Positions 1 through 64,000 of a stretch of DNA of 64,000 nucleotides are shown piece by piece; within the stretch, counting starts at the first letter, position 1, and each line of letters begins with the position of its first letter. The notes beneath the pieces are model-generated. The model worked only from the letters and a program-made list of their open reading frames with translations, searched no databases and was not told the DNA's origin. The translations under genes were made by a program, and so were the position numbers. Source of the DNA: a virus; IMG/VR virus record IMGVR_UViG_3300024999_000034, positions 1-64,000 of that record, one strand, 5' to 3'.

Positions 1-363
1 TTGAACCTGACAATGCATTAATGCTTATATTTTTCTCTATTGGCATTTATTAATCACCTCACTTTCTTTTTAAAAATATTGTCCTGACCATCGTAATTTT
101 GTTCCTAAAGCATTCATTACTTGAATTGATGATACACTCTCAAAATTATATTCCCTTGATTCATTTGCTGGAATATATAGGATATAACCATCAATATTTA
201 TTTTTAGAACAGTGTTTTCTGCTTCTATAAATAATGAATTTAAATTTGCTTTGTTTCCATTAGAATCAGTGAAATTTATAATTTGATTATTGGATGTTAA
301 TACATACCATGGATCATAATTTGCATCACCTATTTTGTTTAAGGGAATACTGCTTATAAAACC

Positions 364-2088
364 CACGGCGAATTCGCGAACCCAGTTTATTCCATGAAAT
401 ATTTTCCATTAGATTAATGAGATATTGACTTCTCAATTACATTAGAACTTAACGTAGTGTTTGGTTATGTTGGCAGTTGGCCCTTCTTTAACAACATCCC
501 ATTTGGACATAGCAAAGCACAGTATGCTCTATTGAGAGATATCTCTAGCCTAGTTTGGAATAGACGTTCTAAAAGTGTAGGCAACGAGAAGTTTCAACGA
601 CACAAATAGGATACACCGGCTATTCAACGTTCCTTGAAATTCAAATCAATCAATGTGTCTCGATAATCGGAGTTCAACAGAGCGTTCAACCGTTTTTTAG
701 GGGTACTCAGTTTAGGTTGAACTGTTTTCTCACTTTTTAGTGTGTTAAAGGCAATTCGTTTTACTAAAGCTAGATTTTGGGCGGCAATTCTTTCCTCTGT
801 TTTATTGCTGTCATCCCCGAACGTCACATCCAGGCTCCAATGCATACTCTCTACACCCCAATGGTTTCGGGCCGCCGCCGCGAAATCAAAAACGTTGGCA
901 ACACTACCTATGTAGTAAGCGGTTTCAATCGTCTTCCTAGTCGGCTCTGCGGGATAGTCTACCTCACGGATGACTTTGCCAATACCAGTAAGTTTTTCCC
1001 AGTCCCGTTTGGCGTCCACCATCCACTCGTTGTCAGTCGAATAAAAGTAGGTTCGTTTTTCAATTCTTCCGTGCCCTTTTTCTAGGGTTTTATGAACACA
1101 TAATTTCCCACTATCACTAACTACATTTATTGGTTCCTCCTGAGTCAGTTTTTGTATTCTTTCCAATTCCCCGGATTGCTCCAAGTCACTAAAGTAGTCT
1201 TTCACTTCCTCTTGAAGAGTTTCCTGGTTTCCTTTGAGGTTGATCACATAATCAGCTTTATTATCCTGCACAATCTTCTTCACGATCTTTTTCTGCGCAC
1301 CCATCGCATCAATAGTGACGATACACCCTTCGATAAACAATTGATCCAATAGTTCAGGAATGGCTGTGATTTCGTTGCTTTTTTCCTCCGTTTTAGTTTG
1401 CCCCATGACCAGACCGTGTGAATGACACAAGGCACTTACAATGTGTATGGCCCTTAGATTTTTGTTTTTGTTCTTAGAACCCTTGGATGTTTTTCCGTCG
1501 ATCGCCACAACATCTTTTGCTGTTAATTCAATGGCATCTTTCATCCAATCTACAAAACTAGCTTGGAACTCTTTGGGTTTGATTGCGCTAAATATCCGTT
1601 TAATCGTGGATAAAGATGGTATACCATTCTCTAAGGTTATGTATTTCCTAAGCCACGCCTGAGTTGAAGGTGCCTCCGCCCAAAAATGGATATCATCCCA
1701 TTCATTAAATCCGCAAATGACCCCCGCCAGTACGATAAACAAGATATCGGTCAATTTGTGTAGCACTTTTCCTTGCTGCCTTGTATCCCCTAGTCCTTCA
1801 AAATGCTCAAAAAAAGCCCCTTTATATAATCCTCTGTTGCTCATACGCATCCCCTTTAGGTATACTTCTGAGCAACATAATATTTCATGTTAGTTTGTTT
1901 GTCCAGCAAATCTTCTAACCGTCTGTGTTCACTAACATTAGCATATTTCTACTCTGCAAAAGTTCATAGAGTAATTCATTAACAAAATATATCGCTCGAT
2001 AAGCAAGAGCCTCACGACAGCTCTTTGTCTAGTGTTGATTCAATTTATATCCATTTTTATTAAATAATTGCTTCGTGAATTCGCCGCG
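364..2088 (-). mobile_element. ISAs1-family insertion sequence, 1725 bp, 18-bp imperfect terminal IRs, 10-bp TSD
   Basis: IRs cacggcgaattcgcgaac (364-381) and cttcgtgaattcgccgcg (2071-2088). TSD ttataaaacc at 354-363 and 2089-2098. GC content higher than flanks. Confidence 0.95.
624..1850 (-). CDS. ISAs1-family DDE transposase
   Basis: Motifs DTRQQGKVLHKL, VVAIDGKT, IVTIDAMG, RNHWGVESMHWSLDVTFGDD are typical of ISAs1 transposases. Confidence 0.95.
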   Translation of the reverse strand: MRMSNRGLYKGAFFEHFEGLGDTRQQGKVLHKLTDILFIVLAGVICGFNEWDDIHFWAEAPSTQAWLRKYITLENGIPSLSTIKRIFSAIKPKEFQASFVDWMKDAIELTAKDVVAIDGKTSKGSKNKNKNLRAIHIVSALCHSHGLVMGQTKTEEKSNEITAIPELLDQLFIEGCIVTIDAMGAQKKIVKKIVQDNKADYVINLKGNQETLQEEVKDYFSDLEQSGELERIQKLTQEEPINVVSDSGKLCVHKTLEKGHGRIEKRTYFYSTDNEWMVDAKRDWEKLTGIGKVIREVDYPAEPTRKTIETAYYIGSVANVFDFAAAARNHWGVESMHWSLDVTFGDDSNKTEERIAAQNLALVKRIAFNTLKSEKTVQPKLSTPKKRLNALLNSDYRDTLIDLNFKER

Positions 2089-2182
2089 TTATAAAACCAC
2101 TGTGGAGCAATTGACCTATCATTTATTATCATTCCTTTCTTTATTTGGATTTTTTGTTGGATTGTTGATTTATAATTAGTAA

Positions 2183-2235
2183 AAAATAAGAGGAAGATGA
2201 GACAATTTATGTTGTCTGTCTCTTCCTCTTATTTT
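2183..2235. terminator. Long inverted repeat, probable intrinsic terminator
   Basis: aaaataagaggaaga (2183-2197) pairs with tcttcctcttatttt (2221-2235). Confidence 0.6.
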
Positions 2236-2296
2236 GATGTATAGATTGAAAACAATTATAGGATTTGCAATTTCTTATAATTGTTTATGTTGTTGG

Positions 2297-3406
2297 TTAT
2301 GATTGTATTAATTTTTCCTTGTAAATCCATCTTAATAAACCAAAATCATAACTTTCTTCAAATTGACTACATTTTACTTTGTTATTATCTAAATCAAATC
2401 TTATATAATGATGACCTCTATTTAAATATTCTTTAGCAAATTGAATAATCTCTAATATTTTTTCATCAGATGGTATTTTATCTGTTTCAGAAATTATACG
2501 TATTTCTCTCCAACCTTTTCTATATAAAGCATACCACCTTCTTTTTTCTGCTTCTATAAACTCTTCTTCTGTCAAATTACCTAGTTTTACTTGGAGTTTA
2601 TGTCCTCCAAGATCAATTTCTACATATATTTTTTCATCAGGAAAAGCAATATCTAATGAAGATGTGTAATGAGGAAAATTCAATTCTCCTCCAATAATAT
2701 TATTTATATGTATTTGTTGTCTAGATGTTGGAGCTGTGTTATTTTTATATAATGATTCTCTTGCTTTTATTTGCAATTCTTTATTTTGCATAGGATAGTC
2801 TACATTGTAATTTTTATTCAATGTAGAAATTTGTTTTAATCTAACATCCTTATCACAAGAAGGGCTATTTCCTCCATACCTTTCATTATTTGTCTCAATT
2901 GTTTTTGCTTTAACTTCTAAGTTTTTTGCCGGACTAGTTTCACCATACTTATCTAAAAAAGTTTGTTCTTTCTTCTTTTTAACCTCTTCATTTTGATTCG
3001 GATTAGAAAAACCATATTTATCTATATTTGTTTTTGATCTTTTTTCTAAGACATCTGGTAAACTATTTGTACTTTCTACGCCATGAACTTTTAAGTTACT
3101 TTCTTTTGTTTTTAAAGATGTGCATTTTTTACAACAATCTTTCTCAATATTTTTATGATTACTAATATAATCCGCATATCTCTTCTTAACTATTTCTTTA
3201 CAACAATAATCACACCTAACTTCTACAAATTCTCTACTATTGGGAGTTAAATCATTTACTTTTACCAATAAAGTTGCTCCACTTGGAATAATTAAATTTC
3301 CTTTATGATTAATAGTTTTTATTGACTCAATATCATACCCTTTTAATTTATAATAATTAGAATTCCTATTATTAATAGATGTATATACCTCTTTTGTTAA
3401 TAACAT
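2297..3406 (-). CDS. Free-standing endonuclease: Zn finger, TNxxKYG-type repeats, C-terminal Vsr/PD-(D/E)XK-like domain
   Basis: CDYC...CCKKC, repeats KTNIDKYGFSNP / TFLDKYGETSP / TNNERYGGNSP, C-terminal LDIAFPDEKIYVEIDLGGH. Start moved to the ATG at 3406 behind GAGGAG. Confidence 0.7.
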   Translation of the reverse strand: MLLTKEVYTSINNRNSNYYKLKGYDIESIKTINHKGNLIIPSGATLLVKVNDLTPNSREFVEVRCDYCCKEIVKKRYADYISNHKNIEKDCCKKCTSLKTKESNLKVHGVESTNSLPDVLEKRSKTNIDKYGFSNPNQNEEVKKKKEQTFLDKYGETSPAKNLEVKAKTIETNNERYGGNSPSCDKDVRLKQISTLNKNYNVDYPMQNKELQIKARESLYKNNTAPTSRQQIHINNIIGGELNFPHYTSSLDIAFPDEKIYVEIDLGGHKLQVKLGNLTEEEFIEAEKRRWYALYRKGWREIRIISETDKIPSDEKILEIIQFAKEYLNRGHHYIRFDLDNNKVKCSQFEESYDFGLLRWIYKEKLIQS

Positions 3407-3534
3407 TTTTATCTCCTCTCTGACTAAGGAATAAATGGGAAAAGAGACCACTTATCAGAATCGTAGTCTCTTTTAATTACTACTATTTAATCTTGCAAAA
3501 TTAAATAGATACCATATGTAATTATTTTAATAAA

Positions 3535-3777
3535 TTATTTCAAAGGCAATATTTTAATATTAAAACATCTGTCAGTATCTATGTCTAAATTTCCTTCATA
3601 TTCAATAGTGATCATATCGCCTTTTTTATATTTTACTGATTGTACTTTAGGATTAGAAAAATTAACTGCACAATACCATCCATTTAAATAAATACAACAA
3701 AAAGTATCTTTGACATCTTCAATTGCAACATTAAATGTTTTTGTAGCAACAATTATTTCTTCATCTGTTTTTGCCAT
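3535..3777 (-). CDS. Hypothetical protein (tail region)
   Basis: 80-aa ORF with AGGAGG RBS. Confidence 0.6.
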   Translation of the reverse strand: MAKTDEEIIVATKTFNVAIEDVKDTFCCIYLNGWYCAVNFSNPKVQSVKYKKGDMITIEYEGNLDIDTDRCFNIKILPLK

Positions 3778-3816
3778 TATAAACCTCCTTGAAAAATATT
3801 ACATATTAATATATAA

Positions 3817-4611
3817 TTACTGAGCAGGAATAAGAGTTTCGTCATAAATCAATAGATACCACATGTCTGTATTTAGAGGACTCTTCAGTGCCTCAATAGG
3901 AATGTCAAGTACACTGGGATCACCCGATGCATTCATTGAAATTTTCCAGCTATCTTCGATTTTCGCATTTGGTACAATAATTTGACCAGCATAATCAGAT
4001 TTAGTGAACTCATCACGTACTAAACAATCCATAGTAAGTTTAAAAGTTCCACCAAAACTAGTAGAAGTTACAGCAATTTTCTTAAGTGTTGCATCACTAT
4101 CTGCTTTATAATATACTCTTGCAACCATACCACTTGCTTCAGCAAATGTTAAAACTTGAGCAGCAATAGAATATTTAGTACCTTGGGCGGCGACTGCATC
4201 AGCTACCAATAAAGTTTTAGGAGTTACGCCATCTGCATCAAGAAGATATACAGAAGTTATTGATTTAAGTTTCTTAGGCAAAGTAAGAGTAGTAACAAGA
4301 TTAGAAATAGTTGCTTCATAAATCATATCTACAGCATGAACACCAGTAGTAATACTATTACCACTCAAAGTTGCGAGGGCAATATTATCAAAGATCGCAT
4401 CCTGGAGCGTAATTTTTACAGCCTTCCCACTCGAAAATCCAATTAATTTTGCGTCACCGCGTCCACCCGTTGAATATTTTGTTTCTGAAGATGTGTCGAT
4501 TTCTGCTGTTTTCAACGTTCTCAACGTTACTACTGCATTATAAGGAGAAGTCAAGCTAGAGAAAGTTACATATGGAGTTTCTTTTATTGTCCAACGATTC
4601 GGAGTTGCCAT
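3817..4611 (-). CDS. Major tail (tube) protein
   Basis: Ala/Thr-rich beta protein (STGGRGDAKLIGF, GQIIVPNAKIEDSWKISMNASGDPSV) downstream of the neck genes. Start MATPNRW at 4611 behind AGAAGGAA. Confidence 0.75.
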   Translation of the reverse strand: MATPNRWTIKETPYVTFSSLTSPYNAVVTLRTLKTAEIDTSSETKYSTGGRGDAKLIGFSSGKAVKITLQDAIFDNIALATLSGNSITTGVHAVDMIYEATISNLVTTLTLPKKLKSITSVYLLDADGVTPKTLLVADAVAAQGTKYSIAAQVLTFAEASGMVARVYYKADSDATLKKIAVTSTSFGGTFKLTMDCLVRDEFTKSDYAGQIIVPNAKIEDSWKISMNASGDPSVLDIPIEALKSPLNTDMWYLLIYDETLIPAQ

Positions 4612-4692
4612 TGTTAAATTCCTTCTTTCTTTAATAGATTTGTATTTATTATTTTTGGTATTATAAAAAACAACAGACATTTTTATCTGTTG

Positions 4693-5412
4693 TTAATTTT
4701 TGATAATGTTCATCCAATTAATGTCTTTCATATTTATTTCTTTTCCATTAACTGTTCCTGCATAAATACCATTTAACGTGAATTGATAATTATCTATTAA
4801 ATTTAAGCGATTTAATGCATCATATAATTGATATATGGTTAAATCCCAAATATTTAATATGTTTAAATTGTTTGATTTGTTTGCAATTCCTGAAATCATA
4901 CTAGGAAAAGTAATTGATTCCTTTATAGGGTTTTCTCTTTTCAAAGCCTTTATTTTTTCAATAATTTTTCTAGCTTGTTCGTTTGCAGGATTATAATCTT
5001 CCTTTTCTCTTTTAACACAATTCTGCATTTGAATTATTTTGCAAATGCTATCCCAATTTTCTCTATTTATTATTTTCTTCTTGTCTAAAACAACATTAAA
5101 TTCTTCATCAATACCAAATTCATTTATATTTTCAATTCTTAAAAATAAACCAATAGCACCAATGAATCCTTCAAATAATTCTTGCAAACCACTTTTTAAA
5201 AATAAATCAAAAATTGTAATATCATTTAACTCTTCAGGAATATCTTTTATAACATCTTCAATTTCTAATGCGAATATATTCATCATTTGTTGATATTTCT
5301 CATGTCCAATCTCAACAATTTCACCAATTGTAAAAGGTTTTATTTCAATTCCATCCACAAAAAAAGAACTACCTTTCAGTAGTCTTAATTCATCGTCCAT
5401 TTTTATATCCAT
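4693..5412 (-). CDS. Conserved phage tail-region protein (SPbeta Yom-like)
   Basis: Lies between the tail-completion-like gene and the tail tube gene, with a good RBS. Confidence 0.5.
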   Translation of the reverse strand: MDIKMDDELRLLKGSSFFVDGIEIKPFTIGEIVEIGHEKYQQMMNIFALEIEDVIKDIPEELNDITIFDLFLKSGLQELFEGFIGAIGLFLRIENINEFGIDEEFNVVLDKKKIINRENWDSICKIIQMQNCVKREKEDYNPANEQARKIIEKIKALKRENPIKESITFPSMISGIANKSNNLNILNIWDLTIYQLYDALNRLNLIDNYQFTLNGIYAGTVNGKEINMKDINWMNIIKN

Positions 5413-5425
5413 TTTCTCACCTCAT

Positions 5426-5929
5426 TCAATTAAAGTCACAATTTTTGAACGAGATTTGATACCCATGCCATTTAGCACTTATAGTAATCCACCTACTAGA
5501 TACAAATTCTAATTTACCAATAGTAGCAATACGTTGTTGATTAAATAAAGTATCAATCTCATTTAAAATACTATATGGCCTTATTTTTGTATCATTCAAT
5601 AACCATAAATCCAAATGTGTAAAAACATTAAATACAATTTTAGAAGTTTTAAATGCATTATTATCTCTACCTAGCGCAAAATCATCTAAAACTATCGTAA
5701 TAATACTTTTTGCTTCATCTTCAATAGTTGGTGTAACGGGAGTAGGAAATAAATTATTTAATAAAATTATACTTGTATCAGGTAAATTTGCTTCTAATAA
5801 AGGTGTTGTGGAAGAATAATATAAAATTTTACATAAATCTTGACTACTTAAAATAGTTTCTATTATTTTTTTAATATTATCATTTAGTTCATTAAATTTA
5901 CTCATATTACCACAACCCAACAATATCAA
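5426..5929 (-). CDS. Putative tail terminator/completion protein
   Basis: Size and synteny after the head-closure gene. Confidence 0.5.
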   Translation of the reverse strand: MILLGCGNMSKFNELNDNIKKIIETILSSQDLCKILYYSSTTPLLEANLPDTSIILLNNLFPTPVTPTIEDEAKSIITIVLDDFALGRDNNAFKTSKIVFNVFTHLDLWLLNDTKIRPYSILNEIDTLFNQQRIATIGKLEFVSSRWITISAKWHGYQISFKNCDFN

Positions 5930-7058
5930 TTACTAAATCTTTATAAATTGTTATATCATCACTCTTTGTTGCTCTTAAAGTAACACTATTACCACTTGTC
6001 GTACCAGCATTAATTACACAACTATCTCCATCTTGACTATTAATAGAAGCATAAGATCCAACTAAACTCCAAACAACATTTATTCCTGTAGTAATTATTC
6101 CATTATTATATATTTTAGCCGTATATATTGATGATTTATTAATTTTAATACTTTCACTTCCAGTAATTACAATTGAATAATCATCAACAGTTGATGCAAC
6201 TACTATAATAGAAATAGTATCACTAACACCACTACTTGTAACTGTAATTGTACAATTTCCATTTGTTACAGCACTTACTAGTCCAGAAGTAGATATAGTT
6301 GCTTTTGTTATATCACTTGAAGCATAAGTAACAGTTGGAGTGGGAGAGAGTATTACATTATCAGCACTAACTTTAACATCCAATTGAATCGTAGAATCTT
6401 GTTGTATGCTAACTGTCGATCCATTTAATATCTCAATACTGAACACAGGCAATACTTGTTGAACTTCGTTATATACCATCTTTAAAATCAATAAACCTGG
6501 AATTGTAATATCATCAATATTTGTAGTTTTCCACGACCTCAACCCAATTCTAAACACATTATTAATCTCAATTTGTCTAGTAATTGAAGTATCACTTATT
6601 TGTACTGCAATTTCTGAATCGAGTGTTGATATTATTTTTTGTTCATCTAGGGAAATTAGACCTTTTGAAATTATACAAGGGATTGTGTGAAGGGTTGAGG
6701 ATTGGTCGTAGAATTGGATGGTGTTGTTGCACCTCTCTATAATCCCAACATCAGATATATTAGAAGTTGTGTCATTATTTACACAAATCCAATTAAAATC
6801 ATCATATTCTACATTTTCACCAACAATTATAGTTTCATTAGGAAAACATAATAATCTTTTTCTATTTGGATTTTTAATAATTGAACTTTCTTCTACAATG
6901 CGTGTTTTCCTATCCATGCCACTAATTTTAACCAAATTATAACTTGTAGAATTTTCAAATTCAGTTGATACTAAATTCTTCATGTTATTTGTAAATAAGG
7001 TTTTTCTATCTAATCCTCTTCTTGCTTGATAATCTGTCCACCAAGTCAATAATATCAA
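5907..7058 (-). CDS. Putative head-closure protein with C-terminal Ig-like (Big_2) domains
   Basis: VTYASSDITKATISTSGLVSAVTNGNCTITVTS is a Big_2-type signature. Synteny supports a neck role. Confidence 0.65.
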   Translation of the reverse strand: MILLTWWTDYQARRGLDRKTLFTNNMKNLVSTEFENSTSYNLVKISGMDRKTRIVEESSIIKNPNRKRLLCFPNETIIVGENVEYDDFNWICVNNDTTSNISDVGIIERCNNTIQFYDQSSTLHTIPCIISKGLISLDEQKIISTLDSEIAVQISDTSITRQIEINNVFRIGLRSWKTTNIDDITIPGLLILKMVYNEVQQVLPVFSIEILNGSTVSIQQDSTIQLDVKVSADNVILSPTPTVTYASSDITKATISTSGLVSAVTNGNCTITVTSSGVSDTISIIVVASTVDDYSIVITGSESIKINKSSIYTAKIYNNGIITTGINVVWSLVGSYASINSQDGDSCVINAGTTSGNSVTLRATKSDDITIYKDLVIDIVGLW

Positions 7059-7093
7059 CCTCCTTTTAAATTTTACAATAAGAAATGGTACAT

Positions 7094-7119
7094 AGGGGGA
7101 GATTTTTATTACTCCCCTC
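7094..7119. terminator. GC-rich hairpin, possible terminator
   Basis: agggggag-N10-ctccccct. Confidence 0.45.
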
Positions 7120-7135
7120 TATATTTATTTAATAA

Positions 7136-7411
7136 TTACATATTTTCTCTTTTACCAATAATTTTTAAAACAGAAGCGTCTGCTGCTGCATTATAATGTA
7201 AAACTTTACAATACTCTTTAAAGTTTTCTAAACTTTGACCTGCTGCCAATTCTATAGCACCATCTTCAGTTACTAAATTGTCTAAGTTTATTGTTACAAC
7301 ATTGGCAGACGTATTACTAATCAAATAAAACCCATTTATATTAAGAGTAACGCTTTGTGCTACAATATTTGCAGTCAGTTTTTTAGATACATACCCAGTT
7401 ATATTTGCCAT
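7136..7411 (-). CDS. Small putative virion/decoration protein
   Basis: 91-aa beta-rich ORF with GAGGAGG RBS inside the structural module. Confidence 0.5.
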   Translation of the reverse strand: MANITGYVSKKLTANIVAQSVTLNINGFYLISNTSANVVTINLDNLVTEDGAIELAAGQSLENFKEYCKVLHYNAAADASVLKIIGKRENM

Positions 7412-7454
7412 TATTAATTCCTCCTCTAAATTTTATTTATTAACATTATTTTGT

Positions 7455-8234
7455 TTATTCGAAAGCTAAAACTTGTACAACATCTCCTGCTATTAAAGCA
7501 GTTGCACCTTGACCAGTAATTCTAATTCTATTTGGTGCGGTTTGAATGGTTGCTCTCCATGTTGTAGGATTTGATTCACCATTTGTATCAGAATGTTGAA
7601 CAATGAATTTTGTTGGAGCAAAAGGCAATGGTATATTAACTTCAACAGCTAATATATCTTGTGCAGTTACAATTCTATCCACAATAACCATTTGCTTTGT
7701 TGCAGAAACAGTGCCTCCGATAGAATTTTCTACTGTACAATTTGCTGCGCTAGTTGTAGTAATAGTTTTATTACCAGCAGTACCAACCGCATCCCATGTT
7801 AGAATTACACTATCACCATTAGCAGATAAAAATGCTGTAAAAGGAACTGTTGCTCTTGTATCTCCATTAATTGCGGCAACTAAACTTGTAGCAGAGTTTG
7901 CAGCACTAGCTCCATTTGTCCAAACTCCATTTGTTACTACTGCTACATCTGCCTCTTGATAATCTACACCGTTAATAGTAACTTTCATACCTGCTTCACC
8001 TGTGGCATTGAAATCAATTACTGACGTTGCCATAGTTCCAGGAAAATTAACCAAAGAATTAATTTGTGCCGATGTAGAAGTTACTGCAACGCCACCAATT
8101 TTAGGAGCAGTAATATCTAATGTGTTAACTTTATTATTTGCATCTGTTATTACTGCTTTTGATGCTATTACCGTACCAGGCGTAATACCGTTATAAACTT
8201 CTATTGACGGTATTTTAGATTCAAAATCACTCAT
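7455..8234 (-). CDS. Putative head fibre/decoration protein
   Basis: Ala/Thr/Val-rich, structural module, AGAGGAGG RBS. Confidence 0.5.
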   Translation of the reverse strand: MSDFESKIPSIEVYNGITPGTVIASKAVITDANNKVNTLDITAPKIGGVAVTSTSAQINSLVNFPGTMATSVIDFNATGEAGMKVTINGVDYQEADVAVVTNGVWTNGASAANSATSLVAAINGDTRATVPFTAFLSANGDSVILTWDAVGTAGNKTITTTSAANCTVENSIGGTVSATKQMVIVDRIVTAQDILAVEVNIPLPFAPTKFIVQHSDTNGESNPTTWRATIQTAPNRIRITGQGATALIAGDVVQVLAFE

Positions 8235-8266
8235 TTTCTAACCTCCTCTTTGTATATTTTTTTAAT

Positions 8267-8704
8267 TTAACTTCCAGACTTATAGAACCTTGAATACAAA
8301 TAACCATCATACAAATAATCATTAACTTTTAATTTAAGTTCTTTGTCATAAACCGTCTTTATTTTATTCATTGTTCCTAATTGATCAGCAGGACTAAACG
8401 TTTTAAAATCCTTATCTGTCAATCTTAATTTAAGTAATTCACCATTATTAATTTTCTCATCTAACCAAACTTTACGCATGTAATCTGCAAGAATCCACAT
8501 TTCTTCTTCAGTTAATGTGTTTGTAAAAGTTTCAGTAGTATCGTCTCTAACTAAATTCTGCTTACATTTTTTAAACAATGTTACAGCCTTAGATAAAGTT
8601 AATTTATTTTCTACAAACATTTGTTCTTCAGTTAAAGATGTTAAATCAAAATCATTTATTTCATGCATGAATTTGGGAAAAACTAAGTCATAGGAAGTGC
8701 TCAT
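8267..8704 (-). CDS. Putative head-tail adaptor
   Basis: Helical 145-aa protein downstream of the capsid gene, DFKTFSPADQL motif. Confidence 0.55.
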   Translation of the reverse strand: MSTSYDLVFPKFMHEINDFDLTSLTEEQMFVENKLTLSKAVTLFKKCKQNLVRDDTTETFTNTLTEEEMWILADYMRKVWLDEKINNGELLKLRLTDKDFKTFSPADQLGTMNKIKTVYDKELKLKVNDYLYDGYLYSRFYKSGS

Positions 8705-8721
8705 TGATTATTTCACACTCC

Positions 8722-9219
8722 TTATTTATCATTCTTTTGTTGATTTTGCTTATTTGCCTTTTCATCTTCTTTTATTAATGTTACTTTTACTTTTGTTCCA
8801 TCTTCAATAGCATCAACTACAGATCCTTTTAAATCATTGTAGTTTTCAACAGCTAATTCAGCTAACAATTCTTTATTGCCATTAGGAAGTTTTTCAATTT
8901 CCTCTTTTAGTTCTTCAGAATTTAGATTTGCCAACATTGTCTTTAATTGAGTATGAAGTTTAATATCTTCATATTTTACATTAAGTCCTAATGCATCAAA
9001 TACATTCTTGTCTTGCACATAAATATCTCCAGTTTGAATTAAATCACTAGTATAAGCCATATTTTCTAATTCAATAAATGGTAAAGTTGATGGTGTTCCT
9101 ATTTTTAACAAGGTAATAGGTCTACCATTTAATTGAATCCAATGAATTTTACTATTAGAATTATTAATTATTCTTACTTTCGTATCTGCATCTAATAGTT
9201 GTGTTTTTTTAGTTACCAT
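8722..9219 (-). CDS. Conserved phage protein following the major capsid gene
   Basis: 165-aa ORF with RBS, identified by synteny only. Confidence 0.5.
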   Translation of the reverse strand: MVTKKTQLLDADTKVRIINNSNSKIHWIQLNGRPITLLKIGTPSTLPFIELENMAYTSDLIQTGDIYVQDKNVFDALGLNVKYEDIKLHTQLKTMLANLNSEELKEEIEKLPNGNKELLAELAVENYNDLKGSVVDAIEDGTKVKVTLIKEDEKANKQNQQKNDK

Positions 9220-9295
9220 TTAATTTATCATTTCCTTTATATTTATTTTAGTGTTATACTGTGTTTGTCTTAATGTATGGTTATGAGGATAGAGA

Positions 9296-10117
9296 TTATG
9301 CTGTTTGTGCGTATTCCCATTTAAACCCTTTATGAGTTTTACGTATTCCATCACAACAACCAATAATATGAGTTTGATTAACTTTGTATTTTTCCCTTAT
9401 ATCTTTGTAAGTATCCCATGTTTCAATTAATTCACCTTCTAATGTAAATTGATTAATCTTTTTATCAAGATTAGGTACAAATACATTAATATCAAAATCT
9501 TCTTGTTCATATTCTGATTTTAAAAACCATAAAAAGTTATGAGCATACTTATATTTGTGAATACATGTTCTAGAAATATCAGAATTAGATATACACAATA
9601 TTTTAGAAGCATAAGTAGCATTTTCCCATTCTTGAATATATACACCATCAATTGTACATTGAATTACAGGATTGCTTTTAGCAATGCTCATATTTTTCTT
9701 ACCTTCGTCTGTTCGCTTAATCCCCTTCATTGATTTACTCATTTTGCTTTTAGTTTCTTCAGAGTGATGGAGACCTAGTTTGCTTTCAGCAGTAGGACAT
9801 ATATTATAAGCAATATCCTTATTACAAGCATCTAATGTATCTATCCAATGCTGTTCACGTTTAATTAAATCGTCTTTAGATTCTACTTTTTCTAGTAAAA
9901 CGACTATAAAATTTTGTGAACCATATTTATTATAAGAGTTTTGTAAATAAGTGTTTTTATGTTTATTATTCCTTAAATCTCTATAATGAGTTAATTTGCG
10001 TTGCCATAAATTTTTAGCACTACCAACATAAAATTTATTGTTTATTAAATTTATAATTAGATAAATACCAGAATACTTCATATCGCTTGTAATAATTTGT
10101 GAATTAATCTGTTCCAA
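9296..10117 (-). CDS. GIY-YIG homing endonuclease with NUMOD3/NUMOD1 DNA-binding modules
   Basis: SGIYLIINLINNKFYVGSAKNLWQR, HSEETKSKMS, KINQFTLEG...HKGFKW. Likely TTG start at 10117 behind AGAAAGGA. Confidence 0.9.
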   Translation of the reverse strand: MEQINSQIITSDMKYSGIYLIINLINNKFYVGSAKNLWQRKLTHYRDLRNNKHKNTYLQNSYNKYGSQNFIVVLLEKVESKDDLIKREQHWIDTLDACNKDIAYNICPTAESKLGLHHSEETKSKMSKSMKGIKRTDEGKKNMSIAKSNPVIQCTIDGVYIQEWENATYASKILCISNSDISRTCIHKYKYAHNFLWFLKSEYEQEDFDINVFVPNLDKKINQFTLEGELIETWDTYKDIREKYKVNQTHIIGCCDGIRKTHKGFKWEYAQTA

Positions 10118-10236
10118 TTCATCATCCTTTCTATGAAAACCTTTCAAATTTGAATAAAACAAAGAAGAGGGTAGAAAGGATACCCTCTTTTAAGACAAAT
10201 TGCGCTATTTATCCTATCTTTGCTTTAAAATAATCT

Positions 10237-11238
10237 TTAGAGCGATGTATTGCGATACGCACAAAACATATTTGAATAAACAATTGTTAAACCGAACTTT
10301 TTATAACTTTCGAAATCAATACTCATATCAGAATTTTCAGTCTCTCTAACAATTGTTTCACCTTCAAATGCAACTTTAACAATTTTGCTTTCATTTGTTA
10401 CAATTACAAAAGCATATTGATCACTCAAAACTTTACTAGTATTAGTATCATCAGCAAAAGCATTAGGCAATACAATAACGCTTGCTCCTCTAAATTTACC
10501 AATTCTTCCGAATTCCCTACGTTCAGTTTTGTCCATATCCGTTATAAAACCAGGAGTTTCTTCAATTGTTCCTGCAAAGGTAGGAGTACAGAAAATTACA
10601 ACATTGTCTCCATAAGATTGAACATTAGTAATCAATTGACCCATTTGACTAGGAACAAAAGCATTTGCTTGAACTTTCATATTGGAAGTCAAACCAGTAA
10701 ATGAAGCAATTAAAGTAGCCTGAATTTGAAGATTAATTTTTTCCATAATACCATCAATAATAGCATTAATTAAATCAGTCCAGTCCACCACTCCATCCAA
10801 GAAACGCTCAAATTCGACATAAACTGCGCCACCATAAGCTTCCATTGTCATATTGATATAGTCTACATCAAGTCTTGTTCTCTCAATTACTCCACCCAAA
10901 CCAACTTTTGTAATAAAATTAAGCAATCCACGTTTGCCTTTTTTGGTTTTAAACTTAGGTTTTTGTCCTTGGTCAAGAATTTGATACTCAACAAAACCAC
11001 CATAAGCGTCATCAACTCTCTTAGGAAGGATTTCATCTACATTTTCTTCAACAAGCTCAAAGATTTCAATTTTGTTTCTACGAAAACTCTTATATCTATT
11101 ATCTCCATCAGGAACCAATTCTTTAAAAGCATCTCTTAACGCACTATTCTTTTCATCAGAGGTATATGTAACCCCATTCTCTACAGTGTCTTTACGATTA
11201 TATGCTTGTTTTGCAAGTTCGAAATATTTTCTTTCCAT
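10237..11238 (-). CDS. Major capsid protein (SPbeta YonB-like)
   Basis: 333 aa, placed after scaffold and decoration genes, with HK97-like spacing of motifs (EIFELVEE...ILP, GKFRGASVIVLPN). Confidence 0.8.
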   Translation of the reverse strand: MERKYFELAKQAYNRKDTVENGVTYTSDEKNSALRDAFKELVPDGDNRYKSFRRNKIEIFELVEENVDEILPKRVDDAYGGFVEYQILDQGQKPKFKTKKGKRGLLNFITKVGLGGVIERTRLDVDYINMTMEAYGGAVYVEFERFLDGVVDWTDLINAIIDGIMEKINLQIQATLIASFTGLTSNMKVQANAFVPSQMGQLITNVQSYGDNVVIFCTPTFAGTIEETPGFITDMDKTERREFGRIGKFRGASVIVLPNAFADDTNTSKVLSDQYAFVIVTNESKIVKVAFEGETIVRETENSDMSIDFESYKKFGLTIVYSNMFCAYRNTSL

Positions 11239-11289
11239 GTTAATCTAATTCCTCCTTCTAATTATTAAATATTATTTTATTGTTTATTA

Positions 11290-11841
11290 TTAAGCTTTAG
11301 TGCATGTGAAGCAAAGCGCAGATTCTCCAGCAGGTAAAGTTACAACTCTAGTTGCTTGTAATTCAATTGCAGCACCAGCATTTTGGATAGGTTCTAATTC
11401 AATCTGACCATTAGTAGATGGATAAGCATATACAGCAGTTCCAGCAGTAATAGCAGCAACAATTGCAGCATAACTAGCATAATCACCATCATCATATTTG
11501 AAGTTATTCGTATCAAACATGTCACCAATATGAAAACGATAAATACGAGGTAAGAATTCACCAAGATTCAATCTAAAATTACCGAGAGACATATCACTCT
11601 CATCATACATTTTTTCCACACATGCTATTAATCCACATCTAATTGTTGGGCCACTAGGAAGGCCAAGAGTTTTTGCATAATGCTCTTCTTCCAAAAGAAA
11701 TCCATTTTGACAAGCTGTGGCAGCAAAATCAGTTGCATTCAACGCATACTGAATGTTATGTTCACCTGTTTTAACCCCTGCTACTTTACGAAGATTTACA
11801 ATACCATATCTACCAGTTACTACATTATTTACATTAGCCAT
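11290..11841 (-). CDS. Putative capsid decoration/stabilising protein
   Basis: Located between the scaffold and major capsid genes. Confidence 0.55.
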   Translation of the reverse strand: MANVNNVVTGRYGIVNLRKVAGVKTGEHNIQYALNATDFAATACQNGFLLEEEHYAKTLGLPSGPTIRCGLIACVEKMYDESDMSLGNFRLNLGEFLPRIYRFHIGDMFDTNNFKYDDGDYASYAAIVAAITAGTAVYAYPSTNGQIELEPIQNAGAAIELQATRVVTLPAGESALCFTCTKA

Positions 11842-11871
11842 TGTTTATTTTCCTCCTTCTAATTAATTTAA

Positions 11872-13608
11872 TTATTTTTTGATACAAGATGTCCAATCAT
11901 CTTTCTTTTTACAAGTAAAACTATTCAATGGAATTTCTGTTTCTATTTTCTTAGGTTTTTTATTGAATTTTGCTTGCAAATCTTTGTCTGCATAAATTAG
12001 CTTGAACTCTTTTTCCATTTCTTCAGTAGAAAGGTCTTTATCTTGTACTAATTTAATTTCTTCGGCAGTCAACACCTTAGAAAAGTTTTCTACTAATTCT
12101 GTTTTGAGTTGAAGTTGTTGTTGAGCGAATAATTCTGCTTGTGCTGTTTCTGTGTTTGATTTAAATTCTAGTAGAGATTGATTGGATTGAGTGAGAGTTT
12201 CATTTTCTGATTCAAGTGCAGAATATTTACTTTGAATCAATTCTAATTCAGGTTTAACTTTTTCAAATTCAATTGTAATAGATTCAAGTTTTGTCTGAAT
12301 TTCAACTTTTTCCAATTCAAGAGCAGTGAACTTTTCTGTAATTTCGACATTTTCTGTTTGGATTGTATTAAATTTTTCTGTAATTGCACCTATATTATCA
12401 CTATCGTTTGATTTTGAAAATGCTTCTGTTAACTCTTTCTCTTTATCGCTTACTGCATAATCAATTGCTTCTTGAGGGAATAAGTTAAACATAGCTACAG
12501 CTTCTCCATCAATAAAATCAACAATTTCAAACTTCTTCCTCTTTTTTGTCGCAAAGTCAACTACAACACTATCACCATTCATAGAGTACATAAAACCATA
12601 AAGATTATAATTGTCTTGTCTATCATAAGCGAATACTTCTATCTCTGAGTTATCAACATAAGAGTATTTTGAACGCTCATCTCCCCATCTGTCCCTATAC
12701 TTCTCCACATTTAAAGCATTTGCAATTTCTTCTTGTTTTTGAGAAGCTAATAGAGCAAAATGTTCCACAATCTTTTCTTCTAATTGTTCAATAGAAAGTT
12801 CTTCAATGCTAAAATTTAACACATCAGAAGTTAGATTGTATTTTTGTAATAATTCCAATTTTTCATCCAATTTTGTATTACCTCCTTTATTTTTCATTGT
12901 TTCTGTATCACCCCCTTTCAGGGGATTATTAATTAATTCACTAATTTGATTATTAAACTCAAATAGTAAATTATTAAACTGAGATTTAAATTGTTCATTA
13001 AAATTATATTTATTTATAATAACTGAAGCTTGCTCAAAACAAGGCTCAACATTATCAACGCCTACTTCACCATTTTCATCTATATCTTTACCTAATAAAC
13101 AAAGTGCAGAATACTCAAATGAATTTATTTGAAAATTACCATTTTCTTTAATAGTAAAGTCACTAATTGAAATTTCCATGCTTTGGTTAATTCCGTCATC
13201 TATAACTTTTTGTATCTGATCTGGGTATCTACCTGCCCAAAGGACAACATCTGCTTGAAGATATTTATGTATTACTCCATTATCTTCAAGTTCAACCCAT
13301 TGTGCATTGTGATTCTCTTTAACTACACCATAAGGAACAGTTTTGTCCTTCAATACCAAAGTATTTCCTTGCCATTCAATTGCAATATCGTGTCCACCAA
13401 AATTTTGTTTTTCAGGCAACCAATTTCCAACTATAGGAATTAGAGATAAACTTGGCATTGCATTAGTAAATGCTAATTCTACAATATCTGAAGAATTTCT
13501 ATTATCACCTTGATATGCAATCAAAGCAGTACCTTCAACAAACTCGGAGTTATTAAGTTGTGTAAAATCATTATTAAACTTTACTTTTAAACTAGGATGC
13601 TTATTCAA
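11872..13608 (-). CDS. Prohead protease/scaffold fusion (YonD-like)
   Basis: N-terminal protease-like domain (NQSMEI, FEYSALCLLG, VEPCFEQA) plus an acidic coiled-coil C-terminus. TTG start with AGGTGGTG RBS. Confidence 0.75.
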   Translation of the reverse strand: MNKHPSLKVKFNNDFTQLNNSEFVEGTALIAYQGDNRNSSDIVELAFTNAMPSLSLIPIVGNWLPEKQNFGGHDIAIEWQGNTLVLKDKTVPYGVVKENHNAQWVELEDNGVIHKYLQADVVLWAGRYPDQIQKVIDDGINQSMEISISDFTIKENGNFQINSFEYSALCLLGKDIDENGEVGVDNVEPCFEQASVIINKYNFNEQFKSQFNNLLFEFNNQISELINNPLKGGDTETMKNKGGNTKLDEKLELLQKYNLTSDVLNFSIEELSIEQLEEKIVEHFALLASQKQEEIANALNVEKYRDRWGDERSKYSYVDNSEIEVFAYDRQDNYNLYGFMYSMNGDSVVVDFATKKRKKFEIVDFIDGEAVAMFNLFPQEAIDYAVSDKEKELTEAFSKSNDSDNIGAITEKFNTIQTENVEITEKFTALELEKVEIQTKLESITIEFEKVKPELELIQSKYSALESENETLTQSNQSLLEFKSNTETAQAELFAQQQLQLKTELVENFSKVLTAEEIKLVQDKDLSTEEMEKEFKLIYADKDLQAKFNKKPKKIETEIPLNSFTCKKKDDWTSCIKK

Positions 13609-13636
13609 TTTTTCACCACCTTTATTATTTTATAAA

Positions 13637-13831
13637 CTAAAACATTATTCTATTACTAACAACGCATTTGCTCTTATCAATATGATTAAAATTAAATTTA
13701 TTGTTGGTATCAATAGCAAAAACCCAACATTGTTTATTATCAATATGGGTTTCTTGAAAAAGTTTTAATTGTTGTGATTGAAGTTTTATTTTTTCTTGTT
13801 CATCAAAACAATATATGAATATTGTGATCAC
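13637..13831 (-). CDS. Small protein, DUF5659-like
   Basis: FIYCFD...CWVF pattern, similar to 44017..44223. Confidence 0.4.
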   Translation of the reverse strand: MITIFIYCFDEQEKIKLQSQQLKLFQETHIDNKQCWVFAIDTNNKFNFNHIDKSKCVVSNRIMF

Positions 13832-13847
13832 CTACTTTTTGTTTTAT

Positions 13848-15218
13848 TTATGATGCTTTTGATAATATGTTTAGTTCTTTTGTTAGTATTGCTTCTATGT
13901 TGTCGAAGTCCCAATACCAAATCTCCAGAAAATTATATTTATTTTCCTTGGCGTATTCTCTTTTTCGCCTATCATGTTCAACTTGTCTTTCAAAGTCTTC
14001 TTTAGTTTGGTTTTTCACAGTTCCATCATGGTATTCGCCTTGATACTCTACTAGAAGATTATATTTAGGCAAATAAAAATCATATGATAGTAGTCCTCCA
14101 CCTAGCCCTATAAGTCCTTCAAATGTTTTTTGAGGTATGAAATATGTATTGTTATGTTTATCAATATCTAACAATTTATCATAATCATCTTGAGCAATTT
14201 CAATAAATTTTTTATAAATAAAAACTCTTTTACATTCTTTTTCTCCTTTAGATTTATTGCATTCTGGACAACCAGTATTCGAACCTGTTCTATTATTTGG
14301 TTTTGCTATCCATTCATGGTTACATTCTTTGCATTGCCACCAGATATCTTTTTCACTACCATAAGTTATATCAAAAGCAGTTAACTTACCATTCTTAGTC
14401 GAATGCCAATCCGAAGCAATTTCAGGAAATTTAGTCGCAAGACAATTAGATAAACCTACTTGCTTACTAGCACAAAAAGAACAACCACAACCACTTGAAA
14501 TATTATCCCATGCTTGATAAAACTCTTCTCCGCACTCTTCTTTTAAACACTTCCATTGGAGTTTTTTACGGTTGTTTTTATATTCTGTACTTATTAATTC
14601 AAAAAGTTTATTATTTAATTTACACCATAATTTAATATTTTGGATAGAATAAGGATTACTATCATCTGCTATATGAAAATTACTTAATCTTTTTAAATCT
14701 GACCAAGTTCTTACATATGTGTATCCATTTTTATCTAATAAAATTAATTTATCCTTATTATTTTTAAATTTATTTAATAGTATTAAATTAAGATTATTAC
14801 TTTCTAAGAATAATTTAATATTCTGAGTTGAATAAATATTTTTCTCACTAACAAAAGCATGATTACTATCAATATTTTTATGTAGTATCCTCCAAGTTAA
14901 ATTATAATAATATCCATCAACGTCACGTAAAATTAAATAAGAATCTTCATTCTTATATTCATCAGATATTAAAGTATATTTATTCTTATAATTTTTTAAA
15001 AATAGTTTTATATTTTGTATAGAATATGGATTAGATGAATGCACAAATTTTGGTCTTACGCCATCACGAAATGAATTCCAAACAATTGTATAATAATAAC
15101 CTTTATTATCTTTAACAATAAGTATTCCTTTATTCCCTGTATATTCTTTACTGATCAGTTCATATCCAAATGACTTCAAATATATTCTAACATCATTTGT
15201 TTCTAATTTATTACTCAT
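13848..15218 (-). CDS. Free-standing endonuclease: three N-terminal repeats, zinc ribbon, PD-(D/E)XK-like domain
   Basis: SNPYSIQNIKL repeats x3, LATKFPEIASDWH...WWQCKECNHEW zinc ribbon, YDFYLPKYNLLVEYQGEYH. Confidence 0.75.
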   Translation of the reverse strand: MSNKLETNDVRIYLKSFGYELISKEYTGNKGILIVKDNKGYYYTIVWNSFRDGVRPKFVHSSNPYSIQNIKLFLKNYKNKYTLISDEYKNEDSYLILRDVDGYYYNLTWRILHKNIDSNHAFVSEKNIYSTQNIKLFLESNNLNLILLNKFKNNKDKLILLDKNGYTYVRTWSDLKRLSNFHIADDSNPYSIQNIKLWCKLNNKLFELISTEYKNNRKKLQWKCLKEECGEEFYQAWDNISSGCGCSFCASKQVGLSNCLATKFPEIASDWHSTKNGKLTAFDITYGSEKDIWWQCKECNHEWIAKPNNRTGSNTGCPECNKSKGEKECKRVFIYKKFIEIAQDDYDKLLDIDKHNNTYFIPQKTFEGLIGLGGGLLSYDFYLPKYNLLVEYQGEYHDGTVKNQTKEDFERQVEHDRRKREYAKENKYNFLEIWYWDFDNIEAILTKELNILSKAS

Positions 15219-15314
15219 ATTATATCTCCCTTCATATAGAAATCCCTTAAATTATAAAAGTGGCAGGAAGTAGGGAAACTTCTTTTCGATCCGTCGATCT
15301 AGCCACAAAACCTT

Positions 15315-16928
15315 TTATCGTTTGTTATTTTCTTTGTCTTTGCTAATAATCCCACCATCAGTTAAATCACCATCTGCTTTAGTTGGTCTTCCACCAATAT
15401 CGTCTTGACTACCAGAATTTTGGTTCATATTAATAGGAGTTATCCATGATTCTTTTGATTTTGTTAAATTTTCATATTCAAGACTAGCTAAATAATCATT
15501 ACTGTTATGTCCTGCCTTACTTGAAAGTATAGAAAATGACCCACCTATTGTAGTCAATTTATATTCCTGCTCAATCTGCTCATTTTGATTGTACCAAGTT
15601 ATTTTCCATATATTTAGTTTAAATGTATATTTTTTCCTTAAATTTACATTGCTAATTCTATAATTAAACCAACTTTGAATCTTGTCAAGCATGTTAAATA
15701 CATTAGACTGTATGTAAACTAAATTCTGAGTTACACCTACTGAAGAATTTGTTGAACTACCTCCGAGAAGCAGTGGATTTGCTCCTGCTTGCATATAAGC
15801 CATTGACTTAGCAAATTCAGCTAAAGATTCTTTTTCATTTTGAACACTTTTAAAAGAAATTTCTTCTAATTTATACGGACTACCGACAACGCAAACTGAC
15901 TCTGGCAAACCTTGACTTACAACGTCCACCCAGGAAGAAACGACTTCTGGTTCTACCAATGGGATACCACTCTCTTCGTCTGTCGGAAATTTAATGGAGA
16001 CCATTTTTAATTTTTGATCCCTAGAAGACTCTATCTCTTCATCAATCAAATCATTAAGCAAAAATAATTCAGTAAATAATTGACTATACAATGGTAAAAA
16101 GAAAGTATCATTATCTCCACCTAATTTAATACAGCAAACTTTTTCATTAGGCAAAGGTTGCCATTCTGGATATCTCAATTTGTCTGGATTCTTTTTATAT
16201 CTATCATATAGAGACTTAAATTCAGCAGGATATACTCCCCAAGCAAATTCAGATAATTCATTATCTCTTGTTAAATCATCAAAATACTTGAAGTTAAATT
16301 CCACCTTGTATTGTCCACTTTTAATTGAATAAAGCCTAATATACTTAATTGGTAAGTCCCATAGATAAGGAAAGTCTCCATCATTTTTCTCAAATCCACA
16401 ATATGCACCATATCTAACAATACTTTCAATTATTCTTCTTCCAGTTTTCTTTATATCAATATTTTCAACATAATTCCTAACTGTATCAAATTCATTTTCA
16501 AAATTATTTAAAATCTTATCAAAAATTTCTTGATCTATTAGATTACCTAATTCATCAAACTCAGTTTTTGCTTTTATTTCTAAATTAAGTTTTCTCATTG
16601 TAGATTTTGTTGGTTGGAGATAATTATCTAGAGTTGCCATATTAGAAGTTAGATTAACTAAAGTCTTATATATTCCTTCAGGTGCATACAATGTATCAGA
16701 TAAATCTAGAATTTCTGTTTGAAATTTAATTGGATTATTTAACCACAATTTTATTTTATCTATTGTTATATTTTTACTGTTTTTTGTTGATCTTTTATTT
16801 GAGAAAAATGATGCAATGCGAGAGAGGGAGAAGTTTTTTGATTTTGATGGTTCCCATGATTCTTTTAAGGCAAATAGATTGGGGGAGAGGGGTTGGGAAG
16901 ATGATGGAGTTTTGTTTTGATCTGACAA
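15315..16928 (-). CDS. Portal protein (YonE-like)
   Basis: 537 aa directly after TerL, C-terminal GGRP motif typical of these portals. Confidence 0.8.
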   Translation of the reverse strand: MSDQNKTPSSSQPLSPNLFALKESWEPSKSKNFSLSRIASFFSNKRSTKNSKNITIDKIKLWLNNPIKFQTEILDLSDTLYAPEGIYKTLVNLTSNMATLDNYLQPTKSTMRKLNLEIKAKTEFDELGNLIDQEIFDKILNNFENEFDTVRNYVENIDIKKTGRRIIESIVRYGAYCGFEKNDGDFPYLWDLPIKYIRLYSIKSGQYKVEFNFKYFDDLTRDNELSEFAWGVYPAEFKSLYDRYKKNPDKLRYPEWQPLPNEKVCCIKLGGDNDTFFLPLYSQLFTELFLLNDLIDEEIESSRDQKLKMVSIKFPTDEESGIPLVEPEVVSSWVDVVSQGLPESVCVVGSPYKLEEISFKSVQNEKESLAEFAKSMAYMQAGANPLLLGGSSTNSSVGVTQNLVYIQSNVFNMLDKIQSWFNYRISNVNLRKKYTFKLNIWKITWYNQNEQIEQEYKLTTIGGSFSILSSKAGHNSNDYLASLEYENLTKSKESWITPINMNQNSGSQDDIGGRPTKADGDLTDGGIISKDKENNKR

Positions 16929-16965
16929 GGATGAACCTCCTTTCTGTTTGTTTATTGTGATTGTG

Positions 16966-18789
16966 TTAACGTCTTGCTCTGCTTGATTTATTTGCTATTG
17001 CGAAATAGGATGATGGGGAGATATTTGTTGGACGTTTTTTATTAGTTATATTCTTTCTTCTCAGTTCCGATAAATGCCATGCCAACATTGCACAAGCATA
17101 TGCCCTATCGTCATTCATTTTATGTATTTTGTCTGATGGCAAATCATATCTGCAATTCCCATTTGAACTTTCAAACCTATAAATATTAACAAGTTCTTCT
17201 TTAAGAAGATCAATTTGCACTAACGCCATTTCTTCCTCAAAAGATAATTTGTATATACTTGATTTTATTTCTTCTCCTTCTGTTTCATTTATAGTTAAAT
17301 AACCTTTGCCATCATATGTTTCAGGAAAAGAGATTAAATCTAAATTTATCATTTCAATTAAAGCTTCAAAAAGATGTTTTTTGTATTTTTGGGGAGAAAC
17401 TAATTTAAGTTTATCAATCGCATTAGGAAATTTAGATATATAATCTGCAGATTCTATTTTATCAATTAATCCTTTGTGTTTATTTCCTTGCTTATCTATC
17501 CAATCTTCCATAAAATAATCAGCAATATTTACTCCAGCTCCTCCAGACCCCGAATCGATTCCCAATATTTCAAGATTTTCATAGTCTGCTGCTTGTTTGC
17601 CATTGTAATCAAGTATCATCTGTTTAACTAAATCTACCTGTTCAGGAGTTCTCATTGGAGTTTTCTTCTTTTTAGCAACATCAACAAAACTTACACCACT
17701 ACTAATTTTTAACTTGTATCCAACAATATCGTCTAAAATAAATTCACCCACTACACATACAGAATTGTCGTATGAACGGGCAGGATCATACATAATACCA
17801 AATTTTCCACCAGTATTGTTATATAAAGTCGGAATTCGTAATTCTGAATTTTTTATAATGGTTGCACGTTTTATAATTTGATTATTGCCACCCTCAGTAG
17901 TAAAAATATTTTTGTACTCTCGTTCGGCTTTAATTTTATTTTCTCGCATTGCAGAATCGATTTTGTCTTGAGTTAATAATGCAACTGGATATAATTTACC
18001 ATTATATGTAGCATTCATTACAATATCCGAACTAATATCTGCAACAAAAAATCTTTTATCACCTAAAAACATTTTTTTGCTAAAATCCCTGTATTTTCTA
18101 AAGAAATATGTATCAATACTAGATGCCGAAGATGCATATATTAATTGATTCGGAAATTGCTTTGGGTACAAAGTAACATCAATATCTCCACCTAATTTAA
18201 AGTCTGCATTTTGAGTTGTAAAAGGTTCGGAAGTTGTAAATAATTCGTCTGAAGCGAATCCTGACTCATCGTAAAAATTTAAATTTGAGCGTTTTGAGCG
18301 ATTTGAGTCAACCGCACCGTTTAGTGAATAAGTTGTGCTACCATTATAAAGAGAACATTTAAAACTAGCAGGGTTGTGAGTAAACCCATCTGTATTTGCA
18401 GCAGACTTTACTGTTTCATTTAAAAAAACATCTGTTAAACCAGTAAAGGATGCAATATTATTTTTTGCGATATTCTCAATTTTCATAAACATTTCTTGAC
18501 TTTGCGACCCAACGCCAGCTAGAATATATGTATTAAAATTTGGTATAAGTAGTGACTTAGACATTATGAATGGAGATCCCAATGTAGTTTTCCCACCGTT
18601 TCTGCCCATGCACCAAACGCAAAATGGAGTCATCCAACTTTCCATAAAAACATATTTTTGATAATCTAAAAGATCAATTCCAAACATTAATTCCACGAAC
18701 CTCAGAGGCCATTTACGACCCCATTGAATGATTTCTGCAAGTTTTAAATATCCATCAATCTTTCTCTGTGACATCATTTTTTTATCCAT
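16966..18789 (-). CDS. terL: Terminase large subunit (YonF-like)
   Basis: Walker A GRNGGKTT, Walker B NFYDESG, nuclease YDPARSYD and DDRAYA. Confidence 0.9.
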   Translation of the reverse strand: MDKKMMSQRKIDGYLKLAEIIQWGRKWPLRFVELMFGIDLLDYQKYVFMESWMTPFCVWCMGRNGGKTTLGSPFIMSKSLLIPNFNTYILAGVGSQSQEMFMKIENIAKNNIASFTGLTDVFLNETVKSAANTDGFTHNPASFKCSLYNGSTTYSLNGAVDSNRSKRSNLNFYDESGFASDELFTTSEPFTTQNADFKLGGDIDVTLYPKQFPNQLIYASSASSIDTYFFRKYRDFSKKMFLGDKRFFVADISSDIVMNATYNGKLYPVALLTQDKIDSAMRENKIKAEREYKNIFTTEGGNNQIIKRATIIKNSELRIPTLYNNTGGKFGIMYDPARSYDNSVCVVGEFILDDIVGYKLKISSGVSFVDVAKKKKTPMRTPEQVDLVKQMILDYNGKQAADYENLEILGIDSGSGGAGVNIADYFMEDWIDKQGNKHKGLIDKIESADYISKFPNAIDKLKLVSPQKYKKHLFEALIEMINLDLISFPETYDGKGYLTINETEGEEIKSSIYKLSFEEEMALVQIDLLKEELVNIYRFESSNGNCRYDLPSDKIHKMNDDRAYACAMLAWHLSELRRKNITNKKRPTNISPSSYFAIANKSSRARR

Positions 18790-19879
18790 CTATTAATGTC
18801 ACCACATTTGATTTTATTTTTAACAATCTTAATTCTTCTTCAAGTTCTATATTTTTGGAATCTAACTTTTCTATTAATTCTCTTTGCTCATTAATCATTG
18901 CACTGTAATCATTTTCATCAAATTGTAATTGTTTCCTTATGCTTTCATTACTCATATCTGCAACCTGTCTAATTCCCTGACATGTTTCGATGTCATAAAG
19001 ATTTACTTCTACTTCCATAAATCCTTTTTCTTGAAGTTGTTTCATTATCCCAGATAATGTACCAGCACCCTTGGATTTCTTATTTGAATGATTTACAGAT
19101 ATACCATTATCTTTTGCCATAGCAAGAATTGCACGATACATTTTGTCTTTTGCCTCAAATAATGACTTAATCCCACCAACCTGACTTTGTACCGACCCAA
19201 TATCACTAGTCATCAGTGCCAATGCTTGATTTATTTTATCTATTTGATTAAAACTTTTTGCTATCTCTATTACTATAGGTAATTTAAATGAATCTTCAAG
19301 CGTTGATTCGTCAAGCATATCTACTAATGAATTATATAAAGCTTTTTGATCTAATGGATTTTCATTTTCAAATGGGTCATATCCTACCATTCTAATTACA
19401 TCTTCTTTATTTCTCTTGTCTTCATCGTTAAACTCAATATTTATTCCTGTTTCAAATATATTCTTTTCTCCACTTACGTCAATAAGAGTAGAATCAAAAA
19501 ATGTTTTTGAACTATATTGAGGCAAACTGTTAATTTTTTGAAAATATATTCCAGCGATATTTGTATTTCCATTTGTCGCTTGTTGTGCTACGCTTGGATA
19601 TAAATTTGAATCAAAATATACATCTAACAATCTACACAAAAAATATAAAGCTATTTTTGTATCTTCATAATTATTTACTAAAAAAGAATACAATTCAATT
19701 ACACACTCTTTGCATACTACCATTCTTTGGTCATTACCTTTAAGAATTATTGAATTTGACTTATAAAATTCTTTATCTTTTTGTTTTTCTTTGGTACAGC
19801 ATACACACTTAAATAAAATCTTCTCTTTTGTTTGTGGCACTATTCCCACAGATGCCACTTTCTTAGGTCTTCCTGCCAC
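18782..19879 (-). CDS. Terminase small subunit-like protein (YonG-like)
   Basis: Overlaps the TerL start, MAGRPKK N-terminus, CxCC...CKEC zinc motif. Confidence 0.6.
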   Translation of the reverse strand: MAGRPKKVASVGIVPQTKEKILFKCVCCTKEKQKDKEFYKSNSIILKGNDQRMVVCKECVIELYSFLVNNYEDTKIALYFLCRLLDVYFDSNLYPSVAQQATNGNTNIAGIYFQKINSLPQYSSKTFFDSTLIDVSGEKNIFETGINIEFNDEDKRNKEDVIRMVGYDPFENENPLDQKALYNSLVDMLDESTLEDSFKLPIVIEIAKSFNQIDKINQALALMTSDIGSVQSQVGGIKSLFEAKDKMYRAILAMAKDNGISVNHSNKKSKGAGTLSGIMKQLQEKGFMEVEVNLYDIETCQGIRQVADMSNESIRKQLQFDENDYSAMINEQRELIEKLDSKNIELEEELRLLKIKSNVVTLIDG

Positions 19880-19899
19880 AAGGTCACTTCCTTTAATTA

Positions 19900-21390
19900 T
19901 TAACTAACTTCTTCTAAATATTTATATTTACCACTATAAAAATTATCTAGAAACTCATAAAATTGTTCTTCAGTATTACCACCATATCCGAACTCTTCAT
20001 GGAATTTGGCGTGATATCTCTCCTCTAAACAAACACCCAAAGGATATCTGTAATGAATTTCAAGACATTTATCTACTAATAATTTTATTTCTTCATCAGA
20101 GTAAAAAGAAATGTCTTCATACAACGGTAGTCCAGTTTCTTCTAAAGTATCTTTAACTATGTTATCAAAAGAGTATAGATGATGAATATCATTAAACCTC
20201 TTACCAGTAAGCAAACTAACATAATTAGAATTTTCAACACTATCTATTTTCCACTGTTTAATATTTCTTCTTAATTCTTGATATAATGCACTAATTCCAC
20301 CTTTATAATTTGGATTTAATGAACCAAATCTCTTGCTATCAAATTGAGGATTATTCTCATTTTTCCACTGATCTGTTCCTATTAACCTTTCAGAGTGAAA
20401 TTTTCCTATTTCATCATGTACTCTCTGCAAAGTTTCTTCTGTTTTACGAAATCCTAAATCATATGCCCTATGCATTATTTTATTTGTGCTTAAAAACGGA
20501 AAATATGTATTGTATAATTCTTTATTGGTCATATGTGGATAGTTTTCTTCTAAAGTTTTAATATCTTGTTCTGACCATTTATAAACATTTGAATCAAATC
20601 TAAACGATTCACCTTTGCATTCACGGCATACGTTGCGAAACCTATCAGTGCATGACTCATCTTTAGGAAAGTAATCGTACTCCATAGGTAAATATCTTTT
20701 ACATGATTTACAATATTTATGAAGTTTGTTGTCTATAATTTTATATTTTAAACTATTATAATCTTCAATATAACTTTCAATTTTTCTAATTCCTAATTTT
20801 TGTGCTATATGCAATATTGCTTTTTCTGTACGTTCTACTGATAGTAATGGAATAATATCATATAAGTTTAAATCCAAATAATTATCTTTTACAATATTAA
20901 TATCTTCATTTGACCACGATTCAGGTGCTTTATCTGGAAAGAAATTTCTATTGTTGCACTCTAAACAAGTGTTCACAAATCCGTCAAGAGATATTTTACT
21001 TACTTGAAAATAGTCTCTTGATATTAATAATTCTCTTTCACATTTTGGACATTTTTTAAATCCCTCATGACAATCTGTATCTCTACGCTTTATTTGACAT
21101 TTAATACAAACGTTTAAATAACCGTCCAATGATTTTGTAGATGTCTTAAAATTTGTAGAATTTATCTCTAAAATATTTTCACAATCCACACATTTCTTTA
21201 CTCCAGTAGTATTTATATTTCCTCTATTTTTCTCTGACGCTAACTTACTTCTGCATTTTTTACAGACAGAGTTTAAACCGTCTTTACATCCGTTATGAAC
21301 ATGAAAATATTCCTTAGTTGCAGGATACTCTTTTTTACATTTGCTACAAACTTTCATTTTGACTTCTAAATCTTGATTAATTTCTTCCAT
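19900..21390 (-). CDS. HNH-type endonuclease with four CxxC-CxxC modules and two Myb/SANT-like repeats
   Basis: CSKC..CKKC, CVDC..CIKC, CPKC..CLEC, CKSC..CREC, WSNEDINIVKDNY / WSEQDIKTLEENY, C-terminal DIHHLYSF...YHAKFHEEFG. Confidence 0.7.
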   Translation of the reverse strand: MEEINQDLEVKMKVCSKCKKEYPATKEYFHVHNGCKDGLNSVCKKCRSKLASEKNRGNINTTGVKKCVDCENILEINSTNFKTSTKSLDGYLNVCIKCQIKRRDTDCHEGFKKCPKCERELLISRDYFQVSKISLDGFVNTCLECNNRNFFPDKAPESWSNEDINIVKDNYLDLNLYDIIPLLSVERTEKAILHIAQKLGIRKIESYIEDYNSLKYKIIDNKLHKYCKSCKRYLPMEYDYFPKDESCTDRFRNVCRECKGESFRFDSNVYKWSEQDIKTLEENYPHMTNKELYNTYFPFLSTNKIMHRAYDLGFRKTEETLQRVHDEIGKFHSERLIGTDQWKNENNPQFDSKRFGSLNPNYKGGISALYQELRRNIKQWKIDSVENSNYVSLLTGKRFNDIHHLYSFDNIVKDTLEETGLPLYEDISFYSDEEIKLLVDKCLEIHYRYPLGVCLEERYHAKFHEEFGYGGNTEEQFYEFLDNFYSGKYKYLEEVS

Positions 21391-21618
21391 TCCAATTCCT
21401 TCTTTCTGTGCTTAATATTATTTCTGTGCTTATTTCTAAAAGATATAAAGGGATAGACGCACAGAAACTCAGTCATGACTCTGAATTATTATCTACCCCT
21501 TGATCCACAAACTATTTTTGTGAATAATTAAAAAGCCTGATTTCTCAAGCTTTTTATAAAACACAAAACATTATTTATAAATTATTACCACAATAAACTT
21601 TCAAATTCGAAGGATAAT

Positions 21619-21999
21619 TTAATCTTCCAAAAACTCTTTCATCTCTTCTTTTGCATCATCATATCCTTCTTCGTATCCTTCATAATTTGCCTTATCATAA
21701 ATATCTCCAAGCAATTCGAATACATGTTTAGGGCATAATTGATTCTCAAACATAAATTTAACTGCTTCTCCAAGATAAATCATTTTACGATTTTCTTGGC
21801 ACTCTGGACAAGTACAGTCTTCATCGTGAATATCTTCTAATATTTCATCCATATTTTTATTCTCTATTTCATCAGGGATTAAATCTTCTATAATTTCTGC
21901 ATATTGATCAAAACTAACCTCATCACTACCTACATAGAATTTTGTTGCTACACGCTCATTAGTTTGATCGTCAAAGTAATTTACTACTGTTGTTTGCAT
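21619..21999 (-). CDS. Acidic hypothetical protein
   Basis: 126-aa ORF with AGGCAGGA RBS, CxCxxC motif. Confidence 0.6.
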   Translation of the reverse strand: MQTTVVNYFDDQTNERVATKFYVGSDEVSFDQYAEIIEDLIPDEIENKNMDEILEDIHDEDCTCPECQENRKMIYLGEAVKFMFENQLCPKHVFELLGDIYDKANYEGYEEGYDDAKEEMKEFLED

Positions 22000-22072
22000 A
22001 AATTTATTCCTGCCTTTATAATTTTATTTTAATATTTGTATTATTATTGTTTAAAGTATATAATTAAATAAA

Positions 22073-22666
22073 CTAATTATTAACTATCTCATCAATAAAG
22101 CCCATCTCTAATGCCTTTTTACCCAACATATAAGTTTCATTACGTCTAATCTTCTTTAATTCATCTTTAGTAACTTTAGTCTTATTAAGAATCAATTCAA
22201 CAATTTTACTATCAACCTCTCCTTTATAAAATTCCATTACGTCTTCTACCTCATTTGCATTTCCTCCTACAGAATAACTCCCTTTATGTAAAAGTAGGAT
22301 AGAATTTTCAGAAGCAGTCCTATATTTACAAGAAATTGTTAAATATAAAGCAGCAGATGCGGCAACGCATAAAACTTTAGCATGAATTGGAATACGTGAA
22401 TTTTGAATTAAATTAATCATATATAGTCCAACATCAGCAGATCCACCATATGAATTAACCCATATTGTAATTGGTTTAAGTTGATCTTCAGAAATGTCTT
22501 TTTCTTCTATATTTTTAATTAAAATAGGAGTACAAATGTAATCAATTGTTGACTCATCTATCTCTCCGTTAAGATAGAGAATTCTTTGATTCCATAGTTG
22601 TTTATATAAATCATTATACAAATCATCTGATGCCATTGTTTTAAATGTTAATTTATTTTCTGACAT
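22073..22666 (-). CDS. clpP: ClpP-like serine protease
   Basis: RILYLNGEID, WVNSYGGS, AASAA (catalytic Ser), LLLH (His), ALEMGFIDEI. Confidence 0.85.
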   Translation of the reverse strand: MSENKLTFKTMASDDLYNDLYKQLWNQRILYLNGEIDESTIDYICTPILIKNIEEKDISEDQLKPITIWVNSYGGSADVGLYMINLIQNSRIPIHAKVLCVAASAALYLTISCKYRTASENSILLLHKGSYSVGGNANEVEDVMEFYKGEVDSKIVELILNKTKVTKDELKKIRRNETYMLGKKALEMGFIDEIVNN

Positions 22667-22700
22667 ATAATTATCCTCATATCCTCATTTATTTTATATT

Positions 22701-23876
22701 TTATTTAAGTTTACAGTCATAAATACAAACTACTCCATCATCACCTATGATACTAACGGTTTGACTTGGTTCACCTATAACCCTAATGCCAGTACAATAT
22801 GAATCGTTCACACAGAAACTTCCAGACATAATAGTTTTTACTTTTTGAATGGTATCTACGCTAAAATGATGGGAATGACCAAAATACACTAACTTTGGTA
22901 TTTCTCCAATCATTAGTGTTAGTTTTTCTACTATCCTACTAGGTGTGTCTTTATCACCATGAGTAAAGAAACAAGTATTACCTTTAACTTTTCCAATAGC
23001 AATTGTATTATCTAAAATAGAATCATTAAATACAATATTTTTATGATTAGACATTCTTGCTTTTAAATACCAAATAATAAAATTTTCATATCTTTCACTG
23101 TCAATAGATTCTTTTTTATCTTGAAAATTCCTAGCATGATTACCAGTTACAAAATAAATATTAATATTCTCAAAATGATGACTTAATTTATCTAAAAATT
23201 TAACCATATATTCAGAGAAATTTTGTACTTGACTTACAACATTTTCTTGATTAGAATATCTTATAATATTCATGTGGACTCCTGATATTAAATCTCCTAA
23301 AAACGCTATATGACAAGTATTTATCTTATGTGTCTTTTTAATATCTAATATTTGCATTGTATAATTTGCCAATCTCTCAATAAATACATCTGTATTATAT
23401 TTCTCAAACTCATTATCAATAGTTAATGCATAATGAGAGTCAGAAATTGGAATTATCATTTCATTATCTTCACCATATTTATGTTCAGGAACTATAAATT
23501 CAAAATCATTAAACTTTCCATTTTTGATAGATGATTCTAATAATTCTTTTAAACCATCGCTTCTAGCAGATTGTCTTATTAAGGTATTTAATTTACTTCT
23601 TTGGTCTCCAAGACGAATTCTTTCCTTCTTGAGATTTATCTCCTTAATTTCTATGTCTGATAACGCAACTTCTTCTTTACTATCAACTTTATTAAGAATA
23701 AGATTATTTATAATATCTCTAGTCTTTAAACCATCATTTACTTTTCTGTATTTCTTAAATTTACTCCTAATTGCTTCTGCGGAGCAAAACCCGTACTGCA
23801 AAGCTAATTCAGACCAACTAGTATCAATTTCTCTATTATATTTTTTGTAACAAATTTCTATTAAATTACTATCCAA
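22701..23876 (-). CDS. Calcineurin-like metallophosphoesterase with N-terminal helical domain
   Basis: ISDSH, GDLISG, GNH, THGD, GHSHH metal-binding motifs. Confidence 0.85.
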   Translation of the reverse strand: MDSNLIEICYKKYNREIDTSWSELALQYGFCSAEAIRSKFKKYRKVNDGLKTRDIINNLILNKVDSKEEVALSDIEIKEINLKKERIRLGDQRSKLNTLIRQSARSDGLKELLESSIKNGKFNDFEFIVPEHKYGEDNEMIIPISDSHYALTIDNEFEKYNTDVFIERLANYTMQILDIKKTHKINTCHIAFLGDLISGVHMNIIRYSNQENVVSQVQNFSEYMVKFLDKLSHHFENINIYFVTGNHARNFQDKKESIDSERYENFIIWYLKARMSNHKNIVFNDSILDNTIAIGKVKGNTCFFTHGDKDTPSRIVEKLTLMIGEIPKLVYFGHSHHFSVDTIQKVKTIMSGSFCVNDSYCTGIRVIGEPSQTVSIIGDDGVVCIYDCKLK

Positions 23877-23942
23877 ATTTATACCTCACGTATAAGTTTT
23901 ATTTTCAATTTTAACAATCACAAATCGACCAATGTGATTTTA

Positions 23943-24110
23943 TTATTCTTTATTTAATCTATTAATTTCTATTTCAATATCCCTTGGTTCCCAATGTCCA
24001 CATTTATTACATAAAGTAATATCTTTATAATTAATGTACTTGTGCCAGTATTGTTCAAATCCGCATTTGGGGCATATAGTATATTTTTCTTCTTTATTCA
24101 ATTGATTCAT
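23943..24110 (-). pseudogene. Small zinc-ribbon protein split by a 1-nt frameshift
   Basis: AAGGAGG RBS, MNQLNKEEKYTICPKCGFEQ...DITFM*. Deleting one T in ACTTTTATG gives ...LCNKCGHWEPRD..., completing a second CxxC (55 aa). Confidence 0.6.
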
Positions 24111-24129
24111 TTTTTAATCCTCCTTGTTA

Positions 24130-25055
24130 GAGAATATTAAATTATTAAGGGACACCTAATATGAATTTAGATGTCCCAATCGGCCTTACGCCTAGCAATT
24201 ATATGAAGACAGTTTATAAAACTTCTTCCAACTTGATAATGGCAATTTTTATCTGGGTTATCATTGCCAAACCCATTTAGTAAGTCTTTGTCTTAGGTTA
24301 ATGATAAATAAACCATTAACTGTCCCCGTAGAGGACATTATTTTTATTCTATCGTTCTCATCTGAGCAATATTATTGATATGTAAGGGGAGACGATAATT
24401 TGCCTCCCTGTTTGTTGTAATGTATGAAGGCAACCACTAAATTAATCGCAGTTACCTTATTTGAATTCTTTGTTAGAGTAGTTAACTCAATTCATAAGTC
24501 GTAATGTATGAAGGTGAATCTACCCCTATAAATTCACCTTATTTGTAATTTGGCATACTCTATATTCATCAACATCATTGCAGTATGCCATTTGTCTCTA
24601 TCACTAAGATTAAATAAAACTGTGATTAACGCCATAGAGAACAAACAATGAGTGATGAGGGGGAATTGTGCATCCATAAACCTCATACTCTTTGTCAGAG
24701 TAATGCCTGTCTTGCAAGGACTTAATAACTTATGCACGTGATTTTAGGGAAGGTTCGCAATTGCACTAGCGTTGACCTAATTTTATCAAACCCTAAAACA
24801 AGTTTTTATTGTTGCTACTTGGCTTATGCAATTTCCAAAAATCATCACCACAACAATTTATAGAGGAAAGATCTATGGCAAACCGCCTCATCTAATTATA
24901 AGCATCTAAAAATCTTTAGCGTCTTAATAAAATTTCGCCTAGCAAAAACTCTGCTTATATGTTTTTTCTTTGAGTGTTAATTATAAATTATCTGATGATA
25001 ACACTTTTTATGTTACTATGTAACAATTATTGCATAGTAATAGTTATTAATGATT
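24130..25055 (-). ncRNA. Candidate large structured non-coding RNA (or cluster of sRNAs)
   Basis: No credible ORF. At least 15 adjacent stem-loops, with G-U pairs possible only on the minus strand, a C(UACG)G tetraloop, a possible H-type pseudoknot and a duplicated hairpin unit. Confidence 0.6.
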
Positions 25056-25060
25056 ATTAA

Positions 25061-25291
25061 TTACTCGTCTTCAGATTCAAATTCTTCCTCATCCATTACA
25101 TCTTCAACTTCTTCTTCTGTAAAAGAAAACTTAACATATTTTCCTGAGAAATTTTTCAATAACTCAATTAAATTCTTAACTCCTTCATCGGGAATCGCAA
25201 TTACTGCAATCTGATCAGTAATTGTTAATTCGCCTTCAGATGCCAATTTATGTGTGATTTTCTTTGTTTCAGTAAGTTTAGATTTTGCCAT
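25061..25291 (-). CDS. YonK-like small protein
   Basis: Basic N-terminus and acidic tail, adjacent to HU as in SPbeta. Confidence 0.55.
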   Translation of the reverse strand: MAKSKLTETKKITHKLASEGELTITDQIAVIAIPDEGVKNLIELLKNFSGKYVKFSFTEEEVEDVMDEEEFESEDE

Positions 25292-25447
25292 TATTTAGTT
25301 TGCCACCTTTTAATTTTATTTATTTTAATATTAAATTGTTTTGCGCTAATTAGTATTTTATTTATTGTGCTACTTTTGCCTTATATCCAACGATATCTAT
25401 TGAATACAAGGACTTACTGTAGTAGCACAAATATTTGTTAAATTATT

Positions 25448-25726
25448 TTACGATTGCTTAATTTTGTCCTTTAAACCCTTACCTGCCTTAAATGCAGGAG
25501 CCTTTTTTGCAGGAATAGTAATTGGTTCTTGAGTTTTAGGATTTTTCCCTTGTCGTTCTGCTCTATCTTTTACTTCAAATGTGCCGAAATTAACTAATTG
25601 TACTTTCTCACCTTGAGCAAGTGTTTCTTCGATTGTATCAAATACTGCTGTTACTACCTTTTCTGCATTCTTCTTGGACATTTCACCTTTAATTGCTACT
25701 GCTGCTACTAATTCAAATTTATTCAT
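25448..25726 (-). CDS. hup: Histone-like DNA-binding protein HU
   Basis: MNKFELVAAVA...GEKVQLVNFGTFEVKDRAERQGKNPKTQEPITIPAKKAPAFKAGKGLKD. Confidence 0.97.
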   Translation of the reverse strand: MNKFELVAAVAIKGEMSKKNAEKVVTAVFDTIEETLAQGEKVQLVNFGTFEVKDRAERQGKNPKTQEPITIPAKKAPAFKAGKGLKDKIKQS

Positions 25727-25803
25727 GTTTTAATATATCCCCTTTTATTCTTTAATAGTATCTGAGTACTTTGTACCAGACCAGTGTTTTTGTTAATTAA
25801 TGT

Positions 25804-27063
25804 TTATTTTACAAATAAATTTGCAAATATCTTTGAAGTTTCACTTCTAATATCTTCATCTAAATATACACAACCAAATTTACTATTTCCTTTTAACTCG
25901 TTGCACATTGCTACTAAAGCATTATTACTAGATGAATCTACACTTGATTGTTTATAATCTCCTGCAAGAAATATTCTGGAATTTTTACCTAATCTAGTAC
26001 CTGCTAATTTCAATTGCTTTCTAGAAAAATCTTCACTCTCCTCGCAAATAATAATCGTGTCATGGTAAGTGGTTCCTTTAAGGTAAAATGGAATAGTAGA
26101 TTCTAATACTCCTCTTTGAACCAATGATTGTAGTTCGAATTCACCACCTTTTAAAGATTGTTCAATTGGTTTAAAGAACATTTTTGTCTTTTCTTCAAAT
26201 GTACCCTTTAAAAAACCAACCTCCTTACCTTCTCCAATTGCTTCTCTTACAGCTAATATTTTTCCTACATTTCCTTTATCAACTGTATGATGTAAAGCCA
26301 TTCTTACACAACTATAACTCTTGCCTGAACCCACTTCTCCATTTATGGCGACTATTGTAATTTCAGGATTATTCAAAAGATCCAATGCACATCTTTGTAA
26401 ACTATTCTTTCCTTTAATAACTTTTGAATCAGGTAAAACTAAATCTACAAATTTTTTACCATTAAATCTATATTCATTTGTCTTTTTTGCATCTGAATTG
26501 TAAATAATTAGATATTCATTGGTTACAAATTCATATTTATTTTTTCCTTTAGAAATATCATCAAATAAACCATTTATAAAATCAGTGTCACCAAATAATT
26601 CCTGATAACCTCTATAAATAGAATTTGAAGATTCTCCTCCATACTTTTCACAAGGAATGTTGAGAGATTTACATTTTGCTCTAAATAGCATATCATTACT
26701 TAAAGCAAGAAAATTATTATTCTTATCGTACAATTCCTTAAGCAAAGATATAATCTTATTATCCATGTTTTCTTTATCAAAACAAGATGGAATATTATTA
26801 TAATCTGTTTCATCAATTATATAAGTTATCTTGTCTGAATTATTGTTTATATCCCTTGTAGCTCTGCGAGCCTGAAATTTTACTTCTTCTGTTTTACCAT
26901 TCTTTTTCAGATTATCTAGTTCTCCTAAAACATATCCTGAGATACTGATATCTGAAAATTTCTCAAATATTTCTTTAGAATATTCCATTAGTATATTTGA
27001 GTCAATATAGTATGGTTTATTGGGCAATATAAACCATTCCTTTGCTTTTATTTTATTGCTCAT
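25804..27063 (-). CDS. phoH: PIN-PhoH (PhoH2/YlaK-like) RNase-ATPase
   Basis: PIN domain YYIDSNILM, VLGELDNLK, MDNKII, LSNDMLFR. PhoH domain GEVGSGKS, LKGTTYHDTIIICEESED, AGDYKQ. Confidence 0.9.
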   Translation of the reverse strand: MSNKIKAKEWFILPNKPYYIDSNILMEYSKEIFEKFSDISISGYVLGELDNLKKNGKTEEVKFQARRATRDINNNSDKITYIIDETDYNNIPSCFDKENMDNKIISLLKELYDKNNNFLALSNDMLFRAKCKSLNIPCEKYGGESSNSIYRGYQELFGDTDFINGLFDDISKGKNKYEFVTNEYLIIYNSDAKKTNEYRFNGKKFVDLVLPDSKVIKGKNSLQRCALDLLNNPEITIVAINGEVGSGKSYSCVRMALHHTVDKGNVGKILAVREAIGEGKEVGFLKGTFEEKTKMFFKPIEQSLKGGEFELQSLVQRGVLESTIPFYLKGTTYHDTIIICEESEDFSRKQLKLAGTRLGKNSRIFLAGDYKQSSVDSSSNNALVAMCNELKGNSKFGCVYLDEDIRSETSKIFANLFVK

Positions 27064-27359
27064 TATGAGACACATTCACTAAATAAATACTTCTGATTAT
27101 GTTTTACTTTATCCAAATCAAATAATTTTTTCTCTTTATCTCTAAATTCTATCAATTTAGCATAAATAGGATCAGTAACATATCTTTGTTTATGTCTACT
27201 ATTTTTACAACTATAAGTATGTTGTCTATCTGTGGTGTTTGTGCCAGTTACAATAATTTTTTTATCACCAGATACTTCTTTATAAGAACCTACTTTATTT
27301 TGTGTTAGAATTTTTAAGGATATTAAATCATCCATTTCATTTTTTGAGATTCTTTCCAA
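27063..27359 (-). CDS. Hypothetical protein
   Basis: 98-aa ORF coupled to PIN-PhoH. Confidence 0.55.
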   Translation of the reverse strand: MERISKNEMDDLISLKILTQNKVGSYKEVSGDKKIIVTGTNTTDRQHTYSCKNSRHKQRYVTDPIYAKLIEFRDKEKKLFDLDKVKHNQKYLFSECVS

Positions 27360-27529
27360 GTTGTGCTTTTGATGCTCCTTTTAGTTTGGAGTTTTGTGTT
27401 CAAATAATACATAAGTAATAGAAGTATGACCGACCACATACCTCTGAAAGTATTGATATAATTACTTTACTTATATATCATTAGTTAAGGAAAGATAATA
27501 ATCTTTGAAACCATTGCGACAGCAGAGTT

Positions 27530-28354
27530 TCAGAATTTATTCGTTTCGAACATTCTTATATTTTTCATGCGTTCTCTTGCCTTTTCTCTATCTACATCCT
27601 TTGCACAAACTTTACAATATTTATGAGTATGGTTAGACTGCTTAAATAGTTCTTCACAACCTTCGTTCTCACATTTAATAATTTTATTCTCCCCGTTATA
27701 CCAATCAAAATAATATCCAATATTATCAAAATCAGTTATAGAAAACGCAACATCACCCTCTTGTTTACAATTCTTAATATAATCCAAAAGAATAGTCCCT
27801 TTATGCACTATTGTAATCAATTCTAATTTTTCCAAAGTATTTATAACTTCATCATTTAAAAGCATTTTTACTGGTATATTTGACATCTTTTTTATGTTAT
27901 TATATTTTTTAACACCTCCTTTAAAATATGACATATTGTATTCTTCTCCATCATGTCTATATTCAAAAATCATTTTATTCAATCTTAATTGAACTAAAAA
28001 TGTAAACATTACCTTCTTATACTCCTGATTAATATCTAAAGAATTAATATAATCAAGTTCTACTTTATAAATATCAATACTAGATATTGAAATTAACTTT
28101 TGTTCTTTCTTCATTCCAGTATTTAATGCTCTGTTTATTGTTTTATAAAATTTCTCCTTTCTAAAATTAGGAATATATCTTTTGCAAAATTCATATATTT
28201 TAAATTCACGTTCTTTAGGTTTGAAATCCAACATATCTCTATAATATAAGACTAATAATCTTAATTCTGTAGCAAAATATTTTGTCAAAAACCCTTTTTC
28301 ATATATCTTTTCTGCATATGCCAATTCATTGTATTTATATTCCATTAACATCAA
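27530..28354 (-). CDS. Putative wHTH plus C-terminal Zn-finger DNA-binding protein coupled to the RNA polymerase
   Basis: Overlaps the RNAP stop, C-terminal CENEGC...YCKVC followed by a basic helix. Confidence 0.55.
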   Translation of the reverse strand: MMLMEYKYNELAYAEKIYEKGFLTKYFATELRLLVLYYRDMLDFKPKEREFKIYEFCKRYIPNFRKEKFYKTINRALNTGMKKEQKLISISSIDIYKVELDYINSLDINQEYKKVMFTFLVQLRLNKMIFEYRHDGEEYNMSYFKGGVKKYNNIKKMSNIPVKMLLNDEVINTLEKLELITIVHKGTILLDYIKNCKQEGDVAFSITDFDNIGYYFDWYNGENKIIKCENEGCEELFKQSNHTHKYCKVCAKDVDREKARERMKNIRMFETNKF

Positions 28355-31160
28355 TCTCCTTTGCTGAATAATTGGCTTCTAAGTATTTGATATCTCCATT
28401 TTTATTGGGGAATGGGAATAATACTGCGCCAGAACATTTTGCCTTAACATTTTGATATATGTATTTACCATACGCCCCCCATAAAATATCTTTATTAGAA
28501 CTTGGTTTGTTTACATAAAAATAGTCTAGTAAAACATTTGTGACCAAATAAGAATCACTACATACACTATTAATTTTATTCTCTAAAGTATCATTATCTA
28601 CTTTAAATTCCCTAATATCATCTTCACTATAATCATTGTCATTATTTACATCATCAACTTGATTTAACATATCAAATTTAATTCCAGTTGTATGTTCTTT
28701 TAGAACTTCTATAATTTCATTATATTGTTCTTCAGAATAAGGATGATCGTCATTTTTGTAATAAGTTATTATATCATCCATATTAGTTCCTTTTATTTTA
28801 GAATTTATTTCAAAATTAATTCCTTCTATGTATTTACACAATAAATTCATTGGACTATCGCTATAAGTCAATGGCATATAATTATAAAAATTACTAATAT
28901 ACTGTTTTTGATCAAGAGATAATCTTTTTAATTCTTTTAGTTTACTAAATGACATTTTAAATTTTTGATGACACGTAATTTCGTTTTCATCACAATACTT
29001 TCTATATCTACGATTAGTGTTTTTGTATAAATATTTAAAGAAATATGGATATTTGCTTAATAAAGTCTTATTATACAACTCTTTTTCCTTAATAATTTCT
29101 TCGGAGTCCATAATATTACCGTCATCATCTTTCTCTACTTCTTGTTTATGTATCCATAGTTTAGGTATTCCCTTAACGTCTCTCCCAATCTTTGCCTTAT
29201 CAATTTGAGCAGATTGTGCTTTACAACATTGTTTCAATCTAGATAATATTAATTTATACTCATCACTTTCTATACCATATTTCTTTTCTATACTTGGCAA
29301 CAAGGCATATCCATTACTACTTTTATTAGTAATTGACCCAATTATCGACCCAAATGAAAAAGTATCCGCATGATATAAATCCTCATCTTTAAGTAATATT
29401 TTCTGAGGTTTAGGAGGAGAATATACCACAGGTAATTCGTCTTTATAAACTCCATTAATCATCTCTTTATTAGAGGTGGTTGCTAAAATATCATAATCTA
29501 CATCTGCTCCTCCAAAATTTACCACTTCATGGCCATGATAATTCAAAATTATGCCTAGTTTACAATGTTTATACCATTTTTCTGTTTCTTTATCTTTTCT
29601 TAAATCCATAATTACATGTTCGCTTCTATAGGTTAAGGGTGATCTCATTCCATTTACTTGTTTTACTTTGCGTTCATTCCAATAATTAGAATAAAATTCT
29701 CCTTTTTGAAGCAAGCCAGTAACCTCTAATCCACAAACATGTTGCATAAAACCGTAAGGATCATATACTAAAACTTGGAAGTTTCCATTTGTAAAGATGT
29801 CCCCCATACACCCGTTCTTAATTCTTATCTTAATCAATTCCTTTATTTTTGTAAGAATAAATTTATCATTCTTTAAGTCATGATTAATAATTAGACTTTT
29901 AATCCAATAATTATCACTACTTTTCAAATATTCCTTAATGCTATATTCATTATTATTTACACCAAGCAAAAATAATAGCATATAATAGACATCATTATAA
30001 GAAACTCCATATATCCAATCAACAAATTGTTGTGCTAATTTCTCAATACTTTCTTGATTTAAATTTAAGGTCTGGATAAATTGATAATTTAGTTTAAGAA
30101 TATCTTTTGCGTGTTTTGGAGTATATTGAGATATACCCCAAAACAATTTGTTTTTATGATAATTATTAATATATGTTTCTATTTTAGGGTAACTGTCCCA
30201 TAATTTAAATTGAGATTCAGTTATAATAACCTCATAATCTCTTAAATCTGCTTTTATGTAATTGTCATCACTGTCCTTGTATATAGTATCAACTACATAA
30301 TTGCCATTATTAACTTCTAAACAGAAATTTTTTATATCAAAAACACAGAGCATCCCTTTCAAAAAATTCTGCCTCACACACCATTGAGATGGAACCCAAT
30401 CTAATCCAAGCTCCTTTGACCACGTTTCTGCTTGTTTAGGACTTATCAAACCCATCCCATCCGTTCGATTCATTTCCATATCAATTTCACGAATTTCTAT
30501 ATCATCATCAATATTCCAATCTTTTTCTATTACATAATTCGTTTTAAATTTATCTATATTAGTAAAATCCTTAACAACAATAAATTTTGGTTCACTAACT
30601 AAATATGTAGAAGATCCAGCTAATCCAAAATATGAATTAAACTTACTAGGTGCGTTCTTTTTATCTAAATCTCTGCCATTGTTAAGTCTATCTTTTAATT
30701 CATCTAATATGTCTGTGCAACAAAATACAACGGTAGAAACTCTGGCTTGACCAGCAGAGCAACTGGCCCTCCTATATAATTTACCATTGATAATCAGTCC
30801 TTCTTTATATAGTTTTTTATAATGAGAAGGATGTTCCATAACTATTGTAATATAATCTGGAATAAACATAGTTCTGTTTATTTTATTTTGTATCTGGAAG
30901 ATTCTATCTGAATTTTCTTTGGAGTTTTTTCTATTGTTTCTTTTCTTTCTAACATTTCTTTCTTTGAATAGTCTCTCTAGTTTATCATGCTTAATTGTTC
31001 TCTTTCTTATATCTCGTATACTTCTTAAGATTTGATTATCTGCTAAAGCAATCACCTCTTTTACCTCTTTAGCTTTATCAAATGTAATATCAATGTCGTA
31101 ATTATACGCTTTTAACCTAGAAGATTTAAATTTATATGTATAAAATTGTCTATTAATCAA
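28335..31160 (-). CDS. YonO-like single-subunit DNA-dependent RNA polymerase (RdRP-like double-psi-barrel family)
   Basis: RTDGMGLISP, QNFLKGML, GMRSPL, FGGADVDYD metal-binding loop, AQSAQIDKAK. Synteny with HU and head genes as in SPbeta. Confidence 0.88.
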   Translation of the reverse strand: MINRQFYTYKFKSSRLKAYNYDIDITFDKAKEVKEVIALADNQILRSIRDIRKRTIKHDKLERLFKERNVRKKRNNRKNSKENSDRIFQIQNKINRTMFIPDYITIVMEHPSHYKKLYKEGLIINGKLYRRASCSAGQARVSTVVFCCTDILDELKDRLNNGRDLDKKNAPSKFNSYFGLAGSSTYLVSEPKFIVVKDFTNIDKFKTNYVIEKDWNIDDDIEIREIDMEMNRTDGMGLISPKQAETWSKELGLDWVPSQWCVRQNFLKGMLCVFDIKNFCLEVNNGNYVVDTIYKDSDDNYIKADLRDYEVIITESQFKLWDSYPKIETYINNYHKNKLFWGISQYTPKHAKDILKLNYQFIQTLNLNQESIEKLAQQFVDWIYGVSYNDVYYMLLFLLGVNNNEYSIKEYLKSSDNYWIKSLIINHDLKNDKFILTKIKELIKIRIKNGCMGDIFTNGNFQVLVYDPYGFMQHVCGLEVTGLLQKGEFYSNYWNERKVKQVNGMRSPLTYRSEHVIMDLRKDKETEKWYKHCKLGIILNYHGHEVVNFGGADVDYDILATTSNKEMINGVYKDELPVVYSPPKPQKILLKDEDLYHADTFSFGSIIGSITNKSSNGYALLPSIEKKYGIESDEYKLILSRLKQCCKAQSAQIDKAKIGRDVKGIPKLWIHKQEVEKDDDGNIMDSEEIIKEKELYNKTLLSKYPYFFKYLYKNTNRRYRKYCDENEITCHQKFKMSFSKLKELKRLSLDQKQYISNFYNYMPLTYSDSPMNLLCKYIEGINFEINSKIKGTNMDDIITYYKNDDHPYSEEQYNEIIEVLKEHTTGIKFDMLNQVDDVNNDNDYSEDDIREFKVDNDTLENKINSVCSDSYLVTNVLLDYFYVNKPSSNKDILWGAYGKYIYQNVKAKCSGAVLFPFPNKNGDIKYLEANYSAKEIDVNGI

Positions 31161-31173
31161 TGATGAATCCTCC

Positions 31174-33021
31174 TTATTTAATATTATTGATATTAGTTAC
31201 TCCTACACGATCTAATACATTAATAAAATCTTTTATTAACCATAATTTAAAATCTCCTACTAAACCTTTTGTAAAATCTTTATTGAGCTGTATATTTAAT
31301 TCTTCATAAACACATTTATTTATCAAATAAATGATTGGGTATAATAATTGATTGAGTTTTTTATCTATATCGCAATCAGAGATTTTAATATTTTCTCCGC
31401 TTTTATATATTTTTGTATAATATTCAGTGTTATGAAAATTTCGTTTAATATCTTTTATATTTTCTTCAATTTTATCTAGTAAATCATTTAATTCAGAAGT
31501 AACTTTTATAAAGTTATATCTAGGCAAAGATTTGTCAACAAAATAATATGATAAGTTTAAAATATTTTGCTTAATAAGTTTATTAAATTTATATTCAATA
31601 AACTTATCTCTAGAATTAACAAAATTAAAGTTATAAGAATCATTTGTCTCCTCAATATAAAAATTTTCAGATAAATAATGCAAACCAATAAACATTGTAT
31701 TATTGTCAATTAAATTATTAAATACATTTGTATTATGCTCTTGAAACGTTGTTTTACTATAATAACCTTTACTTAGAACAAAACACTTATTTCTATAATC
31801 TTCAAAATAAATTGCATTAATATAATCAGTATTTTCTTTGTAATTTAATTTATAATTAATTATCTTATCATTCTTTTGAAATATGTCTAAAACCTTTAGT
31901 AATGAATTATGAGTTGATAACAACTTTTCAACAGCAGTATTTGTTCTATTTCTAAAAGTGTTACTCAATATTTCATCCTTAAAACTAAAATTATAAGTAT
32001 AAGCAATTTCTGGTACATCTGAATTATAACCATTATTAGGAATGTAAAACTTAATTGTAATTCCATTAAAAATTCTATCGTAGATAAGTCTAGGTATTTC
32101 TGTTTCATACCTAATCAGATACCCGTTGTACTTTAAATTCAGCAGTTTAAGTCTTTTATCAATCTTATCTTTTATAAAAGCTACATAGTTACCTAAAATA
32201 CTATTACCGCATCTTGCCCTAGATAATATAGATATAGCTATTTTTCTACCCTCTTCAGATGTTATTGATCTAATAAAATTGCCAATTTCACTATAATCTT
32301 TATTCTCATATTTTATTTTCCTTATCTCTTCCCATAGATGATCTAAATTTTCCATCTCAACTTTTCTTGATTCTAAATAATTTTTATCATGTTTTGTTAA
32401 TTTATATTCTCCTATAGTTTTATAATAAAAATTATCTTCATCATTTAAATTAAAACATTTACCTTCATAATATAAAGCTTTAAAAGTAGGGACTGAATCT
32501 GAAAATACACTTAGTATGGAGTTCATATCTGCTTCAATAATAATATTATTTAATTCTTTCCAAATATCAATATAATCCTTAACTTTTTTCTTATTGCTAT
32601 AATTATATTCAAAATGAATTGTATTACCGCAAGATGTTAAAACGGTTGCATCTGGAGTATATCGTCTACCATTTATTATCATAGTTTTTTCAAAGAATAT
32701 TTGATTACAAATATATTCATTTTCCTTATCTGTAATTACTTTAAAACAATCACCGATTTTAATAAATTCTGTTTTCATCCAAAAGTGAGTAAAAGACTCT
32801 GTGCCACATTTATCGGCATTTAAATGTTTAAAATGAGGAGTTACTTTTGCATTTTCTCCACCAATAATTTTACCTTTTACTGCTACAGGAATTACGTCTG
32901 AACCACATACAATACATTCATATTTCTCGTATCTATTTTCTTCATCAATTTGACTTATGTTTATTTTACTACCATCACTTCTTTTTCTAACAACAACCAT
33001 TTGGATATTTTCAAAGTTCAT
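31174..33021 (-). CDS. Large protein with N-terminal Zn finger and CoiA-like nuclease domain
   Basis: YECIVCGSDV...HFKH, YTPDATVLTSCGNTIHFEY. Confidence 0.5.
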   Translation of the reverse strand: MNFENIQMVVVRKRSDGSKINISQIDEENRYEKYECIVCGSDVIPVAVKGKIIGGENAKVTPHFKHLNADKCGTESFTHFWMKTEFIKIGDCFKVITDKENEYICNQIFFEKTMIINGRRYTPDATVLTSCGNTIHFEYNYSNKKKVKDYIDIWKELNNIIIEADMNSILSVFSDSVPTFKALYYEGKCFNLNDEDNFYYKTIGEYKLTKHDKNYLESRKVEMENLDHLWEEIRKIKYENKDYSEIGNFIRSITSEEGRKIAISILSRARCGNSILGNYVAFIKDKIDKRLKLLNLKYNGYLIRYETEIPRLIYDRIFNGITIKFYIPNNGYNSDVPEIAYTYNFSFKDEILSNTFRNRTNTAVEKLLSTHNSLLKVLDIFQKNDKIINYKLNYKENTDYINAIYFEDYRNKCFVLSKGYYSKTTFQEHNTNVFNNLIDNNTMFIGLHYLSENFYIEETNDSYNFNFVNSRDKFIEYKFNKLIKQNILNLSYYFVDKSLPRYNFIKVTSELNDLLDKIEENIKDIKRNFHNTEYYTKIYKSGENIKISDCDIDKKLNQLLYPIIYLINKCVYEELNIQLNKDFTKGLVGDFKLWLIKDFINVLDRVGVTNINNIK

Positions 33022-33113
33022 TAATTAAATTCCTCCATCTTTCATTTTTTTGTTTTATATAATAGGGGATAGGAGAGACATTAAATCTCTCCTTGCATCT
33101 CCCAAAAACACCC

Positions 33114-33554
33114 CTAATCCAACTGTCTCAATCTATAACCACCATAACTCTTACCATCTCTTAAACACATTAACGCATCCATAGTTCCTTCAAATATCTC
33201 TCTAATTCTTAATAAACTACCTTTCTGTATAGCAAATATTTCATACTCAATACTACCAAATAATGCATTATACATTTTCAATAAATCATCATCTTTCATC
33301 TGCCAAGCAGTCACACCATTTGATTTATAATTATGAGGATTTACCATAATACAATCATAAATATTATCTAATTTCTCAATATAAACAGTAACTTCATCTT
33401 CTTTAAACTGAATTGCCAACATATCATTATCATTTAAGTGTTTTATTACATCTGAGTAATTGTTTTTAACAAAGTTAAGGTTTAATCTTGGTCTTTTAAA
33501 GTTCATGTTATTGTTGATGTTTTTACTTTTACTGTTGTTATGTTTGTTTTTCAT
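33114..33554 (-). CDS. Hypothetical protein
   Basis: AGGAG RBS, 146 aa. Confidence 0.6.
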   Translation of the reverse strand: MKNKHNNSKSKNINNNMNFKRPRLNLNFVKNNYSDVIKHLNDNDMLAIQFKEDEVTVYIEKLDNIYDCIMVNPHNYKSNGVTAWQMKDDDLLKMYNALFGSIEYEIFAIQKGSLLRIREIFEGTMDALMCLRDGKSYGGYRLRQLD

Positions 33555-33672
33555 TTTATTCTCCTTCTTGCTATTGGTTGCAAACCTTAATTATTACCTC
33601 ACTCATGCTTCCATATGCTCACTTATACTACGTTTTTCAAACTATAAAATCCCTTAAAACTCACCATTGATA

Positions 33673-33897
33673 CTAATTAGAAACCGCCAATATAAACATA
33701 ATAAATATAAGAATTATTACACTTGCAATGATACTTTCACTAGCTGATAAAGGAGTATTATTTACTTTACTTACATTATTATATGTATTATAAGCATTAG
33801 TTTTCTTCTTCTATCTATAATAATCATTTACAGAATGACTTACTGCTTTAGCAATTACTCTATTCATAGAACCATAATTTCTTGGACGCATCATCAT
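33673..33897 (-). pseudogene. Small membrane-anchored protein with internal TAG
   Basis: GAGGAG RBS, MMMRPRNYG...DYYR*KKKTNAY...IIASVIILIFIMFILAVSN*. In-frame TAG at 33811-33813. Confidence 0.6.
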
Positions 33898-33927
33898 GTT
33901 AATACACTCTCCTCTATTTTTCTTTTT

Positions 33928-34137
33928 CTAATTTATATCTTTGCATTCCACAACATCAATATTATAATATTTTGCACAATCTCCACAATAATAATTATTA
34001 TCTATTTTCCCTACAAAAATGTCATCAGTTCTAATTAATTCTTCACCACAACAATTACATGTTTCAGAAATATACTGATCTAATTCTGACTCACTGTCAT
34101 CTACCTCCTTATGAGATACTATTTTTTGTGTCTTCAT
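33928..34137 (-). CDS. Small zinc-finger protein
   Basis: CNCC...CGDC. Confidence 0.6.
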   Translation of the reverse strand: MKTQKIVSHKEVDDSESELDQYISETCNCCGEELIRTDDIFVGKIDNNYYCGDCAKYYNIDVVECKDIN

Positions 34138-34555
34138 GTTTTGTCATTTCCTCCGTTGTATCTAAAAACTCACCAATAGAATCAGTCAGATCAACCAATA
34201 TCATCTCAACATTAGTATCTAATAACTCAAATAATGTTTTTTCAATTGTAAAATTTCCAACAAAATATGATTCAACTTTTGTATTATAAGATTCTCGCCC
34301 AATAATTAATTTACCAAAACCTTTATATTCTTTTCCAGTAATATATTCTACTAATCTTACTTCAATTAATTTATCAATTGTATTTTGAGAAGCGAAAATT
34401 GTGTCTAGGATTTGAGTTATTGATTTGGTTGAATTATCTATTAGTGATGTGATTATGTAATTTGGTTTGTTTGGTTTGTTTGATTTATTTGATTTATTTG
34501 ATATGAATGGGATTTCTGATATGGATACTGTGCCGGAGAGTGTTAATTTTTGCAT
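34109..34555 (-). CDS. Hypothetical protein
   Basis: AGAAGGAA RBS, 148 aa. Confidence 0.55.
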   Translation of the reverse strand: MQKLTLSGTVSISEIPFISNKSNKSNKPNKPNYIITSLIDNSTKSITQILDTIFASQNTIDKLIEVRLVEYITGKEYKGFGKLIIGRESYNTKVESYFVGNFTIEKTLFELLDTNVEMILVDLTDSIGEFLDTTEEMTKHEDTKNSIS

Positions 34556-34822
34556 TTGTTTTTCCTTCTTTCTGCTATTGAATTTATTTTTGTATTTATT
34601 AAACTTTTACTAGATACATGTCTCTTGATTATATAATTATCCTAATATTTTCCAGCCCTAGAAACCGCCTGTAGCAATGGTTTAAAATTCTCATTTTTGG
34701 AGAATTAAAATATTTGAACCTAGAATCAATCAGATAATTTTTTGTGAATACTTGTTAGTTGTGACATATTGAACGTCTTATAATGAGTTTTAAATGCATT
34801 ATTTGTATTTTTATTCATATTC

Positions 34823-35185
34823 TTAAATATTATTTTTATCTTCTTTTAATTTTGCTTTTAATTTATCTGCTTTAAGTTTCTCTTTGTATATTTTCAATTG
34901 TTCATTTTTCCCTTTAATTTGGAATTTTAACACAGAATGAATTTTATCTATGTCTTTTTCGTCCACAAGATAGACTTTTTCTTCACAATCAATATGTAAA
35001 GTATATTTAACTCCTAATTCATCAAACTGTGGCAAAACTATATTTGTTGTGCTCTGTCCTTTTGGAAAATATATAGCTAGTGTTCCTTTATCATTATAGC
35101 GATAGGTTTCAGTTTGTGATTTTCCAAGCAAATAATTGTCTGATTCATTTTTAGTTGGTTTATTTTTGATTAAATCATAAGGCAT
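34823..35185 (-). CDS. Hypothetical protein
   Basis: 120-aa ORF. Confidence 0.55.
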   Translation of the reverse strand: MPYDLIKNKPTKNESDNYLLGKSQTETYRYNDKGTLAIYFPKGQSTTNIVLPQFDELGVKYTLHIDCEEKVYLVDEKDIDKIHSVLKFQIKGKNEQLKIYKEKLKADKLKAKLKEDKNNI

Positions 35186-35277
35186 ATGTATTGTATAGAT
35201 ACCGATATATTTTAGAATTATTTTTCACCTCCTTTCATAAATAAATATTTATTTTACTATTAACAAAAATAAACAAC

Positions 35278-37363
35278 TCAATATGTATTGTAACTATGAA
35301 TCAACTTCTTATTATTACATTCTTCACAAACTAAATGTACCCAATGCTCTGCAAAACTATCGTCTCCATAATAATTAAATTTTTCAATATGTTTAATTGA
35401 AGTAGAATTGCTGTGACAATTTTTGCATTCAATATGAAAACCAATTTCCATTTGTTTCTTTTCACCACCTCTCCTTGTATTCATTATACCATATTACTTA
35501 TTGAATTGTCAAATATTTATTTTACTATTTACATTCACATAAAATTCATCCTAATCATTTACTTCATTATATTAATCAATCTTCTCATATGTTCAATTGT
35601 ATCAAATAAATCCTTTAACATATCTATTCCATCTGCTCTATTAATAGCACCATATCTTTTACATAAATTTGCAAACTCACAATATTCTAGACTATCTTGT
35701 TTGCATTCCATGCATTTATTAGGATTTTCTTCATCTTCTGTGGCAGTAAATATTAGGGTTTTAAGTTTTGTTATTTCAGTTTGATTTAAGTACATTTTGT
35801 TTCACCTCCTTTTATCTTATTAAACTTACAAGTTTACTAAACACCAATCTTTTTATTTCTTTCCATAATTCATCACATAACTCAAAATCAGAATACTCGT
35901 ATTCTCTAAAAATATGTTCTCTAAATCCATCAATAATAACCGCTAGTGCAATAGTATTATGTTTTTCTAACGATTCAATCATAGTACCTATGGTAATCTG
36001 ACTTACAATTTCTTCAATAGCGTCATTTACATCTCTTGCTGATTGGTCAAACATCAACATACCTTTTATTTGTGCTACAAAATCAATTCTAAATAATTTT
36101 CCTAATTCACAAATAGGTAATGGTTCTAATCCAATTTCTTGTAATTGTCTTACAGTAATATGTTGTTTCATTATTTAATCCTCCCTCCCTAATCTACTAA
36201 CTCTATCAATCATTTGGTAAACAAACTCTTTCTTGCCCATATATCCATATTGCTCAATTGTTTTCTTTACTCCATCAAAATTATCTTGCTCAACATCAAA
36301 AACTATATTAAGAAGAATATTTAATAAATCAAGTACACTTTGTCTATCTCCTACGTCTAGATTATTGCCATAGTTTTTAATAGTATTTTTACATAATGTT
36401 ATTAATTTTAAAGCATCATCGCTTACTAAAAATCCTGCTTTTGTGACATTTACTTCAATATTATCTAATGATTGTAGTGCGTGTTTAATGTAATTGTTTT
36501 TATCCATGTTACTATCTCTCCTTATTAATTAATGGTATAGCTAAATTTAGTTCAATGATAAGAACCCCTCTACGGATGGAAATTATATTGGCATCTTCTA
36601 AAATATCTAGTATATTTCTATCTAAATCATAAAAATTTCTAACTTCATACCATTCTGGATCGCTTCTTTCGAGTAAGGTTCTTATTACATTTAACTCTTT
36701 TTCATTAAATTCGATAGTATGTATTGTTTTGCCATATTCTGTTATATATGTATCTTTCATAATATTCTCTCCTTATCCTAATAAATTTATTTCATTACAT
36801 CCAAAAGAAATTATCTTTATACCATTCACCTATATAATTTAATCTATTTGCTATACAAGTTGGGCAAAGCAATCCTGCATCCTCATGTAAAGTAGGATTA
36901 ATTAATCCCCATAAATGATTTGGTATTATTAAATCTGGAAACTCACCATATTTCATTCTACAATCATAGCAACATCCTTGTGGTCTTTCGTTGTCATTGT
37001 ATTTCCATTTGTGTTTGTAATTGTTCAATTTTATTTATTTCACCTCCCTTTTACATCGTACAATTGTATAAATCCTTCATCTTATTTTTATATTAGTATT
37101 TATAATTGTTATTTACTTTCTTTATATTTATTGCAATCTTTAATAATTTGAATATTAATTTGCTTAATATTTTTACAATAGTTTTTAGGCCGTAATATAA
37201 ATTGCTGAATGTGTTCCAATACAAAGTAATGTCCTTTTTGATACCATTTACCAAGACCTATAAATTTTAAAGGATAGTAAGGTAAATAAGTTATAAAATA
37301 CAATATATAAGCAGGAACAACAACTAAAATTATGTACCACGTAGGGAATGGATTAAAAAACAT
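35278..37363 (-). CDS. Cluster of 7 short hypothetical ORFs (35278-35484, 35559-35795, 35812-36171, 36175-36507, 36512-36760, 36795-37028, 37109-37363), several with CxxC motifs, the last one membrane-like
   Basis: Each has an AGGAG(G)-type RBS and they are tightly packed on the minus strand. Confidence 0.55.
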
Positions 37364-37515
37364 GTATTTTACCTCCTTTGTGTTTATTTTATTGTTGGAT
37401 TTTGAGGAAGGGATAGGTATATTTGAGTAAGATGTTTTGATGTGTAAAATATACCCTCGTACCTCTTGTATATATTGTAACATTTTTTGGTGTGGAAGTC
37501 AAGGATATTTATTTA

Positions 37516-38910
37516 TTAATTTATACGTGGTTGAGAAGACATTGCTTCATAATCTTCTTTATACATCCATTTGAAACCTCCTGCCGTTTTATCATTATTA
37601 TGTTTCCAACAACAATAACTAATATTATTAATATCTAATTCTCTTTCCGTTTGTGCAATACCATCCCATTCTTTTATAAACTCATTGTCTTTAGATAATT
37701 GAATTATCTTTCTTCTGTTTTTATTGTAATCACAAAGTCCTAATTCTACACCTTTATTAAGATATGAAACAACTGTAGTATTAGCCAATTCCATTATTTT
37801 TGCTATCTTTGGACTACTTTTTATACCGCTATTCCAATGATCACAAGCTGTTTTAATTAATACTTTATTAACATACTCCTCACATTTACCCCAATCTATA
37901 ATAGATAAGTCAAATAAATCATTTAATTTACTTTGCATAATATTGTCCTTTATAAAATCCATATTACTTTTCAGACAATCAATTCTTATTACTTCTATGC
38001 CTTTCTCATTTGAAAAAGCATCTCTTATTTCATCATATTCTTTAGTTTCTTGTGCTGATTGTTTAGTTAATGTATTAGTATTCCCATGTCCAAGACGACC
38101 ATCCATTTCTAAATCATATTTTACATTGTTAAATTCAAAATAAAAATCAAATCTATAATCATGAAAATTGTATTCAGGTATAAAATCAACCCCTAACTGC
38201 TCTAATAAACTAAATCCAACCTTGTTGCCAAAAGATATCTTATCTCCGCATCTTGGACAACTAAATCCAAAAACAATTAAATTATGAGGAACATAAGACT
38301 TTTCATATCCACAATCTGGGCAAACATATATTTTATACTTATCACTTCCTTGAGTCATTTCATAACCTTCTTGTGGATTTTTAAGTAGTTTTGCTATATT
38401 GGGATGGGTTGCCCATAAGTCGTTATATCCAATTAAAATCTTTTTTGAAGGAACACAGCATACATTACAACCCTTACCATTATTTAAATCATTTTCACGT
38501 AGTTTGTCTTCGTTTCCACATTTTAAACATTTATATGTATAACCTTTTACATTATTTGTCGTATTAGATATTTTAATATGTTCTAATATCTGTATATCAC
38601 TAAATTTTAGATTAATTATATCACCAATATTATGTCTATAATCTGTTACAACCTTACTTAGCAAATTTCCTATTGCACATGTTGAAAACGCATATGCATT
38701 TATATGTACAATTCTATCATTGTATTTAACCTCTAAATAATTCTGACCTGATTTTTTATATTGATTAATTATTTCTGCCTCTCCCTCAATATCATCATAT
38801 ATAAACTTAACACTATATCCAATACTTTTATTCCAATCTATACATTCTTTATTTATGTTAGCACCAAAACCCATTTTCTTTGGCAATTCTTCTAAAAATA
38901 CTTTTTTCAT
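37516..38910 (-). CDS. Free-standing endonuclease: zinc ribbons, PD-(D/E)XK-like domain, NUMOD1
   Basis: CLKC..CNVC, NDLWATHPNIA, CPDC..CPRC, RFDFYF...LEMDGRLGH, TAGGFKW. Paralog of 62434..63882. Confidence 0.7.
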   Translation of the reverse strand: MKKVFLEELPKKMGFGANINKECIDWNKSIGYSVKFIYDDIEGEAEIINQYKKSGQNYLEVKYNDRIVHINAYAFSTCAIGNLLSKVVTDYRHNIGDIINLKFSDIQILEHIKISNTTNNVKGYTYKCLKCGNEDKLRENDLNNGKGCNVCCVPSKKILIGYNDLWATHPNIAKLLKNPQEGYEMTQGSDKYKIYVCPDCGYEKSYVPHNLIVFGFSCPRCGDKISFGNKVGFSLLEQLGVDFIPEYNFHDYRFDFYFEFNNVKYDLEMDGRLGHGNTNTLTKQSAQETKEYDEIRDAFSNEKGIEVIRIDCLKSNMDFIKDNIMQSKLNDLFDLSIIDWGKCEEYVNKVLIKTACDHWNSGIKSSPKIAKIMELANTTVVSYLNKGVELGLCDYNKNRRKIIQLSKDNEFIKEWDGIAQTERELDINNISYCCWKHNNDKTAGGFKWMYKEDYEAMSSQPRIN

Positions 38911-38915
38911 TAATT

Positions 38916-40751
38916 CTATTCCTCCTCTTTATTATTTAAATCAATATCATTTATTACATTATGTAATTCGTGTCCTATGTCTTTATATCTCATTAGCAAA
39001 TATCTTTTAATACTATCGCTGAGTTCTATTTGGTCCTTACAACGACTTATTGCAACATATATGATAAAAATTTCCTCTGATATATCTTTTTTAGCTTTCT
39101 TTTTATCATTATCATTAAAATCCTCTTCTTTTTTAAGATATTTATTTCTATAAGTAACTTCTAAATCTAGATGATCATTACTAATATAAACAGGAATGTC
39201 TATAGTAAGACCTTTCGCCTTGTGACATGTCGAAAATATAATATCCGCTTTACTCTTATCTGTTACAGTATTATTTTTTATTCCATCTACAATATCAATA
39301 ATTCTACTTCCATATTTATCTACCATTCTTATTAAAGATAATATCTCGATATCCTCAATTTCCTCTGAATATTTTTTCATGGCCTCAAAATTATCAAATT
39401 TAGCAAATAATTTATTTTTGGTAGGATGCCCTTGACTAAAATAGTAACATTGTTTCAATGACTCGAAGGAATAAGATGAAAAACCTCCAACAAAGAAAAG
39501 TTTCTTATTTTTATCTTCATATAAAGCATCAGCTATTTCTGCAAATATGTATGCATTGGTTCTACACAAACAAGCATATGGTTTAGATTTATCTATATGA
39601 TCCACAATTGTTTGTTTAGTATTAAATCCTTTCATCTTAATATCATCACCAATGAAGTCTGAGATGATAAGATTTTCTATATGAGCAATGTTGTTAGATA
39701 CTCTAAATGATGTTGTGAGTTTGTATTCTTTTGCATCAAACATAGGCATGATATTCACAGCATTTTTCCAACCATAAATTTTTTGATAAGGGTCTCCAAC
39801 CACACAGATGCCCTTTACATTAGAATTTTTAAGTATATCAAACATCATAATTGACGAATCTTGACACTCATCAAGAAGAATAATGTCGTATTTACTCGAT
39901 AAATCAGTTTTACTAAGATGGAACATCTTCAAATAATCATCGTGTGAAATTTTGATACTGTTTTTATATTTCTTTTTTAATTCCCATAATCTAGTACAAC
40001 AAGATAATATCCTATCTCTCATCTTATCTTCTTTAAATATCTCTAATTCTTCAAATTCTTGAGCAGACGATAAAACATAGGCAGTCATCATAGCATTAAT
40101 TTTAACTGCTAATTCCATTTCCCTATCCCAATTTAGATTTAAATCTTTTATAATATCAACTACTCCATAATTAAAGGTTAATTTATCTTTATAGAATTTT
40201 CCACAGTAAAAATAAGCTAGTGAATGTATTGTACGAATTTCTGTTCCTTTCTGTGATTTAAATAATTCTTGACTCTCTATTTGCATAGATTTATTATACA
40301 CTAAATATAATATCTTTTTAAATGGTCTACTTTTGGCATAGTAATACAAAGTCGTTGATTTACTTGAACCCGTTAACGCACTAACCTTAACCCTATCCTC
40401 TGTACTAAAGATAATATCCTTCTGTTCCTTCGTCAACCAATATCCATCTTCTGACATATAATCAGACATTTCTACTTCTACATCATCAAATTGTTTATTA
40501 TAAAATTCTGTAGATAATACATTTGATTCTGATTGTTGGAATATTGTTTTATCTTCTTTTATTATGAGTTTCATTTTTGCTTCGCAATTACTTACATTGG
40601 ATTCAGTATCTTTAGCATGAGAGTAAAATTGTTTTTGCGCACCAAAGTTTCTAATTAAAATTTCATGGCAAACAGGACATGTATAAATATTATTAGATGT
40701 TGACTCTATGATATCTACAAGTTTATTATTTTGGTCATACGCTTTTTTCAT
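38916..40751 (-). CDS. UvrD/REP-like SF1 helicase with N-terminal Zn finger
   Basis: Walker A ALTGSSKSTT, ILLDECQD, VGDPYQKIY, TSFRV, LCRTNA, STCHKAKGL, YVAISR. Confidence 0.85.
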   Translation of the reverse strand: MKKAYDQNNKLVDIIESTSNNIYTCPVCHEILIRNFGAQKQFYSHAKDTESNVSNCEAKMKLIIKEDKTIFQQSESNVLSTEFYNKQFDDVEVEMSDYMSEDGYWLTKEQKDIIFSTEDRVKVSALTGSSKSTTLYYYAKSRPFKKILYLVYNKSMQIESQELFKSQKGTEIRTIHSLAYFYCGKFYKDKLTFNYGVVDIIKDLNLNWDREMELAVKINAMMTAYVLSSAQEFEELEIFKEDKMRDRILSCCTRLWELKKKYKNSIKISHDDYLKMFHLSKTDLSSKYDIILLDECQDSSIMMFDILKNSNVKGICVVGDPYQKIYGWKNAVNIMPMFDAKEYKLTTSFRVSNNIAHIENLIISDFIGDDIKMKGFNTKQTIVDHIDKSKPYACLCRTNAYIFAEIADALYEDKNKKLFFVGGFSSYSFESLKQCYYFSQGHPTKNKLFAKFDNFEAMKKYSEEIEDIEILSLIRMVDKYGSRIIDIVDGIKNNTVTDKSKADIIFSTCHKAKGLTIDIPVYISNDHLDLEVTYRNKYLKKEEDFNDNDKKKAKKDISEEIFIIYVAISRCKDQIELSDSIKRYLLMRYKDIGHELHNVINDIDLNNKEEE

Positions 40752-41153
40752 TTATTTTATTTCTCCTTCAAATTCATTTTCCATATTATTTATCATAATT
40801 ATATTCATTGGTTTATCAATCTCATATACATTACACTTAAACAATTCCTTAATGTTTTTATTAAACATATTTTTAAAATCCGCACCACTCTTTTCACAAT
40901 GTAACTCTGTAATCTCATCAGTAGTAAGAACACTCTTATGTATCATAGTAAGTCCTTTATTTGCATTACTCTTATCTTTAGCAACCATTGATACACTATA
41001 GCAATCATCAAATCTCCAAGACTTAGGTTTAAGTATCATTGCAAACATTCCATCTTTTGTTTCTACAGCCAAAGTAATATCTTCGTCAGATTTCATAATT
41101 TTAACAAATTTTGATACGGTTTTTATTTCATTAAATTTATTATAATATAGCAT
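40752..41153 (-). CDS. Hypothetical protein
   Basis: 133-aa ORF coupled to its neighbours. Confidence 0.55.
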   Translation of the reverse strand: MLYYNKFNEIKTVSKFVKIMKSDEDITLAVETKDGMFAMILKPKSWRFDDCYSVSMVAKDKSNANKGLTMIHKSVLTTDEITELHCEKSGADFKNMFNKNIKELFKCNVYEIDKPMNIIMINNMENEFEGEIK

Positions 41154-42496
41154 TATTCATCATCCTCTTCTCTTTTGTTTCTTTCATTCAATTCATCCTC
41201 AATCTGTTGTAAAACATCTATAGGTATTTGTGCATGATTTAAATCTTCTATTTCTTGAAATGCTTTTTGTTCTTCAATTGTGAGTGGCTGTTTATATTCT
41301 AATGCTTTCTTTTTCAGTAATAATGTTTCAAGTTCTTCTATGGTAAAATCATCAATGGATTTTTCGGCATTATTTATCTTTTGTTGAATACTTCTTCTCA
41401 TATTAGATATTGATTTATTAGTATGAATCAACCCCTTCTTGCTAACTTCTAATTTTAATTGTCTATTAAAATTGTCTTTTGCATAATATTTACCTATGTA
41501 TGTTGTGCAATATTTGTATTCAGTAGTTAGATAATCATTATTATAAACTATTAAATTAAGTTCATTTTGCAAAACATTATTGTATCCTTGGATAGTTCTT
41601 GAATCTGTAACCAAACCATTTAATTGATTCTGAGTTAAATAACCAAAGTTTTTACTATTACTTGATACTCTACAACAAGCAATAAAATATCTAATCAGAC
41701 TAAATTTGTTAGAATTATTATGCTGTAAATATTTAAATATACAGTTTATATCTCTATCAAAAACTTTAAAATACGAAGATATAGGTATGGTTGAAAGTTC
41801 TACTAAGAATAAAGTGTTTTTATTTTTGATGATTGATTTAATAGTAAATTTTATATTATTTTTATCATAATTCTCATCACATAGGTTATATACTTTAGCA
41901 ATATAACCTTTATTTTCTAATCCAATTAAAGAGTTTTTAATCGTAGCAACTAAATTTCTATTATTAGAAACATCTACTCTCATATAATCACATATCATTT
42001 GGACTGAGCACAATGAACATGATGTACGCTCATTATAATTTCTCAATAATAAAATCAATATTGTAATTTCTTCATTAGTAATACTTGTGTCATCATAAAT
42101 ATCGTTCGGTAATTTAATGAAACTATTTACTAATAAAGGCAATTTATCTTGCTCTGCTTTAAGTATTTTATCTAGAGTCTTTTCTATATTATAACCAGTG
42201 TTTATAGAATCATAATGATTAATACACATATTCTCAATTTTTATCAATTCGGTAGATTCTCTAAGTCCTAATTCTACTTCCTCAGTAATATCTTCCAATA
42301 CTTCAAATGTGAAGCAATCCTCACCAAATCCGTTTCAATCTTCTTGTAATTTATAGTTGTAATGATTATTATTGTCGAGGTATCTTCTATGTGTTTTCCA
42401 ACGATTATTAACATCAATGCTTTTGCCGATATAAACTTTTCCATTCTTAGTATTAGTTATTTTATAAACACCAACTATTTTATTTAACTTAATCAT
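41153..42496 (-). pseudogene. GIY-YIG nuclease fused to tandem wHTH domains, with in-frame TGA at codon 54
   Basis: ATG at 42496 with AGAAGGAG RBS: MIKLNKIVGVYKITNTKNGKVYIGKSIDVNNRWKTH...LQED*NGFGEDCFTFEVLE continues in frame into the 41153..42298 ORF. Confidence 0.85.
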
Positions 42497-42599
42497 ATTT
42501 ACTTAACTCCTTCTTATTCTAAAAATTTATTTTTAACACCCTTTTACCTTTACATGCATTTCAGCCATTTTACCAATTTATAGATTTCTAATACATAGA

Positions 42600-42930
42600 C
42601 CCTAATGACCATTTTGGACGTTTTTATAGGCATACGATAGAACATAGTATCTACTAGGCTTACAAGGTTTTAAATGATATAATAATACCCTATAATCTCA
42701 TACATAGGTTTTCATGTATGCCTAAGAATTGAACCAAAGTGGTCATTAGGGTGGCGTTACGTATGCCTAAATTTTGAGCCTTTTTGTCATTTTTATAGGC
42801 ATCTAATTAGAGAGTTAATTCTACATTACTATTAGAGATATAATTCTACAAAATCATTAAAGATTAAATTCTACAATTTTTGGGCATATAAAATACATGC
42901 GTATTTTAATACCCTATTTAAAATTTTGTT
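42600..42930. other. Candidate iteron-type replication origin
   Basis: TAGGCATAC-like motif at 42627, 42716, 42761, 42796, 42881. 17-bp IR at 42601-42617 and 42734-42750. AATTCTACA x3 at exact 25-bp period (42817, 42842, 42867). Directly downstream of a Rep-like gene. Confidence 0.65.
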
Positions 42931-42942
42931 TTCTTTTGTTTC

Positions 42943-43983
42943 TTAAATTCTTATCATATTATTGCTCCTTATGTATTCATATAATTGATAATCTTCCTCC
43001 TTTAAACATTTTTCATATTGCTTAATTGTGTCTTCATAATAATATCTTATATAAAACATTTTCTTTCCTTCTATTTTATCACTTTCATTTGATAGAGCTA
43101 ATTTTTCAAATCCTTTAGATTTTATGTAATCAAATTCCTTTTGCTCTTGTTTGTTAAAAATAGGATTTAAATAATAATAAATATACTCTGGTCTTTCATA
43201 TAATTTTATTTCATATCTATTATTTCCTCCTTTAAATTTTCTTTGATGGTCATCTTCATCAATATAAGTTATTGGTTTTGATTTGTACATCTTTATTAGA
43301 TTATATTTACCATTAGATAATTTCTTTGCAAATTTACTTATTGTATCATCATATAATCCTATGTATTTAGATATTTCTTCTCTGTCTGGGAAAGCATAAT
43401 GAGTTCTATAATATAGAGGAATGATTTCACCAGTTGAGTAATTTACTTTCTCCCATGCAAGATAATAATTGTATTTAGTTAATATTACACAATAGATAGC
43501 CCATTCTGTAGGAGATAATGTAGTTATTATTTTATGTACAAATTCACAAGGTATAGGAGAATAACCATTTTTATCTATATGATCAATCAATTTATTATTA
43601 TATCCTATATAGAATTTTATTAGCTCATTATTATTTAGAGTAATAATATCCTTATCAATAATAATTACTTCATGTAATATTAGTTTTCCTAAAGCATCTT
43701 TAATTTTATTAGGTTTTAGATTTGTTTCTTCAGATATTGAATTTACAGTAGTAGAAACATATTCACTCTTTATTGCTCTAGACATTAAATACCATAGAAT
43801 ATACCAACCATCTATTGTATACTTATCCTTGATGTGTGATTCATTTATAGATTGATATTGTAATTTAATAAATCTAGTGTAGTCTATACCCCTTATATCA
43901 AATGTCTTGTCAAAGTATATGTATCTGGAATCGGTTGAGTTATAATATTGAGATAGGTCTTTTAGAGATTCTACTTTATTCAT
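42943..43983 (-). CDS. Putative replication initiator with tandem winged-helix domains
   Basis: TTVNSISEETNLKPNKIKDALGKL and LSPTEWAIYCVIL...AFPDREEISKYIGL resemble HTH_36-type Rep domains. Confidence 0.6.
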   Translation of the reverse strand: MNKVESLKDLSQYYNSTDSRYIYFDKTFDIRGIDYTRFIKLQYQSINESHIKDKYTIDGWYILWYLMSRAIKSEYVSTTVNSISEETNLKPNKIKDALGKLILHEVIIIDKDIITLNNNELIKFYIGYNNKLIDHIDKNGYSPIPCEFVHKIITTLSPTEWAIYCVILTKYNYYLAWEKVNYSTGEIIPLYYRTHYAFPDREEISKYIGLYDDTISKFAKKLSNGKYNLIKMYKSKPITYIDEDDHQRKFKGGNNRYEIKLYERPEYIYYYLNPIFNKQEQKEFDYIKSKGFEKLALSNESDKIEGKKMFYIRYYYEDTIKQYEKCLKEEDYQLYEYIRSNNMIRI

Positions 43984-44016
43984 ATTTTACTTAATTCCTT
44001 CCTTATTATGTAGTTG

Positions 44017-44223
44017 TTATTTACTCCATTGATTTAGTATTGTATCTAGTTTATTATTTCTTAGAAACATCCAATAAGTTCTATTTGTTTTTGGATTTAT
44101 TCCTTTTGCTATATTTTCTATATTATGATCTCTAATGAAACGTAAAAGATTAATACTGTAGCAAAAGTAATATGGATTGTTGTTTGGAGTATTCACATTC
44201 AAATTCATTTTTAAGTCCTCCAA
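44017..44223 (-). CDS. DUF5659-like small protein
   Basis: YFCYSINLLRFI...GINPKTNRTYWMF. Confidence 0.55.
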   Translation of the reverse strand: MEDLKMNLNVNTPNNNPYYFCYSINLLRFIRDHNIENIAKGINPKTNRTYWMFLRNNKLDTILNQWSK

Positions 44224-44229
44224 TATATT

Positions 44230-47080
44230 TTGATATTTATAATTTGATTTATTGGAATAGGATAAAAGATAACAGGGGAACGAAAATTAAATAAAACGAA
44301 TTGAAATTCTTATTTATTTAATTTTATGCTACGCAGAATATATTTATTTCTCTACTTATAATACTTATGTAAAACCTGCTATATCAATAATATTAATTTG
44401 TATTTTTCATTGCAATAAAATCATCAATAATTTATTTTTCATTTCCTCCCTCTTACTAAGTATACCATAATATCAAAGACAATGTAAATATTTATTTATA
44501 TATTTGTAAAAGAATTTATAATAAAATTAATTTAAATCTACCATGATAAAAATTTACCAGAGCAAATAATTTTAAAAACCTTGAAAGCATTGTTATGATT
44601 ATGTTACAGAGATTTGTTCGGATGAAGTGTATATAGTATATAGCACCTCATCCATTGTAATTGTTGTAATACTAGTGAGAGTTAGGATGTAGGGATTATT
44701 TTGTTTTGAGGTTGTGGTAAATTTTTATATGTTAGTAGAAGTATGATTACATGGATTTATTATTCATAGTGATTATTCCTTTCTAGATATTAATTTTTTA
44801 TTCTTTCAGAGATTTTCACCTCTGTTAACAGTATATCATATTGGAAATTATAATGCAAGTATTTATTTTATTATTTATTAGATGGAAGATTGAGATTTTT
44901 AATTTATGCAAAATAAAATTTAATTTTTTCAAGATAAAAATATCATAAAAAATATTTTCACAAATTTTATGGAGTCGTATATGGGAGATAATTGTATCGC
45001 TTTATAATGTAAAGATACGCCCCCGTATAGTAGAAGGTATATGATATAATGGATGAAAGTGTTGTTAGAGTAGGGATTTATGAGAGGATTATATTAATGG
45101 ATGTTTTAATTTTTATAGATGAATTTATTGTAATTATTGTTTTTGGAATTTGTTCGATTGGATTGAAATAGATTTTTGGGATTTGGGAATATTGGATGGA
45201 GATTTAGAGGTGAAAGTTTATATATTTTATGGAATTTGTGTATCAGATAATTGTTGTTAGAGTGGTGTTTATTGGTATTTTGGTGAGATTTATTGTTAGA
45301 TAGTTTTAGTGATAATTGGAGATAAATTTATAGATTTTATTAAATTTTTATGATTTATTTATTAAATTTATTTGACTTTTGGATGAATTTGTGAATGAGG
45401 TTTTGAGAGGTGAGTGATTAGAAAATGTTGTGTTGATTATGTTTTTGCGAAGAAAATACGAAGGGGATTTGGGATAGAATTAGGTTGTATTGGAATTTAT
45501 TTTTTATTGAGGGAGAATTAGTATTGACAAATTTAAAATAGTATGATCGTATTCGTAAAATAAAATTACTGTCGATGAACATGTACTCTGCACATAATGT
45601 CGAACCATGTCGAAACATAATTTGTAATCCATGCCCCTATACCTGCATAGTTGGCATGGAATTTGAAAGTAAAGTCTGACGGTGATTTTTGCTATAGTCT
45701 ATGCTTATGACAAACTGAAAATAGTATGGGCCGGATATGGTGCGAACCCTGAAACCCTTACTATAGGCCGATTGTTCCTCTAATCTGAATGTAACAAAAG
45801 AGGGATGTGTTACATTCGATGAATAATTAGGGTTATAATGTGTCGGTCGGGATGTTTGGAGAGCTTAGAAGGGCAAATTTAGAGAGGAAATGATAGGAGA
45901 ATTAGAAAATGGTAATGTCCTGGGATTTGATTGGCTGCACTCGGCAATGATAATGTCGAATTGATTTTATCGGGTGAAATGAGAGAGATAATCAATTTAT
46001 TGGGCTTTGATGTTATTATCATAGGTGCAAAAAATTTTGTCGGTAAACTTTCGAGGCATATAACATAGGCGAAATGTTTGAACACTTTTGCAGTATCAAA
46101 AATATACCTAGTATATAAAAGATACTAACTATAATATCTATACTAACAACAAAAATTATACTAAGTATCTTTTATATACCAATTCAAAACTATCATATTA
46201 TACTATCACCACTACCTCATTACATGATCACAATGATCACATTCAATACACCACTAAAATGTACATACATTGTGACTACTTATATCCTACTGATTCACTA
46301 AACATTAATCCCAACTTAATTACTATACATTATACTACACTAAACTACTATGACTTAATTCATACAACTTTACTATACATTAATCCTTACTAATCTACCA
46401 CACTATAATCCATACCATTTCACTATGTATTACTCTAACCACAACAAACCTTAAAAACTTAAAACATCTCTAATCAAATTCCATACCAAAAACCCACAAA
46501 ATACGACACACCCGATACCGTGTAGAAAAATTTTACTCTAAGACACAAAATAAATATCTACATACCATTATAACCCTCAATACCTCAAACCTCTTAAAAG
46601 CCCCTTTCTGTGCCTCTGATGCAATATATTTATATTTGCATTTGTACACATATTCAACTCTATTTTCAAGTTGGCATACATATTGCATAGTATACACATC
46701 ACAACCAATTCTAATAAATACAGCACAATAAGCACAATACACTGCAATCCGGTTGACTCTAGATATCTGACAGATATAATGCTAACCTCTATTACTATTG
46801 ATCACACTCTATTTATTACCTCTTATCTTATCCATTATTGCTTCTATTTTTATCCCTGCTATCATTATACCACTAACATATCTAAACCTCTTAAAACACC
46901 ATCCTATAGCCTTACACATAAGCATATAACACACTAACCTCATTGTACTAAATTTTTCCCTGTATAATAGGAAAGAATAATCCAAACAAATCTCATAATC
47001 CATCTCTAACCCACTAGACAGATGCCTATTTAAATGGTAAAATAAATAAACAAAATAAATCAATAAAGGAGTTGCTTAAC
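44230..47080. other. Non-coding divergence region between the two transcription arms
   Basis: No credible long ORFs. Plus strand is G/T-rich at ~44.6-45.5 kb and C/A-rich at ~46.1-47.0 kb. Confidence 0.7.
44830..44858 (-). promoter_or_regulatory. SigA-type leftward promoter
   Basis: TTGCAT-17-TATACT with an extended -10 TG. Confidence 0.6.
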
Positions 47081-47082
47081 CA

Positions 47083-47511
47083 ATGGCAAAAAGAACTAAA
47101 TCTACTAACACACCTAGAAAATTAGAAGACACATCCTGGTTAGCTCAAATAATCAAAGACAAAATGGAGGTAGAATCTCAAAAAATGGGTTTATGGCCTT
47201 CAAATCGTTACAAATCACTACATACTCTACACATTATCGTAAATAAAGCAGACGATGAAAACTACAACAATATCTACTATGACACATACAACGGTAAAAA
47301 ATCAATCACAATATGCGAAATACCATCATTAACGATAGAATATGGTTACGACTACGACACAGAAGGAATGCAAGCAAAACTTAGAGGACTACAAGAACGC
47401 TACAAGGATGACGATGGAATGTACATAGTATCAGTCTTGACCACAAATGACTTAAACAGTGCAATGATAAAAGACTTGGAAGAATTAATGTATCAAATAG
47501 GAACACACTAA
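47083..47511 (+). CDS. Early hypothetical protein
   Basis: AAGGAG RBS, followed by a terminator at 47511-47540. Confidence 0.7.
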   Translation: MAKRTKSTNTPRKLEDTSWLAQIIKDKMEVESQKMGLWPSNRYKSLHTLHIIVNKADDENYNNIYYDTYNGKKSITICEIPSLTIEYGYDYDTEGMQAKLRGLQERYKDDDGMYIVSVLTTNDLNSAMIKDLEELMYQIGTH

Positions 47512-47761
47512 AAGCAGGTTATTTCCTGCTTTTTCTTTTTTCCTTACAATCTATTAACAATTAAATTCTAACCTCTCATACGGCTCCTAGTGGCCTCTGA
47601 TAGTAATCTATTGTCCTTTATATTATCTGTGCTACTCCAAATCAACCAACAACTATAAATATAAATATCTTTACATCTACAACATAAATCTATATACTCT
47701 TAATTAATTCAATGTATTAATCAAATACCAAAAATACATAAATAAAAGGAGTGCTTACACT

Positions 47762-48145
47762 ATGGCAAGAAACCTAAAACCAGCAAATCTCAAAAAACTA
47801 TCTCAAATCAAAACCTCTAACGGCTTCAAAATTGACTTACCCAATTACATGTATAATCCATCTTATGACCATGAATACCCAAACCTCCTAAAACTAACCC
47901 ACGAAACCACAACTGAGCGTTTTTACACCACTGTAAAATACTTCAAACGCTATAATGGAACCGGATATTATTCAACAGAAACTTATTCCCACAAAATTGA
48001 TGATTCGAATTCCTGGAGCATTGCAAACAGTCTAAAAGAAACTGAATTAGAAGAGTCTAATAGATTTAGCATGAAACATCTAATAGAACTAGCGGAACAA
48101 ATTAAACTAGAAAACATTCCGGCAATTGCTGAAGCAGCACGTTAA
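47762..48145 (+). CDS. Early hypothetical protein
   Basis: AAGGAG RBS, terminator at 48171-48194. Confidence 0.7.
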   Translation: MARNLKPANLKKLSQIKTSNGFKIDLPNYMYNPSYDHEYPNLLKLTHETTTERFYTTVKYFKRYNGTGYYSTETYSHKIDDSNSWSIANSLKETELEESNRFSMKHLIELAEQIKLENIPAIAEAAR

Positions 48146-48574
48146 CATAAACCACAAAATAAAACCACTAAGAGGCTCTAACGAGTCTCTTTTCTATTCC
48201 TCTAACATTCCCTCACCCATCCACATAAAACCTCTCACAATCAATCCTAGCACATATCACAGCAATATAAATATCATAATAAAAAGTGTGAAACTCTTAA
48301 TATATATAATATAGGACTTTCACACTTTTGAAAATTCCCATATTCCCGATCACAACAAAACAAATCCTAAAATAAATATTGACATAAATTAATAACCATG
48401 CTATAATTAATTTTACCCGATTATACAGAAATAAATTTTAAAGAAAAGGAGTTGAGCGAACCATACTAATTATACAAATTGTACAAATACGTAGCACTGG
48501 TAGCACATAGGTAAGTTTATTCTGTTTATTATTGCATCAGTAAAAAATAAAATTATAAAAGAGGTATATTAAAA

Positions 48575-48892
48575 ATGAAATATAATGACTTTGAATTAAC
48601 TATATTAGATATGCTCTATAATCCTTATGGCCCTAATGGATTGGAAGAAGATCAAGAACCGCAAGTATCAAACCTTGAATACATCCTAGAATATTGTAAT
48701 GAATATTCCTTAGAATCTAATCCAGACCAAACATATCATGAATGGATACAATTATATGAAGGAAATGATTCTATAATTTTAGAAATGATTATGGAAGAAT
48801 ACATGCGTATTATTGAAAGAAGTACTGAAAAAATAGTTATAGAACATTCAAAACAAAGAATTAATATTAATCTAGAAAATGAAGGAGAATAA
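48575..48892 (+). CDS. Acidic hypothetical protein
   Basis: AGAGG RBS. Confidence 0.6.
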   Translation: MKYNDFELTILDMLYNPYGPNGLEEDQEPQVSNLEYILEYCNEYSLESNPDQTYHEWIQLYEGNDSIILEMIMEEYMRIIERSTEKIVIEHSKQRININLENEGE

Positions 48893-48896
48893 ATAA

Positions 48897-50138
48897 ATGA
48901 ATATTGATAAATTAAGAGAATATGTAAAAACCTCCAATACAATTGCAAATTATAAATTCCTATGTGCTATTCTAGGCATCAAAGTAACTAATGGGAATTC
49001 TAAAAAATCACAATTACTAGAAATGGAAAGATACTTTAAATATCACAAGGAGGGAAATAAATTTATTATTGAAGAAATATATGATAATCCATTAAACAAA
49101 ATAGAAAATAGAGGCGGTAACAATGTCACGGAATACACCAAAATTATAGAAAACTTAATACTAGATTTATTACTACAAGGTGGAAACACTAAACAAGGTT
49201 TCGGTCTAGTATTCCTTAGTAAAAATCAATTATTAAAAGAATTCCATATGATTAATGATAATTATGTTTACTGCAAGCGCAGAATATTAAAATTATCTAA
49301 ATTTATGAATATTGATAAGGAAACAGTCGAGGAATGGTATGATCTAAATGATGATATGTTAGAAAGAAATTTACAGCAAGCTCTTAAAAGTTTAGAGAAT
49401 CAATCATTGGTGTCATGGGATAGAGAAATTACAATTGCTGAAGCAATCCCTTTAGCTGAAATTACGCATGATGGAACCGAGGTAATAAAAAGAAAATACA
49501 TAGATCAATACGACGAAGAACAAACTGATTATAAATATTATGCAAATGATGAAATAAAATTGAATTATAGAGAAGGGACTAATAAAGAAAAAGCATTTAT
49601 TTTAGAAACTGAAAAAGAAATAATGAAAGAATTAGGATGCGATAGTAAACAAAAGATTATTAAATTTGGATTATGGGATATATTCAAGAATAAAATAGAT
49701 GATATTATATTGAAAAAACTTAATATTGCATTTTACTATAAGTCCTATAAAATCCTATTTAATGAAAAACATATAAAAGAGGCTATAAACGATATTTTCT
49801 ATCAATTTGAATTAACTGAGGATGAAAAGATAGCAAGTAAAATAATACTAAATAGTGATGTAATGGACAGAACTATCACAAATGCAGAAAATAGACATGA
49901 TAAGGCTATAGAAGAGAAATCTAAAATCATTGGCAAAATGAAAAATGATACAAAAGGGCAGAGAACTATAAGGAGAACAAAAGAAAATTATATTAATGAT
50001 AATAGAGAATTAGGAAATAATCTAATAATCAAAGGTGCTGTAAATATTAAAGAAATTGTAAAAAGAATTAAATTAGAAATTAAAGAAGAAAAGTCAATAG
50101 ATGAAATATTACAAGAAATATTAGATGAATTAGAATAA
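48897..50138 (+). CDS. Conserved phage protein, possibly DNA-binding or replication-associated
   Basis: NYKFLCAILGIKVTNGNSKKSQLLEMERYFKYHKEGNKFIIEEIY N-terminus, followed by a spaced inverted repeat. Confidence 0.5.
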   Translation: MNIDKLREYVKTSNTIANYKFLCAILGIKVTNGNSKKSQLLEMERYFKYHKEGNKFIIEEIYDNPLNKIENRGGNNVTEYTKIIENLILDLLLQGGNTKQGFGLVFLSKNQLLKEFHMINDNYVYCKRRILKLSKFMNIDKETVEEWYDLNDDMLERNLQQALKSLENQSLVSWDREITIAEAIPLAEITHDGTEVIKRKYIDQYDEEQTDYKYYANDEIKLNYREGTNKEKAFILETEKEIMKELGCDSKQKIIKFGLWDIFKNKIDDIILKKLNIAFYYKSYKILFNEKHIKEAINDIFYQFELTEDEKIASKIILNSDVMDRTITNAENRHDKAIEEKSKIIGKMKNDTKGQRTIRRTKENYINDNRELGNNLIIKGAVNIKEIVKRIKLEIKEEKSIDEILQEILDELE

Positions 50139-50535
50139 AATTATAAAAGTTGGACATTTTAATTCCCCGTAATATATAATAGTATAATGGGCATATGAAA
50201 CGTCCAACTTTTTATCTATTATTTCATAATTATCAAAACTAAATCAAAAACCCTAGCTTGCAGCAGCCTTTCAATTTTGAGATAAGCTCAAAATAGCATT
50301 TATCAACTCTAATTAAATTTATTCTAATAATCCTTAAATCCTCAATAAATACAGTGATTTAGGAACGTATGTCAGCATTTCGCTATTCGCTCAATGGCTG
50401 AATTTATATTTCTAATAATTTTTTTCTTTTACAATTCTTAATAAACACTAAAATAAAATACTTTACAATCTATTATCCTATCTATATAATACTAATCAAT
50501 ATTAAAATACATAAAAAGAAAGAAGGCATTCCCTC

Positions 50536-50868
50536 ATGAAAAAATTAATATCTATCCTAACCCTAACCATATCTCTCCTAACATCTTCTATCCTAACAAC
50601 TTCAGCTAATCCCTCAATCCAACCTAACTCCGATCACTCCTACACAATGATAGCACTCGCCACAAAATCCCTCTATAATCCTTCAGAATCTTGCTATCAT
50701 ACAATCCTACAAAATGAAAATGGCGACACCTTCACAGTCCTAACCTCAGACAATGTTACAAACAAATGGTTCGAGTGCTCAGTAGATTCCAATTCTACAC
50801 CACAAATTATCACTGATGATAAAATAATTGATTTAGGATTATTAGAAGAAACAGAAAATTGTCAATAA
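50536..50868 (+). CDS. Secreted protein with signal peptide
   Basis: MKKLISILTLTISLLTSSILTTSA-N signal peptide. Confidence 0.65.
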   Translation: MKKLISILTLTISLLTSSILTTSANPSIQPNSDHSYTMIALATKSLYNPSESCYHTILQNENGDTFTVLTSDNVTNKWFECSVDSNSTPQIITDDKIIDLGLLEETENCQ

Positions 50869-50989
50869 TATATCATTATAAATTGTAAAATAAATTTGCA
50901 AAAACATCTAACCTGTGCTATTCTATTGGCATAGGTTTTTATTGTAATCAGTCCAAATCAAAAGTAAAAAGAAAGAAGGTAAAATACAT

Positions 50990-51544
50990 ATGATTAAACT
51001 TACCGAACTCAAGCGCATGATAAAATCAAACTCATTACGCAAAGCATTTTACTCCGAAGGTCTTACCAATGTAATTTTTAATTACGATAGAATGGTATTA
51101 ATTGAGTTAAAACAATGCGACCAACTCAAACTATTTAATTATCTGAAATCAATCAATTATGTCGATGACAAGTATAGTTTCGGAGAAAATGAACTTTACA
51201 CGGATTCAGAACTTAAAAATAAACTTGAAAAACTTAAAGGGAATACCTCGGAGCATATACAATGTTTGGTCGATACAGGAATACAATTCCATCAATCTGG
51301 AGCCTGGAAAGACTCTGAAAAAACATTATATAAAATTTTCAAAACTAAAAATGGACTAATGAAAATTAAAGACGAATACATTTGTTTGCTTAATCAGGAT
51401 ATTAAAAAAGGAGTAGTTTTAAAAACAAATGAAGCTCAGTCAATGATATTTATCTATAATAATACAAACGATTGCATAGGAGTATGCATGGGAGAAAAGT
51501 TTGAAATGAGCGAACTAACAGAATATACAAATTGGGGATCTTAA
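50990..51544 (+). CDS. Early hypothetical protein
   Basis: AGAAGG RBS, terminator at 51545-51570. Confidence 0.65.
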   Translation: MIKLTELKRMIKSNSLRKAFYSEGLTNVIFNYDRMVLIELKQCDQLKLFNYLKSINYVDDKYSFGENELYTDSELKNKLEKLKGNTSEHIQCLVDTGIQFHQSGAWKDSEKTLYKIFKTKNGLMKIKDEYICLLNQDIKKGVVLKTNEAQSMIFIYNNTNDCIGVCMGEKFEMSELTEYTNWGS

Positions 51545-51652
51545 GGAGCTTTACAGCTTCTTTTTTTTCTTTCCCTGCTACAATTTCCCTCTATCTATAA
51601 TCTAACCTCTTAAATCCCTATCCACGGGCCTTAAAACGTAAAATAAATTAGT

Positions 51653-51681
51653 TTGACATTGTGCTATCTATCAATTATAAT
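51653..51681 (+). promoter_or_regulatory. Consensus SigA promoter
   Basis: TTGACA-17-TATAAT with an upstream A-tract. Confidence 0.85.
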
Positions 51682-51724
51682 CTTACTTAGTAAATCAAAT
51701 ATAAATATTAGGAGGAATACATAA

Positions 51725-51868
51725 ATGAAAAAAGTCTATGCGTTGTGTGGAGCAACAGGTATTGTTAAAATGTTTTCCAGTAAATCAAAAGCGGAAACAA
51801 TGGCTAAAACATATAATCTTCAATGTAATTCTGATTCTTATTATGTTGAAGGTTATGAAGTAGAATAG
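51725..51868 (+). CDS. 47-aa protein missed by the ORF track
   Basis: AGGAGG RBS, MKKVYALCGATGIVKMFSSKSKAETMAK...GYEVE*. Confidence 0.7.
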   Translation: MKKVYALCGATGIVKMFSSKSKAETMAKTYNLQCNSDSYYVEGYEVE

Positions 51869-51880
51869 AATTAAGAAGGA

Positions 51881-52171
51881 GTGCTAAAAATGAGTAAAAA
51901 CCAATGGTATGTACATACTGAGGGTTCAATTGGTTATATTAGCCACAATCTAATCCAATATACGCCAACTAAACAAGATGCTGAAAAACTACTAAAACAA
52001 GTAAAGAAAATTGATAAACTATGTTATGTTGACTTTGTTTGGAAATCAGACTTGCACCTTCCATTTTCTAAACTACATGGTAAAATGCCAATAAAAGTTG
52101 AAAGTATAATGGATGTACTAATTCCACTAATTGAAAATGATTTAAGATCGTGGAACAAAGCATTAATTTAG
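51881..52171 (+). CDS. Early hypothetical protein
   Basis: Followed by a gagtagta-GAAA-tactactc terminator. Confidence 0.65.
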   Translation: MLKMSKNQWYVHTEGSIGYISHNLIQYTPTKQDAEKLLKQVKKIDKLCYVDFVWKSDLHLPFSKLHGKMPIKVESIMDVLIPLIENDLRSWNKALI

Positions 52172-52196
52172 AGTAGTAGAAATACTACTCTTTTTC
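52171..52196 (+). terminator. Intrinsic terminator
   Basis: 8-bp stem, GAAA loop, T-tract. Confidence 0.85.
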
Positions 52197-52333
52197 TTTG
52201 CCTATGCTCCTTATCTTATCTCTATATAATCCCTCCAGGCCTTCCACAATGCCTATTAAGCTCTTATAAATCCTATCTGATACAAATACACTCTAAACAG
52301 ATAATAAGGCCACACAATGTTTAAATAATTATA

Positions 52334-52378
52334 TTGACATTTGCTATAGTGATCTGTATTATATTAAGTAATTACATA
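52334..52378 (+). promoter_or_regulatory. SigA promoter with AGTAATTACATA at +1
   Basis: TTGACA-17-TATTAT. Confidence 0.8.
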
Positions 52379-52400
52379 TTGAATTAAAGGAGGCTTCAGC

Positions 52401-52922
52401 ATGTCGGAATCTAAATTAGTCGGTTATGAATGGAAAACTGAAAAAGGAGAAAAATTCTCTGCATACGATGGCGGTTTAATCCCTGCTAAAGTGTCAGATT
52501 GGAGTCAAGCAGAAAAATCCCAATTATCTGGTAAAACTATAGTACATATTTATTGGATCTTAAAAGATGGAGAAATACTTCCATTCGGTAAAAATTCAGC
52601 TATGAAGGAACTAGGAATCAAAGCAGGGACAATAAAAAAGATGGCCGAAGAATACATGTCACAAGCAAGAAAACAAGCAGAAGACTACAAATGGCTATTA
52701 AAATCTATCGGATCAATGCAAAAACATTCTAGCATTCAAAATGCAAATAATGCATATATAAATACAAACTATTCACCCATGCATACTCCGAGACCTAGAA
52801 TTAGTTATCTGGTAAATACAGCTTGTTTTTGTCTTAATAATGAATATCTAACGAGACAAAACAACGAAGAAAATAATAAGGTACTAACCGAACTAGGATT
52901 TATAAAAGTATTGGAGAACTAG
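52401..52922 (+). CDS. Early hypothetical protein
   Basis: AAGGAGG RBS. Confidence 0.7.
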   Translation: MSESKLVGYEWKTEKGEKFSAYDGGLIPAKVSDWSQAEKSQLSGKTIVHIYWILKDGEILPFGKNSAMKELGIKAGTIKKMAEEYMSQARKQAEDYKWLLKSIGSMQKHSSIQNANNAYINTNYSPMHTPRPRISYLVNTACFCLNNEYLTRQNNEENNKVLTELGFIKVLEN

Positions 52923-52976
52923 AAATAGTTCTCTTCTTATAATTTTTTATTGGTAGTTTAAGGAGGAATAAATAAA

Positions 52977-53174
52977 TTGAAAAACTGGTTAAATGTAAAA
53001 ATTGAAGATTATGTGTTAACCTACAGCAAATCAAATAGGCCACAATTCCATTCTTGCAATTGGTGCGGCAATCCTGCAATTAAAATCATCACGAGAACTA
53101 GTGTAGCGACAGGTAATACTTATAGTGATTTCGCTTGTGATCGACATACAGAAGATTGGAAACAAGGAATATAA
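52977..53174 (+). CDS. Small zinc-finger protein
   Basis: CNWC...CDRH, TTG start with AAGGAGG. Confidence 0.65.
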   Translation: MKNWLNVKIEDYVLTYSKSNRPQFHSCNWCGNPAIKIITRTSVATGNTYSDFACDRHTEDWKQGI

Positions 53175-53385
53175 AAATAAATCACTAGAAGGAGCTTAAA
53201 AGAGCTTCTTTTCTTTTTGCTATACATTATATCATTTCATAATCCAAACACCTTAAATAACCATTTCTGGCCTTATCATTGCTATCTGACTAATCCTGCT
53301 ATACTCACATTCTTAATTCTGTAAATACCAGAAAACTCTTGTTTTATCCTATTGTATGAAGTGTAAAATAATTATTTGTAATCAG

Positions 53386-53430
53386 TTGTATTTTGTTCAA
53401 TAAGTGTATATAATAGATAGTAATTACATA
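53386..53430 (+). promoter_or_regulatory. SigA promoter with AGTAATTACATA at +1
   Basis: TTGTAT-17-TATAAT. Confidence 0.75.
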
Positions 53431-53458
53431 CTGAATTTTAAGGAGGAAGTGTTATAAA

Positions 53459-53883
53459 ATGAAATGTGATGAAAAAGGAAAATCAATTATTTTGTCTTGC
53501 ACTAAGGAAGAATTAATGGTAATCATGGGAGTTTTGAAGAGTGCAGCAAATAAAGCAGATCGAGAATTAAACAGAGAAAAAGCTAACCTCTTAGATACTT
53601 TTCAGGGTAATTTGAACGCTATACAATGTGGTATGTATACAGGTATCAAATTTGATATTAAAACTAAGGAGGAATAGAGAATATGGAACTCAAAAAACTA
53701 CAAGCAGAACTTGAAGATGCTGAAGAAAAAGTAATCGATGCCCAGGAGGAATATAATAGGATCAAAGAGGAACTAGAAGAACTCAAAGACCAACTTGACG
53801 GAGCTAAAGGTGATCTTAGAGAAGCAAAAGAATTAGTTAAAAATATCAAAGCAGAGATAAGAGAGGCAAAGGAAATTAAATAA
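53459..53883 (+). CDS. Two small ORFs (53459-53677, and the coiled-coil 53683-53883)
   Basis: AAGGAGG RBSs, heptad pattern in the second ORF. Confidence 0.65.
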
Positions 53884-54072
53884 ATGGATACTAGAAGCTG
53901 TAAAAGGCTTCTATTTTCTTTTCCGGTACTAACTAACCATAAATCAATTAAAACCTCTTAAAACCTTATTTCTGCTGTTCTGTCGCTATTCTGTATACCT
54001 TTCATGTTCCAAAAAGATAAACTGCCCATTTTAATGGGTGAATGAAATAATAATTAAGATATAATTATTATG

Positions 54073-54117
54073 TTGACAATGGATATTAATTTTAGTATTA
54101 TAATTAGTAATTACATA
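54073..54117 (+). promoter_or_regulatory. SigA promoter with AGTAATTACATA at +1
   Basis: TTGACA-17-TATTAT. Confidence 0.8.
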
Positions 54118-54137
54118 ATTATTTAGGAGGTTCTAGG

Positions 54138-54523
54138 ATGCTAACAAAAAAGCAGAAAACAAAACTTGAAAAACTTGCCAAAGATGTTACCGCCTCAAAA
54201 ATTGTAAAAGGTATTGAAGTTAATAAAATGTCATCGGATCAAGTTGAAACAGCAATTAGCAATTTAACGGAGGAAGAAGAAAATTATTATACTAGTCTTG
54301 TAATTGGAGAAAATAACTAAATGTAGGAGATGGTAAAAAAATGAAAAAGGGAATGTATGATTTTAATGATTTATTGCAATGTAAATTGCATCTTCGAAAA
54401 CATGGTGAAATTATTTGTAGTGGTTATATTGTGGCAAACATGTTTAATTTTTGTATGGCTGAAGGGATTAAAATTACAGTTGAGAAAATATCTGAAACGG
54501 AATACAAATTCTTAAAGAGCTAA
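54138..54523 (+). CDS. Two 60-aa ORFs (54138-54320, 54341-54523)
   Basis: AGGAG RBSs, terminator after the second. Confidence 0.65.
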
Positions 54524-54763
54524 CAAATAGCTCTTTTTTCTTTTCTCCTACCCTTTAAAAATCCATTTTTATACTATATTTTGATTTTAAGAATCGACTT
54601 ATAGCAAGGGTTCTAGGGTTTTTACTTTTTGCAATTTTAATGAATTGTAAAATAATTATTCAAATGCCATTGACGTATTATATTAAATCATAGTACAATG
54701 AGACGAACGCTAAAATTAACTTATAATTATTATTGATATGTAATAATACAAATATAAAATAGT

Positions 54764-54792
54764 TTGACAACTTAGAGTAAAATCATTATACT
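54764..54792 (+). promoter_or_regulatory. SigA promoter
   Basis: TTGACA-17-TATACT. Confidence 0.75.
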
Positions 54793-54832
54793 ATACTTAG
54801 GTACATAAATAAATTATAAGGAGTTGGCACGA

Positions 54833-55481
54833 ATGGAAAACTTAAAATCTTTAGTAGGTCAACGGGTAACGCTCACCAGTATTTATGGTAGCGTATACAA
54901 TTCAACTCTAACAGAGTATGAGGATGAATTAGTCACAATCAAAAACGAAGGATTTATGGAAATTGTTTTTGCAATTGAAGAAGTTCAAAGCGTAGAAAGA
55001 AGGGTTTAAAATGATTGCTAAAATGACAGACAAAGTTAGATATAATGAGGGGATCACAACTATTCCTGAACTAGATGCTTTAGGGTTGATCGAATTTAAG
55101 CAAGAGGATAATATTTATTCTAAACGTACTGCTTCTGGTGTATGTACTAAATATTTTGCTAGTCTTAAAGATTCCGGAGGATGTTGGGAGATTTCAAAAA
55201 CTTCTTATCTGTCCAGAACAGGCCAAAAAGAAAAAATTGGAAAGGTTGAAAAACTGATTAATTCCGAAGGTTTAGAAATTACAAAAGAAGCAATTAGTAC
55301 ATATAATCGGAAAAGTTGTTCCCTCGGAGGAAATGACAATTGGAATATTGCAAATGGTTTAGGGACTAATAAGGAGAATAGATATCTAAAAAGTGTAGCG
55401 CGGTATTATGGAGTAGATAAATTAACAAAAGAAGATATTAAAAGATATATAGAAAGGGAAAAGATAGGAATACTAGTGTAA
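54833..55481 (+). CDS. Two ORFs: small Sm/SH3-like beta protein (54833-55009) and a hypothetical protein (55011-55481)
   Basis: LVGQRVTLTSIYGSVYNSTLTEYEDELVTI resembles an Sm-like fold (weak). Confidence 0.5.
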
Positions 55482-55668
55482 AATAAATTACTAAGAAGCT
55501 GAATAGGCTTCTTTTTCTTTGCCTTGTTATAGTTTTACCCTAAACATATTACAACGCCTTAAAAGTGCCATTATGGGCCTTACAATCAAATATAATTACT
55601 ATTTGACGTTTGTATATTTGCTATGATATTATGTAAATAATAAAATAAATTTAAGGAGAGCTGAACTC

Positions 55669-56160
55669 ATGAAAAAATATGATTTTGTAAAAATTCTAAA
55701 CATTGGCGTTGGAAAAATTGAAAACATTTGGGACAATAAAGACGTTCAAATTAATATCTGTGATACTATGTATTATAGGGATCTTACAGAAGATAGGCAG
55801 GATATAGGTAACGTTGAACTAGCAACGGAAAAACAATACATAGAATTTATCAAATTCATGATTAAAGAACTTAACGCAAAGTCTAAAAATAAAAGGAGCG
55901 AAGCAGCAGACTATAATCGAGAAACAAACGGAGAAGCCACCAGGAGGAAAGGTAAAGTCTCAGTAATAAATGGTAATTATGCTTTTGGATTATGCGAAAA
56001 TTCAATATCTCAGCATCATAGAGGATTACTGTCCGATGCTAAAAAAGCAAAGGAGTTAAAAGACAAACTAAAAAAGGAAATAGCATGGTATAAACACAGA
56101 GATAAATTAATAAAAGAGGCTGAAAAGGAAAGAAAGAATAGAGAAAATAATGCAGGGTAA
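55669..56160 (+). CDS. Early hypothetical protein
   Basis: AAGGAG RBS, terminator at 56167-56197. Confidence 0.65.
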   Translation: MKKYDFVKILNIGVGKIENIWDNKDVQINICDTMYYRDLTEDRQDIGNVELATEKQYIEFIKFMIKELNAKSKNKRSEAADYNRETNGEATRRKGKVSVINGNYAFGLCENSISQHHRGLLSDAKKAKELKDKLKKEIAWYKHRDKLIKEAEKERKNRENNAG

Positions 56161-56499
56161 ACCATTTAGACTAGAAATAAAATTCTAGTCTTTTTCTATG
56201 TTCATTCAGCCGGATCAACTCATTTTCCCTTTTCAATCCTTCACATTCCCAAAACACTCCAACAGAAACGTCCCTTCTTGCCATCAGATTGCATTGCCCT
56301 TTATAATCTTGCCTAGCATCGATTTAAACGTCTCAGAATTAAAATAAGCATAATATACAATCAAATCTGGCTTATTAAGCGCAGATTAACTCCGATACAG
56401 TCATTAACTATATAATTACCAATCATTACCATACTATGAATCATATAGCATCATTAATATAAGTAATAGCATATAAATCAAAATATAATGTTTTAGGGG

Positions 56500-56528
56500 T
56501 TGACGGATTGCTGTTTAAGTATTAAAAT
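56500..56528 (+). promoter_or_regulatory. SigA promoter
   Basis: TTGACG-17-TAAAAT. Confidence 0.7.
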
Positions 56529-56534
56529 AAAGAC

Positions 56535-56880
56535 AGTTAAACAATACATAAATAAAAACTTACTAGGAAGTAGTTAGTGAGTTAACCCCATAAAGTTTAC
56601 AGGTTTTCCAGTTTGACCTTTAAAAACTGAGGGATAGGACAATGGAGCAGATTGCCTACCTAAAAGCTCTTTGAAAACTGAATAAAGCGAACTAGCACCA
56701 TAAACCTTCAATACTACTTTTTGGATTGACGCTTGCGCTTATAAAAGCAAGTTGAAGGAGTGGGAAAGATGAAATACAAGCGCACGGAACGCCTTCAGCT
56801 AGTTAAATTGTCCCTTACAAAAACTTGCTCATCTTGTCTTAATTTCTGCTCTCTTAAAGTAAAAAATAAAATTAAGAAAG
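56535..56880 (+). ncRNA. Structured ~340-nt leader containing a Firmicutes rrn-type boxA
   Basis: gctctttgaaaactgaata at 56666-56684. Stems aacttacta/tagtgagtt, cagttt/aaactg, aactagc/gctagtt, ccttcaa/ttgaagg, cttgc/gcaag. Confidence 0.6.
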
Positions 56881-56892
56881 TGAGAAATAAAA

Positions 56893-58101
56893 ATGTCTGA
56901 AAATCAAAAAGAATCTATTTTAAAACTTGCTAAAGGTTCTTGGCAGCGTTCAATCCTCAGAGACTTATTATCTTATTCAGCCATAACAAATCCTATCAAA
57001 TCGCTTAAAGGTAACGCTAAATCTTATTCAAAACGTTATCAAGTATCATTTTTTGCGTTGCTTTTTAGAATCGAAAAAGCCGGATACACCATAACAGTCA
57101 AACCTGGCCCACTTGGTGGACAGTGGGGATCTACATACAGTTTATCAGTATAAAGTTAAAAATAATTATTCTAAACACTTTCAAAATAGAGAGTGGAAAT
57201 TAAGGCAAGAAAAAAGTATAATTGTAAGGGAATCAAAACTATCTTTTATCTCTTATTGCTTTTCTTGTTTTTATTTTTACCCTCTTAATTAAGAGGGGGA
57301 AAATAAAATGACTAAAACAAAAATTAATCAATTATTTATTGAATCTTGTGATAAACTAATTGGAGAACTTGCTTACACAGATATGGTAAATCACAAAAAA
57401 ACATTATCTAAAGCAAAACAAAGAAATTATCAAGGAGGTTATTCACTTTCCGCAAATACTCAATACCTGCTAGAAACTAAAAAAGCGTATATAGCAGGAA
57501 CAATGAGTGAAGAGGAGTCAAAAGCTATATTCCTTCGACAAAAACTATGCGGAAACGTGCTATAACAAATTGTCTATAACAATCGTAGAGGGTAAACACA
57601 AGGACAAGGAAAGCAAAATTAAAGGGATTAAAAAAGACAATTCATGGTAGTTGAAGTGTCTTTTTCTAAATTATATCATAATAATTATTAAAATATGGTA
57701 TAATTTAGAAAGGACATTTAAGTCCCTAATTTAAGGAGGTTTTTAAAATGACTAACAAAAAATGGTTTTGTACTCCTGATGCTGAAACGAGAAAAGGAAT
57801 TGCTGGTTATAGATTTTACCTGTCAATGAAGAAAAATTATGAGCCGGATGTCGAACTTTCTCCTTCGCCTTGGGTTCATGCTGAAGCTTTGGAGTCTAAA
57901 AATGATTTTTTCTTTACTTCGCGTGATATTGCTTATCCAGAAATTACGAAACGATTAGGAGAAGTAGAAAGATTAATATTACATCCTTGTTATGTATGTA
58001 ATATTACTTTTGACGAAAAACTACTTTACCCTGTTGTAAATGATAATGACGAAAAAACAGGGGAACATATTTGCCATGAATGTCTAAATAATGACGACTA
58101 A
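56893..58101 (+). CDS. Three short hypothetical ORFs (56893-57153, 57308-57565, 57748-58101)
   Basis: RBSs present, the third has CxxC..CxxC. Confidence 0.6.
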
Positions 58102-58203
58102 ATTAATTAACCCTTAAAATTGGTTGTAAGTGTACGCAAGTTAAACATGCTATAACAAATGCTTGCGTATAGTTGGGAATCAATTATTAAGGAGTGGTAT
58201 TAT

Positions 58204-59505
58204 ATGAAAGAAATGCTAGTAAAAACTTTCGGAATTGTGGGTTTAGTTGGTCAACTAAAATCTGGTCAAATCAACAGGGATGCTGAAATGCAAAGATCGT
58301 TTGTGTGGGGTAACAAGGAGCAAACAGACTTAATTGATTCTGTTTTTCAAGCTCTAACAACTTATATCCCTCCCTTGATTGGTGCTGAAACTGAGGTTGA
58401 AGTTGAGGTAAAAGGGAAAATCGAAAAAGTCATTGACCTTCTTGACGGAAAGCAGCGCAGTACAACCTTGGAAAAATTCTTGAATGATGAAATAAAGTTG
58501 GGCCATAACATTCGGCCTGTTGTCATTGAGAATGAAGACGATACTATTGAAACTTACATAGTTGCAGGGAAAAAATGGAGCGAATTACCGGACAGAGCAA
58601 AGCAAGTTTTCAAGAATTGTAAGATCCAAATGGTTTATTTTAAGGACATGACACAACAGGAAAGAGAATTGCAGTTCATCAAACTCCAGGGAGGGAAGAA
58701 ACTAAGTAATGCAGAAGTAAACAAGGTTCGCATTGGTGATGAAGTCAGAACATTTATCTATAAGCAATTAGCAACAGATTTATGGACTAAATTCATTAAT
58801 GTTTCTGCAAACCGCGAGGTTAAATTTGAGACAATGCAACAAGTACTAATGGTTATGACTAATTCCTTTGACTTATCCGGCAAATCATTACAAGCATTTT
58901 CAGAGGATTCTATCATGGTCGATGCTGAAACCATGGTAAAAGTTGAGAGAGTCACGGAATACCTAAATGAAGTTGTAAAATTCATTAAAAAATTCTCTTT
59001 ACCTACTGAACTTCAAAAACTTGAAGAATCAGAAGTAATCATCAAACTCGAACCTAAAGAGCTTAAAAAGTATCAGAAGCCTATAGAATATCTTAAGAAG
59101 GTTCATGTCTCAGTTATCTATAACACGGCACTCAAGGCCATTCTGAACGATATTAGCGCAAAGGATTTTGCTAAATTTGTTGCTAAATTCTTCTTTGATG
59201 TTCCTGCAAGGTATAAAAGATATACAGAATCAGATACTTCTAGTGCATCAAGTGGGAAAATTAGAATTGAGGAAATGGATAAGGCACTGGTCAATGAGTT
59301 CAAAATTGTGGCAAAGGTTACTGAAGTAAAAGTTGAAGAGGTTCAAGATGTTGAGCCAGTAATTGAGCAATGGGAACAACCTTTACAAGTTGAAAACCTC
59401 GAATCTATCATAACAGATGAACCTGAAGAGTTCGGCAATAATGAAGAAGATAAGCAAGACGCTCAATTAATTATTGATATTACAAATAATTCCAATGTTG
59501 CTTAA
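58204..59505 (+). CDS. DUF262 (ParB/Srx-fold, GmrS-like) domain protein
   Basis: MQRSFVWG...LIDSV...YIPPL...LLDGKQRSTTL...FIKLQGGKKLS, with AGGAG RBS before the ATG at 58204. Confidence 0.8.
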   Translation: MKEMLVKTFGIVGLVGQLKSGQINRDAEMQRSFVWGNKEQTDLIDSVFQALTTYIPPLIGAETEVEVEVKGKIEKVIDLLDGKQRSTTLEKFLNDEIKLGHNIRPVVIENEDDTIETYIVAGKKWSELPDRAKQVFKNCKIQMVYFKDMTQQERELQFIKLQGGKKLSNAEVNKVRIGDEVRTFIYKQLATDLWTKFINVSANREVKFETMQQVLMVMTNSFDLSGKSLQAFSEDSIMVDAETMVKVERVTEYLNEVVKFIKKFSLPTELQKLEESEVIIKLEPKELKKYQKPIEYLKKVHVSVIYNTALKAILNDISAKDFAKFVAKFFFDVPARYKRYTESDTSSASSGKIRIEEMDKALVNEFKIVAKVTEVKVEEVQDVEPVIEQWEQPLQVENLESIITDEPEEFGNNEEDKQDAQLIIDITNNSNVA

Positions 59506-59593
59506 TTAATCCTTGGTAGTTTTGAGCTTATGCGTTAAGATAATAACAAGGCTTAACGCATTGTCGGAAAAATTTAAAAGGAGCTGTATTATT

Positions 59594-60359
59594 ATGTCTA
59601 ATAATTGTTTTGTTGCAATTGTAAGAACATACAATGATAATAGTAAAGAGTATGTTCTTACGACAAAAAATGATTATGAGAAAGAATCTAAAATTAAAGA
59701 CTTTAAAGAAGAATTGTCTTATTTTAAAACCTATATTGAGGCATGTGACTATATTTATTCTTTAAGTTAATTTTCCGTTTAAATCATGTCTTTATGGTAT
59801 TAAGTTTTTAGAATAAATTTGAAAGTTGGAAATCAAATGAAAGAATTTAATTACTTAGGACTTACTTTTAAACCGTTGAGAACTCTAAAGGGTAAATCGT
59901 CTGATTTCTTTGCAATATCAAAAAAACTAAATGATATTAAAATTACTCCTAAAAATTGGAATCATACGGAATTTTATAAATCAGCAGAACAAAACGGAGC
60001 AGGAGAAATTGACTTATTTGAGGTAAATGGGTTAGTGGTTATTCCTTGTCAAAATTGTTTGTTTCAATATAAATAACTAGTATATATGTCCTCAGAGCGT
60101 TTCAGCCATAACAAAACAGGTTGAAACGTTGTCGAGGGTATATAAATTAAAGGAGTCGAAACAAATGAAAAAGTGCAATATTTGCAATGACCATTTTGAC
60201 GATCAATTTATTTCTCAATTCGAGACATTAACCTACACCAAAAAAGTTCTTCAAGTTTGTTTCTATTGTAAAGAAGATGAGTCAGAATATGACGATGGCG
60301 AAGAAATGGAGTGTATCAGGCAAGGTGATTCAATTTATTATCCTTCCCACTTGCTATAA
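59594..60359 (+). CDS. Three short hypothetical ORFs (59594-59770, 59819-60076, 60129-60359)
   Basis: Short ORFs separated by conserved-loop hairpins. Confidence 0.55.
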
Positions 60360-60462
60360 CAAAAGCTTTAATTATTCTCTAGGTCGTGATATAATGTAAA
60401 TATAAATATTACGGCTTGGAGAGTATTTAAGACTCTTCAAAATTTAAAGAAGCGTGTTACAT

Positions 60463-62355
60463 ATGACCAAATTATTATTGAATGACCAACTAAAAGGAGT
60501 AGAACTTTATTTTGAAGGAAAGCCATCACAAACCATCATCGACAGTTTAAAAAGCAATGGTTTTCGTTATCATGGTGGAAAAGTTTGTTGGTATGCAAAA
60601 CAGTCTGAAAAAACTATGGCAGAAGCTCAAAAACACACTTTAGAGCAAGGAACAGAACAAACACAAGTTAAACCATTAACACTCGTTACACCAGTGGTTA
60701 AAGCACAAAAGGAAGTAAAAAATAATATTATTCTTCCTTTGTGGGATCTTACACAATGGTCAGATATTCAAGTTGACAACAAACAAGGCACAAAATCAAT
60801 TGCATCAGAAATGAGAAAGCATGTCAGGACTCGTTTCCCTATGTGTAAATTTTCAATCACTAGTGACTATTCCAGTGTTTCTTTCTATATTGTTGCAAGT
60901 CCTTACGATCAAGAAAGTGAATATTTAAAAGCGATAAGGTTATACTGTGATAACTTAATCAAAGCTTATCGGTATTGTACTTGTGACGATCCATACGGAG
61001 ACTATGGAAGTTCATATAATTTTTATGGTTCTCATACCTCAATTGATTACCATTACAAGCAAACTGAGCAAACAGCAGAAATAAAATCTGATATGTTAGA
61101 CTTTGATGCTAAAAAAGCATTGGAAGAAACTAAAGTAGAAGAACAAAAGGAAAAGGATTATCAATTGTATTTAGTTCAAAAAGAACTAGACAAAAAATCC
61201 TATGAAGAATCAGCTAAGAAAGAAGCCGAACAAGTTCAAACTATCAATGCTAGTATCTCTATAACAGACTTAGCAAGAGAACAGCAATACTTTGTAATTG
61301 GTTCACAGTTTGCACACTTGAACAAGAATAACACCTTAGACCAATATAAAGAGGACGTAGAAAAAGGCGAATTCTATTTACAAAATGTCAAGATTACAAA
61401 AGAAATCCATTTCCAAACTGAAGAAGCTCTATCCTACTTCTCTAACATGTTGCTTAATGATTTTGATTTTCTTGCCGAAACTGGTGGAAGTTATACAGAC
61501 GATGTTCGTATTAATTCCATGACGGATTATAACAACATGACTGAGGAAGAGCGCAAAACTGTTGTATTTAATCTTTATGGAGTCGGAATTTACTATAACA
61601 ATGAACTCAAATTCGTTGTGGACGCTCAAGGCCATTCATACGCCAGATATGTTGGGTTAATTGAAAATGTTACCATTCAAAAATCTGACAATGTAGATCA
61701 ATTAGTTAACCATGAACAAATAAAAGAATTAAAGGGAAAAGTTGAAACCCTTGAGGATTTATCAGTTGAAGCAATAACTTGTAATCCTTCTTTAGTTGGA
61801 ACATGGGACAAAGAGAATTGGAACGAATACAAAGACAGGATGAAACAGATTTTCAATAAAAACTATTTTAAATTAACCAAGTCTATCATTCAGCAAATAC
61901 CTGAAGAGTCGGAAACCTTAAAAGGTTGTATGTATAGACTGCTCAAGGAAGTTGATGGAATTCAGGAACAGTTTAGGAATGCAGACTTGAAGCAAGGCCA
62001 GAAAGTAACATTATTCTATATTACTGATTTTGGAAGCGTAGCAAATCAAATGGTAACGCTCGATAGTGTTGAGTATACTAAATACGCGCAGTATGATAAT
62101 GCAGTAAAATTGACTTGGATACCAAAAGGAAAAAGGAAACAGTATTACAATTTCTTTTACAGCACTTTGTTAGTTTATGAGGGATGGTTAGAACTTCCTC
62201 AAAGTGTTCTGCATGAAGTGAGCGAATCTAATGATTTTGTCATAACAAAAACTAAATATTTGAGCTGTGATAAAAAGCAGTATGACGAGATTTTAGACCA
62301 TTATGAAGTACAGGGACTTAAACCAGTGATAAATACCTATAAACCTACATTCTAA
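60463..62355 (+). CDS. Large polyvalent protein with LPD29-like domain
   Basis: IASEMRKHVRTRFPMCKFSITSDYSSVSF resembles LPD29. N-terminal VELYFEGKPSQTIIDSLKSNGFRYH. Confidence 0.6.
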   Translation: MTKLLLNDQLKGVELYFEGKPSQTIIDSLKSNGFRYHGGKVCWYAKQSEKTMAEAQKHTLEQGTEQTQVKPLTLVTPVVKAQKEVKNNIILPLWDLTQWSDIQVDNKQGTKSIASEMRKHVRTRFPMCKFSITSDYSSVSFYIVASPYDQESEYLKAIRLYCDNLIKAYRYCTCDDPYGDYGSSYNFYGSHTSIDYHYKQTEQTAEIKSDMLDFDAKKALEETKVEEQKEKDYQLYLVQKELDKKSYEESAKKEAEQVQTINASISITDLAREQQYFVIGSQFAHLNKNNTLDQYKEDVEKGEFYLQNVKITKEIHFQTEEALSYFSNMLLNDFDFLAETGGSYTDDVRINSMTDYNNMTEEERKTVVFNLYGVGIYYNNELKFVVDAQGHSYARYVGLIENVTIQKSDNVDQLVNHEQIKELKGKVETLEDLSVEAITCNPSLVGTWDKENWNEYKDRMKQIFNKNYFKLTKSIIQQIPEESETLKGCMYRLLKEVDGIQEQFRNADLKQGQKVTLFYITDFGSVANQMVTLDSVEYTKYAQYDNAVKLTWIPKGKRKQYYNFFYSTLLVYEGWLELPQSVLHEVSESNDFVITKTKYLSCDKKQYDEILDHYEVQGLKPVINTYKPTF

Positions 62356-62433
62356 CGCTTATAACAGCCATTCTATGCAGTTTGTGAAGGTTCTGCCATA
62401 ACAAAAACCTTCAATACATACTAGGAGGGCAAA

Positions 62434-63882
62434 ATGAAAAAATGGGAAAAATTATGTTGGGATAGTTTACCGAGAAAAGGCAAATATATTGATTGGAAAA
62501 ATACTGTTGGAATGACATTGAAGGGTGTGTATAACAAACTAAACTTTGAAATATTGATAATTAATTATAATATTGTTTATCGAGTATTAACTGTTAAATA
62601 TTTAGATAAAGAAACCTATGATATTAGTGCAAATGGTTTTATTAGATGTCAATTAGGGGAATATTTGTTTGACAGAAGCAAACATAAAAGAAAAGTAGGA
62701 GATATATTTATAACAAATACGGGTGAACAATTGGAAATAACAGAGTGCTTTGAAAAGTATAATTATAAAACACAACTTTATCGTTCAAAATGGTATAAAT
62801 ACAGATGTTTAAATTGTACATATGAAGGAGAGATTATTGAGGGTAATCTGACTATTGGGCAAGGATGTTCTTGTTGTAGCAATTCTAAAGTAATTGTAGA
62901 GGGCATTAATGATATTCCAACTACTGCTCCTTGGATGGTAAAATATTTTCAAGGTGGTTACGATGAAGCAAAATTATATGTTAAAACTACCCATAAAAAG
63001 ATTAAACCTATATGCCCCGACTGCAATAGGATAAAAAATAAGGAAATGGGAATATATAACATCTATAGGAATCGTTCAATAGGATGTTCTTGTGGCGATG
63101 GTATTAGTTATCCCGAAAAGATTATGTATTCAGTTTTAGACCAATTAAATATATATTTTTTTACTCAATTAAATAAAACCATATTAGATTGGTGTGAGGG
63201 GTTTAAATATGATTTTTATATTCCTTCTCCAAGCAGTATAGTTGAGACACATGGTAAACAGCATTATGAGGAAATTTCAAGGAAATCAAAAACAACATTA
63301 ATTCAAATTCAGAAAAATGATAAAAATAAAAAGGATTTGGCATTATACAATGATGTGGATAATTATATAATTATTAATTGTAGATATTCCGAACTAAATT
63401 TTATTAAAAATAATATATTGAATAGTGAATTATCTAGTATGTTTGATCTAACTATTATAAATTGGAATAAATGTGAAGAATTCGCTACAAATAATTTAGC
63501 AAAAGAAATATGTAAATTTAAAAACAATAATGAGGTCTTATCTGCAAATAAGATTAGTAAAATATTTAAAATTGGTACAACTACAGTAACATCCTATCTT
63601 AATAAAGGTACTAAATTCGGATGGTGCAATTACGATGGCAAAGAAGAAATGAAAAGAAGTGCTTTTAAAGTTGGTAAATTAAATTCTAAAAGAGTTGAGA
63701 TTTTCAAAGATGGCAAAAGTATAGGGATATTTAAAAGTAACAACGATCTGGAAAGACAAAGCGAAGAATTATTTGGAGTTAAATTATTAAATAGTGCAAT
63801 ATCGGCAGTTTGCAGAGGGAAAAGACAATCTCATAAAGGTTATTTTTTTAAATATGTAGAGGAGGTTGTAACAAATGTTTAA
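62434..63882 (+). CDS. Free-standing endonuclease (zinc ribbons, PD-(D/E)XK-like, NUMOD1), paralog of 37516..38910
   Basis: LPRKG...IDWK, CLNC..CSCC, INDIPTTAPW, YDFYIP..IVETHGKQHY, SHKGYFFKY. Confidence 0.7.
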   Translation: MKKWEKLCWDSLPRKGKYIDWKNTVGMTLKGVYNKLNFEILIINYNIVYRVLTVKYLDKETYDISANGFIRCQLGEYLFDRSKHKRKVGDIFITNTGEQLEITECFEKYNYKTQLYRSKWYKYRCLNCTYEGEIIEGNLTIGQGCSCCSNSKVIVEGINDIPTTAPWMVKYFQGGYDEAKLYVKTTHKKIKPICPDCNRIKNKEMGIYNIYRNRSIGCSCGDGISYPEKIMYSVLDQLNIYFFTQLNKTILDWCEGFKYDFYIPSPSSIVETHGKQHYEEISRKSKTTLIQIQKNDKNKKDLALYNDVDNYIIINCRYSELNFIKNNILNSELSSMFDLTIINWNKCEEFATNNLAKEICKFKNNNEVLSANKISKIFKIGTTTVTSYLNKGTKFGWCNYDGKEEMKRSAFKVGKLNSKRVEIFKDGKSIGIFKSNNDLERQSEELFGVKLLNSAISAVCRGKRQSHKGYFFKYVEEVVTNV

Positions 63883-64000
63883 AGATATTAAAGACTTCTA
63901 TCCCACTCCACAGCCACTAATTAGAAAAATGCTAGAGAAAATAGACTTCAAAATGGTTTCAAGTATTCTAGAAAATTCAGCAGGTAAAGGAGATTTGGCA
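63875..64000 (+). CDS. N-terminus of a SAM-dependent DNA methyltransferase (truncated by the window edge)
   Basis: MFKDIKDFYPTPQPLIRKMLEKIDFKMVSSILENSAGKGDLA: FYPTP and motif I, with AGGAGG RBS. Confidence 0.75.
   Translation, partial: MFKDIKDFYPTPQPLIRKMLEKIDFKMVSSILENSAGKGDLA

Follow-up and report, generated by a model that had tools for sequence, protein, structure and literature searches.

A letter-for-letter copy of the boxA of rRNA operons, the signal at which Nus factors are loaded, stands at the head of a long array of co-directional protein-coding genes in an uncultured phage from groundwater, and we put at roughly 0.6 the probability that this 19-mer is a working boxA that would bring about processive antitermination of the rrn or T7 type via Nus factors, without an N protein. 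Binding of the Nus factors, antitermination as its outcome and the length of the resulting transcript are what we infer from the identity of the sequence, the selection that maintains it and the layout of the locus around it.

The phage is represented by an IMG/VR virus record (180,838 bp, linear, estimated to be 85% complete), of which the first 64 kb (64,000 nt) constitute the stretch analysed here, referred to below as the window. Its DNA has a GC content of ~29%, and the sequencing runs that contain it are groundwater metagenomes, none of them an RNA run. Leftward genes fill 1-46 kb; from 46.6 kb onwards, up to where the record ends (~180 kb), essentially every gene points rightward; the largest gene-free gap of this rightward array, at 56161-56892, holds the boxA leader. 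Between 44 and 47 kb, where the GC skew is odd, a search for tandem repeats and tRNAs returned nothing notable. The YonO-like polymerase encoded on the leftward arm shares 48.5% identity with its closest match, from Bacillus phage BUCT082 (Spbetavirus), and 29% with that of Clostridium phage c-st, so that the label of a Clostridia-type phage, proposed in the earlier note on this DNA, finds no support. Besides that of c-st, more distant relatives of this polymerase occur in Enterocloster and Thomasclavelia phages. Judged by this one protein, the nearest cultured relative that we found is a Bacillus Spbetavirus, and the sequence points to a large SPbeta-like phage with a probable Gram-positive host. 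The polymerase gene, boxA and the first two genes behind it are located as follows.

28335-31160, minus strand: gene for the YonO-like single-subunit RNA polymerase (PF05183)
56666-56684, plus strand: the 19-nt boxA, identical to that of rRNA operons
56893-57153, plus strand: ORF1, 86 aa, the first gene of the unit, with 24 homologue clusters, all metagenomic
57308-57565, plus strand: ORF2, an open reading frame of 85 aa

The 19-mer is present as a single copy in the 180,838-bp genome, in the sense orientation; base composition leads to an estimate of ~5e-6 chance occurrences per genome. Its 12-nt core is likewise found only once in perfect form, and cores with one mismatch are scattered over both strands as by chance. 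Across IMG/VR, the exact 19-mer was recovered from 32 other contigs and the reversed-letter control from none. These 32 viral contigs range in GC content from 29% to 60%, their flanks are unrelated and none shows rRNA similarity; in such unrelated viral contigs, the genes that follow boxA are varied. A scan of one genome per prokaryotic species found the exact 19-mer in at least 120 bacterial contigs from many phyla. Among the bacterial matches listed, rRNA was present in the retrieved stretch for 59 of 120, and Rfam placed the 19-mer either ~130-160 nt upstream of 16S (L034, L052) or inside the 16S-23S spacer (L083, L054); in many of the matches listed, it lies at a contig end, which we infer to reflect adjacency to collapsed rRNA operons. 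What had initially been described as a close match to the boxA of rRNA leaders is thus, given its sites both upstream of 16S and in 16S-23S spacers, exact identity with a pan-bacterial rRNA boxA and not mere resemblance, so that the comparison was right and is stronger than first stated. Several related leaders carry a boxA variant whose first bases, those of the core, equal the B. subtilis rrn consensus, and this consensus boxA was shown in 2026 to bind BsNusB (PMC13753749). A further non-rRNA use of boxA is seen in an Oscillospiraceae MAG (L053:482-757), where the exact 19-mer and a pemK RNA motif (RF02913) share a strand, the former ~165 nt upstream of the latter; tRNA genes are close by and rRNA is absent.

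Relatives of the locus were gathered in two ways, by homologues of a GmrSD_N-domain protein (58159-59505) and by homologues of ORF1 (56893-57153), and every one of them has a gene-free stretch of 550-1030 nt ahead of ORF1. The earlier note had made its proposal depend on conservation of the motif in homologous leaders; boxA is retained in 14 of the 16 distinct leaders, either 163-308 nt ahead of the ORF1 start or in the syntenic position. With boxA as the anchor of these 14, information content comes close to its maximum on exactly these 19 positions and is low to either side. A mosaic of interchangeable modules makes up the flanks (the promoter with the first 25 transcribed bases; the hairpin H1; the module H2; one of several downstream segments; a block preceding ORF1), in which boxA is the sole sharply conserved island. 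Within boxA, variation is confined to position 2 and four positions of the 3′ part, apart from a change at position 10 in L182 alone. The variants follow the known boxA pattern, in which the second position is free and the U-rich core fixed; tolerance of change at the second position has been reported previously (PMC5725501).

Two oddities of the relatives concern assembly. The contigs L170, L171, L172, L178, L179 and L181 end within the leader, 60-280 nt upstream of ORF1, consistent with the shared mosaic modules having confused assembly, and in L008 (7124-8438) the homologue of the GmrSD_N-domain gene is split into two overlapping ORFs, probably by a frameshift or an assembly error.

The pattern of conservation bears directly on the proposal that the 19-mer has no function at the RNA level, being either a scrap of a captured host rRNA leader or a protein-binding site on the DNA. 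Capture of an rRNA leader is rejected, because among the 120 bacterial matches listed the phage leader and the bacterial loci have at most 26 nt in common, that is, boxA and a few flanking bases. A purely DNA-level role fits poorly with a boxA that forms an island of conservation in mosaic leaders and varies as boxA elements are known to vary, or with 32 viral matches against 0 for the reversed control. The point in favour is that two relatives, L165 and L177, manage without a canonical boxA, and we consider an element devoid of RNA-level function highly improbable. Both of these relatives retain the long non-coding leader and ORF1, from which it follows that boxA is dispensable or replaceable, a point against the antitermination reading. 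Their leaders (L165:2170-2884 and L177:700-1500) form a distinct type of ~700 nt, 81% alike over 345 nt, and that of L165 corresponds to no family in Rfam; this type may carry an alternative signal.

Transcription of the boxA leader would start from one, or possibly two, promoters, preceded by the terminator of the upstream gene.

56168-56191, plus strand: intrinsic terminator of the upstream gene (55669-56160), a 9-bp stem followed by a T-run (dG -10.4, z -3.9), conserved in relatives
56205-56346, plus strand: conserved non-coding block with a promoter-like site, 86-88% identical to L155, L160, L163 and L164
56278-56307, plus strand: upstream promoter-like site, TTGCCA, 18 nt, TATAAT, 11/12 match
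56500-56528, plus strand: sigma-A-type promoter of the boxA leader, TTGACG, 17 nt, TAAAAT, 10/12 match
56529-56553, plus strand: conserved initial transcribed stretch directly after the promoter

Promoter-like matches are frequent in this AT-rich DNA (50 found, 27 expected). The consensus promoter that had been assigned to 56500-56528 is indeed present, and both of its hexamers and their spacing are kept in 6 of the 7 aligned relatives. BoxA lies ~130 nt downstream of it, and all the genes downstream are co-directional. Further upstream, the sequence around the conserved block diverges in the four relatives that share it, and the 40 nt that follow the promoter-like site within it are strongly conserved. 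On sequence grounds, this site and the promoter at 56500-56528 are possibly arranged in tandem; the block may represent an upstream promoter together with operator sites, or else the start of a small RNA. The leader itself, described earlier as ~340 nt of non-coding sequence, measures 364 nt (56529-56892) and is non-coding, as proposed. The sole ORF in it, at 56760/56770-56900, has a good ribosome-binding site and overlaps the start of ORF1; since relatives preserve neither its start codon nor its reading frame, we do not accept it as a gene.

A boxA of exact host type, identical in sequence to the cellular target and preceded by one or two strong promoter-like sites, is also what a decoy would require, and abundant early boxA RNA might titrate NusB/S10 away from the host rRNA operons and thereby depress ribosome synthesis. 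We regard this as very improbable: boxA is present as a single copy per transcript and per genome, the phage itself depends on host ribosomes, and a decoy would have no need of the consistent placement at the head of co-directional arrays.

That placement is best appreciated from the distribution of terminators. In the strict scan, 11 plus-strand terminators were found between 47.5 and 56.2 kb, approximately one per gene, the last being that at 56168-56191; the next one lies at 90.2 kb, which leaves none for ~33 kb downstream of boxA. A second terminator scan agrees with the strict one for 54-60 kb. The region 47500-56200 comprises about eleven small genes, each equipped with a promoter-like site of its own and with a canonical terminator that has a short GC stem, and it reads as a zone of independent transcription units, in contrast to the terminator-free array that begins with the boxA leader. 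The elements that mark the beginning of this array are listed below.

57562-64000, plus strand, continuing to ~74.5 kb: array of intergenic hairpins with AUAACA loops, starting right after ORF2
57631-57665, plus strand: weak terminator-like hairpin followed by a U-run (-11.3 kcal/mol, z -2.2)
57696-57697 (TG) and 57699-57704 (TATAAT), plus strand: extended -10 promoter directly after that hairpin

Hairpins with AUAACA loops occur in 20 of the 27 intergenic regions between boxA and 75 kb, with 33 copies of the motif, as against none of 14 upstream and 4 of 142 beyond 75 kb. Sense ATAACA is ~10x enriched between the boxA leader and ~75 kb, where it mostly resides in loops of 11-20 nt, with 1-3 copies per loop, and the stems are unrelated to one another. 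The same boundary is evident in all 8 related loci, in which the density of sense ATAACA rises from 0-0.8 per kb before boxA to 2-3.7 per kb after it. Taken together, the boundary in terminators and the boundary in AUAACA hairpins indicate that a distinct transcription unit of ~18 kb is headed by boxA, and the border between a terminator-rich and a terminator-free region is where a signal for processive antitermination would make sense.

Because boxA forms the upstream boundary of the hairpin array in the window and in the 8 related loci, the two might even belong to one system, an 18-kb early unit dressed as an rRNA-like operon. A phage or host RNA-binding factor would then recognize the loop motif repeated in nearly every intergenic region, and would either keep the Nus-modified polymerase resistant to termination or time the processing or translation of each gene. 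We offer this joint scheme tentatively and hold it to be possible but unlikely; if true, it would be a multi-site antitermination or processing scheme undescribed for any phage.

A point that counts against antitermination as proposed here is the near absence from the unit of canonical terminators that would have to be overcome. The earlier note had stated that the operon contains intrinsic terminators, giving the hairpin at 57631-57665 as an example; this hairpin is present, but the plural does not stand, for a tolerant scan identified it as the sole credible intergenic terminator candidate between 56.9 and 75 kb, that is, in 18 kb. Moreover, the extended -10 promoter immediately behind it, and further promoter-like sites downstream, mean that the genes further along may be expressed independently of the boxA promoter. 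The segment 57627-57752, covering the hairpin and the -10 promoter, is 92% identical in L162. A second boxA-like core is found in L154 (4664-4686), and also in L156, L161 and L160 (at 4695), past the counterpart of the 57631-57665 hairpin, where it overlaps with a TATAAT, so that the unit may carry two copies of boxA in these relatives.

ORF1 is always linked to a long leader. Neither ORF1 nor ORF2 has a match in Pfam or PHROG, and an arginine-rich N-terminus, looked for in both sequences, is absent from each. The structural model of ORF1 (pLDDT 81.5) yielded only weak PDB matches, including winged-helix regulators (E 0.1-1), and the fold search gave no pointer to an RNA-binding antiterminator.

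The constant association of leader and ORF1, which are inherited together in all relatives, and the conserved hairpin that encloses the ORF1 ribosome-binding region (56842-56888) would also suit a boxA that recruits Nus factors to regulate ORF1 itself, lowering its translation or imposing Rho-dependent polarity in the manner of suhB. BoxA is able to promote Rho termination or to repress translation, as at E. coli suhB, where boxA-dependent repression is established (PMC5725501; PMC12360218), and this capacity for negative action also counts against antitermination. Under such regulation, the unit would respond to the level of free Nus factors in the host, and hence to growth rate. The distances do not favour this explanation: the phage boxA stands 163-308 nt from the ORF1 start, and the published candidates of the suhB type were chosen within 50 nt of a start codon. 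In addition, read-through better explains why boxA stands where a long co-directional array free of terminators begins, and the genes that follow boxA in unrelated viral contigs are varied. We therefore judge suhB-like regulation of ORF1 unlikely.

Beyond boxA, the leader contains several local folds and a conserved block.

56557-56583, plus strand: hairpin H1 (dG -9.3, z -2.8) with an invariant 9-nt loop, optional, in 4 of 7 aligned leaders
56601-56629, plus strand: module H2, including a hairpin of 56609-56614 paired with 56624-56629, with two compensatory pairs
56690-56804, plus strand: folded domain of ~115 nt on the 3′ side of boxA, with three compensatory pairs between the window and L164/L182/L184
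56811-56860, plus strand: conserved block ahead of ORF1, common to L160, L162, L164 and L165
56842-56888, plus strand: hairpin enclosing the ORF1 ribosome-binding region (dG -8.8, z -2.9), kept in 4 sequences

The fold energy of the leader as a whole is ordinary (z -0.36), for which reason it is not treated as one large RNA. Rfam gave no match at gathering score in the window and only chance-level matches in 56100-57400, and no match to the leader was obtained when the GenBank phage collection was searched for distant DNA similarity. The stem of H1 shows compensatory changes in L155, L162 and L163. Nine nucleotides of H2 (56601-56609) form the complement of the 3′ half of boxA, and the predicted pairing could occlude boxA; because boxA is invariant, no covariation is possible for this pairing. 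The H2 module is missing from several boxA-bearing leaders, and H1 and H2 are each present in 4 of the 7 aligned ones.

In the downstream domain, an outer helix (56690-56696 with 56798-56804) encloses a helix of ccttcaa with ttgaagg, a small hairpin and a 3-bp hairpin. The compensatory changes fall in the outer helix and one inner pair and stem from a single lineage split, and hence they lend modest support to the domain, which is found in only 4 of the 14 boxA leaders. Of the boxA plus stems that the earlier note proposed to look for in related phages, boxA is conserved (14 of 16) and the downstream stems are limited to these 4 leaders. The switch-like alternative that had been proposed, in which ttgaagg pairs with either ccttcaa or ccttcag, is not conserved either. 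The pairing partners lie at 56705-56711, 56752-56758 and 56792-56798, one base off the positions implied earlier, and for the window sequence alone two alternative folds are close in energy; in L164, L182 and L184, however, ccttcag has become cattcag, uncompensated, and the ccttcaa/ttgaagg helix and the outer helix are retained. With the second partner mutated in three other leaders, we rejected a riboswitch-like alternative pairing.

A folded domain with compensatory changes on the 3′ side of boxA, together with large hairpins in 20 of the 27 intergenic regions of the unit, is nevertheless what might be expected if the boxA complex acted chiefly by chaperoning the RNA or by providing a platform for its processing, a role that has been proposed for rRNA. 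The rrn complex is reportedly an aid to RNA folding, and the early transcript of T7, with its RNase III sites, provides a parallel for processing. On this account, the leader domain and the intergenic hairpins would fold and then be cut or bound, giving stable mRNAs. The presence of the domain beside boxA in only 4 of 14 leaders detracts from it, and the account overlaps with antitermination instead of excluding it; as the main function of the element, we deem it quite unlikely.

Processive antitermination via host Nus factors, our preferred reading, would proceed as follows. Host RNA polymerase would initiate at 56500-56528, and perhaps also at 56278-56307, and boxA would emerge as RNA ~130 nt into the transcript, where the host NusB-S10 heterodimer would bind it. 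Together with NusG and NusA, NusB-S10 would turn the polymerase into the form, resistant to pausing and termination, that is used on rRNA operons. The modified polymerase could then cross the hairpin at 57631-57665, the approximately twenty large intergenic hairpins and any Rho-dependent sites, and the early unit of ~18 kb (56.9 to ~75 kb) would be expressed as long transcripts with no need for an N-type protein of the phage. By analogy with SPbeta, and with the YonO-like gene on the opposite arm, the rightward array of the present phage would be left to the host polymerase. It counts against this reading that even rrn antitermination still awaits demonstration in Firmicutes (PMC13753749).

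This locus speaks to the question of whether antitermination of the rrn type occurs, and is of consequence, in Gram-positive bacteria. In this phage family, purifying selection has clearly preserved an exact copy of the host boxA where a long early unit begins, which provides independent evolutionary evidence that in such hosts the element does useful work on protein-coding transcripts. The locus also represents a compact test object, with promoter, boxA and one weak terminator within 1.2 kb, and, amid ORFans that otherwise defy annotation, boxA shows where a transcription unit begins. Furthermore, the occurrence of the 19-mer in non-rRNA contexts in 32 very different viral contigs suggests that N-independent use of the host boxA by phages may be common and under-annotated. 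We found no published description of boxA in a phage of a Gram-positive host, within a literature coverage that is incomplete.

Compared with SPbeta and BUCT082, the phage shares the YonO-like single-subunit polymerase and a two-arm genome with a very long co-directional array of small genes. Neither of these two phages has a sense boxA within 3 mismatches, their only site being one with 3 mismatches that is antisense to their genes; we thus rejected boxA as a general SPbeta feature, and the boxA leader appears, from the sequences compared, to be a trait of this uncultured phage clade.

The likeness to a lambda nut site, proposed in the earlier note, is one of general order: as at nutL and nutR, a promoter is followed by boxA, the first gene or genes, a weak terminator and the rest of the operon, with a presumed dependence on NusB/S10. 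It does not extend further, because boxA has no consistent boxB-type partner hairpin in the family (H1 and H2 lie upstream of boxA and occur in only 4 of 7 leaders), and ORF1 is not an N-like arginine-rich protein, nor was any such protein found. At 27 unrelated viral boxA sites, a flanking hairpin or a boxC-like motif was also looked for, and none was consistent (hairpin mean z -0.4). The boxA of lambda is a weaker form than the rrn consensus, and the phage boxA described here is the full rrn consensus.

With rRNA operons, the phage locus shares the same 19-nt sequence downstream of strong sigma-A/sigma-70-type promoters, possibly in tandem; as in rrn, hairpins precede boxA in some of the phage leaders and a long, structured, terminator-poor unit follows. 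It differs in that boxA heads protein-coding genes and the 16S/23S processing helix is absent; boxA is all that it has in common with rRNA leaders, and factor binding is presumed here.

The nearest precedent for the boxA leader is T7. In its early region, the host promoters A1-A3 are followed by a boxA and then by a polycistronic early transcript that contains RNase III hairpins between its genes. When this T7 boxA is mutated, a genetic phenotype results (PMC3709561). In both phages, a host-type boxA stands without an N protein behind early promoters for the host polymerase, although its function in the present phage is deduced from sequence; both encode an RNA polymerase of their own for other or later genes, and in both intergenic hairpins punctuate the unit. 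T7, however, is a small podovirus of a Gram-negative host, and the phage described here is a 180-kb SPbeta-like phage with a probable Gram-positive host, whose hairpins, unlike RNase III sites, carry the AUAACA loop motif.

Follow-up and report, generated by a model that had tools for sequence, protein, structure and literature searches.

Background

Short single-stranded RNA words that are read in loops or leaders include the GGA of CsrA, the GGAG of T4 RegB in early mRNAs, and lambda boxB. Polar words over-represented in DNA are exemplified by Chi and KOPS, and two-barrel phage polymerases use short promoters that are read on the template strand. Ribozymes at phage gene boundaries have been suggested to function in the processing of polycistronic RNA (PMC6765202). 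In SPbeta, the master repressor MrpR binds the operator SPBRE, a 15-bp double-stranded DNA element found at about ten promoters (PMC10516654).

The word described here, H-AUAACA-R, is displayed in hairpins that occupy the same slot as twister, hammerhead and pistol ribozymes and RAGATH motifs, namely the stretch of a long phage operon that separates a stop codon from the ribosome-binding site after it. In the present phage this slot also holds two twisters and one pistol-like element. Unlike those elements, the motif hairpins have neither a conserved catalytic core nor an Rfam family, but present a 7–8-nt loop word on arbitrary stems, and the word also decorates ribozyme loops and is enriched inside ORFs. 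As with CsrA, RegB and boxB, a short word is carried on variable stems near ribosome-binding sites within one class of transcripts; the word itself is different, however, with far more copies per operon (58–111) and with a reverse complement that is avoided in the opposite arm. It resembles SPBRE in being a dispersed intergenic repeat of an SPbeta-type phage, but SPBRE is 15 bp long and sits at promoters of lytic genes, whereas the word spans 7–8 nt on one strand, lies off promoters and in RNA-type hairpins, and has many copies within ORFs. With Chi, KOPS and the two-barrel promoters it shares its shortness, its strong strand polarity and the purging of the opposite orientation, and it differs from them in its restriction to a single operon, its hairpin loops, its RNA-sense folding bias and its failure to track the polymerase lineage.

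A strand-specific word in a terminator-free operon

The window analyzed comprises the first 64 kb of the 180,838-bp genome of an SPbeta-like phage that encodes a YonO-type (two-barrel, YonO-like) RNA polymerase. Genes on the + strand span 46.7 to 180 kb, and the motif zone (56.5–78.3 kb) constitutes one long accessory-gene operon of ~21 kb. A consensus scan placed a sigma-A-type promoter, TTGACG-17-TAAAAT (56500..56528, + strand), at the head of the zone, just downstream of the last + strand terminator (56168–56191). The 243-nt leader contains a hairpin and the boxA-like word GCTCTTTGAAAA (56666..56677, + strand), which occurs once in the genome, and the first ORF of the operon (56769..56900, + strand) encodes 43 amino acids, 13 of them Lys or Arg, behind a strong Shine-Dalgarno sequence. 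No intrinsic terminator is predicted on the + strand across the zone. The 10 kb upstream contain 11 + strand terminators together with consensus promoters, and zero copies of the extended 8-mer motif.

The initial annotation had reported an 11-nt word, GCYATAACAAA, dispersed through this operon. All six exact copies were recovered, every one on the + strand, where shuffles predict 0.17, and the listed variants and four named stems were likewise found. The informative core is shorter, H-ATAACA-R. ATAACA is the top enriched + strand hexamer of the zone (58 observed vs. ~19 expected; z +8.8), and its extreme enrichment is specific to both strand and zone. The repeat is real and larger than first described: the cluster, which begins at 56,983, continues past 62.4 kb to 77,798, and this interval holds 24 of the 27 + strand copies of YATAACAA in the genome although the + strand genes extend far beyond it. 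Nearly half of the zone copies (26 of 58) lie within ORFs and show no obvious hairpin. Codon shuffling, under which the in-ORF copies remain enriched (23 vs. 8.7 ± 2.6), rules out codon usage as the cause.

Within the window, in-ORF copies on the + strand include GCCATAACAAA (56980..56990), the variant ccATAACAg (57088..57097), and further ATAACA hexamers between 59120 and 63061 (at 59120, 59410, 61261, 61328, 61529, 61595, 62242, 62531, 62710, 62737 and 63056). The reported overlap with stop codons holds for two sites, namely the first copy of a doublet with 14-nt spacing (57559..57582, + strand; stop codon of ORF 57308–57565) and the copy at 60353..60363 (+ strand; stop codon of ORF 60129–60359), which is followed by a separate 20-bp hairpin (60377–60425, + strand).

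Hairpin display and folding sense

Large loops (11–25 nt) with one to three copies of the motif each are found on approximately 15 intergenic hairpins whose stems are unrelated. Upstream of the DUF262 gene, a two-tier hairpin (58112..58192, + strand; inner stem ~58133–58169) exposes cuAUAACAaa in its loop (58149–58159), and its outer helix pairs the Shine-Dalgarno sequence. A second hairpin, within the DUF262 gene (58475..58534, + strand), has ccAUAACAuu in its loop. The hairpin formed by tgcgttaag/cttaacgca (59531..59560, + strand) presents the variant loop auaAUAACAagg, with an outer helix that joins UCCUU to the Shine-Dalgarno sequence. The element at 60083..60144 (+ strand; z −5.5) consists of a 12-bp inner stem with one G-U pair, the loop gccAUAACAaaac and an outer stem. 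Two copies are found at 62357..62413 (+ strand), cuuAUAACAgcc and the loop cugccAUAACAaa of the hairpin tgaaggtt/aaccttca, and here too the Shine-Dalgarno sequence is paired.

Of the intergenic copies, 88% are enclosed by a stem of 7 or more pairs, compared with 60% for intergenic positions drawn at random. At 0.73, the probability that the motif is unpaired does not exceed that of hexamers of equal composition (0.69). Loop display beyond that of any A-rich word was not found, and Shine-Dalgarno occlusion is not specific to the spacers that carry the motif. Searches of Rfam with permissive E-values (even E below 5) returned no family for the motif hairpins themselves. The + sense folds better in 13 of the 18 motif-bearing intergenic regions, with a mean difference of 4.2 kcal/mol and z values down to −5.5. 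In hand-picked hairpin windows, 56 G-U pairs were counted in the + (mRNA) sense vs. 26 in the other. A G-T bias of the same kind is expected from single-stranded DNA of the + strand.

Ribozymes that carry the word

Just past the window, two twister-P5 ribozymes (RF02684) were identified with the Rfam covariance model at genome positions 66322–66387 (57.1 bits) and 66887–66958 (46.8 bits), both above the gathering threshold of 37.6 bits. Both have AUAACA in an enlarged P1 (closing) loop, at a position where the consensus loop has 4 nt. As twisters are RNA by definition, the presence of the word in their closing loops supports an action at the RNA level. These are the only two elements that pass the threshold, and the twister model matches none of the other motif hairpins. 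A pistol-like candidate (72808–72874), which ends at a motif doublet, has an alignable P1 stem, AUAAA linker and GU site, and scores 24.4 bits, below the pistol (RF02679) gathering threshold of 34.5.

Conservation in related phages

Searches of phage and plasmid DNA records, near and distant, revealed no close relative. The same strand-specific zone is present in five distinct related metagenomic phage contigs (G1, G2, G6, G7 and G8); a sixth contig mostly duplicates one of these. The G1 zone holds 111 copies of the motif within 18.7 kb, and the dense patch of G2 is free of terminators and has a terminator at its end. The zones of G1 and G2 have zero proteins in common with the zone of this phage, and neither a gene of the zone nor a leader nor a small basic ORF was found to be common to all motif-bearing phages. 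Since the word is kept where the genes differ, a putative reader probably controls this operon.

In orthologues of the DUF262-upstream hairpin from three lineages, both the inner and the outer stems are unrelated while the CUAUAACAR loop is constant, and the doublet AUAACAgcAUAACA is preserved atop three different stems. The relative L022 retains the 60083..60144 hairpin with 89% identity and a compensatory C-G to U-A change, as well as the second copy at 62.4 kb with a compensatory G-C to A-U change; it also retains the 59531..59560 hairpin, from which the motif has been lost. The proposal in the initial annotation that a conserved loop is presented at the RNA level on variable stems is supported by this replacement of stems in three lineages, together with the folding bias toward the + sense and the twister loops.

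The boxB-like and parS-like parts of the initial interpretation, which is partly supported overall, fare less well. A full lambda N/boxB-type system of processive antitermination, in which a boxA leader and the small Arg/Lys-rich first product would load RNA polymerase via the hairpins, is compatible with the boxA-like word at 56666, with the 43-aa basic ORF as first gene and with a 21-kb operon devoid of predicted intrinsic terminators. The boxA-like word is absent, however, from G1 and G2, the basic ORF is present in this phage only, with no counterpart at the start of the zone in relatives, and no Arg-rich N-like protein is conserved with the sites. In place of the one or two GNRA-like pentaloop hairpins of the lambda system there are ~15 hairpins with long, non-GNRA-like loops and 58 copies of the word, many of them in-ORF, in a zone without terminators to override. 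We consider this reading very improbable. The suggestion that the sites are parS-like DNA elements for the zone-encoded DUF262/GmrSD_N (ParB-fold) protein derives from the position of its gene among them, and is disfavoured. The zones of G1 and G2 are even denser and lack a DUF262 homologue, the sites are asymmetric, non-palindromic, confined to one strand and spread over 21 kb including ORFs, and the folding bias favours the RNA sense; a parS site, by contrast, is a palindromic or iterated double-stranded DNA element that accompanies its ParB-family protein. To this proposal we attach almost no weight.

Avoidance of the word in the opposite arm

The late and replication arm, which runs in the opposite orientation (600..46100, − strand), is purged of the word in the zone orientation. 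On the + strand of this region, ATAACA occurs 6 times where 23.8 copies are expected (rank 2 of 1534), and HATAACAR occurs 0 times, compared with 15 on the − strand. In the late/replication arms of six contigs (~308 kb), 7 zone-orientation 8-mers were counted vs. 94 in the opposite orientation, with the same strand bias in all six phages. Among hexamers other than homopolymers, TGTTAT is the one most strongly avoided on this arm's sense strand in the three phages ranked. Zone and avoidance co-occur across the phages compared, and Bacillus phage BUCT082 has neither the motif zone nor the reverse-complement avoidance. The avoidance follows the DNA strand, and a model acting on RNA needs an extra assumption, namely that tagged antisense RNA or seed matches are avoided.

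A polar signal read on DNA rather than RNA would account for this pattern, in which a dense one-way array adjoins a divergent junction and the same orientation is purged on the other side, and also for the enrichment of in-ORF copies. The signal might stop, pause or start the two-barrel (YonO-like) RNA polymerase on its template strand; it might serve a host helicase-nuclease that enters from pac or the injected end, as a polar site of the Chi kind or some other; or it might be a lagging-strand signal. Chi sites attenuate the host AddAB/RecBCD enzyme in one orientation, and what is seen here of such behaviour is the polarity. Known Chi sites are G-rich, which speaks against a Chi-like site. 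For the polymerase there is precedent in related two-barrel phage enzymes, which transcribe single-stranded DNA (bioRxiv 10.1101/2020.03.07.982082); the promoter of YonO is not known (PMC5467207). G6, G7 and G8, however, share motif and zone with a polymerase that is only ~25% identical, while that of BUCT082 is 48% identical and no motif is present. The start of the late operon has no motif copy, and neither the covariation nor the unit-end siting expected of a phage polymerase promoter or terminator was found. Loops of 11–25 nt on bulged, G-U-rich stems make poor cruciforms, and Shine-Dalgarno pairing and ribozyme loops make sense solely as RNA. Across the remaining early arm, this phage shows depletion of the motif and G1 does not, which argues against a genome-wide polarity. 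A signal on DNA is possible, if unlikely.

Another reading of the avoidance is that the operon RNA acts as a sponge or regulator through its many loops, which as antisense seeds pair with Y-UGUUAU-D in host or phage targets, the late and replication mRNAs of the phage being 'anti-targets' that avoid the seed match. The word purged from the late mRNAs in three phages is indeed the exact reverse complement, the loops are pre-organized and often hold two or three copies, and the word is retained through changes of stem and gene. Against this, a seed of 6–8 nt is short, a target set was not found, the genome lacks a complementary loop cluster, and UGUUAU is not avoided by the other early-arm mRNAs (37 vs. 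45; 20 vs. 24.5). The seed model appears improbable. As specific partners, a phage tRNA was rejected, the genome having no tRNA genes, as was a complementary-loop RNA in the 24–25 kb non-coding region, which has no + strand copies.

Taken together, the word and the reverse complement that is purged could form a single two-part code that keeps the divergent transcription programmes apart, a speculation that we rate as rather unlikely. In one version, 50–110 AUAACA seeds would capture a single-strand-binding factor or a complementary RNA of host or phage origin, with the essential late and replication genes evolved as anti-targets; in the other, the word on the template strand would stop or start the two-barrel late polymerase. 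A strand bias that serves to evade Type III restriction was rejected, since the flip in orientation at the zone borders creates head-to-head pairs, and a late-promoter motif common to the relatives was dismissed for lack of conservation. A strict 9+5–7+9 search did not recover a previously noted family of 24-bp palindromes.

Proposed role of the tag

The reading that we favour, with moderate confidence, is that the word labels the RNA of this one operon for a reader in trans and so acts on translation, processing or stability. H-AUAACA-R would tag in cis the RNA of a long, terminator-free accessory ('early-type') operon and be recognized as a single strand by a trans-acting factor common to these phages, most likely a host protein or a phage protein that is not encoded by a zone gene. 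Intergenic tags would be exposed in loops at the tips of the hairpins that separate cistrons, the twister closing loop among them; within genes the tag is simply enriched. Binding of the reader may set the fate of cistron-sized pieces of the transcript, by opening or closing helices that occlude Shine-Dalgarno sequences, by processing, and/or by protection from decay or termination. The motif, its confinement to one strand and one zone, its display in hairpins, its persistence through stem turnover and the RNA-sense folding bias are observed; the action as RNA, the trans-acting reader and the effect of that reader are inferred. As candidate readers, the PIN-PhoH protein (25804–27075) was rejected, as relatives do not conserve it, as was the 274-aa neighbour of the polymerase, which gave no family or Atlas lead and is not conserved in G6 and G7. 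A search of the literature for this word in phage hairpins returned nothing relevant.

Accessory and anti-defence operons of phages are hypervariable and their regulation is mostly obscure. Here a 7–8-nt word persists across unrelated zone genes and decorates self-cleaving ribozymes, and no word is more strongly purged from the essential genes than its reverse complement. The word makes such operons recognizable from sequence alone, provides a handle, as pull-down bait or through point mutations, on a new factor that reads RNA or DNA, and offers a tractable system for the role of ribozymes and hairpins at phage gene boundaries. Should either version of the two-part code prove true, SPbeta-like phages would have a regulatory grammar that spans the genome and has not been described before, and phage operons that bear ribozymes would gain a function open to testing.

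Strand-Specific Enrichment of the Word

The six GCYATAACAAA sites reported in the initial annotation are all present; each lies on the + strand, the expected number being 0.17, and the stems named there were found in the sequence. The cluster that it placed at 57–62 kb exists as well, and the array runs past the end of the window. The virus record is a single sequence of 180,838 bp with 28.8% G+C, of which the window comprises bases 1–64,000. On the + strand, 24 of the 27 genome copies of YATAACAA lie between 56,982 and 77,797, and the 21 copies on the − strand are evenly spread. ATAACA is by far the most enriched hexamer of this zone, an accessory-gene operon at about 56.5–78.3 kb, with 58 copies against the 3 expected from the rate in the remainder of the + strand gene arm; TATAACA occurs 31 times against 0.7 at that rate. 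ATAACA also ranks first within the zone under a third-order Markov model (z +8.8). Position counts extend the word to H-ATAACA-R, in which position −1 excludes G and 84% of copies have a purine after the hexamer.

The zone copies are divided between intergenic sequence (32, or 8.4 per kb) and ORFs (26, or 1.4 per kb). Within ORFs, frame 2 would give TAA, so the copies are confined to frames 0 and 1; their enrichment persists after synonymous-codon shuffling (23 vs 8.7 ± 2.6).

The zone starts with a promoter, TTGACG-17-TAAAAT (56500–56528, +), followed by a 243-nt + strand leader that carries a boxA-like word, GCTCTTTGAAAA. No + strand intrinsic terminators were predicted from 56.2 to 84 kb, and the 10 kb before the zone hold 11 of them, together with several consensus promoters and no copy of the extended 8-mer motif. 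That upstream region (46600–56350, +) consists of successive small genes, the majority of which have a near-consensus sigma-A promoter and an intrinsic terminator to themselves, in sharp contrast with the terminator-free zone downstream. Genes of the zone include a Dam-like + DUF4942 DNA methyltransferase (63875 to genome position 65476, +), 81% identical in the syntenic relative locus L022, which, with a DUF262 protein and an LPD29 polyvalent-type protein, lends the zone an anti-defence flavour. A 482-aa HNH/homing-endonuclease-like gene (62434–63882, +) has three paralogues, at 37516–38910 (−), ~100.3 kb and ~151.5 kb; it is missing from the otherwise syntenic L022 and is, therefore, probably a mobile insertion.

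Hairpins and Ribozymes Displaying the Word

About 15 intergenic hairpins with unrelated stems hold one to three motif copies each in loops of 11–25 nt (~58.15, 59.54, 60.11, 62.40, 65.5, 65.68, 66.34, 66.91, 68.15, 68.78, 69.29, 69.75, 70.34, 73.76 and 74.07 kb). Stems of 7 or more pairs enclose 88% of the intergenic copies, compared with 60% of random intergenic positions, and the motif is no likelier to be unpaired than other hexamers matched to it in composition. The statistically robust claim is, therefore, that the word is enriched and lies in real hairpins, not that it is unusually unpaired. Among 18 whole spacers, selected symmetrically between strands, 13 fold more strongly as + sense RNA, with z-scores down to −5.5; in hand-picked hairpin windows, G-U pairs are twice as common in the + sense.

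Just past the window, two consecutive intergenic gaps each hold a type-P5 twister ribozyme immediately 5′ of a ribosome-binding site (genome 66322–66387 and 66887–66958, both +), with Rfam scores of 57.1 and 46.8 bits against a gathering score of 37.6. In both, ATAACA copies fill the closing loop of a long stem, an enlarged P1 loop that has 4 nt in the family consensus. A pistol-like element (genome 72808–72874) scores 24.4 bits, below the cut-off of 34.5; it stops exactly at an AUAACAaAUAACA doublet, which adjoins the Shine-Dalgarno sequence, and the G-U position at which cleavage is predicted precedes that doublet by 5 nt.

Conservation in Related Phages

Two IMG/VR contigs, G1 and G2, of 120 and 71 kb respectively, encode a polymerase 71% identical to that of this phage and have a strand-specific motif zone adjoining the divergent junction. 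The G1 zone spans 18.7 kb and has 111 copies, of which ORFs contain 66, with the same hairpin-loop architecture; G2 has a dense motif patch devoid of internal terminators and bounded by a terminator at its end. No homologues of the zone proteins of this phage were found in the G1 and G2 zones. Three further contigs, G6, G7 and G8, have zone genes 66–81% identical to those described here, and the motif is present there too.

Ahead of the DUF262 gene, three lineages have an element with wholly different inner and outer stems around a constant CUAUAACAR loop, and the pairing of the outer helix with the Shine-Dalgarno sequence is retained. Compensatory changes occur in the 60.1- and 62.4-kb hairpins, and the doublet ATAACAgcATAACA is retained on three different stems; in an orthologous comparison, the 59.5-kb hairpin is retained without the word. 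The intergenic evidence points to a function in the + sense transcript, given the co-varying stems, the G-U use, the Shine-Dalgarno pairing and the placement in ribozyme loops. The proposal that the sites are parS-like and bound by the DUF262 protein in their midst is, against this background, scarcely credible.

The divergent junction of G1 (72.3–75.5 kb) is a mostly non-coding region of ~3 kb that folds far better in the zone sense (−462 vs −374 kcal/mol over 2.2 kb), and may thus be a large structured leader RNA. At 17.7–25 kb of G2, the opposite-orientation 8-mer is locally enriched, with 10 copies over 7.3 kb that lie antisense to called ORFs.

Avoidance of the Word outside the Zone

Late and replication genes occupy the − strand (0.6–46 kb), and the + strand carries the genes between 46.7 and 180 kb. 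Outside the zone of this phage, + strand ATAACA is depleted regardless of gene orientation, with 6 copies vs 23.8 expected in the − strand arm, where it ranks second among 1534 hexamers, and 15 vs 50.8 in the remaining + arm, a depletion upheld by codon shuffling. On the late-arm sense strand of this phage, G1 and G2, no non-homopolymer hexamer is avoided more strongly than TGTTAT (4 vs 16.4, 8 vs 23.6 and 11 vs 35.0 expected, respectively); a codon-aware test was also run. Copies of the 8-mer in the divergent arm, in the zone orientation vs the other, number 0 vs 15 in this phage, 3 vs 10 in G1, 1 vs 18 in G2, 2 vs 24 in G6, 0 vs 15 in G7 and 1 vs 12 in G8, the last being largely a duplicate of G6. 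The remaining early arm shows depletion in this phage and none in G1. Neither a motif zone nor reverse-complement avoidance was found in Bacillus phage BUCT082. Separately, AGATCT is absent from genome positions 46.6–56.7 and 78.3–180.2 kb (20.8 expected), which points to a restriction site of the BglII type being avoided.

With its many copies, its enrichment in ORFs and the reverse-complement purge, the array goes beyond a collection of boxB-like hairpins, and a strict N/boxB system is very improbable. At the DNA level, the opposite-arm purge would be that of a polar signal, a reading that we consider unlikely. An RNA tag recognized by a trans-acting reader has, in our estimate, an even chance of being correct. 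The purge would then keep the same tag off antisense transcripts of essential genes, or it may avoid seed matches to the displayed loops; the version in which the loops act as antisense seeds is itself improbable.

Candidate Readers

A portal protein is encoded in the window, as is a 941-aa single-chain RNA polymerase of the YonO-like two-barrel type (28335–31160, −), which matches Pfam RdRP PF05183. Its closest cultured relative is that of the Spbetavirus BUCT082 (48% identity), with SPbeta YonO and a Clostridium phage c-st protein as further kin. Next to it lies a conserved 274-aa protein of unassigned fold (27530–28354, −), which shares 60% identity with its G1 and G2 counterparts and 34% with that of BUCT082. 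Between this module and the head genes is a PIN_4 + PhoH-like fusion, a predicted RNase-ATPase (25804–27075, −) that is not conserved among relatives.

The phage polymerase is unlikely to read the word: the YonO-like enzymes of G6, G7 and G8 are only ~25% identical to that of this phage, yet the motif is present, and BUCT082 lacks it despite its more similar enzyme. No motif copy was found at the late operon start. No promoter has yet been defined for YonO (PMC5467207), and no common early motif was seen for a related virion polymerase (bioRxiv 10.1101/2020.03.07.982082). No zone gene, leader, boxA or small basic ORF was found to be common to every motif carrier. Because the carriers come from a few related samples, we infer that the word is most likely read by a host factor or by a mosaic phage factor encoded elsewhere than on the contigs compared.

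No published description of the word or system was found in the literature searched or in Rfam. The array behaves as an operon-wide tag. Self-cleaving ribozymes associated with phage genes have a proposed role in polycistronic RNA processing (PMC6765202); the zone operon is an instance of this setting, with the AUAACA word added on top.
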